Of a stretch of DNA of 64,000 nucleotides, positions 1 to 64,000 are shown piece after piece. The DNA is taken from positions 3,968,001 through 4,032,000 of the forward strand of contig NC_043000.1 in assembly GCF_006345805.1 (NCBI RefSeq). Direction: 5' to 3'. The position numbers and the translations under genes were made by a program. Source of the DNA: Octopus sinensis (taxonomy: Eukaryota). Under the pieces are notes generated by a model. It worked only from the letters and a program-made list of their open reading frames with translations, did not search any database and was not told the DNA's origin. Each line of letters opens with the position of its first letter. Position 1 is the first letter of the stretch.

Positions 1-202
1 TTATTCTGTCAGATGTAATAATTATTTATTCACATTTTTTAATTAATCATGAATTGTTACATGGCTTTGATATATTGATGATGTGATTGTTTATTTCTTG
101 AATGACATTTTAGAGTAGGTGTGAAAGACTGGATCTGGCCAGTTTCAACATAAAACAGGTAGAATCTTTGGGCCTGATACAGCCAGTTCAGATGCTAAAG
201 GG
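1..202 (+). mobile_element. piggyBac-type non-autonomous MITE, family 1 (5' end outside window)
   Basis: Ends GCTAAAGGG|TTAA; internal sequence matches copies at 764-1367 and 63361-63580. Confidence 0.7.
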
Positions 203-763
203 TTAAGGGAAATTTGGTTGTTATTTCTTGCACAGTAGGTAACCATGCAGCTTATTGGAGTCTTGAGCATGCTAAATCTAGATTTCTGAAAGAAGTCTAT
301 ATTTTATATAAAGCATTTTTATTGATTATAATATTATTATGGGAATAAATTTTGGTAAAAATGATATAGTCCAGCTATGCCTATTATTCAGCATGCTAAT
401 TATCAAATTACATATATTAATATATTTAATCCCAATAATAAGTATCTGGAGTTAAAATAAATTCTTATGGGGGATTAAGTATGTATTTTGATATAACTTA
501 CACAAATTCAGATAAGCTTATAAATATAGCTAATTAGCTAATACATGTAGCTAATAAGACAATAAATCAGAAAGAAAGATGGGGTCCCTATTTTAAGTCC
601 AGATTGAAAAGCTTGAATCTAGCCCTGCTACTTAATGAAACTCTCATTAGTTCTACTTTTACAACTAGTAGACTGATTCAACAGAAGATAAGTATTTGAC
701 CATTGACAAAGTGTAGCCCTGGTGATAAGATTAGAACATTTGATGTGTCAGGCATCAATTTAA

Positions 764-1367
764 CTCTTTGGCATTGCCATTACTCTGTCAAATGTAATGC
801 TTATTTATTCACATTGTCTCCTAGCTTTGAGATTTCAATAATGTGATTGTTATTTTCAGAATAACATAAGCGCAGGAGTGGCTGTGTGGTAAATAACTTG
901 CTTACCAACCACATGGTTCCGGGTTCAGTCCCACTGCGTGGCATCTTGGGCAAGTGTCTTCTACTATAGTCTCGGGCCAACCAAAGCCTTGTGAGTGGAT
1001 TTGGTAGACGGAAACTGAAAGAAGCCCGTCGTATATATGTATGTATGTATGTATATATATATGTTTGTGTGTCTGTGTTTGTCCCCCTAGCATTGCTTGA
1101 CAACCGATGCTGGTGTGTTTACGTCGCCGTCACTTAGCGGTTCGGCAAAAGAGACCAATAGAATAGGTACTGGGCTTACAAAGAATAAGTCCTGGAGTCG
1201 ATTTGCTCGACTAAAGGCGGTGCTCCAGCATGGCCGCAGTCAAACGACTGAAACAAGTAAAAGAGAGTAAAGAGTAAAGTGTAGGTGTGAGAGGTCAGAT
1301 GTAGCCAGTTTGAATTTAATCAGGTAGAATATTTGGGTCTGATATGGTTAATTTAAATGCTAAAGAG
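764..1367 (+). mobile_element. piggyBac-type MITE family 1, split by SINE A
   Basis: Starts TTAA|CTCTTTGGCA; halves 764-866 and 1279-1367 join into a sequence collinear with 63361-63580. Confidence 0.65.
867..1278 (+). mobile_element. tRNA-derived SINE, family A (full length)
   Basis: A box TGGCTGTGTGG, B box GGTTCAGTCCC, internal (TA/TG)n, tail GACTGAAACAAGTAAAAGAG; about 20 copies in window. Confidence 0.9.
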
Positions 1368-3279
1368 AAAACATGCATTTTGTGACTTGCAGATCTGACA
1401 CATTTTATAATTCTTTTCGGAGACAACAGATGAAATTTATTTTAGCTCCAGATACTTATTATTTGGGATTAAATATATTAATATATGTAATTTGATAATT
1501 AGCATGCTAAATAATAGGCATAACTGGACTATATCATTTTTACCAAAATTTATTCCCAAAATAATATTATACTCAATAAAAATGTTTTATATAAATCCCT
1601 TTCTGGGGGGTTGATGTAACTGACTTTCTCATTCCCTCAAAATTGCTGACCTTGAGCAAAGTTGGAAAGAATTATCATCATCATCATCATCATCATTGCT
1701 ATTAAGGTGGCAAGCTGGCAGAACCGTTAGCATGCCTGGTAAAATCAGAAGAGAATCTTTTGTATTAAGAGAATCATGAACTGATATTCTTGTAGGACAA
1801 TACACTTGTACACATGCATGCAGGAAAACAAACAGGGATTTTCTGACTTCCATGGTACAATAAAGACATTTTATGAGTCTCTTGGAGACAACAGGCACAT
1901 TTTGTGGATATCTTAGGACAACAGATACACATTTTGTAACTCTGTAGAAGGGAACAGACAATTTTTGCAACTCTTTTGGAGTAACGGAGGTAGTTTTGAC
2001 TTTAGAGAGCATATTTTACGACGTTCAGGGGTAGATTTTACATCAGTTTTGCTAAGTTTGCAAGGGTGAGATGATTTATCTGTTAGAACAACTGTTTGTA
2101 TAACTGGATGGATGTACTTTTTGTTGTGAATCATTCAGGGAGCAAGTACAGATGAAAGATATTTAGTAATCAGAGGGACTTCAGCCACCAGTTAGTCGTC
2201 CTAGTCAAGGGCATAAAACAACAACAGTACTAAGATTTGAAATTACAACCATGTAGTCAGTAGTCACAAGTATTTTATATTATAAATATACTTTGTATAA
2301 TTACTGAGATTCATAGGTCCAGGTAGTAACTGAGGTTTTTGTTCAGTTATGTGTGGTAGAACAAATATAACTGGGTTGGATGGTTCCAGCAAAACTTTAT
2401 TTATTATTTGATCATATAGCTTGATTTAGTTTACTCCTGTGGTGGAAGTAAATCAATGTTTGTTGATTCTTTCCTGCTTTTGAATCTTTCTCTCTCTCTT
2501 ATGCTTAAATGAAACATCTATTTATCTTTCATTCATTGATATTGTCTCGATTTGTTGACAGACTTTCCTGTTCTACAAACTACAACAGGAAAATATATCA
2601 ACAATAGCAAATAATATGGATTTAGTGCCTTTTTTTTCTTTTTGCTCTTTTTTTTTTATAAAACTGATCTGGGAAAAGTATTTACAATCCAGCTGAAGAA
2701 GCCAAAGATTTTCCTATCACGTGGCAAGAGGCTGAAGCTTGTGGCATCCTTGTCAACTCATGAAGACTGTTTGATGTTGCTAGATTGATTTCTTTGCCGC
2801 AATCTTCTGTAAATACTTTTCTGCTAACCTTTGCACAGATTTAAATTAAATCTCTTGTCTTCTCATGTTAGGTTGCCTGTATTCGGTATGTTTTACAATA
2901 GACAACAGAGAAATCCTATCATTTCTTAGCTTGTCCACTTGCTGCAAGATAATCTCAGTTATAAATATTAATTTGATTCTTTATAGCAAGAATTTTCTCT
3001 CTGATCTCACTCTCTTTGACTCAAGTAGTTATAGATTAACTTTTTTTTTCCTCTTTTCACCTCTGGGATTTTATATTCATCCTCTCCATTTCCTTCTATC
3101 ACATATGTATTGAACAAGACATATATTCATTTAAGTCTTCCTTTGTGTGTGTATATTTGGATGTGTGTGTGTGTGTGTATCCTCTTATGAAAATGTATGT
3201 ATATTTGTGTATGTGTTTGTACATATATCCTTTTATGAAAATGTGTGTGTATTAATGTATGAGTGTGTGTGTGTGTGTA

Positions 3280-3595
3280 TCATCGTTGTCATGTTTAACG
3301 TCCACTTTCCGTGCTGGCAGAGGACTGGCAAGCCAGGAGGCTACACCACACTCCAATCTGATCTGGCAAGGTTTCTACAGCTGGATGCTCTTCCTGATGC
3401 CAACCACTCTGAGAGTGCAGTGGGTGCTTTTTACGTGCCACCAGTATGAGGGTCAGTCAGGTGGTACTGGCATCGATTACACTTGAATTGTGCTTTTTAC
3501 CTACCATTAGCACAGGAACCAGTCAGGTGGCACTGGCAATGACCACGCAAGAATGGTGCTTTTTATGTGCCACCGGCATGGGAGTTAGTCAGGCA
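3280..3595 (-). mobile_element. SINE-like repeat, family C ((GAT)n-tailed)
   Basis: Shared motif CAGCTGGATGC(C/T)CTTCCT(A/G)A(C/T)GCCAACCAC and TTTAACGTCC tail junction; about 16 copies. Confidence 0.75.
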
Positions 3596-3682
3596 ATATG
3601 TGTGTGTGTGTGCGTGTGTGTGTGTTTAGTGCAAACAGGAAAAATAGAACTCAAAATATGAGTATATGTATATTTTTTATCA

Positions 3683-3932
3683 ATGTTTAGCTGAAGTAAC
3701 AGAGTCACTCAAGGTCTGTGAGTTTAGTGCATTGACACCTACCAAACTAGTCCCAAGTTGAAGACTTGTGAATTTATATAGCTGTTGATAACTAGATATA
3801 AGGAAATATATATATATATATTTATCAACAGCTATATGACCTCACAGGTCTTTGACCAGTGACTTGCTTGATAAGTGTCAGTACATGAAGCTCTCAGACC
3901 TTGACTCACTCTGTTACGTTTGCTAAATATTA
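3683..3932. repeat. Imperfect ~250-bp palindrome (foldback MITE-like) centred on (TA)n
   Basis: Arms pair: GTAACAGAGTCACTCAAGGTCTG / CAGACCTTGACTCACTCTGTTAC and ATATAGCTGTTGATAA / TTATCAACAGCTATAT. Confidence 0.8.
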
Positions 3933-5446
3933 ATAATATATATATGTATGTAAACACACATATACATAATATATAATATATACATGCACATATATATGTT
4001 TAAGTGTGTATACATGTATATCTATACATAAGTACAAACATAATTTACTTATTTGCAATCACATGATTTTGGGTTCAGTCTCACTTATCAGCTCTTTAGG
4101 CAAGCGTTTTCCCACTATAACCCCCACCCCATTCTTGTCAGCTGGTGTTTGTTTGTTTATGTCCCCCCCCCCCTTCAGCAAAAAGACTGATCAAATAAAT
4201 ACCAGACTTAAGAAACACCTAAGTACTGAGGTTGATTTGTTTGACTAAAACTCTTCAAACCGATGTTGTAGCATGGCCACAATCCAATAACTGAAACAAA
4301 TAAATGATAAAAAAAGAAAAGAAATACTGTATTATATACAGTACATGCAAGAATGGAGGTAACTATATTACATTTATTCTTTCATTAAGATCATTTCAAC
4401 AATATATGGTTCAGAGACATCGGGAATACAAATATAAATGATTATCTAATATTTGTAATATTACAAAATTTTTATTACTTGTGGTCCATGTTCATCTCGT
4501 CAGACAAAGGTAAAAAAAAAGATCATTATTGCTTTTATCTTCTGGTTAGTCCTTACTACCAAAGCCATGCAAGTCATGACCACCACCACCCTGTCTTTTA
4601 TTCAGGCATAGTGTATCTTGGGCTACATCATCCAATTTGTCTTTCGTTTTTTAAGGCACCATGGTGATTGGAGAGAAATTTAGTTGCTATTTCTAGCAAG
4701 TTTAGTGATCACATACAGCAGACATGGACATCGTTTTTCCAGAAGCATGTCACATGAGACATGGCTCTTCATTAGGTGGGCCATCCTACTAAAAAACACT
4801 CAAGGTAATTTTCCATGAGCTGCAGTTTGCCCACGACTGACATAGAGGTTCAGTTGGCTCGACAAAATGAAGTTGAAAATCTTTATTGTGGCAAAAATAG
4901 GATCTTGGTTGCTCCCACAATAAAACTCTACTGAAGGACCCAGTTCAGTGACTCACAGAGCGAGAACTGGATGAGAAACGATTCCACTGGAAAACTCAAC
5001 TCTCTTCCATTTTCAAGACAGAAAATTGCACATTTTAGTATAATTAATTGTCTACGTTCATCACTATAGAAACTGTCACATCAAAGGTAATAATAATGTC
5101 ATTATATTGGTTTATTGGTATGATATCTGACTAATTAATATGTACTGACTAAAGTAATAAATTATAATTATATTTACTACCATTAAGGGAACCTTTATGT
5201 GATCAATAAAACTACTTTAGCTAAAGCTCTCTAACCAAATCACACACCTTACCATCTTGAGAAAGGGAAGGATATATTTGATACTGTATTTCTGAATATA
5301 TTCTCCAAAGATTGGATGATTATGGTTGGAAGGCTTTTAATAATAAGTCTTCTCAATCAAGGATGAGTTCGAGTTAAATGATCACTACTACTTTTACATT
5401 CAACAAAATTTTACCTCTACTCTTTTGCTGAAAGTAATTTATCACA

Positions 5447-6140
5447 TAGGCACAGGTGTTGCTGTGTGGTAAGAAGCTTGCTCCCCAACCACATGGTTCT
5501 GGGTTCAGTCCCACTGCATGGCACCTTGGGCGTCTTCTACTTTAGCATCAGGCTGACCAAGCCTTGTGAGTAAATTTGGTAGATGGAAACTGAAAGAAGC
5601 CCATTGTGTGTATATATCATCATCATCATTTAACATCCACTCGCCATACTGGCATGTGTATGATGGTTTGACTGGAGCTGATGAGCCAGAGAGCTGCACC
5701 AGGTTCCAGTCTGATTTGGCATGGTTTCTACAGCTAGATGTCCTTCCTAATGCCAACCACTCCAGGAGTGTGGTGGGTACTTTTACATGCCACTTGCACG
5801 GGTGCAGGGTACCTGACATTGGCAATGACCATGACTATGGTTCATGGATGGGTGCCATTTACTTGGCACCGGCAATGACCCTGACGATTCATGGGTGCCA
5901 TTTGCATGGCACCAGCAATAACTATAACCAACGATCATGATTCCCAAGGTGCCAATGTACATGGCACTGGTATCAACCATGACGATTCACAGGTGCCATT
6001 TACATGGTACCATCAACAATAGAATAACTAACAGGCTTTATAAAAATAAGTACTGGGGATCGATTCATTCTACTAAAAATTCTTCAAGGCGGTGCCCCAG
6101 CATGGCCACAGTCTAATGACTGAAACATATAAAAGATAAC
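5447..6140 (+). mobile_element. SINE A interrupted by an antisense family C copy (5615-6015)
   Basis: A head at 5447-5612, A tail resumes ~6018. Confidence 0.75.
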
Positions 6141-6450
6141 AGATTAAAGAAAGACCCACTGTAATTTCTAGCATACAAGTAGAATTTTCCCAACTAAAAT
6201 TTACAGAGAAAAGTTTGGTCTGAAATTTTATGTTAACCAAGACAGCTTTGGAGAACCCAAAATTCCATGTGAAATACAACAGGCTTCGTGAAGATAGTGA
6301 CAATGTTTGAGTGTTTACACTATGTTTGCATGACATTAAATACTACATCATCTTGTATGTCTGAAAATATGGTACAATGGCTCCTTACTTAGTACATTGG
6401 TATATCAAAGCTAGTAGTGCATTATTTTATTGCAATTTGATAGAAATCTA

Positions 6451-6668
6451 TAAGGTGGCAAGCTGGCAGAATGGTTACTGTACCAGACAAAATGCTTAGC
6501 AAAATTTCTTCTGACTTTACATTCTGAGTTCAAATGTCGCTGTGGTTGACTTTGCTGTTCATCTTTTTGGAGTCGATGAAATAAGTACCAGCTAAATACT
6601 GGGGTCAATGTAATTGTCTTATTCCCTCCCTGAAATGTTGGCCTCATGCCAAAATTTGAAACCAGTAT
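6451..6668 (+). mobile_element. tRNA-derived SINE, family B (older copy)
   Basis: GGTGGCAAGCTGGCAGAA head, GAGTTCAAAT B box, degenerate central GCCTTTCATCCTTTCGGGGTCGAT domain. Confidence 0.75.
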
Positions 6669-6775
6669 GATAGAAATCCAATTTGTTCTACTAAACCCTT
6701 GAAGGCAGTGCTCCAGCATGGCTACTGCCCAATGACTGAAACAAGTTAAAAAAGTAAAAAAAAAAGTAAGTTAGA

Positions 6776-7200
6776 TAGGCGCAGGAGTGGCTGTGTGGTA
6801 AGTAGCTTGCTAACCAACTACATGCTTCCAGGTTCAGTCCCACTGCGTGGCATCTTGGGCAAGTGTCTTCTGCTATAGCCTCGGGCCGACCAATGCCTTG
6901 TGAGTGGATTTGATAGACGGAAACTGAAAGAAGCCTGTCGTATATATGCATATATATATATGTGTGTGTGTGTATGTATTTGTGTGTCTGTTTGTACCCC
7001 TAGCATTGCTTGACAACCGATGCTGGTGTGTTTACATCCCCGTCACTTAGCGGTTTGGCAAAAGAGACCGATAGAATAAGTACTGGGCTTACAAAGAAAA
7101 GTCCCGGGGTCGAGTTGCTCGATTAAAGGCGGTGCTCCAGCATGGCCGCAGTCAAATGACTGAAAGAAGTAAAAGAGTAAAAGAGAAAGGGTAAAGAGAG
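6776..7200 (+). mobile_element. SINE A, full length
   Basis: High identity to 867-1278. Confidence 0.9.
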
Positions 7201-7678
7201 TATGAACCTGAACAGCTGAGACAAAACCTCAAACCATTCTATAAACACGATCGGTGTCATAAACTTTCTATAATAATCATATGACTGACAGGGAGTCACT
7301 GGATTTAGACATCCACCTTCCGAAATTATGAATCGCTGCCAATTCATGTTGGCTTACTTCCATACACTAGAGTTCTCATTATTTTCTATTACCAGAAATA
7401 ATTTACAATATTGACATTTGGGCTCAGCCAACGGATTACATGGCTGCAGTGAAGAGAGCTTAAAAATGTATCAAGGATCTGTAATAAAATTTCTAAGTCT
7501 TCACACTGCTTCGAAGCAGCAGACAAATTGGCTGGCGGCAAAGAAGCTGTAATACTAGTACTTGTTACTGACTGTCAAGTGCTAGTGTTAACAATGCCAG
7601 TTCATAAGTATGGTCAGTTTCTAGAAGCATCACTCATACTAAACACCGACAACAATCAACGCATAAATAACATAACAA

Positions 7679-7720
<42 letters not shown>

Positions 7721-7939
7721 TGAGTGTGTGTGTGTGTGTGTGACATGCTGGGATTTTCACTGAATTAATTGGAGAATTTTTATCACATCATTCAGCTATT
7801 TCTGATACACATCAAAGATATTTTGAGAGAAAACTAGATGATAACGGAAGGAGATTGAACCAATATAAAATCTATGTTATAAACATATCGTTACTGGAAA
7901 TATAGCTTCCTGTCTTAATGATGCTAATTACTATCAACA

Positions 7940-8143
7940 TGGGCACCTGTGTCGGTGGCACATAAAATCACCCACTACACTCTCGGAGTGGTTGGCATTA
8001 GGAAGGGCATCCGGCTGTAGAAACACTGCCAGATCTGACTGGCTTGGTGCAGCCTTCGAGCTTGCCAGACCCCAGTTGAACCGTCCAACCCATGCTAGTA
8101 TGGAAAGCGGACGTTAAACGATGATGATGATGATGATGATGAT
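7940..8143 (+). mobile_element. Family C repeat, 5'-truncated, (GAT)n tail
   Basis: GGAAGGGCATCCGGCTGTAGAAAC...GGACGTTAAAC(GAT)n. Confidence 0.8.
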
Positions 8144-8479
8144 GGGCTAATGCTTAAAAGAGTATGCTATAGAAGGTGCCTTAAACAGTTGATTCTTTAT
8201 ATGCACAGATATGCTGACATATGCCTGCAACACATGCATGTGTATGCATAGATAAAAACACACACACACACATACTAATATATACATGCACACAATCATG
8301 TATGAATGCTTAGAATCATTGATAAAACTGGTTGTGTGGCAATAAGATACCTAATCGGTAGTGGAAGTCAGTTGGATACCAGCCACCATCTCATACAGCT
8401 CAATTTGAAACAAGGACTTGGATGCAATCATAAAACAAACCAAGATAATCATAGTCTCAAAAGTGAGGCCTATTTTGTT

Positions 8480-9378
8480 TTTTGTTAAGTTCTTTTCCTG
8501 AGTTTGTCTGATGATGACCAGTGCCCATGACCTTTGTAGGTGCTCCAAGACTTGTGAGATTTTTGGGAAAAATTTAGGCGAGTAGGAAATTCTAGAGCTA
8601 ATATTTTTTGGGGGAAGGTTTTGGCAAAGTTGCTCTTATGGGGGACCTTGGCACAAAACTCAGAAGAGGTGACATGAGAAAGAGAGACAGGTGTGTCTGT
8701 TGGGCCTGAATAGATGTGCAGTGGATGTAACTAGTTCAAAAGAGCAGAGAAGCCACTGCAGTAGCAACCGAATCACTAGAGTATGAAGACAGCATGTCTG
8801 TTAACAGAGGTCATGGTGTGTTGGTATGAAACTCTTTGCCAAATAGTCAGATGACCTTCTTTTAGATGTATAAAATGCTTGTATGCAGGTAGCAGCATCC
8901 ACATAGAAGGGCCAAGTACTCCAGAGTAGGTTTTATTTCAGCTCCGCGGAGAGTTACTAATTGATCAGAGCTCGGAAGTATAACACTAATTATAGTGATA
9001 CAACCGTAGTTATATTTTGGGTTGGGGGTTCGAGAAAGAAATCAGAGCTTTTGCGTTTTGAAAGAAATCAAAGTCCAACGTATGTTGTGATTTTGGTGGT
9101 TTTATTTGTGCTGTCCAAGACTACTATGATTGTGTCACAGAATTATATCCTTGATATGAGCATTGACTGTGTCTGTGTTATTGAAATAAGCAAGATTGTC
9201 ATGACCTGAGTGAATTTTTTCAAGGTCTCATCTCATGGTAGTGATACAGATTTGATGTATAACATCTCTGTTACATATAGATGCTATCTGTAAGTGGAAG
9301 GTGAAGGCAGAATGAAGAGTTTTATCATTTGCATTGCAGTTGGTGATATTAGAGGTGACAGCAAGTAAATCATTACTC
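8480..9378 (-). pseudogene. Highly degenerate LINE reverse-transcriptase C-terminal remnant (CR1/L2/Jockey group)
   Basis: Minus-strand NDLLAVTSNITNCNANDKTLH resembles INDL...YADD.TL; downstream IKPTLEY resembles the IRP.LEY motif. Confidence 0.55.
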
Positions 9379-9750
9379 TTTACTCTTTTACTTGTTTCAG
9401 TCATTTGACTGTGGCCATGCTGGAGCACCACCTTTAGTCGAGCAAATCGACCCCAGGACTTATTCTTTGTAAGCCTAGTACTTATTCTATCAGTCTCTTT
9501 TGCCGAACCGCTAAGTTACAGGGACGTAAACACACCAGCATTGGTTGTCAAGCGATGTTGGGAGGACAAACACAGATACACAAACACACACATACATATA
9601 TATACATATATACGACGGGCTTCTTTCAGTTTCCGTCTGCCAAATCCACTCACAAGGCTTTGGTCGGCCCAAGGTGTCACATAGTGGGACTGAACCCTGA
9701 ACCATGCGGTTGGTAAGCAAGCTACTTACCACACACCCACTCCTACACCT
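9375..9750 (-). mobile_element. SINE A
   Basis: Reverse complement of family A, small internal deletion. Confidence 0.85.
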
Positions 9751-10379
9751 ATTAATATAGCAAAAAAAAAAAAAAGAGAAGAAGAATGCAGGAAACATAA
9801 CTGATTTTGAACTCACTGGAATCAACACAGCATTAGACAGAAAGGATTCCCATCAGTGCACACTGTGATGCAGCTCTGTAGTGATCATTCCATCTTTGTT
9901 AAATTATTTTTCCATGCTAGTGGCATGAAAAGAAGTATCTACTACACAGTGTAAAGTGGTTGGTATCAGGAAGGGCATCCAGCTACAGAAACCATGCCCA
10001 AGCAGACACTGGAGCATAATGCAGTCCTTGGACCCATTTGATCCTGTCAAATTGTCCAATTTATGCCTGCATGGAATTTATCATCATTTGACTTCTGTTT
10101 CCCATGCTGGCATGGGTTGGACAGTTTGACAGGAGTTGCCCAGGTTCCATGTCTGTTTTGGCATGGTTTCTACAGCTAGACATTAAATAATGCTGATGAT
10201 GACAATAACATCATCATCATCAGCTCCTTGTATTAAAAAGATAGAAAATAACAATTCTTTCACTATATCAAATACAGGTAGAATGCTAGCATTAACTCTT
10301 TTGATACCAACCTGCTTGAGGAGAGTACCTCTGCTTTTATCTTATATTTTAATATATTTCTTTATGAATTAAAACATCT

Positions 10380-10726
10380 CTTTTACTTGTTTCAGTCATT
10401 TGACTGTGACCATGCTAGAGCGCCGCCTTAGTCAAAGAAATCAACCCCGGGACTTATTCTTTGTAAGCCTAGTGCTTATTCTATCGGTTGTCAAGCGATG
10501 TTGGGGGACAAATACAGACACACAAATACACACACACACACACACTCTTACATACATATATACGACGGGCCTCTTTCAGTTTGCGTCTACCAAATCCACT
10601 CACAAGGCTTTGGTTGGCCTGAGACTATAGTAAAAAAAAAAAGCCCAAGGTGCCACGCAGTGGGACTGAACCCGGAACCATGTGGTTGGTAAGCAAGCTA
10701 CTTACCACACAGCTACTCCTGCGCCT
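10380..10726 (-). mobile_element. SINE A
   Basis: Reverse complement of family A, internal deletion. Confidence 0.85.
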
Positions 10727-11124
10727 CTCACAATGACAAAGCTATTTTATTACAGTCCGTTCAAATTGTTGAATATTTTCAGAATAACCTGAAGCACTCA
10801 GGCTGTGTATTTCAGAAGAAAATTATGGTCATGAAACGGTTAAACCTGGTCCATTGACATCAGCCAGTCAATATTTCTTAGTATACATGTAATATTGGAC
10901 ATCTATAAGGAGATTGCAAAAATTGCTTTGCAAGTATAACTGAACTATAAATATCCAAATTACTTTCCACAATTATATTACTTATGTGAATTTATATCTA
11001 CTGTGGCTGTTGGGAAATTACTAAACAGAGCAACAGACATGTATAATTGCTGTCTACTTACCAAATGGATAGCTTATTATTACGTTTCACATGATCATTA
11101 TCATCAGTTTACATATGCTTTTTC

Positions 11125-11499
11125 AAAGACCTAGGCTGCATTCCCCCAACGGGTGCTATCCGCCTTGGACGACCTGGCCCAAAACCTAGGCTCATCAAGT
11201 TGTCTTTTACGGACCCCACTGAGGCAACCTCTTACCATCTGGCCTCAGTTAAAGCTGGGCGGGAAAATCGGACCACCTTCCGAACACGCCCAGGCTTACC
11301 GTCCAATGTACGTCCGAAGCTACGTGTAGTGGCTTCCCTGAATAGGAACTCAGCTCTACAGGAAAGCTTCAGTCTTCGGGAAGATGGACAAATCTGGAGA
11401 TTTGTCAAGACTGCTGAAACGTGGAAGAGAGATACCAGCTGGTCTGAGTGCTCTCTACCCACAATAACTAAAAAGACTACAGCAACTCAGGGAAACTAA
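11125..11499 (+). pseudogene. LINE ORF1 C-terminal remnant
   Basis: Open frame KDLGCIPPTGAIRLGRPGPKPRLIKLSF...QGN*; RLG...PRL.K..F is typical of CR1/L2 ORF1. Confidence 0.6.
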
Positions 11500-11555
11500 G
11501 CCAGAACAACCTGCCATCCTCTACACACCATCATAAACTGCGAGCAGGGTACAAA

Positions 11556-14236
11556 TTGTTGTCCTTAAATGCTCGCAGTTTATGCAACAAAATACATTTG
11601 TTCAACGCCTACGTCAGAAGTGTTGACCCTGACTTCATCACTGTCACGGAAACATGGGCGCATTCCTTACTCTGTGATGGGGTTTTCAACATCACGGGGT
11701 ACAACCTCTTCCGTAAGGACCGCACTAACCGCCGTGGTGGTGGTGTGATGGTCTATGTTCGTTCAAATTTTTTGGTAATTCCTTGTGCCGATTTGAACGA
11801 ATCACAAGAAGAAGTTTTTTTCTGTGACGTGCGTATGACCATGTCAACACTCCTGCTTGGCGTTGTTTATTGTCCCCCAAGTTACCATCGGGACACACAG
11901 CTTTGCAATGTCCTCCGAGCTGCTGCCAGGAAAACAGCCACTTATGTGTTTATTGCAGGCGATTTCAATCATCCTGAGATCGATTGGGAGACCTTCCATT
12001 GGCCACAGAGTGCAAACGATTTTGTTGAGCTTGTGCTGGACTCAAACTGGTCACAAGTAGTCACCTCTCCAACAAGAGGCGACAACACCTTGGACCTGCT
12101 CTTCACCACAACTCCTGAAGCGGTTATCAATTGCACTACGGAGGAACCTCTAGGTGACTCTGATCATGCTATGATCATCGCCAATCTGGCTCTTGCGGGC
12201 AACAAAAACCTGAACCATCTCCAATCTGCTTCCTTCGATTGGAAGAGAGCAGATTGGAACCTGTACCACACTGAACTACAGCACCCAAACTGGCGTGAAT
12301 TCTACAACTCTGGAGATGTGAATACTATACTCCAGAGTATCCTGGACTCAATATGGGCAGCATGTGCAGCATCAGTGCCACGTAAACAAAAAAAGAAGAA
12401 CCGCCCCAAAAGGGCAATTTGGGAAACTTCAGCGGTCCGACTTGCCAGGAGGGAACGTCGGACTGCTGAACGGGAATACAGGTTGCATAAATCAGACACC
12501 AACAGGAAGAAGCGGAATAAATCCTCCAACCATCTCAAGCAAGTGACAAAAAAAGCAGTGCTTGAATTTGAACAGTGCATAGCAGCCAATCCTGACAGCA
12601 AGGTTTTCTGGAAATATGTGCACTCAAAGCAGAGACCTCACTCTCCAGTGGGCCCTCTTCGCAACCCTCACACAAACCAGATCACTGACGACCCCAAGGA
12701 ATGCGCAGAACTCATTGCCGAGTGCTATGGCAAACATATTCACTGTTGAAAGTCAAAATGTACCATCTTCACCATCACTAACAGCAAACTCCATAACAAC
12801 TATGGAATTTACACCTGCAATGCTGCGACGTCACCTTCAAAATAAGCGCAACTATGCCTCCCCTGGTCTCGATGGAGTTACATACCTGCTTCTCAAACGT
12901 GGCAGGCACTTCCTTTTACACCAGCTTTCTATTTTCTTCCAGTACTGTCTCAACAATGGTGCTACTCCGGAGCAGTGGAAAACTGCCAGTGTCATTCCTC
13001 TGTTCAAAAAGGGCGACCGCACATCACCTGTCAACTATCGCCCAGTCAGTCTCACTAGCTGTATTGCAAAACTGATGGAATCGTGTGTCAGAGAAACACT
13101 CTGGAACTTCTGGAGCTCTCACAGTCTCATCCGACCCTCACAATATGGATTTGTCCCTAACTCCAGCTGCAGTGACCAGCTTGTCGAGTTCCTTGAGGAC
13201 ATTACTCAGATTACTGACAGTGGCTCATAGGTGGATGTTGTCTACCTTGACTTTGCTAAGGCTTTCAACTCTGTGCCACACAAAAGGCTTATGGTGAAAC
13301 TCTCTGCAATGGGTGTGGGGGATGACCTTTTTAACTGGTTGAAATCCTTCATCCTCAGCCGAAAGGAGGTAGTCACAGTTCTAGGACAGCACTCTACACC
13401 ATATGAGATGTCATCGGGTGTACCACAGGGATCTGTCCTTGGCCCCCTCTTGTTTGTGGCATACATTAACGACATAGATGCCAATTTAAAGAATGCCACA
13501 GTATTGAAATATGCAGACGACATCAAGCTGTACCTTGAAATCAAGAGGACAGATCCTGATGTCTACAACTCTTTCCTGCAATCAGACCTAGACACAATGC
13601 AGCAATGGATCACAGACTGGCAACTGAAACTGGCTGTGGACAAGTGTACCACCATGCATTTTGGGAGAAAAAACCCTGCGTTCACATACTCCCTCCACAA
13701 CACTGATATCAAGAAATCCTCTTGCGAGCGTGACCTAGGCATCACTGTCAGCAGTGATCTGCGTTGGTCAAAGCATATCTCTAAGATTGTCAGGAAGGCC
13801 GAGGGTGTCTTGGCATCACTCAGCAGGTCTTTTGTTAGCCGCTCTCCAGCCATCTATTTAAAACTGTATACAGCTATGGTACGACCACACTTGGAATTCG
13901 CATCATATTCTACCATATTCTGAGCGCCATGTTTCTCTGGGCATGGATTCACTGAAGCTCCGGCGTTTGGCGACGGACTTGGTAAACACCCACAAAGTTA
14001 TCAACCACCTCACCAACAACAACACTGAACACCTTTTTGACCTCCATGTGTCTAACACACGTGGACATGCCTACAAAGTCAGAAAACAATACAGCTCCCA
14101 TGACTTTCGGAAACATTTTTTCACGCTCAGAGTTGCTGAAGCATGGAATAAACTGCCTGCGTCAGTTGTTGACTGCCATGACACTGCATCTTTTAAGGCC
14201 CTCATGCTTTCCGAAATCCGCCGAAACTTCACCTGA
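11556..14236 (+). pseudogene. LINE ORF2 (APE endonuclease + reverse transcriptase), disabled
   Basis: APE motifs LNARSL, VTETW, GDFN, LDLLF, SDH; RT motifs NYRPVSLTS, YLDFAKAF, GVPQGSVLGPLLF, YADD. Frameshift ~12740, TAG at 13228-13230, apparent deletion/frameshift ~13908. Confidence 0.92.
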
Positions 14237-14377
14237 TTATATATACACTTTAGATGAGTTGTAGTGCACCTGAGCACTGTACACAATGTTTATTATTATT
14301 ATTATTATTATACTAGCATTGGTTGAACAATTTGACCGCATCTAACAAGCTGGAGAGCCACATCATGTTCATACTCC

Positions 14378-14589
14378 TCCTTTACTCCTTTACTTGTTTC
14401 AGTCATTTGACTGCGGCCATGCTGAAGCACCGCCTTTTAGTCGAGCAAGTCGACCCCGGGACTTATTCTTTTTGTAAGCCCAGCACTTATTCTATCGGTC
14501 TCTTTTTGCCGAACCGCTAAGTGATGGGGACGTAAACACACCAGCATCGGTTGTCAAGCAATGCTAGGAGAACAAACACAGACACACAA

Positions 14590-14627
<38 letters not shown>

Positions 14628-14780
14628 ATATATACGACAGGCTTCTTTCAGTTTCCGTCTACCAAATCCACTCACAAGGCATTGGTCGGCCCGGGGTTAT
14701 AGCAGAAGACACTTGCCCAAGATGCCACACAGTGGGACTGAACCCAGAACCATGTGGTTGGTTAGCAAGCTACTTACCAC
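14378..14780 (-). mobile_element. SINE A (missing first ~20 nt)
   Basis: Reverse complement of family A. Confidence 0.85.
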
Positions 14781-15228
14781 ATGGTTTCTACGGCTTAATG
14801 CCTTTCTAACATAAACCACTTGACGGAGTGTCTGGTGCACTTTTTTTTTTTTTTTTTGTCTTCTGTGATGTCAGCACCAACCTGCTTGAGAGTTGTTGTT
14901 TCTGCTTGATTTGCAACCAGTTTATAGAGTGTATTAGGTACCTCTTTGGTAACACCGCCACTTGTGTGGTTGCCTTAGGATAATGACTTTTAAGTAGAGT
15001 GAAGAGTGAAGTTAAACTTTGTTGAGCGGAATAGATTTATTATTGTGAGAGAGTGTAACAGAGAAGACAGACAGTATTGGGGTGGGAGGTAGAAATGGAA
15101 GGAATAGGGAAAGGGGAAGATTAATATTAATATTAGAGGTTAATGAGAGAAAGAGAGAGGGAGAGAGAGAAGTGAGGAGACAAAATCGTAAGGAGGATAG
15201 GGTGAGGTGAATAAAGAGCTCCAGTGCT

Positions 15229-15461
15229 ATTCTTATTTCTTTACTGCTCACAAGGGGCTACACACAGAGGGGACAAACAAGGACAGACAAACGGATTAAG
15301 TCGATTATATCGACTCCAGTGCGTAACTGGTACTTATTTAATCGACCCCAAAAGGATGAAAGGCAAAGTCAACCTAGGCGGAATTTGAACTCAGAACGTA
15401 ACGGCAGACGAAATACCGCTAAGCATTTCACCCGGCGTGCTAACGATTCTGCCAGCTAGCC
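15229..15461 (-). mobile_element. SINE B (young subtype)
   Basis: Reverse complement of 24184-24413. Confidence 0.88.
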
Positions 15462-16559
15462 GTGCCACAAAACTGACTATGGATGGGTGAGTTGGGTGGA
15501 CAGGGTGCATGAAAGACTATAGATGAGGGTGACAAATGCCAGGGTGCTGGAACTAATACCATGAGTTATTTTTGGCAATGCTCTAATGATTCTACCACTC
15601 TATCTATCACCTGACAAATAAATATTATATAAATTAAACCATCAATACTTGTACGGATACACACCACTCGTAAGTATCATGCTGGACAGAAACAACGACA
15701 ACAGCAACAACAAAAAACTAATAGCAATAACTGTGCATGAAATATGAAATCTTAAATATATGATGGAGGTGGAAATTGAGTTTGTGCCACAATTACTTGT
15801 AGAAAACAATCTAATTATTGCAGAATGGCGTTGTCAATTTTTTTTCTTTTTTCCTCTGGAGAGACATTGCTGCCAATGCATCAGTTTGACAATGATGCCA
15901 GTTTCACATAAGATTACATAATTATATCCACATGAAATATAGGTGCCAATCTAATTAATGGCTGCATCTCTTCAGGGATTCTGTCATTCTCGTTGAGAAT
16001 GTTGGCAAGTATTCATGAGTGACAGAGAATTGCTGATTGGAGAAAATTAAAGATGGAGAGAGAGAGAGGAAGAGAGATGGAATTTTGAAGAATGTTAAAA
16101 AAATAAAAATAAAAAAAGAAATAGATTGTTTGCAAGTGATAAATGAAAGAAGAATGTGTTCTATCAGTTGGAGTGGAAGGAAGTATGGCATAATAAATAC
16201 TGGATTTTCTAAATTCTTTAATAGTGTGAATACTTTGGGTTTGAGGAAATTAGAAAGAAGACTGGTATCTCGAGATCCATCTTAGAATAATCTCTGGGTG
16301 TCTCTGTGCAGTCATATGACATGTCAGAAAAAGCTACAAAATCTCCCTCAAATCACAACTAAAAAAAAAAACAAATGCTAAGTATTCATCAGATAATATT
16401 GTCTTCGATAACATATGATTGAAAAAAACAAAAAAGAACTGGGATTATCAAAGATCAGTTTGATTAGAACTGACCCAGAGCCAAACAACAACTGCAAGAG
16501 GCTCAGGAAAATAATTCCTAAATCTGCCTCATACTTGCTTTATAAAGAAAACTGACAGC

Positions 16560-16642
<83 letters not shown>

Positions 16643-18098
16643 TAGAAGGTTTGGAGATGATGTACAGGTATTTTATATTAGAAGAAACGAGGTACTCAGA
16701 ATTCAGATGGTTTTATATTTACAGATATATATATATATATATAATAAATTAATAAATAAATAAAACATATGCATATATACATACATATATGTACGTACAT
16801 ACCTCTATATGTATATATACATGCATATATGGGTACAGGACACCAAATAAACGTCGAACACAATGAGAAACACAAAACCAAGGAAATGGACATTTTTCTT
16901 AACGAAAAAATAGAGTACAGGACATACAAAACAAGGAAAATTCCCCTTCTTCAGTTGCCTTTGTTTAATCTACTCCATGTTTCGAAGGTCAAGGCGATAC
17001 ATGACTTTAATGAAACTTTCCTTCCCACGAAAATCAAATTAAATAAAATTTGAGATTTTTTTACGGAGGGGTAAAAATAGTAACAAAAACAGGACAGTAA
17101 CGACAGTACAAAATATAAACAGTAAAATACAGGACACGGAGAATAACAGTAACACAAACAAGAAGGGCTGTTAAGCCGAACGAGATAAAATTTTTTACGA
17201 ACACTATTTTTTGAGAACGGCGAGGGAACAACAGATTAGCCGTCTCTACACATCCATTTCTAAGTAAGATTGTTCTTAATATATATATATATATGCTTAA
17301 ACTTAGATACTATAATCCCTGCTTCCGAGGGAGCTATGTGTATGGCTGAAGCCAATATTAATACTAATAGAATTACTAGTACTAACAATACTAACTCTAT
17401 TATAACCATTATAACCACTACAACTACTAATAATACTAACAATAAAACTAATACTACTACTAATGAAAAGCTACTACTGAAAATAATACTATTTCTAATA
17501 CTAAACAACAACAACTATTAATAATAATACTATTGCTACTAATATTACTACTGCTACTAATACTAATACTAATAGTAATAATTATAATAATAATAATAAT
17601 AATGGTAATAATGATAACAACAACAACAATATGAGCCTATCACCCAATACAACCTTAGCCTTCAACCTGTCTGCAAATAGTACAATTTCACCCCTCTCTC
17701 CAACTAACCAACTTAGAACGGATAGTTGCAACTGCAGGTCCAGGACCAATTGCCAGTTGTAAGCGGTTCAAGGTGGTATACAAATACACTGTCCACCACT
17801 TATTAAATTATTCCTCGAGCTACCATATCGGATCTACTGTTAATTTCAAGCAAAGGTATTCTGCCCATTTAAACTCATTTAAATATAAAGAGCATAGCAA
17901 CTCCACATCCCTGGCCAGTCACATACACCATCTAGTTAATTGGAAAATACAATATAGGACATCCTGGGCTATAATAGATTCTGGAATCCCATACCAGGAA
18001 CAGCGCTCCACATGTGGACTCTACCTAAAGGAGGCCCTCCAGTTATTAACTCATAACTCCCCACAATTACTCAATAAACAAAACAGAGCACTCACAAC

Positions 18099-18985
18099 GG
18101 ATCTTTTCAATTCTGAAGCCAGGACCACAGATCTTTCTACTTAACTAAATATTCTGAAACTTCGTATGCTGATAGAGTCTAGCAAAACAAGACACAGGTT
18201 GGAACTAGTTTATTTGAGAAAAATCTATTTTATGACTTTAATCGTAGATTAAAACTGCGAATTTTAACCAATCAGATTGTTTGTTTTCATGTGTAAAACT
18301 TGACTGCATTCTATTAGTGTGACGTAGAAAGCGCTTTTGTGACGTACTAACGTTCGGAAAACTGTAAACAAACACAGAACGTAACGGCAGACGAAATACG
18401 GCTACGCATTTCGCCCGGCGTGCTAACGTTTCTGCCAGCTCTTTGCTTTTTTAATATTAAATTTCTTGCCTTTTGCACAAATAAATACAATAAGTGAAAT
18501 GAAACGCATTAGCTTAGAAACGAAATCTTGTTAGAAGCCTCGTCACTGAGATGCCACTTCTTAATAGCAAACGAAAGCAAGTACTAACAGAATGGAAACA
18601 TTTTCAATTTAATACATGTGGCTTATTAACTAGTTTTAAATATTGTTATTAGAAGGTGGCTGACTATAGGATCCTGGAAACATGAGTACTTAAATAATTA
18701 GAAGGAGATTTCACGGAGACATGCGGCTTGTTTACATTTAAGATGTTTAATACGTCACCAAATTGGTGGTCGAGACGGAGTAAATAAAATAAAGCCGAAT
18801 GACGGATTATCATTGGTTAAAATTCTAATTATTAAACAACGTTAAACTTAGAAGTTACAATTCCGTTTTCATTCTGGTTTACAATTAAGTTTACTTTTGA
18901 CACATTCTACCAGTATACGAAGTTTCAAATTGTTTGGTTCAGTAGGAAAAATTTGAAAAAACTGGCTTCAGAATTGAAAAGATCC
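18099..18985. mobile_element. Non-autonomous DNA transposon, GG-terminal TIRs, 8-bp TSD (Merlin-like)
   Basis: TIR GGATCTTTTCAATTCTGAAGCCAG; TSD CTCACAAC at 18091-18098 and 18986-18993; contains a SINE B fragment at 18375-18441. Confidence 0.85.
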
Positions 18986-20012
18986 CTCACAACTTGTAAA
19001 CACAAATTTTTCTGCACATTTAAATTTTTCCATAAGTCCAAATGTAAACTTATCTCTCACACATAACACTTACTTGCGTATTTCTATGGTTGTTATTATA
19101 TACCAATGTCTATCCTTTCATTATCTTCTCCATCAACATTAGTGCCTTAGAAGATAGCTGCTAATTTTTTACTTTAACCTGCAGGTTTTAATTTAATCTA
19201 AATTTTAAACCTTAACTTCTTAAACCTCCAAATCTTGAATTGTAACTTTTATTCCTAAACAATTAAATATTCAACTGGTTTCATAATCAACTGGAACTTC
19301 ATCTATTCAACAGACACAAATATTTACTGCTTGACCTCTTGCTCCAACCCTAAACTTGAGAAATAGCACTGGCATCTTATCTATTATTCTCTTTATTTCT
19401 TTTCCTATTCTCCTTGATCCTATTTACTTTAAATTTTTTTTCCTCCATTATCTTCCTCCTCTCTTTTATCTATACCCTAATTTTTACAATTTATTCTTAT
19501 TTTTATTTTATTTCTACTTTTTATAGTTTTTTTTATTTTATTATATTTTTAGTTTTTACTCTATATTTTTATGTTTCTTTCTTTAACCAATCCTGACCAA
19601 TCCTTGCCAATACCCTGTCACTTACCTTCCTTCTCTCTTTCTATCCCCACAGACTACCCCTATTTCTCTCTCTCTTCACTAACATCTCTTTCCCTTTATT
19701 TCTCTTTCTCCCTACACTATGCTCAGTAGCCACTTTTATTCTCACACAAACCAGCCATCTCAATATGAACACACCATTCCTATTTCTGCCAAAATATTGC
19801 CTGGATACTTTGCCATAATACTACCTGGATTTACCTCAGCTTTTACCTAATGATATACAGACTAACATCCATACCCTCTGAAAAATGAACTTTACTTTCT
19901 TATTTCCTTATTCTCTACCTGTCTATTTTATTGCTTATTACCTGCAAATTTTCCATGTCTGGATCTTTTATCTGAATATTTCCATGTGTAGGTCTTTCAT
20001 GTTTTCTACTTG

Positions 20013-20086
20013 TCTCTGATGACGGAATACCCCATATTCAGGCATGCTTGCCTATCACTTGGGATAGACCAGAAACAGCTGTAAGA
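20013..20086 (+). ncRNA. Type I hammerhead ribozyme motif (PLE-associated)
   Basis: TCT-CTGATGA-[weak stem II]-GAAA-CAGCTG-TA-AGA; palindromic stem III. Confidence 0.6.
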
Positions 20087-21250
20087 TCTCAACTAATTTA
20101 AGAATAATATAAAATAATGTATATGACTTGAGATGCTTGTTATGCCTTGGTATTTGTTGTCCTCTTTCACAAATATATATCTGCTAAATTAAATCAGCAA
20201 CCTAAAATGGATCCATAGCTCCCATCTCAGTTATGAGCTTGAAACCCTAATAATCCGTTACAACACTCACCCAGTGTACCTATTTGCTTAGATCCCCAGT
20301 GAACTAAACCCACATATTCTATATATGTGCATATATATACACACATCTATACACTTCTATATATAAAGTGTATACATGTGTGTGTATATATATGTACAAA
20401 TATGTATGTATAAATGTGTATATATGTGTGTGTATACATATATATATATATATATATAAAGTGTATAGATGTGTGTATATATATATGTACATATATCTAT
20501 GTATAAATGTGTATATATGTGTGTGTACATATATATATATATAAATGTATGTCTTGTCACTGTAAACAGTGAGATATTAAATCTTTTTATCACTTTGTTG
20601 GGAACAGTAAGATATCTTACGAGATATTTCCTATCATGTTATTCAAATCGTTGACTATCTTGTGCGGTATATTTTAAACTAGAAGCTGCACGGTAGATTC
20701 TGTTTATTTCTACTGGAACTTCAATGATATTGTTCGATATAAACAAAGGCAGTAAAAGAAAGCATAACTGTAACAAATTAAGACACTTTATTTATTTTTT
20801 TTTTCCAAAGGTTTTATGACTATAATTTTATTAGATCAGCATTATCAAACTAATGCAATTGTTACCATGGTTACAGAATGGTGGGGGGCAGATGGAGAAA
20901 CACAATTCTTCAGCTATTATTCTTTTATACATAGCCGTGTTTACTATAAAAAGTATTGAATACAAGGGAGGAACAAGCAAGGATGGACAGAGACACAAGC
21001 ACGCGTACATCAGTTTTCATAGATTCATATCTATATATTTATCTATGTTTGCATAAATACAAACACACACACATTTATTTGTAGGTGTAGGTGTGGCAAG
21101 AGGTTTCCTTCCCAATCACATGGTTCCAGGTTCAGTCCCACTTGTTAGTGTATTTGACTGAAGGAAACTGAAAGAAGCTCATTTTGTGTGTGTGTGTCTG
21201 TTACTTTCTCCTTGTTATAACACTTTGTGTCAGTTGTAAATAAACGTTAC

Positions 21251-21480
21251 TAGGCGCAGGAGTGGCTGTGTGGTAAGTACCTATAGGCGCAGGAGTGGCT
21301 GTGTGGTAAGTACCTATAGGCATAGGAGTGGCTGTGTGGTAAGTACCTATAGGCATAGGAGTGGCTGTGTGGTAAGTACCCATAGGCGCAGGAGTGGCTG
21401 TGTGGTAAGTACCCATAGGCGCAGGCGTGGCTGTGTGGTAAGTACCCATAGGCGCAGGAGTGGCTGTCTGGTAAGTAGCT
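21251..21480 (+). repeat. Seven tandem 33-bp units of the SINE A 5' end
   Basis: Unit TAGGCGCAGGAGTGGCTGTGTGGTAAGTACC(T/C)A starting 21251, 21284, 21317, 21350, 21383, 21416, 21449. Confidence 0.95.
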
Positions 21481-21830
21481 TGCTAACCAGCCACATGTTT
21501 CCGGGTTCAGTCCCACTGCGTGGCATCTTGGGCAAGTGTCTTCTGCTATAGCCCCGGGCCGACCAATGCCTTGTGAGTGGATTTGGTAGACGGAAACTGA
21601 AAGAAGCCTGTCATATATATGTATGTGTTTGTGTGTCTGTGTTTGTCCTCTTAGCATTGCTTGACGACCAATGCTGGTGTGTTTACGTCCCCGTCACTTA
21701 GCGGTTTGGCAAAAGAGACTGATAGAATAAGTACTGGGCTTACAAAAAATAAGTCCCGGGGTTGATATGCTCGACTAAAGGCGGTGCTCCAGCATGGCCG
21801 CAGTCAACTGACTGAAACAAGTAAAAGTAA
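21449..21830 (+). mobile_element. SINE A, full length, continuing from the tandem array
   Basis: Family A consensus. Confidence 0.9.
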
Positions 21831-22146
21831 AAAATCAAAAAAATCATGGAAGCAGTGACCTTTGTTTCCAGTCTTCTGTGAAAACATGTCTGGTCACTTG
21901 GAAACAGGTGAAGGTTGGCGATAGGAAGGAGGTCCAGCTGCAGAAAGTCTCCCTCAATAAATTTTGTCTGACCCATGCAGGCAAGGAAATGAGGATGTTA
22001 AGATGATGATAATAATGATGATGACAATGATTTCATTTCACCTAAACACACATCTCTGCATATATACACAGACATTTGAATGGAACGGATATGGATAGAT
22101 AGATGATAGATGTATACATAGGCATGCCTGTTTATGCATACAAATA

Positions 22147-22185
<39 letters not shown>

Positions 22186-22438
22186 ATGCGTATGTATATG
22201 TGTGTGTGTGTGTGGTGTACTCGAATTGATTGATGTCTTTCAGAATCTTGCCATTGCGTATGGCGAAGAAACCTTTCAGAAAGTCAACTTTTAGAGATGC
22301 AAATGGATTCAGTCCCTTGTTGCAGTCATGTTAACATTCTTGCCAACATGCAATGCGACACACTGAAGAGTTTGGCAGCTGATTGGATATTGATTATGTC
22401 ACCAAATATTACAAGGTCATCAGCACTCACACATACAC

Positions 22439-22476
<38 letters not shown>

Positions 22477-22479
22477 TAG

Positions 22480-22817
22480 ATCGTTACCAGCATCGCCTTA
22501 CTGGCACGGGAAAAAACATTCGAGTGAGATCATTGCCAGTGCCGCTTGACTGGCTCCTGTGCAGGTGGGACGTAAAAAACACCATTTGAATGTGGCCATT
22601 GCCAGTACTGCCTGACCGGCCCTCGTGCCAGTGGCACGTAAAAGCACCCACTATACTCTTGGAGTGGTTGACTTTAAGAAGAACATCCAGCTGTAGTAAC
22701 TCTGCCAGATCAGATTGGAGCCTGGTGCAGCCATCTGGTCCACCAGTCCTCAGTCAAATCGTCCAACCCATGCTAGCATGGAAAGCGGATGTTAGACGAT
22801 GATGATGATGATGATGA
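22480..22817 (+). mobile_element. Family C repeat, long copy
   Basis: Family C motifs and (GAT)n tail. Confidence 0.8.
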
Positions 22818-22827
22818 TATATATATG

Positions 22828-22867
<40 letters not shown>

Positions 22868-23046
22868 GAGATGTTTTGGTATCCAGAAGACCCAAAAAGC
22901 AAGTAAGGTGTTAAGCTCCTGGTTCAATAGTAGCATGAGTGAGGAATCTAAGGTAGGTTGTATATGAGTGTGTATATGTTAAATAAGATAAGATAACAAG
23001 GTCAAGGCAGTTTGATATTCCTATGACATTTATAAATAGAGAGTTG

Positions 23047-23090
23047 GCCTTACAGCTGTTTCAGGGAAATAAGTGATATCCCATCATCAG
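23047..23090 (-). ncRNA. Hammerhead motif (core intact, stem I 5' arm missing)
   Basis: Minus strand CTGATGA-TGGGA...TCCCT-GAAA-CAGCTG-TA-AGGC. Confidence 0.6.
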
Positions 23091-23252
23091 CAACTTTAAC
23101 ATCCAACATGTATTCTTATTTTCATATACTCTTTTTATACTTTCTGCTTTATATCAAATTTCTTGTATATCTCTCCTTCTCCAGAGTAACTTCTTCAAAA
23201 AAAAAAAAACAAAGAACTTTACTAATTCTTTCTATTGAAGCTCTTTTAACTC

Positions 23253-23300
23253 GTCTCTGCCGATGGGATAGCACTTATTTCCCTGAAGCCACTGTAAGAC
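23253..23300 (+). ncRNA. Degenerate hammerhead motif, inverted partner of 23047-23090
   Basis: GTCT-CTGCCGA-TGGGA...TCCCT-GAAG-CCACTG-TA-AGAC; stem I intact, core mutated. Confidence 0.45.
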
Positions 23301-23473
23301 CACCTTTCTGTTTATAAATGTCCCAGGAATATCAAATTACCTTGGCCTTGTTATCTTATTTAACACACATATACACATCATCATCATCACCATTATCATT
23401 TAATGTCCATGCGGGCATGGGTTGGACAGTTTGACAGGAACCGGCTAGGCAGGAGCCTGCATCAAACTTCTGT

Positions 23474-23689
23474 GCTGTCCAAGAATTTGGACCTGGAGAT
23501 CTTCATTTCCAGTGACTTCGAGGGCCACCTCCCAGTGGTGTCGGGTGTCAACGAAGAGCCCTCGACTACAACAAGACGGCCAAAGTTTCTTTTTCCAAGG
23601 TCTGGGGTCTCCCGCCCCTAAACCCTAGACCATTACCTAATCACCCTTACCCGTCTTGTTGCTTAACAACAACAATAACAACAACAACA
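23474..23689 (+). mobile_element. 5'-truncated retroposed fragment with (CAA)n tail and 13-bp TSD, inside a family C copy (23377-23920, minus strand)
   Basis: TSD ATCAAACTTCTGT (23461-23473) / ATCAGACTTCTGT (23690-23702). Confidence 0.7.
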
Positions 23690-24183
23690 ATCAGACTTCT
23701 GTCTCTTTTGGCATTGATTTTATGGCTGGGTGCCCTTTCTAACACCAACTACCCCACAGAGTGGACTGAGTGCTTTTTATGAGGCACTAGCACTGGTGGG
23801 GTCAGTTTCAGCTTGGTTTTTACAGCTGGATGCCCTTCTAAATGCCAACCACTTCACAGTATGGACTGGATGCTTTTATAGATGGCACCAACACTGGCAG
23901 TGTCACCAAATAACTTGCAAGACACACATATATATATATATATGAATGTATGTATTAATACATTATAACTGAAAGGCTCTGATTTCTAGTACTCAGAGAG
24001 TTACTAGTTTCCAGGCATCAGCTGGTAGATTGAGCCTGGTATATATAGGCTTGTCTGTGTGGTTAAGAAGCTTTAACAGTAAGATCTTGTGTTCAGTCCC
24101 ATACTGTGGGGGTCCTTGGACAAGTGTCTTCTATTATAGAAAACCAGAGTCTTCTGAGTGGATTTGGTAAACAGAAATTGAAA

Positions 24184-24413
24184 GGCAGCGAGCTGGCAGA
24201 AACGTTAGCATGCCGGGCGAAATGCTTAACGGTATTTCGTTTGCCGCTACGTTCTGAGTTCAAATTCCGCCGAGGTCGACTTTGCCTTTCATCCTTCAGG
24301 GTCGATTAAATAAGTACCAGTTACGCACTGGGGTCAATATAATCGACTTAATCCGTTTGTCTGTCCTTGTTTGTCCCCTCTGTGTGTAGCCCCTTGTGGG
24401 CAGTAAAGAAATA
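24184..24413 (+). mobile_element. SINE B (young) with 12-bp TSD, nested in an A-headed SINE (24045-24690)
   Basis: TSD AGAAATTGAAAG at 24173-24184 and 24414-24425. Confidence 0.9.
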
Positions 24414-24846
24414 AGAAATTGAAAGAAGCCTGCTATATATATCTGTGTGTGTGTGTGTGTGTGTGTGTTTGTGTGTAGTCTTGTCTTATCACCTTTTGCT
24501 GAGTGTAAATGAGCAACACACTGATAGAAGTGATTTCCAATCATCCATGAAAGGTGTATCTGGCTGTGGGGAAATATTACCTTGGTTGAAAACAGATATG
24601 GGTTGGTGACAGAGAGGACATGTGGGTGTTGAAAACCTGCCTCAGCAAATTCTGTTTGTCTCATGCAAGCATGGAAAAGTTGATGTTAAATAAAATAATG
24701 CACACACACACACTCACACACAAATAGGTTTACATACCACCTATGCATACATACACAGATATACGACCATACATGTACAGACACAGGTGTATCGTTGGCA
24801 ATTTTCTTTCTCTGTCTTCCCTTCCTTGGACCTTCCCTTTTTCAAT

Positions 24847-24881
24847 GTTTCTGATGAAGAGCTCCGCTCGAAACGTTAAAT
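24847..24881 (+). ncRNA. Minimal (dimer-type) hammerhead ribozyme motif
   Basis: GTTT-CTGATGA-A-GAGC(TCC)GCTC-GAAA-CG-TT-AAAT; lies in a ~200-bp module at 24780-24980. Confidence 0.65.
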
Positions 24882-25001
24882 CCTCTTTCGTCCTTTCTTT
24901 TCCTGAGCGTCCAATAACACTGTACTTGTTCCATGTCCTCACATTGTTATGTTTTCTCTTTGTTCATGTTTGGATTAACTATATAAATATATATATATAT
25001 A

Positions 25002-25389
25002 TCTTTATATATAAAAGTAAGATTGTGTGTCTGTCTCCTACGATTTAGATTCCTAACTACTCCCACATTTTGCGGTGCAGTTTAACTATCTTATAGTCGT
25101 GATTCATATCGAGCCCTTCTGGGTATTAGTGCGCGTCTACGATGAGTCTACGATTAAAAAAAAAATTAACCATCATTTTTTCCATTTTAATGCATTTTTT
25201 CGCTATTACATAAGGGACGCAACTCTCTAAAAATGTCTACGATGAGTCAACGATTTAAAAAAAAAATTACCATCATTTTTTATTCCATTTTTAATGCATC
25301 TTTTTGCTATTTTTTTGCTATAACTCACTAAAAATGCTTATATAGTTATTTCCCTTACAAACCCGAGCAACGCCGGGCGATACTGCTAG
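25002..25389 (+). mobile_element. Non-autonomous Helitron
   Basis: A|TCTTTATATATAAAAG 5' end; 3' hairpin CCCGAGCAACGCCGGG then CTAG|T; no TSD; second copy at 58947-59345. Confidence 0.88.
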
Positions 25390-25513
25390 TATATATATAT
25401 ATTTAAAATCACAATAAGGGTGAAAAAATTGAATATTAATTAATAACATCAATTTAAAACACCAAGTGGTCTAGCGTAAAAAAAAACTGTGATACAGTAA
25501 AAATTATTAATAC

Positions 25514-25880
25514 AAGCAATAAGAGAGGGACCACATGTGGTCACTCTAACGCTAGAAATAGATCCGCAAAGGGAATCCACCACTAAAGAATTGTTCTCAA
25601 GCATTAATTCATTCAACATGCCAAGAAATGTAAGCGGGCGGGACAAATGAAAAATAACGAAAAAATGGATTAACTCTATACAATTGTTTCATCGTTAATA
25701 GGTTGTGTAATTTTACTTACAAATCATTTTCGAATCCTCGGTAGAGTATATCAAAAATATAATTTGCTGAACCGAACGCCAAAATCAATACGAAGCCGAG
25801 CAAAGGATTAGTGGTGGATTCCCTTTGCGGATCTATTTCTAGCATTAGAGTGACCACATGTGGTCCCTCTCTTATTGCTT
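25514..25880. repeat. 73-bp inverted repeat pair (probable inverted PLE pseudo-LTR fragments)
   Basis: 25514-25586 vs 25808-25880, one mismatch; half-hammerhead at 25679-25690 (minus strand) between them. Confidence 0.7.
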
Positions 25881-25935
25881 ATATATATATAGGCTTGGTG
25901 ATGCAAATAAAAATAGAACTCAAAAAACATGAATA

Positions 25936-26230
25936 TATCATCATCATCATCATCATCATCATTTGCTGTCCGTTGTCCATGCTGGCATGGGTTGAATAGT
26001 TTGACCAGAGCCAGCAAGCTGAGGAACTGCACCAGACTACAGTCTAATTTGGCATGTTTTCTACAAATGCATGTGCTTCCTAATGCCAAGCACTTTACAG
26101 AGTGTGCTGGGTGCTTATACATGGTGCCACACGAATACTTTCATGTGGCACCACATGGGTACTTTTATGTGGTGCTACATGGGTGCTTTTATGTGGCACT
26201 GCATAGACGCTTTTATGTGGCACCATCACA
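25936..26230 (-). mobile_element. Family C repeat with internal ~22-bp tandem units
   Basis: (ATC)n tail; repeated GGGTGCTTTTATGTGGCACCACAT-like units at 26110-26225. Confidence 0.75.
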
Positions 26231-26404
26231 AGTGCTTTTCAACACCAGAGGGACTGGTCTTAATACTTCTGTTGCAGAGTATGGGCCTTCTAGCACAAGC
26301 AACAGAGTAACTCAAGGGCCAAGAGTTTCATGCACTAGCACTTTATGTCTCTCTGTCTATATATGCATATATATATTATATATATATATAGATATCATCA
26401 ACAA

Positions 26405-26824
26405 GAACGGCCATAATAGGCCATTCACCCACTAGAAATAACAGCCAAAAGCTTCAACCGCAAAATAACTCAATTCCGGTAACCAGGAGAAAATTAAAAA
26501 CATTTACCCTGTAATTTCCTTATACGATGCACCGTTTCATCTACTGTTTAATGGTAAACTAACATGATTATTAAATCAAGCCAATCTTCCATAGGCCCTT
26601 AGAATCATCATAAGAAATAGCCAAGTCGGAACAGATATTTTCACGAGGCATTTCCTTCCCTGCCTCGGCAATATCTGACCTAAAATTTTCAAATCATCGC
26701 ACTCGTCGCCAATTTATCGCAGCAAATAAATATAAGCCGCCTTTCTCCTGTTTACGGATTGATGTTATTTTACGTTGAAGCTTGGGCTGTTATTTCTAGT
26801 GGTGAATGCCTATTATGGCCGTTC
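26405..26824. repeat. ~62-bp inverted repeat pair (probable inverted PLE pseudo-LTR fragments)
   Basis: 26405-26469 vs 26764-26824; bounded by (TA)n. Confidence 0.65.
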
Positions 26825-26959
26825 CTTGATTGTGATGTTGAACTTAAAAATGGTCTAGACTATTTAATTTTTTCCCACTAGGCCGCTGGTGCAAAAAATT
26901 CTACAAATTTTTGCCACCCTATATTGATTATATATATATATATATATATATAATATATT

Positions 26960-27148
26960 ATGGACGCCATGATAGATCGTTAGCTACTACACATAGATTT
27001 TTCTCTCCTTGTTTTCTGTGTCCCTTTCTGTAGAAGGTCGTAGGCTCGAAACGTAAAAGACTTTTTCATTCCTGAGCGTTATACTAATACATCTGTTTGT
27101 TTTGTACACCACCTGTCTTCGTCTTTTGTTATTTTTTTCGTAAACTCT

Positions 27149-27151
<3 letters not shown>
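26960..27151 (+). mobile_element. Short (TA)n-embedded module with a degenerate minimal hammerhead (27024-27060)
   Basis: CTTT-CTGTAGA-A-GGTC(GTAG)GCTC-GAAA-CG-TA-AAAG; 3' part related to 24900-24980 and to reverse-strand fragments at 27545-27620 and 46886-46960. Confidence 0.55.
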
Positions 27152-27185
<34 letters not shown>

Positions 27186-27676
27186 TTTCTTTTAATCTTT
27201 GAATTTGCATTACTTTTCCATTGTGATGCAAATAAAATCAACCATACATCTGTTATATATTTTTTCTTCTCCATTCTCTTTTATTAAATTTTTAGTGTGT
27301 GTATGTATATTTGTGTGTGTGTATGTATATTTGTGTGTGTGTGTCAGTGAACAGGTCACGGTCTCACAGTAACAAAAATATTTTGGCAAATAAAATTTAA
27401 ATGTTGAAGCGAATCTAACAGTTTTTTGTGTGTTTTTAAATGGCTTAAAAATACCTTCCATGCTGCAATTGTTTTTGTTTCAGCACATGATCTCAGATCA
27501 GGTCACTTGCTATGCAAGTACATCTCCGTAATATATATATATAGTTCAAATTTACAGAAAATATAAGATGAAGACAGGTGAGGGAACAACAAGTGGATGT
27601 ATTAGTTTGACACTTGGGAAGAGAGAGAGAGAGTATGTGCAATTATGCCTAGACATATATATATATGTGTATATAT

Positions 27677-27858
27677 ATCATCATCATCATCATCATCGTT
27701 TAACGTCCGTTTTCCGCGCTAGCACGGGTTGGATGGTTCGACCGGGGTCTGGGAAGCCAGAAGGCTGCACCAGGCTCCAGTCTGGTCTGGCAGTGTTTCT
27801 ACAGCTGGATGCCCTTCCTAACGCCAACCACTCCGCGAGTGTAGTGGGTGCTTTTTTT
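27677..27858 (-). mobile_element. Family C repeat (young)
   Basis: Family C motifs. Confidence 0.8.
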
Positions 27859-28537
27859 TGGTAAGCTGGGGAGTTATATATATATATGTATGTATATATA
27901 TGTATAAACATGCAGGTAAAGTGAAAAAAAAACCCTTAACATTGTTCAGGTAAGTGTAACACTGGCCAGCATTTCTCAATTGGATTTCATGAACTGTAAA
28001 AAGGATTATCACAAATCAGAAGTGGGTGGCAATCAAAATCGATGGGACATCCATCATGTTTGTGAGTGTGTGTGTGTGTGTGTGCATGCGTGTGCATCTG
28101 TATGTGTTAGTGTGTGTGTGTTACGAAAGTAAAGTGTAATATATATATGCACCACATCTATATTTGCGCATATACTGCATCTTTATTCTGTGCATATGCT
28201 GCAATCTGTAAACTGTACATATACACCATATGTGTATACTGTACACATACATCACATGTATGTATTCTACACATATTTTATTCATGAAACACACATACAC
28301 ACCTGTGTGTGTGTGCATGTGTATATATATATACACACATATATATACACACACACTCTCACACTGTGCTCATGTTTCCACACACAGAGATCATATCCTT
28401 ACACCTATTGAGCATATTTATACAAACTAGATATAGCAGATCTATATATACTATACATATGCAGCATATATATATTATATATATATATATATATTATAAC
28501 CCATGCTAGCATGGAAAGCGGACGTTAAATGATGATG

Positions 28538-29003
<466 letters not shown>

Positions 29004-29024
29004 AACTCCCCAGTTTACCAATTT

Positions 29025-29368
29025 TCAGTCAGACCATACAACCCATACTAGCATGGAAAACGGACATTGAATAATGATGTTTGTCTGTTGCCAGCCTCGC
29101 CTGGCCCTCGTGCCGGTGGCACATAAAAAGCACCATCCGTTCGTGGCCGTTTGCCAGCTCTGTCTGGCACCTGTGCGGGTGGCACGTAAAAAGCACCCAC
29201 TACACTCACGGAGTGGTTGGCGTTAGGAAGGGCATCCAGCCATAGAAACACTGCCAGATTTGACTGGGCCCGATGAAGCCTTCTGGCTTCACAGACCCCA
29301 GTAGAACCGTCCAACCCATGCTAGCATGGAAAACGGACGCTAAACGATGATGATGATGATGATGATGA

Positions 29369-29370
<2 letters not shown>
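29025..29370 (+). mobile_element. Family C repeats (short tail fragment plus longer copy)
   Basis: Family C motifs, (GAT)n tail. Confidence 0.8.
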
Positions 29371-29430
<60 letters not shown>

Positions 29431-29439
<9 letters not shown>

Positions 29440-29577
29440 GTTCAGTAAAATGTACTCACATGATACAAATTTATATACACTACACAGCAGTACTAATATA
29501 TATATATACACACACACACTGTTCAGTAAAATGTACTCACATGATACAAATTTATATACACTACACAGCAGTACTAA
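29431..29577. repeat. Local tandem duplication, period 81 bp
   Basis: CTGTTCAGTAAAATGTACTCACATGATACAAATTTATATACACTACACAGCAGTACTAA occurs twice. Confidence 0.9.
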
Positions 29578-30077
29578 GAATCTTTAAGCAGTCTCATCCC
29601 AGTACTTATTCAACTGCACTACATTATTATTCAATAACGAAAATAACACCTCCCCCCCCCAAGATCCTTCATTTTGATAATGAGCTCTAATTTGGGCACA
29701 AGGGACATAGAATATATTTCCGTATCACAATCCATGCATCATCCGTAATATAAATTCCATGTCATAATTCCCATCAACATCTTTTGTCTACTGTCTTTTA
29801 CTTGTTTAAGTCATTGGACTACTGCCATGCTGGAGCATCATCTTAACAGGTTGTGCAAATTGAACCTGGGCCTTGTTTTTTTTTTTGGTTTTTGGTTTTT
29901 TTTTCTTTTATAAATCTGGTACTTATTCTATTAGTCTCTTTTGCTGAACCACTAAGCTATGGGAACGGACACACACCAATGTCACTTGTAAAGCAGTGGT
30001 AGTGGAACATACACAACATGAAGAACACTAACATTCATACCTACATACATGCATATGCATATATGCATGCACACATA

Positions 30078-30483
30078 TAGGCACAGGAGTGGCTCTGTTG
30101 TAAGTAGCTTGCTTACCAACCACATGGTTCCGGGTTCAGTCCCACTGCGTGGCACCTTGGGCAAGTGTCTTCTCCTATAGCCTCAGGCCGACCAAAGCCT
30201 TATGAGTGGATTTGGTAGATGGAAACTGAAAGAAGCCCATTGTATGTGTGAGTGTGTGTGTGTGTGTGTATCTATGTGTTTGTGTGTCTGTGTTTGTCCC
30301 CCCACATTTTTTGACAACCGATGCTGGTGTATTTAAGTCCCCGTCACTTAGCGGTTCGGCAAGAGTGACCGATAGAATAAGTTCTAGGCCTACAAAGAAT
30401 AAGCCTTGGGGTCGATTTGCTTGACTAGAGGCGGTGCTCCAGCATGACCACAGTCAAATGATTGAAACAAGTAAAAGAATAAA
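30078..30483 (+). mobile_element. SINE A nested in an older antisense SINE A (29795-30615)
   Basis: Host halves flank the insert. Confidence 0.85.
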
Positions 30484-31069
30484 AACACATGATGGGCTTC
30501 TTCAAATTTTTTGTCTACTAAATTCAGTCACAAGGTATTGGTCCCTTGGGGCTGTAGTAGATGCTTCTCCAAGGCATTGCACATTGGAACTGAACCCAAA
30601 ACCACAAGTTTGCAAGTTTGCCTTGTGGTATTTAGTTTCTTTTCCTTATGTTCAGAGTTCAAATCCAATGGGAATCAACTTTACTTGCCATCCTTTCAAG
30701 GTTAAGAAAGTAAGTACCACTGCAAGCACAGGGGTCAGTTGTATTAGCCCTATCTTTCTAAATCCATGCCTTTGTCCCTTTATTAGAACTCATTCTAAAT
30801 GTGAAGGAACAAGGGCTGGGGGATATTTTCTTCAGGGAATGAAACACATTGTTTATTGTATGTATATACTGTGATTATTTGTATAGTATATCTTTTATCT
30901 TTTACTTGTCTCAGTCATTATACTGTGGCCATGCTGGGGCACTGCCTTGAAGATTTTTTTTAGTTGAATGAATCAATCCCAGTACATTTTTTTTTTTTGT
31001 AAGACTGATACTTATTTTGTTGGTCTCCTTTGCTGAACCACTAAATTATGGGAACTTAAACACACCCCA

Positions 31070-31233
31070 TAGGCACAGGAGTGGATGTGTGGTAAGAAGC
31101 TTGCTTCCCAACCATATGGTTCCGGGTTCAGTCCCACTGCATGACACTTTGGGCAAGTGTCTTCTACTATAGCCTCAGGCTGACCAAAGCTTTGTGAGTG
31201 GATTTGGTAGACAGAAACTGAAAGAAGCCCATC

Positions 31234-31269
<36 letters not shown>

Positions 31270-31494
31270 CACCATCCGATCATGGTTGATGCCAGCCTCC
31301 TCTAGCCCCTGTGCTGGTGGCATGTGAAAAGCACCTGCTACACTCTCAGAATGGTTGGTGTTAGGAAGGGCATCCAGCTGTAGAAACACTGCCAGGTCAG
31401 ACTGGAGCTTGGTGCAACCTCCTGGCTTCCCAGACCCCAGTCGAACCATCCAACTCATGCCAGCATGGAAAACGGACATTAAACGATGATGGTG

Positions 31495-31525
<31 letters not shown>

Positions 31526-31745
31526 TGTATGTATTTGTGTGTGTGTGTTAGTTCCCTCCACCATTACTTGACAACTGATGTTAGTGTTTTTCCGTCCCTG
31601 TAACTTAGCAGATCAGCAAAAGAGACTGATAGAATAAGTATCAGGCTTATAAAGAATAAGTCCTGAGGTGGATTTATTCAACTAAAGGCAGTGCTCCAGC
31701 GTGGCCACAGTCAAGCGGCTGAAACAAGTAAAAGAATAAAAGAAT
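31070..31745 (+). mobile_element. SINE A containing a family C copy (31266-31497), itself nested in an antisense SINE A (30892-31988)
   Basis: Collinear host halves on both sides at each level. Confidence 0.8.
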
Positions 31746-32139
31746 TAAAATACCACCACTGGTTGTCAGACGGGGTGGGGAACAAAATACAGACATAAAG
31801 ACACACACACACATATATATGTGATGGGTTTCTTTTGTTTTCCATCTGTCAAATCCACTCAGAAAGCTTTAGTTGACCTGAGGCTAGAGTAGAAAACACT
31901 TGCTCAAGGTGCCACACAGTGAGAGACTGAACCCAGTACCATGTGGTTGGTAAGCAAGCTTCTTACCACATAGCCACCCCTGCACCTATGTAGATACGTT
32001 ATATACAGTTTGTGTAGAAATGTATCGTGTAGATATGTAAAGCGTAAGATGTGATCTATATCTACACTATATAGATATGAGGTATGTGTGCAGTATATAA
32101 ATATGATATATATATATAGTTTATAGATGTGGCATATAC

Positions 32140-32348
32140 GCTTTTACGCTTTTATTTGTTTCAGTCATTTGACTGCGGCCATGCTGGAGCACCGCCTTCG
32201 GTCAAGCAAATCGACCCCGGGACTTATTCTTTGTAACCCTAGTACTTATTCTATCGGTCTCCTTTGCCGAACCGCTAAGTGACGGGGACATAAACACTCC
32301 AGCATCGGTTGTCAAGCGATGTTGGGGGGAACACACACAGACACACAA

Positions 32349-32409
<61 letters not shown>

Positions 32410-32577
32410 TACGACAGTCTTCTTTCAGTTTCCATCTACCAAATCCACTCACAAGGCTTTGGTCGGCCCGAGGCTATAGTAGAAGACACTTGCCTAAGGT
32501 TCCACGCAGTGGGACTGAACCCAGAACTATGTGGTTGGTAAGCAAGCTACTTACCACACAGCCACTCCTGCGCCTAT
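32140..32577 (-). mobile_element. SINE A, full length
   Basis: Family A consensus. Confidence 0.9.
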
Positions 32578-32666
32578 ATGTACTGTATATATAGATGTGA
32601 TGTTTATGTACAATGTATAGATATGGGGAATATAATATATAGATGTGATGTATATACACAGCATAT

Positions 32667-32896
32667 AGGCGGCGAGCTGGCAGAAACGTGAAATGCTTAG
32701 GGTGAAATGCTTAGCGGTATTTCATCTGTGGTTAAGTTTTGAGTTCAAATTCCGCCGAGGTCAATTTGCCTTTCATCCTTTCGGGGTCGATAAATAAAGT
32801 ACCAGTTATGCACTGGGGTCGATATAATCGACTTAATCCCTTTGTCTGTCCTTGTTTGTCCTCTCTATGTTTAGTCCCTTGTGGGCAATAAAGAAA
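32667..32896 (+). mobile_element. SINE B
   Basis: Family B consensus. Confidence 0.85.
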
Positions 32897-32972
32897 TATA
32901 TATATACATCATATATATATATATGATATATATGTACAGCATATAAATGTGGCATATATGTGTATAGTTATG

Positions 32973-33016
<44 letters not shown>

Positions 33017-33639
33017 TATAAGGATGTAGATGTGCAATATATAGATTTGGGGTATATGAATGATATATGATATATATGTACAATATAACAATGTAATGTG
33101 TGTATAGAGTAAAGATGTGATGTAACAGTGTGTATATATATGTTTCATGTACAGTATATAGGTAAGTTGTATATGTGGTGTACTGTGAAGAGATGTGTTT
33201 ATGTATGGTGAGTGTATAAATGTGCTTATTCTATGGGTATAACATGTATATTGATATGCTAATTTTAAAGACATAACAAGTGTGTAGATGTGCTAAATAT
33301 CTACTGTGGCTATAGATGTGTTGTATATGTATGTATAATATATTTTACCTGTTTCAGTCATAAGACTGTGACCATGCTGGAGCACTGGCTTGAATTATTT
33401 TTTCTGTTTAATTGAATGAATTGACTCCAGTACTGTACTTTTTTCTCTTTTTGTATTTGTATAGTATATGTAAATGTTTTTTTTTTTTTATATGTGTCTG
33501 TATTGTATATATAAACTACTCTTGTAAACGATGCATTCTTGCAAATTTACTCTTCCTTCCCTGTTGCTGGCACCACCACCACCCAACACCACCACACATA
33601 CTGCTATTGGCGTTTATTTATAGTAATCATTGAAGAATC

Positions 33640-34236
33640 CCCTGAAATCTTCTGCATCTTCCGTTTCCCTCACCGTTTTCTTTTTCTCCCTCCCGTTGCT
33701 TCCCCAAAGTGTCATGCTGACTAGAAACTTTTTTTTACTGGAAGCTCCAACAGCTGGAGACCGTGGAAACTGCTTTGCCTCTCAGACTTAGCTGCTCTGA
33801 TCTCTTTCACAAGGCTGACAGTAGCATGCTTACCAAACAACAACAACAACAACAACAGCGGCAGCAACAGCAACAGCGGCAGCAGCAACGGCAGCAGCAG
33901 TGCCGAGGACACGGAACGCATCAATTTACACTCTCACAACTTGTATGCACACTTGCGTGTGTGTAGACGCGTGCACTCTCTCTCTCTCCTACCAGCGGAA
34001 GCAGCAGCTGGTGAGATGGACTGCTCTTTACATAGCATAACCGCCACCACCACCACCACCACCATTGACAACACCACCGCCTTCTTACTCGTAGCTACAG
34101 ATATGGTCATCTGGCCTCCTCCCACCACACTGCATTACATATACCACACACATACAATCCACTAATAGTTGTGCAGTAGTTTTGCACGTTAGTTTTATAT
34201 CTTTTAAAAAAAAATTCATTACAGTTTGTTGTTTTT

Positions 34237-34267
<31 letters not shown>

Positions 34268-34792
34268 TTTTTTATTTACTTTTTATTGGTTTGCTATTTA
34301 TTGTTTTTAACCCCTTTCGTCCTCCTTTCTTCCGAAATATTTTCTCCTTGTTCCAATGTTAGCCGGGTGTTCCCTAAATTTCTCCCTACCTTCCTGTTTC
34401 ATCGCCTTCATCCATTTCTGTACAACAACACATCTGTATTATTATTTACCATAAAGGAATCAAAGAACAGCAGAAAACGATAACAAAAAAAACAACAAAA
34501 AAAAAAACAACAACAAAAAACAAAAAAAAACCACTAACAAAAAAAAAAACACACGTTCACACTCACTCACTCACTCACACACACACTCACACATGTGCAC
34601 ATATATACACACACACACATGCACGCACACAAACTTCAAAACTAAAATTCCTCAACATTACAAGTTGGTCTAATGAATGAAATCAAAGACAGGTCTTCTG
34701 TCACGTAGAGTAAATAATTGTATCCTCCACCTAGATCTGGATTATTTCTAAAAATGATAGTCATTATCATCACAACTAAAATCTTAAAAATG
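33640..34792 (+). other. Candidate 5'-UTR/first exon of a host gene ending in ATG|GTAAGT
   Basis: TE-free stretch with CAG/CAA/CAC tracts; AAAATG at 34787-34792 directly followed by consensus donor GTAAGT; no downstream exon identified. Confidence 0.3.
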
Positions 34793-35379
34793 GTAAGTCT
34801 TTTGCATCCTTTCCATTTCTTTGCTTACATGCTTCCCCGCCCCCCACGTCTGCTACCACCACCACCATCCTTCTGCCTGTCCCTGATGCCCTAGCTGGCT
34901 TCTCACACCCTCCCTGCAATTAAAATGTCTGCTCCATGGTTTCTTCCTACCGAACCCCCCCACCTACTGCATGCACCGACTTTTTTATTTTATTTTTTTT
35001 TATTCTCTTTTTTTTTTTGTTGCCTCACATTGGTCCCTAAGAAACAGCTATCTTGTTTCCACAACTATAAGAAATAACATATACAGTGTATATATATATG
35101 TATATATATATACATGTACATGTATGTATACATATTGCATATATATTTATGGATATGAAGACATATATATATACACACATACATACACATGCATGTATGT
35201 ATATATATATATATGAATGATATCTGTGTGTGTGTGTGTGTGTGTGTATATACATATATACATGCTACACAGGCATATATAAACACACACACACCATCTC
35301 AGTATGAAAGATGGACACTAAACAATATGATGATGACAAGAATGACTCACACATTCACATACACACATTTATATACACG

Positions 35380-35404
35380 CATATATATATATCCATGCAT
35401 ATAT

Positions 35405-35443
<39 letters not shown>

Positions 35444-35470
35444 ATATATATATACATAGATACATATATC

Positions 35471-35501
<31 letters not shown>

Positions 35502-35565
35502 CACATACATATATATATATATATAATATATATATATATATAATATATATATATATATTATATAT

Positions 35566-35613
<48 letters not shown>

Positions 35614-35620
35614 GCACATA
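35380..35620. repeat. (TA)n/(CA)n microsatellite
   Basis: Direct inspection. Confidence 0.95.
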
Positions 35621-36209
35621 TCAAATGTATTTATATTCATTATCAACTTTATCTTTTCTAAGTAAAGAATAAAAACATGGTCTAGTTGTTGTTGTTGTTG
35701 TTGTTGTTATTCTTTGTGTGTTTGCTTGTAGTTGTTGTTGTTGTTGTACTTTAGGATGTAAAACTAAAATTATCACTGCAACGAATATGTGTGCGGTTTG
35801 TACATTAGTTTATTTCCTGAAGATGTTGATGATGATAGTGCTGCTGCTGATGATGATGATGATGATGATATGTATTGATTTCATTTCTTTTAGCATTAAA
35901 GCATCTTTTCCAGTTCCTTTTTTTACTTTGCTGTTTTGTATGTGTGTGTGTGTGTGTGGAGGGGGTATGTGTGCATATCTCTTTGTGTGTGTGTATGTGT
36001 GTGTGTTTGTGTATAAGAGCTGCGTGGTTGAATCATGTTATCTCCAACTTGTTATCGATGTATATTTTATTTGTGCTGGAATGCAAAGTCAGGAATGGTG
36101 AGATTTGAACTTCTGAAATACGAAGCAACAAACTTAGATGCGGTAAAGAATCTAGTGTGGCTTCCCTACTACTACTACTAATACTACTACTACTTGAACT
36201 AACCTTCTT

Positions 36210-38840
36210 AATGTTTCTAGCATAGGCACAAGGCCTGAAATTTGAGGGAAGGAAGAGATGTTGGAGTATATCAACCCCCAGTACTTCACTGGTATTTACT
36301 TTGTCATTGTTCCCCTGCCCCAGTAAAGAAGAAAGATTAAGGGTTAATGTTGACCTCTGAAAGATTTGAATCCAGAATGTAAGCAGCTAAAATAATTACT
36401 GCCCCCTTAACAATATGTTACTAATTTAGGCACACGGTCGACAATCTCGAGCACTAGTGAATTACCGGGGTCACCATCAACCACAGTATTTGACTGATAT
36501 TTTGATTTATCGATACTGAAGGGACAAAGGACAATGTGGAACCTGGCAGGGTTTGAACTCTGATTGTGAAGAACTGGAACAAATTACTGCAAGGCATTTT
36601 TCTCATGCTCTGGTGATTCTACTAGTTTGGCATCTTAATTGATAATTGCTTCTTCGGCATAAGGATAGCATTATTTTTATGAGAGAAGGCTAATCGATCG
36701 GTACCATTCACCCCATTATTTTGAGGGTTGGAAAGCCCAATTGATATTGGCAGGACTTGAACCAAGGCACAAAGAGCCAGAACAAATACTGTGAGACATT
36801 TTGTTGGATGCTTCTCTGATTCGATTCTGCTTCCCCATAAGTGTCTCTAACATAGGGCACATAGCTTGGAATTTAGGGTAGGGAGTTAATCAACTAAATT
36901 GACTCTGGTAATTAACTGATATTTGAATTTATCAACCTCAGAAAGGCGAAAGGCAAAGCTGGACTTGACAGAATTTGAACTGAGAACATAAAGAGCTGTA
37001 AAGATTCTGTAAGGTATTCTGTCTGCGACTCTAACAGTTCTACCAATCAATGCTTAATAATGTTAATTTGTGAAGATGGAAGTGGTTGTGGTAGTATGGC
37101 TTCTGATTCAACTCTGACAGGATAATTACTCCAATGCTATTATATACATACTCCCAACCCTGCTGTGGTATCTATACACACATACATGCCCACATGGGCG
37201 CTCGTTCATATATACAAATGTGTAGATAGGCACATACATGGACATATGGCAAAACACGTGTACGCATTAGAACAGGTAGTTATTTGAGGATGTCAAAGCA
37301 TACACTTTAGCATGCACACACACACACAGGTGCATAAGCTTGCACATAGATAAATTATAGCAGCAACAGCTCAATAACTGCAACTATAGCAGTAGTGGAA
37401 GTAATAACTAGACCAACTTTCCATAACATCAAGTGTAACAACAATAATAAGAAAGATTGCAATATCTCTCCCAACAACAACAACAACAACAACAAAAAAA
37501 TGCAACAGTTGTAATAATCCTTTCTACTTAAGGCACAAGGTCTGAAAATTGGTGAGTTGGAGGGTGACTAGTTGATTACATTGATCCTAGTGTTTCACTG
37601 GTACTTAATTTAACGACCCTGAAAGGACGAAAGGCAAAGTCGACCCTGGCAGAATTTGAACTCAGGACATAGCGACAGACGAAATACTGCTAACAATTCT
37701 TCCAGCTCACCGCCTTAACATCAGTAGTAATAATGAGGAGGAGGGAAGAGATGTTTTAATTAAGTAGAAAAACTTTAGAATTATTGGAAAGAAGGATAAA
37801 GGTGAGGTTTTATGGTATTGATGCTTTTCTCAGTGTTCATGAGAACAAAAGTGATTTCTGTTGACTATGTAGAAGTCGGAATTTTGTAGAGGTGGGCAGG
37901 GATGGTTAGTGGAGGTTAATAACCAACTGGATCACCAATAATATTTTAATGGTGCTTATTGACTATACAAGAATAAAAAGTTGTGTTGACCTGTGTAAGA
38001 TTTGAACTCAGAACAGCAAGGTACCTAGATAAGGTGGCATGGTCTGTCAAGTCTATTACATTTCTGCCTTAGCAGCCTTCGTGATGGTAGCAATGAGAAA
38101 AAAATGATGATATTAATAATAATTAACACAAGGCACAAAGCCTTAAATTGTTTTAGCTGGAGAGGACAGTTAATTATATTGACCCTAGTAAAGGTAGCGA
38201 GCTGGCAGAATCGTTAGCACGCCAGGCAAAATGCGTAACCGTATTTCGTCTGCTGTTACGTTCTGAGTTCAAATTTCGCCGAGGTCAACTTTTCCTTTCA
38301 TCCTTTCGGGGTTGATAAATTAAGTACCATTTATGCACTGGGGCCGATGTAAACGACTTAATCTCTTTGTCTGTCCTTGTTTGTTCCCTCTACGTTTAGC
38401 CCCTTGTGGGTAATAAAGAATTATATATTGACCCTAGTACATGACTAGTACTTAATTTTACCACCCTTGACAGGACAAAAGGCAGTCAACTTTGGTGAGA
38501 TTTGAACTCAGAATGTAGGAAGCTGAAATAATTACTGCAAGGCATTTTGTCAGACACCTTAACAGTTCTACCAATCCATCACTCTAATAATAATAATAAT
38601 AATAATAATGATAATAATGATAATCCTTTCTACTAAAGTCACAAGTCCTGAAATTTTTGGGGAGGGAACTAGTTGATTACATTGACCCCAGTGTTTCACT
38701 GGTACTTAATTTATTGATCCTGAAAGGATGAAAGGCCAAGTCGACCTTGGTGGAATTTGAACTCAGAACATACAGCTGCAAGAAATGCCACTGCGCTTTT
38801 TGTTCTGCATGCTAACGATGCTGCCAGCTCTCTGCATTAA
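36210..38840 (-). mobile_element. Cluster of ~9 old SINE B copies, nearly all minus strand, with one young plus-strand copy nested (38191-38420)
   Basis: Recurrent GGCACAAGGCC...GAATTTGAACTCAGAA motifs; nested copy flanked by TATATTGACCCTAGTA duplication. Confidence 0.7.
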
Positions 38841-39004
38841 AATAATAATAATGATGATGATGATGATGTTAATGATTATTTTTCCATAAAATGGAGATGA
38901 TGATGCAAGAAGTAGAACATGCACACACACACACTCTCTCTCTCTCCCCTACTCCTTTTTTTCAAACGAGTTTATTTCCTTCAAATTTTTATATAGAATT
39001 AATA

Positions 39005-39315
39005 AAATGGTTCCAGGTTCAATTCCAGTATGTGGCACCTTGGGCGAGTGTCTTCTACTCTAGCCCTGGGTCAACCAAAGCCTTGTGAATAGATTAGGTA
39101 GAGAGAAACTAGCTCATTTTATATATGTGTTTGTTTGTTTGTTTGTGTTTGTCTCAACTTCCAGTACTTGACAATCAGTCTTGGTTTGTTTTACATCTCC
39201 GTAACTTAGCAGTTTGGCATAACAGACCAATAGAATATTTGATTAAGACCCCTCAAGGCAGCGCCCCAGCATGGCCACAGTCCAATAACTGAAGCAAGTA
39301 AAAGATGAAAGATAA
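39005..39315 (+). mobile_element. SINE A, older copy
   Basis: Degenerate family A match. Confidence 0.7.
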
Positions 39316-39545
39316 ATATAATATTGTATTCATGTAATTATATTTAATTTAATTATATCAATATAATATTATAAATATAATAATATATTTATATAATTAT
39401 ATTTGATTTCATTATAACTATATAAATATAACCAATCTTAATATATTTGTACTCTAAAATTCTTCAAAATTAAGGACAACAATGAATAAAAGGAATTTTT
39501 AATCAAGAAATTATCTATATGAAGAGAATTTATATTTTGTCTGTC

Positions 39546-40054
39546 AGTCTCTCTCTCTCCCCCCTCTCTCTCTCTCCCCCCCCTCTCTCCCCCCTCTCTC
39601 CCCCCCCTCTCTCTCTCTCTCTATATATATATATATCTATATATATATTTATGTATATATATGTATGTATATATATATATGTATGTATATATATATGTAT
39701 GTATATATATATATGTATATATATGAATATATATATAATGTATATATATGTGTGTATATGTATATATATAATATATATATGTGCATGTGTATATATATTT
39801 ATATGTATGTATATGTATATATATATATATATATATAATGTATGTATATATATGTATATATATATGTATATATGTATGTATATGTATATATATGTGTTTG
39901 TATGTATATATATATATATGTGTGTGTATATGTATATATATGTGTGTGTGTATATAATATATATATATGTGAATCTATATATGTGTATATATATGTATAT
40001 ATATGTATATATGTATATATATATATAATATATATATATTATATATATATATAT
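39546..40054. repeat. (CT)n/C-rich tract followed by long (TA)n/(TG) microsatellite
   Basis: Direct inspection. Confidence 0.95.
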
Positions 40055-40253
40055 AAATAGATGAGTGTATTTTACCTTGTTAACAATTAACACAGATAAA
40101 TGAATGAATAGTTACCAGGGCAGCAAAAATCTCACAAGTAAAGATGTTGTAACTCCTTGTTTATAAAGGTTGAAACTTCGTGTTTACGTTGAATATTTGA
40201 ATAATAGGAATAAAAAATACTTGTTTAAACCTGCGTTAACTCCATTTTTTATT

Positions 40254-40302
<49 letters not shown>

Positions 40303-40427
40303 ATATCTCTATATATATGCGTATATATATATGTGTGTGTATCTATATATATGTGTGTGTGTGTGTATATATCTCTATATATATGCGTATATATATATGT
40401 GTGTGTATCTATATATATGTGTGTGTG

Positions 40428-40460
<33 letters not shown>

Positions 40461-40693
40461 AGGTAAGTAAAGTTAGCGGTTGGAGTAACTGTCTAAGGTA
40501 AAAGAAATCCATTTTACTACCGGTATAAATTACCTATGTTAACCCTGGGCATGGATATGCAAGCATACTATGCCCATTGGATACAGGTAGTAAGAGAATA
40601 AACAAGAATCAGGAATCAAATGTAAAATAAGCAGAAAATGGAGTTTACTTTCAGTAGTGAGTCCTGTTTACAATTCAAATGGACACATTATTG

Positions 40694-40906
40694 AGGCAGT
40701 GAGCTGGTAGAATCGTTATCATGCCAGGCAAAATGCTTAGCAGCTTTTCATTCGTCTTTACGTTCTGAGTTCAAATTCTGCTGAGGTCAACTTTGCCTTT
40801 CATCCTTTTGGGGTCGATGAAATTAGTACAAGTTACGTATTGGGGTCGATCTAATCGACTAATCCCCTCCACCAAAATTTCAGGCCTTGTGCCTTTAGTA
40901 GAAAGG

Positions 40907-40939
<33 letters not shown>
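40694..40939 (+). mobile_element. SINE B subtype with (TTA)n tail
   Basis: Family B head/core, ends GGCCTTGTGCCTTTAGTAGAAAGGA(TTA)n. Confidence 0.8.
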
Positions 40940-41074
40940 GAGTGAGAGAGCAGTGCATGCCATCAAAGTGACACTGGGGTAAAATATACAAAGCCCTATC
41001 ATGCTTAGCCATCTGATAAGGGTACACCAGGCACATGCATCACAACCATATTTGTGTGACATGGTGATCTCGTA

Positions 41075-41331
41075 TCTTGTGAAAGGTAGGAGAGTCCAGT
41101 TTGCTGGACATTGTTGTAGAGCTGAAAAAGAAGTAATTTCTCCTCTTCTCCTCTGGAAGCCATCTACTCGCAATACCAGAGGACGCACACTCTCCTACCC
41201 TGATGTAATCTCCAGGGATACAGGCATCCAGCAACAGGACCTCCGTAATGCCATGATGGACCGTGAAGTCTGGCGTAGCATGGTAAATTCCATTGTCTCG
41301 ACCACGGTCGAACAATGATGAATGATGATGA
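41075..41331 (+). mobile_element. RTE/RTEX-group LINE 3' end, (GAT)n tail
   Basis: RRVQFAGHCCR...LLLWKP...RGRTLSYPDVISRDTG....LRNAMMDREVWR, typical RTE-group ORF2 C-terminus. Confidence 0.8.
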
Positions 41332-41414
41332 TCAAGATAAACAGTGCATGACCTTACAGACGGGGGCCCAGTTAGAATTTTCTTCAGCTTACTACCTAAT
41401 AATAATAATAATAA

Positions 41415-41627
41415 TATTGGTTTCAAATTTTGGCACAAGGCCAGTAATTTGGGGGGAGGGGGTAAGTCAATTACATCGATCCCAGTGTTCAATTGGTACT
41501 TATTTTATTAACCCCCAAAAGGATGAAAGGCAAAGTTGATCTCGGTGGAATTTGAACTCAGAATGTAAAGATGGAAAAATGCTTGGCAGCATTTTGCATC
41601 TCACTGTAAAGAATCTGCCAGCTCACA
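41415..41627 (-). mobile_element. SINE B
   Basis: Reverse complement of family B. Confidence 0.75.
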
Positions 41628-42473
41628 GAATAATAATAATAATAATAATAATAATAGTTTCTAATATCAATTGTTTCCAATGTAACCACAAGATCAGAAA
41701 TTTGGTGAGGTGAAGCTAATCAGGATTGACCGTGGCAGGTTTTGAGCTTAGAGCACAAAATGTAGAAAGAAATACTGCAAGATATTTTGTCTGATGCTTC
41801 AGCATTTCTGTCTATTCACTACGAGTAATCCTTCTGATACCAACCTATCTGAGACCACCTTTGGTCCTTTGAATATAAACTCCCGTTTTAAAGTGGTTTT
41901 AATTAACCTATTAACAACCAGTGTCCCATTTTGGGACAGAGATTTAAATTTAATATAAATATTATAAAGAATTATGTGTTCTTTTGTTATATACTTCATA
42001 TTTACCGTATTCCCAATTTACCATTAAAATTAGCATATATGCTTTCATAATTAGGGAGAAATATGATCAAAGAACTTTTCAAAGCTAAGAAAATGTAAAA
42101 ATTTACAAATAATATTCATAGTTGAATCATAGCTTTCCATCAGAGATTCATGTTAATTTGTGTTCCATATACCAACTTAATAAATTCTCAATTATTTTCA
42201 AATATTAATTGAAACAAAGGCAATGCGTTTCATTAGAGATTTAGCAACAAAGGGGTTAATAATTGTTTCTGATTTTGGCACAAGGCAAACAATTTTGATG
42301 GGGGTTGAGGTAGCCAATTACATTATCTTCAGTACTTGACTGGTACTTTATTTTATCAACCCCAAAATGATGAAAGGCAAAGTTCACCTTGGTACAAACA
42401 GAACTCAGAAATTTGAAATAATCACTATTAATTATTTATATTTTAATCATAAACATTTATGTAACATACTTAA

Positions 42474-42694
42474 CCCTTTCATTACTGCATTTATTTTCAG
42501 ATGCCCTGTGTTTCTTTCAATTACTTTAAATATAACAAAAAAATTAGTAAAATAACTTGGTTATCATTCAGCTAGTGTTAGGAACATAAATTGTGACTAA
42601 GGTATGGTAGAAGATTTTAATTCAGAACTTATAAAAACAAGACATTTGTACTACAGGGCCAGAGGCAGTTTCAGATGGGTTGGTAACGAAAAGG
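42474..42694. mobile_element. piggyBac-type MITE, family 2
   Basis: TTAA|CCCTTTC...GAAAAGG|TTAA; inverted copy at 46180-46400. Confidence 0.8.
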
Positions 42695-43129
42695 TTAATG
42701 CATCAGGCAAAATTTTTTGTGAATTTTATTCTGGCTATTTATGTCCTAAATTCAAATTCCAATGGGGTCAACTTTGCCTTCCTCCTTTCAAAATCAATAA
42801 AATAAATACCAGTCATGTACTGGGGTTGATGTAACCAATTATCCCTCTCACCCAACCAAAATTTTTTGTCTTGTGCCTAAAGGGTTAATGTAAATGCTTT
42901 GTGGAAAGGCAAATTTACTGCAGTATTTCTTCTGAGATAACATCACTTATGGATGTGCTGTATCGGAGGGAGACGATGGCATAACATTTGCCCATTCATT
43001 GGTTGGAGAAGTAAACACTAAATCATTCAGTAATTAGATCAATATAGATTAAGCATTAATTAGTACAATATAGGTTTGTTATTTTATTGTTGTGGGTGTG
43101 TTGCCCCTGAACCAAAACCACTCTTTCTC

Positions 43130-43950
43130 TCCAAGGTCCCACTCCCTAACAGTTTTGAGGTCTTCTATTTGTAACTTGACATCACATGAGAGCTGGTCAT
43201 TGTATGTCATCTGACACGAGAATTTCCATGGTTCAGGATCCACAAAAGGAGCTCACTCACTAATTCACCTTTTCTTTGATAGCAGTGACCAGCATATCTT
43301 GTCTTCTGCTCTCCGATAATTGATGATGTTTTGGGGGATGTTTCCATAAAGCTCTTCTTTCATTGGATTTTGTTCCCAGGATTTGTCGAGAACAACCTGC
43401 AGCATTCATGTACAGGTCCTATCAAGCTTGCTTTCTATCCTTTTTGTCGGAGTTCAAGGTGATGGACCTTAAAGAAGAACTGATTCTACTATAACTCTGA
43501 AGAATTCCCTTTTCGTCTGGTCAGGCAGTGTAGATTTACTTTTACTTGTTTCAGTCATTTGACTGTGGCCATGCTGGAGCACCGCCTTTAGTCGAGCAAT
43601 TCGACCCCGGGACTTATTCTTTGTAAGCCCAGTACTTATTCTATCAGTCTCTTTTGCCGAACCGCTACATGACGGGAACGTAAACACACCAGCATCGATT
43701 GTCAAGCAATGCTAGGGTGACAAACACAGACACACAAACACACACACACACACACATATATACGACTGGCTTCTTTGAGTTTCCATCTACGAAATCCACT
43801 CACAAGGCTTTGGTTGGCCCGAGATGCCATGCAGTGGGACTGAACCCAGAACCATGTGGTTGGTAAGCAAGCTACTTACCACACAGCCACTAATTCGTCC
43901 AGTGCAGTCCATGCTTTTTCAGTGGGTGAGATATCACTTTCAAGATAAAT
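43130..43950 (-). pseudogene. Old RTE/RTEX-group ORF2 remnant split by SINE A (43536-43891)
   Basis: Minus strand KAWTALDE / LPDQTKREFFRVIVESVLL*G / KSWEQNPMKEELYGNIP / RYAGHC / VSELLLW with stops. Confidence 0.75.
43536..43891 (-). mobile_element. SINE A
   Basis: Family A consensus. Confidence 0.88.
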
Positions 43951-44132
43951 GATAAGGGAAATACAGATTAAGCATTAAATAATTAGTGAAATGTAGACAA
44001 ATCTTAAGTTATTACTGAAATAAACCCCAATCATTTCAGTAATTTGGAAAATAAACATGTATGTCTAATAATTAATGACATAACAGTAACAAGTTGTTAA
44101 TTACTGAAGTAAACACTTATTATTAAATATAT

Positions 44133-44509
44133 TCTTTTACTTGTTCCAGTCATTTTGACTGTGGCCATGCTGGAGCACTGTCTTTTAGTCTAAGAAATTG
44201 ACCCCTGGACTTGTTCTTTGTAAACCTGGTACTTATTCTATCTGTCCATTTTGCTGAACTGCTAAGTTACGGGGATGTAAACACACCAACATCAGTTGCC
44301 AAGCTATGGTGGGCGAGCAAATACAGACACAAGTACACAAATATATTCATATATATTTACGATAGGCTTCTTTCAGTTTCCATCACAAGGCTTTGGTCAG
44401 CCCGAGGTTATAGTAGAAGACACTTGCCATAGGTGCCACACAGTAGGACCGAACCCTAAACTATGTGGTTGGGAAGCAATCTCCTTACCACACAGCATAC
44501 CTGCACCTA
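44133..44509 (-). mobile_element. SINE A
   Basis: Family A match. Confidence 0.8.
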
Positions 44510-45149
44510 TACAGTGAAAAACTACTAAATTCATAGAATAATAAACACTAATCATTTAGTAATTAGTGAGGTAAATACTATTAATAATTAATAAAATAAA
44601 CACTAACCATTAAATAATTAATGAAATATACACTGATAATTAAGAAATTAGATCTTTTTTTTTTGTTTTGCCGAATGTTCTTTTTATGATGTGGTGAAAC
44701 ATAGCAACTGGATAGGTGGTAGGGGCAACTACGATGAATTTATTTCAATTTCTAGGCTCTCTAGATTATATTTACAATAGGAAATGAACTTCACAGCAAC
44801 ACTGTATAACTGACAAATAGTTTGTTTGCTTGTGTGAACAAAAAACACTTGTTGATTACACAGTGCTCCTGTAACTTACTACTACTACTTTACCTGGTGG
44901 TGATGGTGACTGGGGATGCTACTGATGGGAATGGAAAATGACAATATCGACAGCGGTCATTATCTTTATCATGATGATGATAATGATGATGATGGTGGTG
45001 GTGGTGGTGGTAGATGTTAGTAAAGTTTGACAGATAAATAATTTTCCTCGCAATTTCAATCAACAGTCAATCAAGATTCTGAGAGACGAAAGATAAAATA
45101 ATTAACAATCTAATTTTTTCTTCTAATTACTTGATGATGAAGGAGAAAG

Positions 45150-45318
45150 TCATCACCATTACTGACACCTTCATCACCATCGCCACCACCACCACCATTA
45201 CTTGTACTACTATTACCACTACCACCATTACTTGTACTACTATTACCACTACCACCATTACTACTACTACTACTACTACTACCACCATTACTTGTACTAC
45301 TATTACCACTACCACCAT

Positions 45319-45357
<39 letters not shown>

Positions 45358-45365
45358 TACCACAC
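45150..45365. repeat. Compound (ACC/ACT)n trinucleotide repeat with a 30-bp higher-order unit
   Basis: ACCACCATTACTTGTACTACTATTACCACT repeated. Confidence 0.9.
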
Positions 45366-46179
45366 TAATGGTAAGGACTCAAACTGAAGCACATTCTGCA
45401 TTCAGATCTGGCTGCAGTTGACTTTGCTAATTCATGATCAGCCATTCTAGTAACTGCTGTTACTCCCCTAGTTTAACCCCCCTCCTCCTCCTCCTCCTTC
45501 CCTCCCCCTCCTCTATCTCCGTGTTGCTTGTTTTGTTTAGCATTAGTATTTGTTTTTGCCTCTTTCTTCTGGTCTTGTATATTTTCAGTTGTATGTGTTT
45601 GTGTGTGTTTGTATGTGTGTGTGTGTGTGCACGCTTGCATGTCAGTCATACTTACTCTCCTCTGTATCAAGCATTAAAATTAATCTTATTGTTTGATCTC
45701 CCCCCATTTCATACAAATCATCATCATTGTCATCATCACTACCAGTAGTTATTACCATTACAGCTACCACCACCACCACCACCACCAGCAATAAAGGAAC
45801 CTCTGTGTCACTCAATCTATTGAAAATAGCCTGATCTCCCTCATAGCACTCCTCCCATCTTAAAAAAAAGAATAAACACATATTGGACAGTGGTTTCTGG
45901 GTTATACTGAGGTTTGAATAACAGATGAGGTTGTCATGGCTAGAATGCCATTGATTGAAAATCTGCTTAATTAGAACTGATCTGGTGCTAATCATTACCA
46001 CCACCACCACCACCATTACCAACAGCAACAACAATAGCAATGTTTTTTTCCCTGCTCAACGGGGTTGGTCAGGCCTGTTATACATCATATCACAAATCAC
46101 TTTTGTCATTAAGTCAATTCTTGTGTAATGTCCACCTGGTCATTGTGATGATAATGGCTGTTCTTATTTTACAGTTTTA

Positions 46180-46400
46180 CCCTTTCGTTGCCAACCCAGC
46201 TGAAACCGGCTCTGGCTCTGTAGTACAAATGTCTTGTTTTCATAAGTCTTGAATTAAAATCTTCCACCAAACCCCAGCCACAATTTATGTTCCTAACACT
46301 AGCTTAGTGATAACTGAGTTATTTTACTAAATTCTTTGTTATATTCAAAATAATTGAAAGAAACACAGAGCCTCTCAAAATAAATACAGTAACGAAAGGG
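46180..46400. mobile_element. piggyBac-type MITE, family 2
   Basis: TTTA|CCCTTTCGTT...AACGAAAGGG|TTAA. Confidence 0.8.
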
Positions 46401-46471
46401 TTAATATCCTCTCAAAGTGCTCCATCCTATCTCTTTTGCTGGCAGCCAATTTACATCTACTGTTCAATATG

Positions 46472-46861
46472 TTCTTTTATTCTTTTACTTGTTTCAGTCA
46501 TTTTACTGAGGCTCTCAGTTTTTAGCTGAAGAAATTGGCCCCCCAGGACTTATTCTTTGTAAGCCTAGTTACTGCTAAGTTACAGGTACATAGGCACACC
46601 GACATCAGTTGTCAAACAACAGTGGGGGCAAACACACACACATAAATATGTATATACATACACACACACATATATATGTGTGTGTGTGTGTGTGTGATGA
46701 GCTTCTTTCGCTTTCTGTCTGCCAAATCCTCTCACAAGGCTTTGGTCGGCCCAAGGCTATAGTAGAAGACACTTGCCCAAGGTACCACACACACAGAGGA
46801 CTGAACCTGAAACCATGTGGTTGGGAAGCAAGCTTCTTACCACATAGCCATACCTCCACCT
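46472..46861 (-). mobile_element. SINE A
   Basis: Family A match. Confidence 0.8.
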
Positions 46862-47065
46862 ATATATATATATATATATATATAAAGTTAATCCAAACAA
46901 GAAAACACAGAAAAAAAGAGAAAAAAAAACACAGCAACGCAGGACGTGGAACAATTACACATGTCTGTGTGTGTGTGTGTCCACCATCACTGCTTGACAA
47001 CTGGTGTTGGTGTGTTTACATCCCTGTAAAAGAATAAAGTAAAAGAATAAAAGACAATATATAAT

Positions 47066-47248
47066 ATCATCATCATCGTTTAACGTCCGCTTTCCATGCT
47101 AGCATGGGTTGGACGGTTCAACTGGGGTCTGGGAAGCCCGAAGGCTGCACCAGGCCCAGTCTTCTCTGGCAGTGTTTCTACAGCTGGATGCCCTTCCTAA
47201 CGCCAACCACTCCGAGAGTGTAGTGGGTGATTTTATGTGCCACCGACA
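47066..47248 (-). mobile_element. Family C repeat
   Basis: Family C motifs. Confidence 0.8.
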
Positions 47249-47596
47249 CATAAATATATATATGGCATATGGAAGATGGAATATATTATTAATCATATAT
47301 TAATCATTATTAATTCATTAATCATGACAATTGTTTCTACACATCTAGCATTGATCCCCCTTGAGTTGGACACTCAACAACTCTTTCAGAAGCATCCAGC
47401 AGTGCAGATGTATCTTGTTGGGTGATAAATAGATACAACTCATTAAAATAACAGTTCCACAATGTAGCTTCTTGTTTTGTAGAAAGAGAAACAGCCAAAC
47501 AAAAGAAATATCTTCATTTATATAGAAGATCAAAAATAAAATCATAGATGGGAAAAAAAGAGAAATGAACACACAATACAGTGAGAAAAGTATAAC

Positions 47597-48337
47597 TTTA
47601 TATATATAAAACTGAGAATGTGTGTCTGTCTGTCTGTGTGTTTCCCTAAAACTTGAGAACTACACCACCAATTTCATTCAAATTTCACACATGCCTTACT
47701 TAGGGTCCGGGGAGTGTCATTGGCAAAAACATTTTTTAACTTTTTGCCTAGGGCAAGCCCACAGCAATATCATATCTTCTCCACTACGATTCCCTAAAAC
47801 TGAGAACTACACAACCAATTTCATTCAAATTTCACACATGCCTTACTTAGGGTCCATGTAGTTTCATGGCAAAAAAAAATGTTCAACTTCTTGCCTAGAG
47901 CAAGCCCATAGCAATATCATATCTTCTCCACTATTTCAGTAGTACGTGTTAAAAGTGAAACAAGAACGTTTCTCTATTTTATGTCAGATACTTTCACTTT
48001 AACAATAAAAATAATAATAACAATTGAATTATATGTTGTAAATAATAATTAAAATCAAACTAAAGTGTAATATAATCGTAACATAACAAAAGTAAAAATA
48101 GCAATTGGTATAAAATTGCATCAATGATTTGAACTTGAATAAGTGGTTTCACATGAATGGGAATAAATTAAAAATAAAATTCTGCACGCTATATACACAT
48201 ATATACATGCATTAGCACTATGACCCGGCAACGACGGGTCTTTAATGTTAGTCTATATATATAAAGATGAGAATGTGTGTCTGTCTGTGTGTGTGTGTGT
48301 CTGTGTGAATCCCTAAAACTTGAGAACTACAAAACCA
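47597..48337 (+). mobile_element. Second non-autonomous Helitron family: one complete copy plus a head-to-tail partial copy
   Basis: 5' TATATATATAAAACTGAGAATGTGTGTCTG; hairpin GACCCGGCAACGACGGGTC at 48222-48240, ends TTAG at 48251; new 5' end TCTATATATATAAAG at 48252; internal ~150-bp duplication. Confidence 0.75.
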
Positions 48338-48489
48338 AAAAGAAAACGCACAAAGATTTGATTTATACACATAATAACTGGACTGAATTATTGAATTTGG
48401 AGACATACAATTATAAACATTAAATCAAAATAGATAATTGTGGCTGTGAGGGCTTGTTATGTCAGCGATTGTGGGCCTGTTGTGAAGCA

Positions 48490-49036
48490 GTAAAAAATAT
48501 GTTATGAATTGGTGATATTAATTCATTGAAGGACAGGTTTTCTTCTTGCTGCTTGTCCATAATACCCAAGCTTATGCAGATATGTAACACGTTCTTTGAC
48601 TAACTTCTAGCTGTTTTGCAATGTCAGAAACCTTCAAACAGGGTTTGTTTTCCACAATTCTCTTCAAACAGCGAGGCTTCCTTTCTGAGGGCCCAGGTCA
48701 GCCAGGATAAAAATCTATTGATTTTTTCCCTTGGTTTTTGAATTGCACTATAATTCTATTAACTGTACAAGAGGAATTTGAAGATTTTTGGCAATTTTTC
48801 GCTGGCTAAGACCAGCCTCAGATTGCCCCGCAATATGAGCCCTTTTAAAATCTGACGATTGTGCTGAATTTTTTGCGCATGGCATGGGTTACTCTTCGCA
48901 AATGTTTGATATAATGGCACCGGGAATGAAAAAGAATAATTACATTGTAAATTCTACACTGCTGAAAACATATTAAGTTACTTAGATCAGAAATTTTGAA
49001 AATTAAAGGTGTCTATTTACTTCCTGCATGTCTGTG
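48490..49036 (-). pseudogene. Tc1-like transposon 5' remnant (N-terminal HTH region, one TIR)
   Basis: From 48885: MPCAKNSAQSSDFKRAHIAGQSEAGLSQRKIAKNLQIP.../LGYYGQAARRKPVL with frameshifts; TA|CACAGACATGCAGGAAGTAAATAGACACC-type terminus. Confidence 0.75.
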
Positions 49037-49042
49037 TATTTA

Positions 49043-49044
<2 letters not shown>

Positions 49045-49092
<48 letters not shown>

Positions 49093-49099
49093 TATATAC

Positions 49100-49145
<46 letters not shown>

Positions 49146-49462
49146 TTATATGCATAAATATATATGCATATATACATATTTATATGCATAATATATATGC
49201 ATATATATATATATACATATTTATATGCATAAATATATATGCATATATTACATATTTATATGCATATATATATGCATATATATATATATTATATATATAT
49301 ATATAATATATATATATACATATTTATATGCATAAATATATATGCATATATACATATTTATATGCATAAATATATATGCATATATACATATTTATATGCA
49401 TAAATATATATGCATATATACATATTTATATGCATATATATGCATATTTATATACATATATA

Positions 49463-49504
<42 letters not shown>

Positions 49505-49505
49505 C
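49045..49505. repeat. (TA)n with a ~32-bp AT-rich minisatellite
   Basis: ATACATATTTATATGCATAAATATATATGCAT repeated. Confidence 0.9.
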
Positions 49506-50025
49506 ATAAATATCAGTAGGATACTTAGTTATCTTTCAGTATTTTCCTTTATATCGTAAATTTAATTGAAACAGCAATAAAAAGGATTAAAATTACGACC
49601 AATTCAAAGAACTACTTTGTAGGAGATTATCATATTAAGGAACTTAATATATATTTCTACATTATTGGTTCCAACAGACATGGTTTTTCAAATTGTTTGC
49701 ATAGTTTTTTTTTTGTTTTTGGTTTTTTGTTATTCTGTTAAAAATCATCAAAGCAAACCAGCATCAGACCATCATTTATTGAACAGATTTTAAACAATTT
49801 TTATATGGTTGAAAAACATTGATGAATTTATCTGTTTATCTTTTGAAGTCTACCAAATGGTTTTGGAATTAATAGTAGGAGCGAATTGGAAGTAGTTCCT
49901 CAGAGCTTCAGCAGACCTATGAAGTAGAACAGAGACAATCCCATATACTGGAAATGTCTGCAATTAAATTGAGTATACTTTGGAGAATTTTAAACGAGAA
50001 AGTATCAAGTGTGGTTTATTGGGTA

Positions 50026-50387
50026 TCTTTTATCTTTTGCTCGTTTCACTCATTGACTGCAGCCATGCTGGAGCACCACTTTGAAGTGTTTAGTCAAGCA
50101 AATCGATCCCAGTACGTTTTTTGTTAAGGCTGGTACTTGTCCTGTTGGTCTCATTTGCCGAACTGCTAAGTTATGGGTTGTAAACAAACTAACACTGGTT
50201 GTCAGGCAGTGGTGGGTCAGACAAACACACACACACACACATGATGGACTTCCACTTGCCAAACTCACTCACAAGGCATTGGTCAGCCCAGGGATACAGC
50301 AGAAAACACCTGCCTGACATACCTTGTATTGGGACTGAACTTGAAACAACATGGTTACAAAGCAGGCTTCTTTACCACCCAGCCATG
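50026..50387 (-). mobile_element. SINE A, older copy
   Basis: Degenerate family A match. Confidence 0.7.
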
Positions 50388-50470
50388 TGTGAAACAAGAT
50401 TTTTAAGGAATAAACTGACTGTTACTCTTTGAAAGAAGTAAATTAGTGGGGACTGGAAATGGTGAACCTG

Positions 50471-50602
50471 GCCATGACACTGCATCCTTTAAGGCCCTCA
50501 TGCTTTCCGAAATCCGCCGAAACCACACCTGATTATATATACACTTTAGATGAGTTGTAGTGCACCTGAGCACTGTACACAATTATTATTATTATTATTA
50601 TT
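50471..50602 (+). mobile_element. Heavily 5'-truncated copy of the CR1/L2-group LINE at 11125-14310
   Basis: Near-identical to 14175-14310, including the (TTA)n tail. Confidence 0.92.
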
Positions 50603-51050
50603 CAGTAGTTTTATTTTTATAGCGTGCTTTCACTTCACTACCAGCGCAGCTCTGTGTGCCTTGGGTATGTGCTGTGATTTGTTGTGATGCTCTGATGGTT
50701 ATTGTATGGAAAGTGTTCTGCGTAGGATGTGTGCAGTGCCTAGTAGTGCAATTTTCTGTATGTTATATGTGTTTGTAAGTCCTGGTGTTTTTGTTATGTA
50801 TTTGTCTGAATATTTTTTTATCATGCCTAATGCACCTACTATGATAGGAATTGTTTCTGTTTTTAGATTCCACATTCTGGTTACCTCTATTTCCAGGTCT
50901 TTGTATTTTGAGAGTTTCTCCATTTCTTTTAGAGACACGTTGTCATCAGCCGGTATTGATACATCAATTAGAAAGCATTTTTTTCTTCATGGTCTCTGAC
51001 AACTATATCTGGTCTGTTGGCCTTAATTTCTCTATCTGTGTGTATCGGCA
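50603..51050 (-). mobile_element. R4/Dong-like non-LTR retrotransposon 3' end (restriction-like endonuclease domain)
   Basis: MPIHTDREIKANRPDIVVRD / LIDVSIPADDNVSLKEMEKLSKYKDL...IPIIVGALG...IQKIALLGTAHILRR; flanked both sides by (TTA)n. Confidence 0.85.
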
Positions 51051-51096
<46 letters not shown>

Positions 51097-51169
51097 ATGA
51101 GATGATAGAGTACAGAGAGGAAATGGGAATAAATGTAGGTTAGTTTGGTTAATCCACATCACTGACTAA

Positions 51170-51392
51170 GGAGCTTAGGGCTGGTTTCTTGGTTTCTCTG
51201 GCGTATATATCCCTCCCTGAGTGGGACACTAGTCTGTTACAGGATTATTCATTTTCCCCAGCAGAGTGGAATGGAGCAATGTAAGATGAGGTGTTTTGTT
51301 CAAGACCACAGTGCTTCACTCCATCCAGGAATTGAAACCCCAATCTTAGAGTGAGGAGTCCAACACCCTTAATCACTAAGCTGTGCACTCCA
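51170..51392 (-). mobile_element. Old tRNA-derived SINE related to family D
   Basis: Degenerate A/B boxes; GGTTTCTTGGTTTCTCTGGCGTAT 3' part resembles 53535-53590. Confidence 0.55.
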
Positions 51393-51464
51393 CTGGGACT
51401 AAATGTACTCTAAATGCACTCAGATGGAAATGGAAATAAATATACTCTGTTCAGTCCATACAAG

Positions 51465-51782
51465 GGATCTTTTCGCTTTGACTGGCAGATTTTAAAAATA
51501 ATTTCTTTGTAACTAAAAAATTTTAAACTTCGTATACTGGTAGAATTGTTGTTGACACATAACGGCAGAAATCGTTTTCACCTCAATAGACGTCATTAAT
51601 TGGTTGAAATTGCCGAAATGCAAGAAATTAAAGACCAAATATCTTACAAACTACAGAATTTTCTCAAGAAAGCCAAGAGAAAAAGATGTTTTATAAACAC
51701 ATTCTACCAGTATACGAAGTTTAAAATTTTTTAGTTACAAAGAAATTATTTTAAAAATCTGCTAGTCTAAGCGAAAAGATCC
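51465..51782. mobile_element. Merlin-like MITE with ~82-bp TIRs and 8-bp TSD
   Basis: GGATCTTTTCGC...GCGAAAAGATCC; TSD CATACAAG at 51457-51464 and 51783-51790. Confidence 0.88.
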
Positions 51783-52298
51783 CATACAAGTACAGAAAAA
51801 CAAATGTTAGCATAATGACAAGAATTTCTTTTTCTGACAAAAATTTCCTTTTTCAAGGTGGTGCCCCAGTATGACCACTGTGTAATGACTGAAACTAGTA
51901 AAAAAATAAAAGATAATGTCTATGATGATATTGGCACCAGTGGTGGTGTTAGCACTATTGCAGAGTTCACAACAACATTGGCTTCCAAATGACTTTTATG
52001 AAAAGAATGAAGGAGTACATGGTGTTGCGAAATAATGGTTTTTTTTTGTAGCTAGGATAGTAGACTGGCAAAGTCATTAGTGCTGGACAAAATGCCTTGC
52101 TGTATTTAGTCGTGATCCTTTATGTTCTGAGTTCAAATTTCCCCAAGCTCAACACTGCCTTTCATCCTTCTAGGGTTGATAAAATAAAGTTCTAATCAAC
52201 TATACTTCCCACCCAGATAAATGGCCTTGTGCCTATGTTAGAAATCAATGCTATTTTATAGCTACCATATTTAATTGTATATAAGACATTGGAAAGAT

Positions 52299-52697
52299 TA
52301 TCTTTTATCTTTAATCCGTTTCAGCCATTAGACTGCAGCCATGCTGGGGGCACAACCTTGAAGAACTTTTTAGTTGAATAAATTGACCCCAATACTTTTG
52401 TTTTCAAGCTTTATATGCATTCTATTGGTCTTTTTTGCCAAACTGCTAGGTTACGGGGACATGAACAAACCAACACCGGTTGTCCAGCAGTGGTGGGGGA
52501 CAAACACAGACTCAAAGACATACAGACGTGTGTGTGTGTATACACACGCACACACACACACAACAGGCTTCTTTGAGTTTCTGTTTTCTAGATCCACTCA
52601 TGAGGCTTTAGTTGACCCAGGGTTATAATAGAAGACACTTGCCCAAGGTGCCACACAATGGGACTGAACCCAGAACTATGTGATTGGGAAGCAAGCA
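52299..52697 (-). mobile_element. SINE A
   Basis: Family A match. Confidence 0.75.
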
Positions 52698-53499
52698 TCA
52701 TCCTAGATTCTATATAAAAAGATGAGCCTATGCTTCTACACATTAAAATCTCTTTCCTGAGTCTGTGCTGCTGAAATGATGGTGTGTCTAAGCGTCTTTT
52801 ATGCCATCAAATATGGTTTGCTAGAGGTAAGTGAAACGATACATGAAATCAATACAAGTGACAAGGATCACTCCTCCTTTTTTACATCAGACACCAAAAT
52901 ACTGGTTTTTTGCTTGATATGGGCTAACAAGGAGCTAAGTAACAACAACAACAGCCACACAAAAATCAGATGGACAGTGGAAAAAAATGCAGCATTCCCA
53001 AACTGTTACATTGCGCTTTTTATAAGCCATTGCAGTTTATAATTTGCAGTATAGTCCTCATGTATGCAGGACTGCTGTGTATCTAGTACAGTGGATAGAT
53101 TTCCCCAAGTCATTTCACTGGATACTTAAATGCAGCAGATGTGCTTGATGGTGGCTGATTGGAGCTATATAAGAAGAATGACAACAAAAGATGTCTTTTT
53201 CTAGGCAAAAATACAGACTTTATGGTGAATATATATGGAGTATGTGATTGTAGAAAAGCAGTGGAAGTTTGAGAGAAATGAGGAGAGAATTATCCATTCA
53301 ATGTGTAATGTACATTAAACATGGAAAGTTGGGCTGCGTGAAAGGCTGTGTCTTAAATTGGCTTCTTCAATCTTCTTCAGTTCTGGTGTCTTCATACTGT
53401 CTCAAACTTCTGACACTCTCATACAATGATTCCCTTTCAGACTCCCCTCATTCTCTACATCACTCCTTCACTTCAATTCCTTTATTCTGTACTTGTTGT

Positions 53500-53799
53500 T
53501 TGTTCCTTCTCGAGCCACGCCTGGCTCATAAGGGTCGGTTTCCCAGTTTCCTTGGCGTATAGGTTCCCCACCTGGATGGGACGCCAGACTGTCACAGATG
53601 AGCTGCAAGATGCAGGAGGAAAGAGTGAGAGAATGTTGTGGCGAAAGAGTCAGCAGAAGTTCACCATTACCTTCTGCCGGAGCCGCGTGGAGCTTAGGTG
53701 TTTTGCTCATAAACACACACATCGCCTGGTCTGAGATTCGAACCCACGATCCCTCAACTGCGAGTCCACTGCTCTAACCACTAGGCCATGTGCCTCCAC
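53500..53799 (-). mobile_element. tRNA-derived SINE, family D
   Basis: Minus strand TGGCCTAGTGGTTAG A box, GGTTCGAATC B box; related to 61268-61659. Confidence 0.8.
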
Positions 53800-54918
53800 T
53801 ATTCCGTACTTACAACCAAAATGACCATATCGTTCTCTCTTTGTGACTAAGGGCTGAAGCTCAAAATATTTGGTTTAACTTGAACCTTTTTATTATCTTT
53901 CCTATTAAAGACTTAGCTTATGCATGTAAGAGAAGCTGACTGTTCTGGTACGCATGTGACTTGGGTAAGTGGTTATGATGTACTGTGTGGACCAAGGAGG
54001 ATATGAGAACAAGTTGTGCAGTTAGATCTTGTGAACCGATGCAATAACACAAAATGGAGAAGATCGTTGGGGATGAAATGTGATATTACAATGTCATCCA
54101 GTATGCATCGGTTTTGAAAAATGAATGTAATAACGATGAAAAGGAAGATGACAGTAACAATGCATGTGGAAACAACAAGAAAGCAACTCTTTTAGCATTG
54201 GTTAAAACAGTTCAGTTTAGCCAACCATTAGTAAAAAGAACTACAAAGAAAAAATATTCTGTAAAACCTTTTACTGTCATTCTACTATTGAACAATTAAT
54301 GAGGAACGTTGACAGTAGCATTGTATGTGTGTGTGATGAATATATACTGTGTCGTTGAGATGTGTGGTTACATTCAAAATCCATCCCGATTGGTTGTGAC
54401 TAAAGCAGAAGAAATGTAAGACAATTGTTCAGTTTTGTTAAACATGATTTCATCAATGGAAGAGATTTTCAAAGGAAATCTAAAAACAAAATCGGTTATA
54501 AGGTTGGTGGAGGTGAACTTCGTTAATGAAGAATCTATGATTATATCTAGAAAATAAACATAAAAATCTTACGGGAGCTTACTGATGAATTAGGATTGTG
54601 AAGGGAGAGAGAGAGAGAGAGAAGCTATTTTATTAGCATACCATTTCTTTGCTAGCATGCAAAAAGCAATTTTAAATTAATGGTAATAGTACTGTTGGTG
54701 TGGTAGCGGTGGCGGCGGCATTGGTGTTGTTGTTGGTGTAGTGTTCATGATAATGGTGTTGCCACTTGCGATGATTCTGATGACAACCACCATCAAAATG
54801 ACGGCATTATGCCATGCTATTGATTTTCTTTTTCTTCTGTAAATTGTTTTAAAGACTATTGTCTATTTGATTTTAGACCTTGTTAGGTTTCTTACTTTAA
54901 TATAGTGTATAAATAAAG

Positions 54919-54919
<1 letters not shown>

Positions 54920-55012
<93 letters not shown>

Positions 55013-55097
55013 TATGTATACATACATACATATATATATACATACATATACATACATACATATATATATACATACATATATATATATATATACATAC

Positions 55098-55128
<31 letters not shown>

Positions 55129-55132
55129 ATAT

Positions 55133-55188
<56 letters not shown>

Positions 55189-55201
55189 ATATATATATAT
55201 A

Positions 55202-55234
<33 letters not shown>

Positions 55235-55301
55235 GTGTATATATATATATATATATATGTGTGTATATATATATATATATATGTGTGTATATATATATAT
55301 A

Positions 55302-55370
<69 letters not shown>

Positions 55371-55373
55371 GTA
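54920..55373. repeat. Long (TA)n/(TACA)n/(TG)n microsatellite
   Basis: Direct inspection. Confidence 0.95.
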
Positions 55374-55949
55374 TCATTATCATAAACATTTAACATGTTT
55401 TCCATATATGTGTGTGTGTCTGTGTGTGTAGATAGATATATGCATTACTAACCTTCATGCATACTTGCTCAAAGCACATACATACATTCTCACTAATATG
55501 TGCATATACTGATGCATATACACTCTCATACATGTACAAATGTACACATACACACACACCTCACATATACACTCATCCAGTCCTACTTCTCTCATAGTCA
55601 CCAGGTGTTATAAACGCAAAGTATATTGGTTGAGTATTGAAAATAAATCTCAGTAAACGAAGACGCAACAGTGCAGACTTTGTTTTGTTAACGAGATGAG
55701 TTAAGATGATATTTCTTTGGAAAATATAGTTTTTACACAATTCAGAAATACGTAGCTGAAACCAAAACCTTGTGTCTGTTAGTTTCCTACAGACACTTGG
55801 AAATATGGGATGCTATTTGTTTGTCAGTGATGCTCATATGTGACTGTTGTGCAATATCATGACAAGGAGGCATACACACACACCTGTGTGCATGCACATC
55901 ATTGTTTAACGTCCGTTGTCCATGCTGGTATGGGTTGGACGGTGTGACT

Positions 55950-56181
55950 AGGCGGCGAGCTGGCAGAATCGTTAGCACGCCGGACGAAATGCTTAGCGGT
56001 ATGTCGTCTGCCGCTACGTTCTGAGTTCAAATTCCGCCGAGGTCGACTTTGCCTTTCATCCTTTCGGGGTCGATTAAATAAGTACCAGTTACGCACTGGG
56101 GTCGATGTAATCGACTTAATCCGTTTGTATGTCCCTGTTTGTCCTCTCTGTGTTTAGCCCCTTGTGGGTAGTAAAGAAATA
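55950..56181 (+). mobile_element. SINE B (young) nested in a family C copy
   Basis: Family B consensus; GGTGTGAC duplicated on both sides. Confidence 0.88.
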
Positions 56182-57693
56182 GGTGTGACCAGAGCTGGCA
56201 AGCTGGTGGGGGGGGTAGAAGGGGCTACACCAGACACTTGCATTCATGCTTGCTTACATATATACATGCATATATATCTTCACACAGGCATGCACAACAG
56301 GCTTCTCTCAGTTTTCATCTACCAAATTCACTTGTAAGGATTAAAATTTTTTTTTTGGTCTGTTTGTATAACAGAAGACAAGCACCCACTACACTCTCAG
56401 AGTGGTTGGCATTAGGAAGGGCATCCAGCTGTAGAAACTCTGGTGCAGCCATCTGGTTCGCCAGCCCTCAATCAAAATTGGCCAACCCATGCTAGCATGG
56501 AAAGCAGAAGTTAAACGATGATGATGATGATTTGCTCCAGGTTCTGTGCACTGGAACTGAACCTGAAACCAGGCAGTTGAGAAACAAACTTCTTAATCAT
56601 ACAACCATGTGTGTGTGTGTGTGTGTGTGTGTGTATTTGCATTATCATTACTCTTTTGTTTTATACTCATCAAGCTGCCCTTTTTTATAAGTTTTTTCTC
56701 GGGTAAGTGTTACTGGTCCCTCCCTCAATCCATCCCCCATTCCTGAAAAAAAAAAAAGAAAAAAAAGGATGCTGTGAGGGGGTCTTCCTTGACCCTTTGC
56801 ACAGTGCAACATAATCAATGCAAACAAATAAAGAGCAAAATAAAAATTGACCCCCCCCACCTCCTGGTATTTCATTACACTTGAAGGATGAAAGGCAAAC
56901 TTTAACTTGGTAAGATTTGAACTCAGCATGTAGAGAACTGGAACAGATAACGCATGACATTTCAACTGATGCTCTAACTACTTTGCTAGTTTTCTACCTT
57001 ATAACACGTGTGTGTGTGTGTGTGTCTCTCAACATCGTTTACACACATAGCTTAAAATAATGTCACTGGCTGTGTAGTGATGTTGTTGTTTGCATTTGCC
57101 ATGAGAATATGCCCAGCCCTTCTATGATTTGTTGTGTGAAAGGCCAAAGAAAAAGTACTCCACTGAAAACAAGTAAGGGATGTTAACAGGAAGGGTATCC
57201 AGCCACGCAATACTATCTCATTAAGTTTTGTCTATGCTGTGCTAGTGCACAAAATTCAAGCATAAAATTAATAAGGATTATAATGCATATGCATATGCAC
57301 AATGGTAGCTATTCTGATGTACATGGAAGCTATGGTTATGTTACACAGAATGAATAGAAATCTAAGTTCTTGGAGTCCTTTGTTGTAAATAACTTGGCCA
57401 TTTGCAACACTAACTACAAGAAGCATATCAACCACTTGAGCATGTAAATTGAATAGATTTCATTCTCATAAGGAAACTGGGTAAAGAAATACTTGTAAAT
57501 ATTTAATCATTCCTTCTTGAAGGATGAGTGACACTGATACAATGATATAAGGATGATCTGGAGAAGGAAGGTATTGGAGTTGAAAGATCTCTGAACTAGA
57601 TGTAGGTTCAAAGAAGTACAAAATGATGAGAATAGATTTTAAAACAGTCACAGTATTTCTGTTTTTCATCTATAAATAAGATAGTGAAAAACA

Positions 57694-57878
57694 TTGGTGA
57701 TGTTCAACGGAATTGATGGTCCACTGATGTTGAAAAGACTTGATAGGTTACAGATGCTGAGCAAAATTGGTCTGCTAGTGAAGGAGAATGGAATTCATCA
57801 GTTTACCAATTTTGCTCAGCAACCTTATCAAATTTGTTCACCATCACTAGACCATCAAGTCTGTTGACTATCAACCAG
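57694..57878. repeat. Imperfect ~185-bp hairpin/foldback
   Basis: Perfect 17-bp inner stem at 57755-57771 / 57805-57821, with imperfect extension outward. Confidence 0.8.
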
Positions 57879-57901
57879 TATTATTCTCTCTCCTATTTGC
57901 A

Positions 57902-58247
57902 GATCATCATCATCGTTTAATGTCCGTTTTCCGCACTAGCACGGGTTGGACGGTTTCACCGGGGTCTGGGAAGCCAGGGGCTGCTCCAGGCTCCAGTCTG
58001 ATCTGGCAGAGTTTCTACGGCTAGATGCCCTTCCTAACGCCAACCACTCTGCGAGTGTAGTGGGTGCTTTTTACGTGCCACCTGCACAGGTGCCAGGGGG
58101 GGGGGTCCGGCATCGGTCACGATCGGTTGGAGCTTTTAACGTGCCAGCAGCACGGAAGCCAGCCAAGGCGGCGCTGGCAACGTTCGGATGGTCTTTTTAT
58201 GTGCCACCGGCACAGGAGCCAGTCGGGGCGGCGCTGGCATCGGCCAT
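57902..58247 (-). mobile_element. Family C repeat with GC-rich ~60-bp internal units
   Basis: Family C motifs; repeated TTTTA(C/T)GTGCCACC units. Confidence 0.8.
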
Positions 58248-58946
58248 TTCAGATGTAAAACAGAAACCACATGATAGTTTTTAAATCATTTCTTTGTTCT
58301 ACACCTGTTTTCCAACACTTACCTGGGGTGAAATGGTATATGTGTTGGGACAATTGTTCTTTTCTTTTCATCAACTGTGAATAGGGTGTTGAACATATAT
58401 TTTCTTCAGACAGGCAAACCGGAGCAAGCAGAATTAAGGGACATAGCAATAAATAGGGCATTGAGGAAGCCTCTATGTGGTTGCCTCATTTTGTAGAAAT
58501 AGCAGCTTTAACTGTTGTCTTAAAAGCATTGGCTAATGTAGGTTGCGATACACTATGCCTTAAAGAATAGATGGGATTTATCATGGCTTAAATCCCTTTA
58601 ATAATCAGTCTGCTGCTTAATCAGATCTGATTTGGGACCTAAACAACATAATGACTAGTAAAATCTGAGCTTATATCATGTTGGTTTGCATATTATTTTT
58701 ACAGCTATCATCTTTCTTAGACACACTTATATCTCCACCTTCTCAGAATGGCATACATTTAAAACTGGATATTTTATCAAGTTTAAATGAATTGTGGAGT
58801 TTCTAATTATTCCTTTTAAACATTTGAATGTTGAAGATGCATCTGAATCACAAGCAATTAACTGAAGCCATAGAGCATAATATAACAGTAAAACGATCCA
58901 ACTTAATGCTTAACAATTTCATCAAATCCCGCAGCTTTATCTTTAA

Positions 58947-59345
58947 CTAGCAGTATCGCCCGGCGTTGCTCGGGTTTGTAAGGGAAATAACTATATAAAC
59001 ATTTTTAGAGAGTTAGAGCCAAAAAATAGCAAAAAAATTCATTAAAAATGGGAAAAAAATGATGGTAAATTTTTTTTTAAATCGTTGACTCATCGTAGAC
59101 ATTTTTAGAGAGTTACTTCCCTTATATAATAGCGAAAAAAATGCATTAAAATGGAAAAAAATGATGGTAAATTTTTTTTTAAATCGTAGACTCATTGTAG
59201 ACGCACGCTAATACCCAGAAGGGCTTGATATGAATCACGACTATAAGATACCCAGTTTTGGTTAAACTGCACCGCAAAATGTGGGAGTAGTTAGGAATCT
59301 AAATCGTAGGAGACAGACACACAACTTCACTTTTATATATAAAGA
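58947..59345 (-). mobile_element. Non-autonomous Helitron (same family as 25002-25389)
   Basis: Minus strand A|TC...hairpin...CTAG|T. Confidence 0.88.
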
Positions 59346-60034
59346 TTTACTTACTGAATGAGTCTCTCTCTGTTTAAAATACCCCTTACTCTCCACTGAT
59401 ATCACAAGAAAACTGTGCCCACTTGTAGTTACCCTGTAATTCAGTTAACTGAACGTCTTTGCTGTTGCTCCCTAATAACATACAGAGAGCTGCACTCCTT
59501 AGTTGTTTCATAATAATACAGAGAAAGCTGTGAATGACAATATTCCAGTGTAAAACCGTTTTGACTGTTAATACTTCAACTGTTTACCGGTTAATAGTAA
59601 TAATAAGTAAGCAGTAATTTTACATATTACGGGCAGTTTGGAAATCTATCACAGGAAAGCAGCTTTAAATGACAGCTGCTGTATAAAGTCACTATATAGA
59701 CTATTTAAGATGCTGACTAGAGGAAATGATGTGTATATTGACCACTATCTTCTATTATTTCTTAAAGAATTGTCTGTCTACTGAGTTCAACTATTGCATT
59801 ATTCTACTTGTTCCCTTGTTCTAGTGCGTGTGTGTATATAAATATTGGTGCATTGTTGTATGACTATTCTATATTTATACTTTAACCTTATGGTGCTTTG
59901 TCTTACTGGAAAGCAATACTATCATATTGCACTATTAAAAATTTTTTTTCACTATTTTCGGTTCTGTTAACGGCTAGGTGTTCAGGCAGGTATACTGGCA
60001 CTGATGTAGCAATGTTCAAAATTTTGTCTCGGTG

Positions 60035-60110
60035 AATCTAGCTGAAGAGAACTAATCAAATTTACGTAAACAAATGTATTTTGGAGAGTTCGAAACCTAG
60101 GTCCTAGATT
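60035..60110 (+). ncRNA. Type I hammerhead ribozyme, complete consensus
   Basis: Stem I AATCTAG/CTAGATT; core CTGAAGA (60042-60048); stem II GAACT/AGTTC; GAAA (60092-60095); palindromic stem III ACCTAGGT; GTC cleavage triplet (60101-60103). Confidence 0.82.
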
Positions 60111-60199
60111 ATCCACATCTGGGTTGTACATTTATCTATTGTTCTTCCTACAGGTAAGATGAAATTTTTAATGTTTGCCGCCTGCAAACATCTTTGCTA

Positions 60200-60247
<48 letters not shown>

Positions 60248-60349
60248 TGAAGCGTTACTATAGCATTGTATATTATCAACAGCTATTTCCTGTAAATATT
60301 GGTGCATTGTTGTACCACTGTTCTATATTTGTATATATATATAATATAT

Positions 60350-60553
60350 ATCCCACTGGTGTCATGTAAATGGTACTGATGACACATAAAAAGCACCCAT
60401 TACACTGTTGGAGTGGTTGGCATTAGGAAGAGCATCCAGCCTTAGAAACCATGCCAAATCAGACTGGAGCCTGGTGTAGCTCTTCAGCTTACCAACTCCA
60501 AGCAAACCATCTAATTCATGTTAGCATGGTAAGCGGACATTAACTGATGATGA
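60350..60553 (+). mobile_element. Family C repeat
   Basis: Family C motifs, (GAT)n tail. Confidence 0.75.
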
Positions 60554-61267
60554 TCAACACAATTATGTACTCATTAATCTATGACAATTATTGGCCAAGA
60601 AATTGTTACCAATATAAAAAAAAAACGAAAAAAACAATGCAATTATTGTCCAGTTTATTTTTCTGTACTCAGTGATACTCGTATATTCTTCAGTGCAAAT
60701 AACCAAGTTGATAAGGTGAGCTTACCAATCAAAACTAGTCAGTGTTCATTTATTATTGCTGTGTTATAAATAGCTACCATTCATTTGGAACAACTCACCT
60801 CTGGAAGCTCCAAGCATTACCGTGTAACTGATGTTTCATCACCTAGCTTTGCTGTATTCAATTCTTACCTTCATCTCTGCCAGGTTGACTTACTCTGCAT
60901 ATTCTATGAAAATGAAAAAAGTAAGTCTTCATGTGGTTCCATTACACAATATGTTCTAAAATAAACAGAATATACTGGTTCCTGATTTAGGCACAAGGCC
61001 TGCAATTTTGAGGGGAGGTAGACGTTTGATACCATTGAACCCATTTATTTTATTTTATTGACCTCAGAAGAATGAAAGACAAATTTAAGCTCAGTGGGAT
61101 TTGAGCTCAGAACATAAAATCCCAGAACAAATGCTGCAAGATATTTTGGCTAACTGTTCTAATATATGGAAATTCATTTCAATCAGGTTTATGTGAAGAA
61201 GTACCTGATTAAAGTCTAATTGGGAATTGTAATTATTTTTTGTCTAATTTTTTGTTCTGATAAATAT

Positions 61268-61659
61268 GCAGATGGATGGAAGCACTCCGTGGGTTACAAC
61301 GACGAGGGTTCCGGTTGATCCGATCAATGGAACAGCCTGCTCGTGAAATTAACGTGTAAGTGGCTGAGCACTCCACAGACACGTGTACCCTTAACGTAGT
61401 TCTCAGGGATATTCAGCGTGACACAGAGAGTGACAAAGCCGGCCCTTTGAAATACAGGTACAACAGAAACAGGAAGTAAGAGTGAGAGAAAGTTGTGGTG
61501 AAAGAGTACAGCAGGGATCACCACCATCCCCGCCGGAACCTCGTGGAGCTTTAGATGTTTTCTCTCAATAAACATTCACAACGCCCAGTCTGGGAATCGA
61601 AACCGCGATTCTACGACTGCGAGTCCGCTGCCCTAACCACTGGGCCATTGCACCTCCAC
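61268..61659 (-). mobile_element. tRNA-derived SINE, family D, full length
   Basis: Minus strand TGGCCCAGTGGTTAG A box, GGTTTCGATTCC B box. Confidence 0.82.
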
Positions 61660-63360
61660 AAATATGCAGAAGGCAGTTACTGTCATATAATTTATTTACC
61701 GGTCTTTGAGATTTCATGGAAATATGCATGGCAGTATGTCACCATGAATTCCACAACACTGAAGAATTAACAAACTGTCAAATCAAACCATCTCTTTATC
61801 TCTGCCATGAACCAGTCTGTTGACAGGCTGAAGAAAAGTAAATTTCTCTGTGACTAATTAATGCCAGAATTTCAGTCAGAGAACAGTGGACTATTCTAGT
61901 TTATTTGGATTTTACGATTCTACCAATGCATTGGGTTCAATTGCGAGAGATTATTGGACAGATGAGGAACTTTACACCCCTTCCTTGCCATTCATTGTTT
62001 TGGAATAATTATCTCTAGAAAGCTATTTAAAATTCTGTGTGGATTCTGGTTTAAATCTTTAAGATGGTGAATTATTTCAGAAACTTAGTAGAAATTCAGT
62101 GTATGGAAAGTTAGTCAATAGTGTGTACTGTACTGAAGAAATATATTTATAAAAGATTTACTCTCTAGCCACACTGCCCCAACCGCCATTGCAAAACAAA
62201 AATAAATAAATAAATGAATAAAATGAAAGAAAGAAAAAGAGATAAATTTTATAATTAGTGAAGAATATAATGGGTCCTGGAATCTGATTCTGACAGGTAG
62301 AGTGGAAGGAAAACTTTCAAATAAAATTTGTTCAATGAAGTATCAAGCAAAGAAATATTTACATGTTGGTGAGTGGTTTACTAATTAGTCTTTCTCTACC
62401 TACAGCAATGTTTGTTAGTTTTGAAAGAAATTGTAATTAAAAATAGGCAAACCCAATAAAATTTCGTTTTTCTCACCATTTTTGCAGTCGAATGAAAATA
62501 ATGTTTATTGACGTGTTCTTCACTAGAAGTTCACAGGCAGTGCTGTGTGTGTGTGTGTGTGTGTGTTGTGTGTGTGTGTGAGAGAGAGAGAGATAGAAAG
62601 AAAGATGGAATGGTTTAGATAGAAATTAAAAATCTAGGAAGCTGCAGAACATTAGTTGAAAACATGTCTAGTGTAGTGGCATAGGATATTTACTAAAAAT
62701 ATTACTAAAAACTAAACACTTTATAGCTTTAGAAATACTGTTTATAAGGATATCTTTTGATCAGTGTGTTACCAGTTCTTATTCTGTCAGTTATTTTTTG
62801 TAAATTATTATTTCATCAACATCTCCACCACCACCACCACGACTACCACCATCCTCATCATCATGATGTTTGCATTTGCATGTTCGTATAGGATCTGTAG
62901 TTTTGCACATTGCCATTAGCCTTAATCGCACATCAACTTGTCTGTAATGCCCGATCATGCTGACATCTAAATTTGACCTTGTATACACCTCATGTGTTCC
63001 TTTAATCATCTTGATCCCCTTTTGACCTTCCATATTATCTGTTCATGCTTGAGTACAATAATATTCATTGTGAGAAGAATAATATTTATTCCTACGGCTA
63101 CAAGGATTCTCAGCCTCATTATCACTGCTATGCCCCCCCTCCTCCATTTATCTATCTCATTGCTTGCTGCTATTAGGAATCGAGGTCAGCTGACTGCCCT
63201 TCAATGATATCCACAAATTTTTTTTAATTGCTAATGTGTTGTGGTTAAAACATGTTTAGTGCAGTGGCATAGCTAAGAGAAGAACAAAGTGAGAAACTGT
63301 TCCCCACAAACATTTTTTCGAAATTGGTGCCTTTCCAACAATCTTTTAAAACTCACTTAA

Positions 63361-63580
63361 CCCTTTGGTGTTCAAATTTCTCTATTAAATGTAATACTTT
63401 TTCACTCAAATTGTTTTGAATTAATCATGCATTACGTTATAGCTTTGAGGTTTCAATGATATGATTGTTTATTTTTAGAGTGTCACTATAGTTTAGGTGT
63501 GAGAGGCTAGATATGGCCAGTTTGAATATAAAACATGTTGAATATTTGGGCCGGATATGGCTGATTTAAACACTAAACGG
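63361..63580 (+). mobile_element. piggyBac-type MITE, family 1
   Basis: TTAA|CCCTTTGGTG...CACTAAACGG|TTAA. Confidence 0.8.
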
Positions 63581-64000
63581 TTAAGTTCACTTGTGCGATA
63601 AAAGTCAAATCTTTTCGTTGTTAATCACACGGCTTTGGAAGAACTTTCTGGAGTCATTACCTTTATTTGACCAACCTCCAGTGTTTTCAAACTGTCTGTT
63701 CAGTCCTGTGAGATGTGTTGGTGGCTGCTGACATCTGAAGAACCAAGACAAACCCTGACATCAGAACTTCTCAACACTGGACAATCCCATGGAGTTTCAT
63801 CTTTTTCGCAACATACCTGTATCAGTAGTTGTACGTTTCAGACACAATGACAGTTTTACTGAAACTTAAAAATTAATGAATGTAGAATACAAATATTAAA
63901 TAATTAATGAAATATTTTGTGTAATATAAAAAATGGCTAGAAGAATGTCAAGCAAATCTAGTAACCAGTGGATCTAGGAAGTGGGGGCTTCATTTCAGTG

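Follow-up and report, generated by a model that had tools for sequence, protein, structure and literature searches.

The window (64,000 nt of Octopus sinensis contig NC_043000.1, forward-strand positions 3,968,001 to 4,032,000) contains nine hammerhead motifs, eight of them in a cluster of 7.4 kb and the ninth at 60035. Each was found at the position given in the initial annotation, and the stem III palindromes listed there are all present. Every module belongs to a dispersed repeat family, for which a first look at the genome gave 891-5194 candidates. The eight motifs had been assigned to several unrelated modules; they collapse to 7 insertions from 4 lineages. Families A and B are two sisters among the Penelope-like elements (PLEs), C and F are homologous along their whole length, and an alignment of D with E spans about 360 nt (long and gapped, with z about 7, a level that an apparently unrelated pair also reaches).

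Family A is represented by a 5'-truncated Hydra-clade PLE at 17296..20326 (+) that comprises a linker, a GIY-YIG endonuclease (EN) remnant, a 3' UTR, a hammerhead and a TA end, and is collinear with loci L091, L092 and L093. An unrelated insert of ~885 bp (18099-18983) splits the element. The remnant with its EN motifs (17659..18098, +) lies ~2 kb upstream of, and collinear with, the 20013 motif; a sister copy of it gave a weak Pfam GIY-YIG match (E 0.004, below the cut-off). Hammerhead A (20012..20087, +) has a CUGAUGA core, a stem III of ACAGCUGU and a stem II that is decayed here and family-wide. Family B is present as a 3' end with tail at 22868..23095 (-), whose hammerhead (23048-23090) has an intact core and lost the 5' arm of stem I at an inversion junction. 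The degenerate hammerhead at 23253-23300 belongs to an inverted copy of the same insertion (23237..23365, +); the motifs at 23047 (-) and 23253 (+) represent a single inverted insertion and are 84% alike. The view that all modules lack ORFs does not hold, given the endonuclease remnant and the identity of A and B as PLE 3' ends.

The assignment to the Hydra clade draws on several features. In 10/20 EN loci, an A or B end follows the EN downstream in the same orientation (a B end in 3/20). The order RT thumb, linker and C-terminal GIY-YIG was found in L091, L099 and L100, with A and B seen as broken copies only. The CxCx5C linker, the CxxC and CxH around E and N and the lack of CCHH correspond to the Hydra diagnostics of Craig 2021, with the linker cysteines lost in the window copy of A. 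RT motifs from other copies of A match Craig's Hydra alignment as judged by eye, and both families combine a hammerhead at the 3' end with (TA)n insertion, as is characteristic of the clade. On these sequence features, A and B are the 3' ends of decayed Hydra-clade PLEs. The refuting condition named in the initial annotation, fragments of catalogued PLE ends, holds at clade level for A and B. Naiad and Neptune were considered for A and B and dropped, since the EN is C-terminal and the linker is CxCx5C.

Protein searches with EN-containing queries found no relatives, and a search with an RT piece found one of 806 aa (P0001). Against the genome, P0001 gave 126 matches whose open frames measure 700-900 aa; 30 matched loci formed 9 clusters at 75% identity. 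Intact as well as broken Hydra-clade PLEs (RT, CxCx5C linker, C-terminal GIY-YIG) are thus present in the genome. Pfam did not recognise these RTs. Most of the sampled Hydra families carry their own type I hammerhead beside the ORF. The background also contains many solo ends from autonomous Hydra families.

Families D, E and H consist of tandem units with one type I hammerhead each and a longest ATG frame of 26-55 aa. Family D (unit about 525 bp; 25395..25885, -) has its hammerhead at 25673-25747, with a U4C core, a U·U at the base of stem II and ACAAUUGU; the tail reaches 25395 and an inverted 5' copy lies at 25808-25884. Family E (unit 488 bp; 26396..26925, -) carries a hammerhead at 26516-26617 (the 26523 motif) in which C3 is deleted relative to its family, followed by an inverted copy with tail at about 26742-26925; elsewhere, E arrays reach up to 14 units. 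Family H (unit about 433 bp; 59839..60330, +) contains the intact hammerhead of the ninth motif (60035-60110, ACCUAGGU) and is partially tandem across a TA run. Tandem loci were counted in 12/30 (D), 17/25 (E) and 17/25 (H) cases, and inverted 5' copies in 11/30 (A), 13/25 (B), 23/30 (D), 21/25 (E), 14/25 (G) and 2/25 (H), with all these loci being best matches to the window copies and hence biased.

The remaining insertions are shorter. Family C is an ORF-less element of about 215 bp (24787..24985, +) with a minimal hammerhead at 24847-24881 (ACGU). Its homologue F (about 200 bp; 26958..27152, +) has a hammerhead at 27024-27059 with a family-wide A6U core (CUGUNGA) and shares the TA run 26929-26958 with E. 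Family G, an ORF-less element of about 215 bp (27342..27531, +), has a hammerhead at 27342-27390 with a G3-C8 core (GUGAACA) and a stem III of AAUAUU; the window copy is decayed. The G3-C8 core, which belongs to the family of the 27342 "half motif" and was overlooked in the initial annotation, is the most unusual feature.

Two discrete 3' ends, which give a "tail" of about 55-120 nt, were found in D, E and G. Together with the inverted 5' copies they constitute the PLE footprint in these three families. The pair is missing from C and F, which have nearly no inverted or tandem copies (inverted 0/25 and 1/20); in C, F and G both the 5' and the 3' end are fixed. The ORF-less elements are short (200-525 bp), and their 3' ends are fixed on (TA)n. 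The association with (TA)n was borne out in that family 3' ends abut such runs, more weakly for G, where the flank is merely AT-rich. A run of (TA)4+ lies within 350 nt downstream in 25/41 background copies, compared with 31% of random points at the same loci. In the window, D and E resemble TIR-bounded elements, but a MITE or DNA transposon reading was dropped, because their inverted arms vary in length from tens to hundreds of bases and are missing in many copies. A tRNA-derived SINE was likewise not indicated, ARAGORN finding a tRNA-like head in 0/8 units (a weak test for decayed heads). Contigs from four sequencing runs of four organisms (run type guessed) cover D, E, F and G, which suggests that these families occur in relatives.

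Most probably, the cluster represents seven insertions into TA microsatellites, comprising two Hydra-clade PLE 3' ends and five ORF-less repeats that were likely mobilised by Penelope-type enzymes, with hammerheads predicted to form homodimers. The earlier proposal is supported in so far as hammerhead-type motifs sit in retroelement families associated with microsatellites, and several of these families are non-autonomous. From the footprints and in vitro work (Frangieh 2024, PMC11167929), a PLE protein would nick AT-rich or (TA)n DNA. Reverse transcription may then begin at one or the other of a pair of internal sites that follow the hammerhead downstream, which would account for the two fixed 3' ends, the varying extent of 5' truncation and the inverted 5' copies. 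D, E and H would be non-autonomous units copied from tandem or circular RNA, similar to non-LTR retrozymes, and C, F and G fixed-length short elements that are either self-propagating or short by-products of a parent element. Copy 5' ends do not pile up at the predicted cleavage site, so the copies are not cut-to-cut monomers and uncut or re-joined RNA is the template. Insertions may leave or occupy TA runs that attract the next insertion, giving local pile-ups. Poseidon_Ac in vitro likewise has two RT start sites that yield a tail (30-40 nt, shorter than here), an AT-rich target and an uncut RNA template (PMC11167929).

A less probable, though serious, alternative is that C, F and G, and perhaps D, E and H, do not propagate themselves but are solo pseudo-LTR fragments, dead ends left by further autonomous PLEs. 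If reverse transcription started internally, close to the 5' end of a PLE transcript, products of a fixed length of ~200 nt would result (Frangieh 2024), which fits the ends of C, F and G, fixed on both sides; the frequency of autonomous Hydra solo ends in the background and a non-Hydra PLE RT fragment in L022 also favour it. However, the 433-525 bp units of D, E and H are arrayed head to tail with no ORF between them, none of the fetched C, F and G copies runs on into an ORF, and the ends of the sampled Hydra families gave no match. Counting against the favoured reading, no autonomous parent of C, D, E, F, G or H was found among 10 sampled autonomous Hydra ends; D and the PLE end in L356 have the palindrome and a short stretch in common that is not significant against shuffles. 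Chlamys elements such as MRC1 (Craig 2021) are comparable ORF-less PLE dependants with head-to-tail insertions. They generally share the 3' end with an autonomous family, whereas none matched here among the sampled ends, and most of them lack canonical hammerheads, unlike the present families.

At the family level, the conserved core with its 3-8 pair, GAAA and UH is present, as are stems I-III with compensatory changes between families. Family core variants are G3-C8 (G), A6U (F) and U4C (part of D, H and C). Compared with their own families, most copies in the window are damaged: stem II is broken in the 20013 and 27024 copies, core and palindrome are both broken in the 23253 copy, and the 27342 copy has G12A and a broken stem II. 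A strict hammerhead descriptor is passed by 2/8 cluster motifs and, among all nine window copies, only by 24847, 25673 and 60035. A motif frequency above that of shuffled sequence was confirmed with a family-independent descriptor, which gave 2 matches in the 7.4 kb compared with 0.01 on average over 100 dinucleotide shuffles, and 7 matches in 600 kb of background compared with 1 after block shuffling. The 150 of 213 Rfam matches that were listed contain microsatellite look-alikes only and no hammerhead.

The G3-C8 core family has 4,299 exact copies in the genome and is a predicted self-cleaving hammerhead, in line with the expectation that core variants retaining a 3-8 pair (C-G, U-A, G-C) would be tolerated. 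In three G subfamilies (n=31, 7 and 3), core, stem II and stem III are constant and loop II varies; the sole stem I change retains a G·U pair. A C3-G8 sister was found in 0/90 non-G3 matches, so the swap was not observed as covariation within a lineage. In Poseidon_Ac, G3-C8 was engineered (C3G/G8C partly rescues cleavage), whereas here it is natural. It is possible, but rather unlikely, that the hammerheads are vestigial in amplifying families and that the G3-C8, A6U and U4C cores are inactive relics. The copies do not represent products of cleavage, insertion in vitro is normal with catalytic mutants (Frangieh 2024), changes of A6 reduce activity (Perreault 2011), and both the family-wide decay of stem II in A and the missing C3-G8 sister point in this direction. 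In contrast, G3-C8 requires two changes that jointly restore the pair, the constancy of core and stems II/III beside a varying loop II holds across three, albeit small, G subfamilies, and F keeps U6 in 23/24 copies, with N7 taking all four bases. No earlier report of G3-C8 or A6U as natural family-wide cores was found in an incomplete coverage of the literature.

Stem III is palindromic in 17/26 multi-copy groups and in 6/86 singletons, in a search that did not require stem III pairing. In the homologous families D, D2 (L368) and E, stem III reads CAAUUG, CUAAUUAG and CGGUGCAUCG, accompanied by corresponding changes in stem I; palindromes thus differ between related families yet remain self-complementary. 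This agrees with the suggestion that stem III is suited to dimer folding. Two adjacent identical hammerheads are predicted to pair with each other at stem I and at the palindromic stem III, exchanging strands and giving a double hammerhead, which would maintain self-complementarity despite sequence drift. The cofold MFE structure is a double hammerhead in 4/10 tested copies (E, H and two autonomous families), and is not for A, B, C, D, F and G. The initial annotation had further described a usually different palindrome in each family, which might act as a family-specific dimerisation code. A and B, however, share one palindrome, C and F share another, and others recur in unrelated families. 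A selected code that blocks pairing in trans or matches a parasite to its helper is improbable. At least 14 distinct palindromes occur, only 2/190 family pairs are fully cross-compatible, and ACAAUUGU is common to D and the PLE end in L356. Against this, 6/78 pairs (13 families with 6-nt palindromes) share a palindrome, or 7.7% compared with 6.25% by chance when the first palindrome base is held at C; sharing at the chance rate gives no sign of avoidance. Moreover, ACAUAUGU is common to three autonomous families, both compatible pairs are sister families, stem I differs between D and L356 (0-1 bp), and tandem arrays provide a partner in cis. A dimer of identical units needs self-complementarity, which explains the palindromes without a code, and since stem I is intermolecular in the dimer fold, low cross-compatibility follows from divergence alone.

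Hammerhead-family copies number roughly 190,000 genome-wide, or about one per 15 kb. The background density, estimated from 60 stretches of 10 kb, is 0.068 copies per kb, so that 0.5 would be expected in 7.4 kb, and the clustering is real; nhmmer matches, circular for the window copies, were used for the background counts only. Copy counts are over-dispersed and track TA density (rho 0.37, p 0.004), which in the cluster is only 1.75x background and explains the excess, roughly 14-fold, in part. Under a negative-binomial fit, the probability of at least 7 copies per 10 kb is about 5e-4, so stretches of this kind should number on the order of a hundred across the genome. Among the genome-wide copies, the cluster is a pile-up in the upper tail. 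That the locus itself is special, whether as an array of ribozymes or as a trap for transposons (for example a piRNA cluster), is very improbable despite 7 insertions in 7.4 kb for 0.5 expected and 1-2 in the rest of the window, because orientations are mixed, the mostly broken copies are interspersed with very common repeats, the over-dispersion and fitted tail cover such a case, and the window was picked because it looked rich.

The overall system is largely known. The Hydra clade is a published (TA)n-targeting, hammerhead-bearing PLE clade (Craig 2021, PMC8557442), whose hammerheads, like those here, have a U·U at the base of stem II and ACAG..CUGU or ACAA..UUGU in stem III, and whose insertions nearly all lie in (TA)n. 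Its members, including Hydra-1_Obim of Octopus bimaculoides, share with the present elements the C-terminal GIY-YIG, CxCx5C, CxxC/CxH, RT motifs, (TA)n target, type I hammerhead and inverted 5' copies. Differences are the number of Hydra families (about 9-10 here compared with one), A and B hammerheads unlike that listed for Hydra-1_Obim, a long loop II (about 10-70 nt), perfect even-length palindromes and a 3' UTR >1 kb. C, F and G resemble minimal PLE hammerheads (Cervera & de la Peña 2014, PMC4209133; Lünse 2017 as cited by others) in the unpaired base after A9, the G10.1-C11.1 pair, the 2-4-nt palindrome, a frequent U17 and mostly solitary occurrence. U3-A8 families also occur in both, whereas G3-C8 in G and A6U in F are distinct as family-wide cores.

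D, E and H in turn resemble metazoan non-LTR retrozymes in being low-GC, ORF-less tandems with one type I hammerhead per unit (Cervera & de la Peña 2020, PMC7229834; Li et al. 2026, 10.64898/2026.07.22.740005). Loop II in these three families is a long hairpin. A PLE origin or mobilisation of metazoan retrozymes was already proposed there; the accessible text of neither paper mentions cephalopods. Unit lengths of 433-525 bp compare with 170-400 nt (PMC7229834) and 51-972 bp (10.64898/2026.07.22.740005), and the tandem units here carry PLE footprints (tail, inverted 5' copy, TA target), terms that do not appear in the accessible text of PMC7229834. PLE-type hammerheads cleave poorly, with 1/9 tested dimers active in Li 2026 (10.64898/2026.07.22.740005), and the PLE hammerhead is dispensable for insertion in vitro (Frangieh 2024, PMC11167929). 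A broader interpretation, put forward tentatively and thought unlikely as a whole, would be a hammerhead radiation comprising about 10^5 copies and 25+ families, in which C-G, U-A and G-C 3-8 pairs and A6U each became fixed in successful retroelements, G3-C8 is naturally active and invisible to CUGANGA searches, and ORF-less tandems are circRNA retrozymes that rely on Hydra-clade PLE proteins for insertion. On this interpretation, the intact helper ORFs in the same genome would make the retrozyme-helper question directly testable.

At about one copy per 15 kb, the hammerhead families impose a large RNA-motif load; the main text of a 2026 Octopus vulgaris repeat annotation makes no mention of ribozymes. 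A natural G3-C8 hammerhead with >4,000 exact copies, together with an A6U family, would widen the natural core consensus and would show that descriptor searches overlook whole families. The ORF-less tandems with PLE-specific footprints beside intact Hydra ORFs provide a concrete system in which to address what purpose the PLE hammerhead serves and by which enzyme animal retrozymes are moved.

Every hammerhead motif claimed in the initial annotation was confirmed at its place in the window. Eight are located in a cluster at approximately 20013-27388, in modules A (20013 +), B (23047 - and 23253 +), C (24847 +), D (25679 -), E (26523 -), F (27024 +) and G (27342 +), and a separate motif, module H, is found at 60035. 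A family-blind descriptor, combining a paired 3-8 position, stems I and II, a palindrome and UH, matched the window at 24851 +, 25741 - and 60042 +. With two descriptor matches in the cluster, against an average of 0.01 over 100 shuffled sequences, the motif frequency lies above that of shuffled sequence. The remaining six window motifs are damaged copies, and fellow family members elsewhere are more complete. No hammerhead was among the 150 of 213 Rfam matches listed for the window. In the 2.72-Gb animal genome to which the window belongs, 891-5194 first-look candidates were obtained per module.

The motifs had been assigned to several unrelated modules that lack ORFs. Eight motifs are indeed present, but they correspond to seven insertions, because 23047 - and 23253 + form an inverted pair, and these insertions belong to four lineages (A+B, C+F, D+E and G). 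The lack of ORFs applies to C-H, where the longest ATG frame spans 17-55 aa, but not to A and B, which represent the termini of autonomous-type elements.

A frame at window 17659-18144 encodes a remnant of a GIY-YIG endonuclease (EN), for which 150 genome matches were scored. Three genomic loci (L091-L093) are collinear with window 17296-20326, save for an 885-bp insert. Within 20 EN-hit loci of ten kb each, the A end is found downstream on the same strand in seven and the B end in three. The A/B-type proteins carry a CxCx5C linker, CxxC and CxH, given by Craig et al. 2021 (PMC8557442) as marks of the Hydra clade of Penelope-like elements (PLEs), and their RT motifs resemble the Hydra alignment published there. 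According to the same paper, almost every Hydra family inserts into (TA)n, and these families carry hammerheads; an Octopus bimaculoides family included there has a hammerhead that differs from those described here. In the A and B ORFs of L091, L092 and L099, the RT-EN linkers are long, low-complexity and Asn/Thr-rich, and are built of trinucleotide microsatellites.

A full-length relative of 806 aa (P0001), used as query, yielded 126 genome matches with frames of up to ~900 aa. The 30 loci fetched form 9 clusters, most of which have their own hammerhead beside the ORF; at L365, no readable hammerhead was found in this position. Loci L326-L355 and L356-L375 represent some 9-10 families of Hydra-clade PLEs. 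Several of them retain uninterrupted frames of 717-842 aa, have copies that are almost identical and are candidates for recent activity. In some of these PLEs, the ORF is flanked by a hammerhead on each side. At L356 (minus strand), a CAAUUG hammerhead is located upstream and a UGGCCA hammerhead downstream of the ORF (~2194 and 5290 in ORF orientation), which could reflect either a nested insertion or a chimera formed from two sister families. In another Hydra family (L363, L364, L371), stem III of the hammerhead is long (ACAG-8 nt-CUGU), and the motif may fold as a monomer. A 3' flank fragment of a further Hydra hammerhead family, with the core missing, is found at window 40188-40246 +. Finally, a broken RT fragment at L022 (~325 +) contains RYVDD, typical of non-Hydra PLE clades; it is a possible lead to the parents of C, F and G.

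The family G hammerhead is, by sequence, the minimal PLE type with the C3-G8 core pair swapped to G3-C8. It consists of a 7-bp stem I, GUGAACA, an unpaired G, a 5-bp stem II opening with G-C, GAAA, AUAU and UU. This pattern has 4,299 exact genome matches, versus 0 for the reversed control. A pattern that also demanded the stem I prefix gave 90 matches with a base other than G at position 3, and C3-G8 occurred in none of these. Three G subfamilies differ in loop II and share a constant core and constant stems II and III; one stem I change among them retains a G·U pair. Stems I and II are formed in the monomer MFE structure, and the 6-bp AU palindrome is not formed in the dimer MFE structure. 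In vitro, C3G/G8C partially rescued a PLE hammerhead (Frangieh et al. 2024, PMC11167929). Natural U3-A8 was reported by Perreault 2011 (PMC3088659) and Cervera 2014 (PMC4209133), and U3-A8 families are present in this genome, too. Short ones (L361, L373, L375, L208, L265, L051) have the cores UUGAAAA, UUGACAA and UUGAGAA with CCGG or CGCG palindromes. In family F, U6 is retained in 23 of 24 copies and N7 is variable. A subfamily of D (13 of 30 copies) is characterised by U4C, which is linked to another diagnostic change and has a precedent in a viroid (PMC3088659). No report of natural G3-C8 or A6U was found in a literature scope that leaves aside Lünse 2017, Przybilski & Hammann 2007, Arkhipova 2017 and one Cervera 2014 supplement file, and none of octopus hammerheads in the literature searched; further papers cited are PMC6765202, PMC7761336, PMC3884650 and PMC13282606. 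The family-wide G3-C8 (and A6U) core may be new.

In a survey of hammerhead groups that imposed no stem III pairing, stem III was strictly palindromic in 17 of 26 multi-copy groups versus 6 of 86 singletons; the remaining multi-copy groups comprise five near-palindromic ones and four apparent chance hits. The homologous modules D, E and D2 (a D homologue at L368) have three different self-complementary stem III sequences. Of 10 copies cofolded, 4 had the double hammerhead as their lowest-energy structure (E, H and two autonomous families). Based on these three results, selection for homodimer folding, as proposed by Cervera & de la Peña 2014 (PMC4209133), is well supported. The idea of a family-specific dimerisation code is unsupported: ACAUAUGU, ACAAUUGU, ACGAUCGU and ACGU recur across different families, a 6-mer palindrome is common to 6 of 78 family pairs versus 6.25% by chance, and, of 190 family pairs, full compatibility was seen in 2, both made up of sister families (A-B would be a third, had stem I not decayed in the B copy that was compared).

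Copies of the hammerhead families identified up to this point were counted in sixty evenly spaced 10-kb stretches. The 41 copies found (0.068 per kb) put the genome-wide number at roughly 190,000, an approximate minimum, and the expectation for 7.4 kb at ~0.5. Background counts are over-dispersed and correlate with the density of TA runs (rho 0.37). Under a fitted negative-binomial model, the probability that a 10-kb stretch holds at least seven copies is ~5e-4. One TA run is common to E and F, and the TA density of the cluster is 1.75 times background. TA density alone leaves part of the clustering unaccounted for, and the stretch is an upper-tail pile-up amid other abundant repeats.

Further features of the window include a frameshifted LINE at 11095-14236 + with AP endonuclease (PF14529, PF03372) and RT (PF00078) pieces, which is no PLE and has no relation to the hammerheads. 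A 33-bp unit in 6.9 tandem copies (21251-21477) heads a very common repeat. A TA-bounded repeat of ~380 bp between C and D (25006-25390) is common at other loci, and no hammerhead was seen in it. An open frame with CAA/CAG repeats (33725-34165 +) may be a host-gene exon.

The proposed bounding by (TA)n was borne out: in all of C-H the 3' end is fixed and a (TA)n run comes after it, less cleanly for G. In modules D, E and G, the 3' end lies at either of two positions ~55-120 nt apart. This matches the 'tail', which Frangieh et al. 2024 (PMC11167929) attributed to a pair of internal RT initiation sites and described as PLE-unique. Among best-hit loci, a choice that biases the fractions, inverted 5' copies occur in 23/30 (D), 21/25 (E) and 14/25 (G) and direct tandems in 12/30 (D), 17/25 (E) and 17/25 (H); both are almost absent from C and F. 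Tandem periods are ~525 (D), 488 (E) and 433 bp (H), and the longest array noted, a single E array, has 14 units. The copies examined show no accumulation of 5' ends where cleavage is predicted, which is consistent with a template of uncut RNA. None of ten autonomous ends compared was a parent of C-H. The ORF-less tandem elements D, E and H therefore appear to operate in the same way as the non-LTR retrozymes described by Cervera & de la Peña 2020 (PMC7229834), for which PLEs were proposed as helpers. On the basis of vertebrate data, Li et al. 2026 (10.64898/2026.07.22.740005) argued for a view of such elements as non-autonomous and derived from PLEs; one of nine dimers tested there cleaved. 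PLE insertion footprints on retrozyme-like arrays may be new. The motifs themselves are real, hammerhead-type and of a known kind, namely ends of Hydra-clade PLEs and ORF-less elements that likely depend on PLEs.
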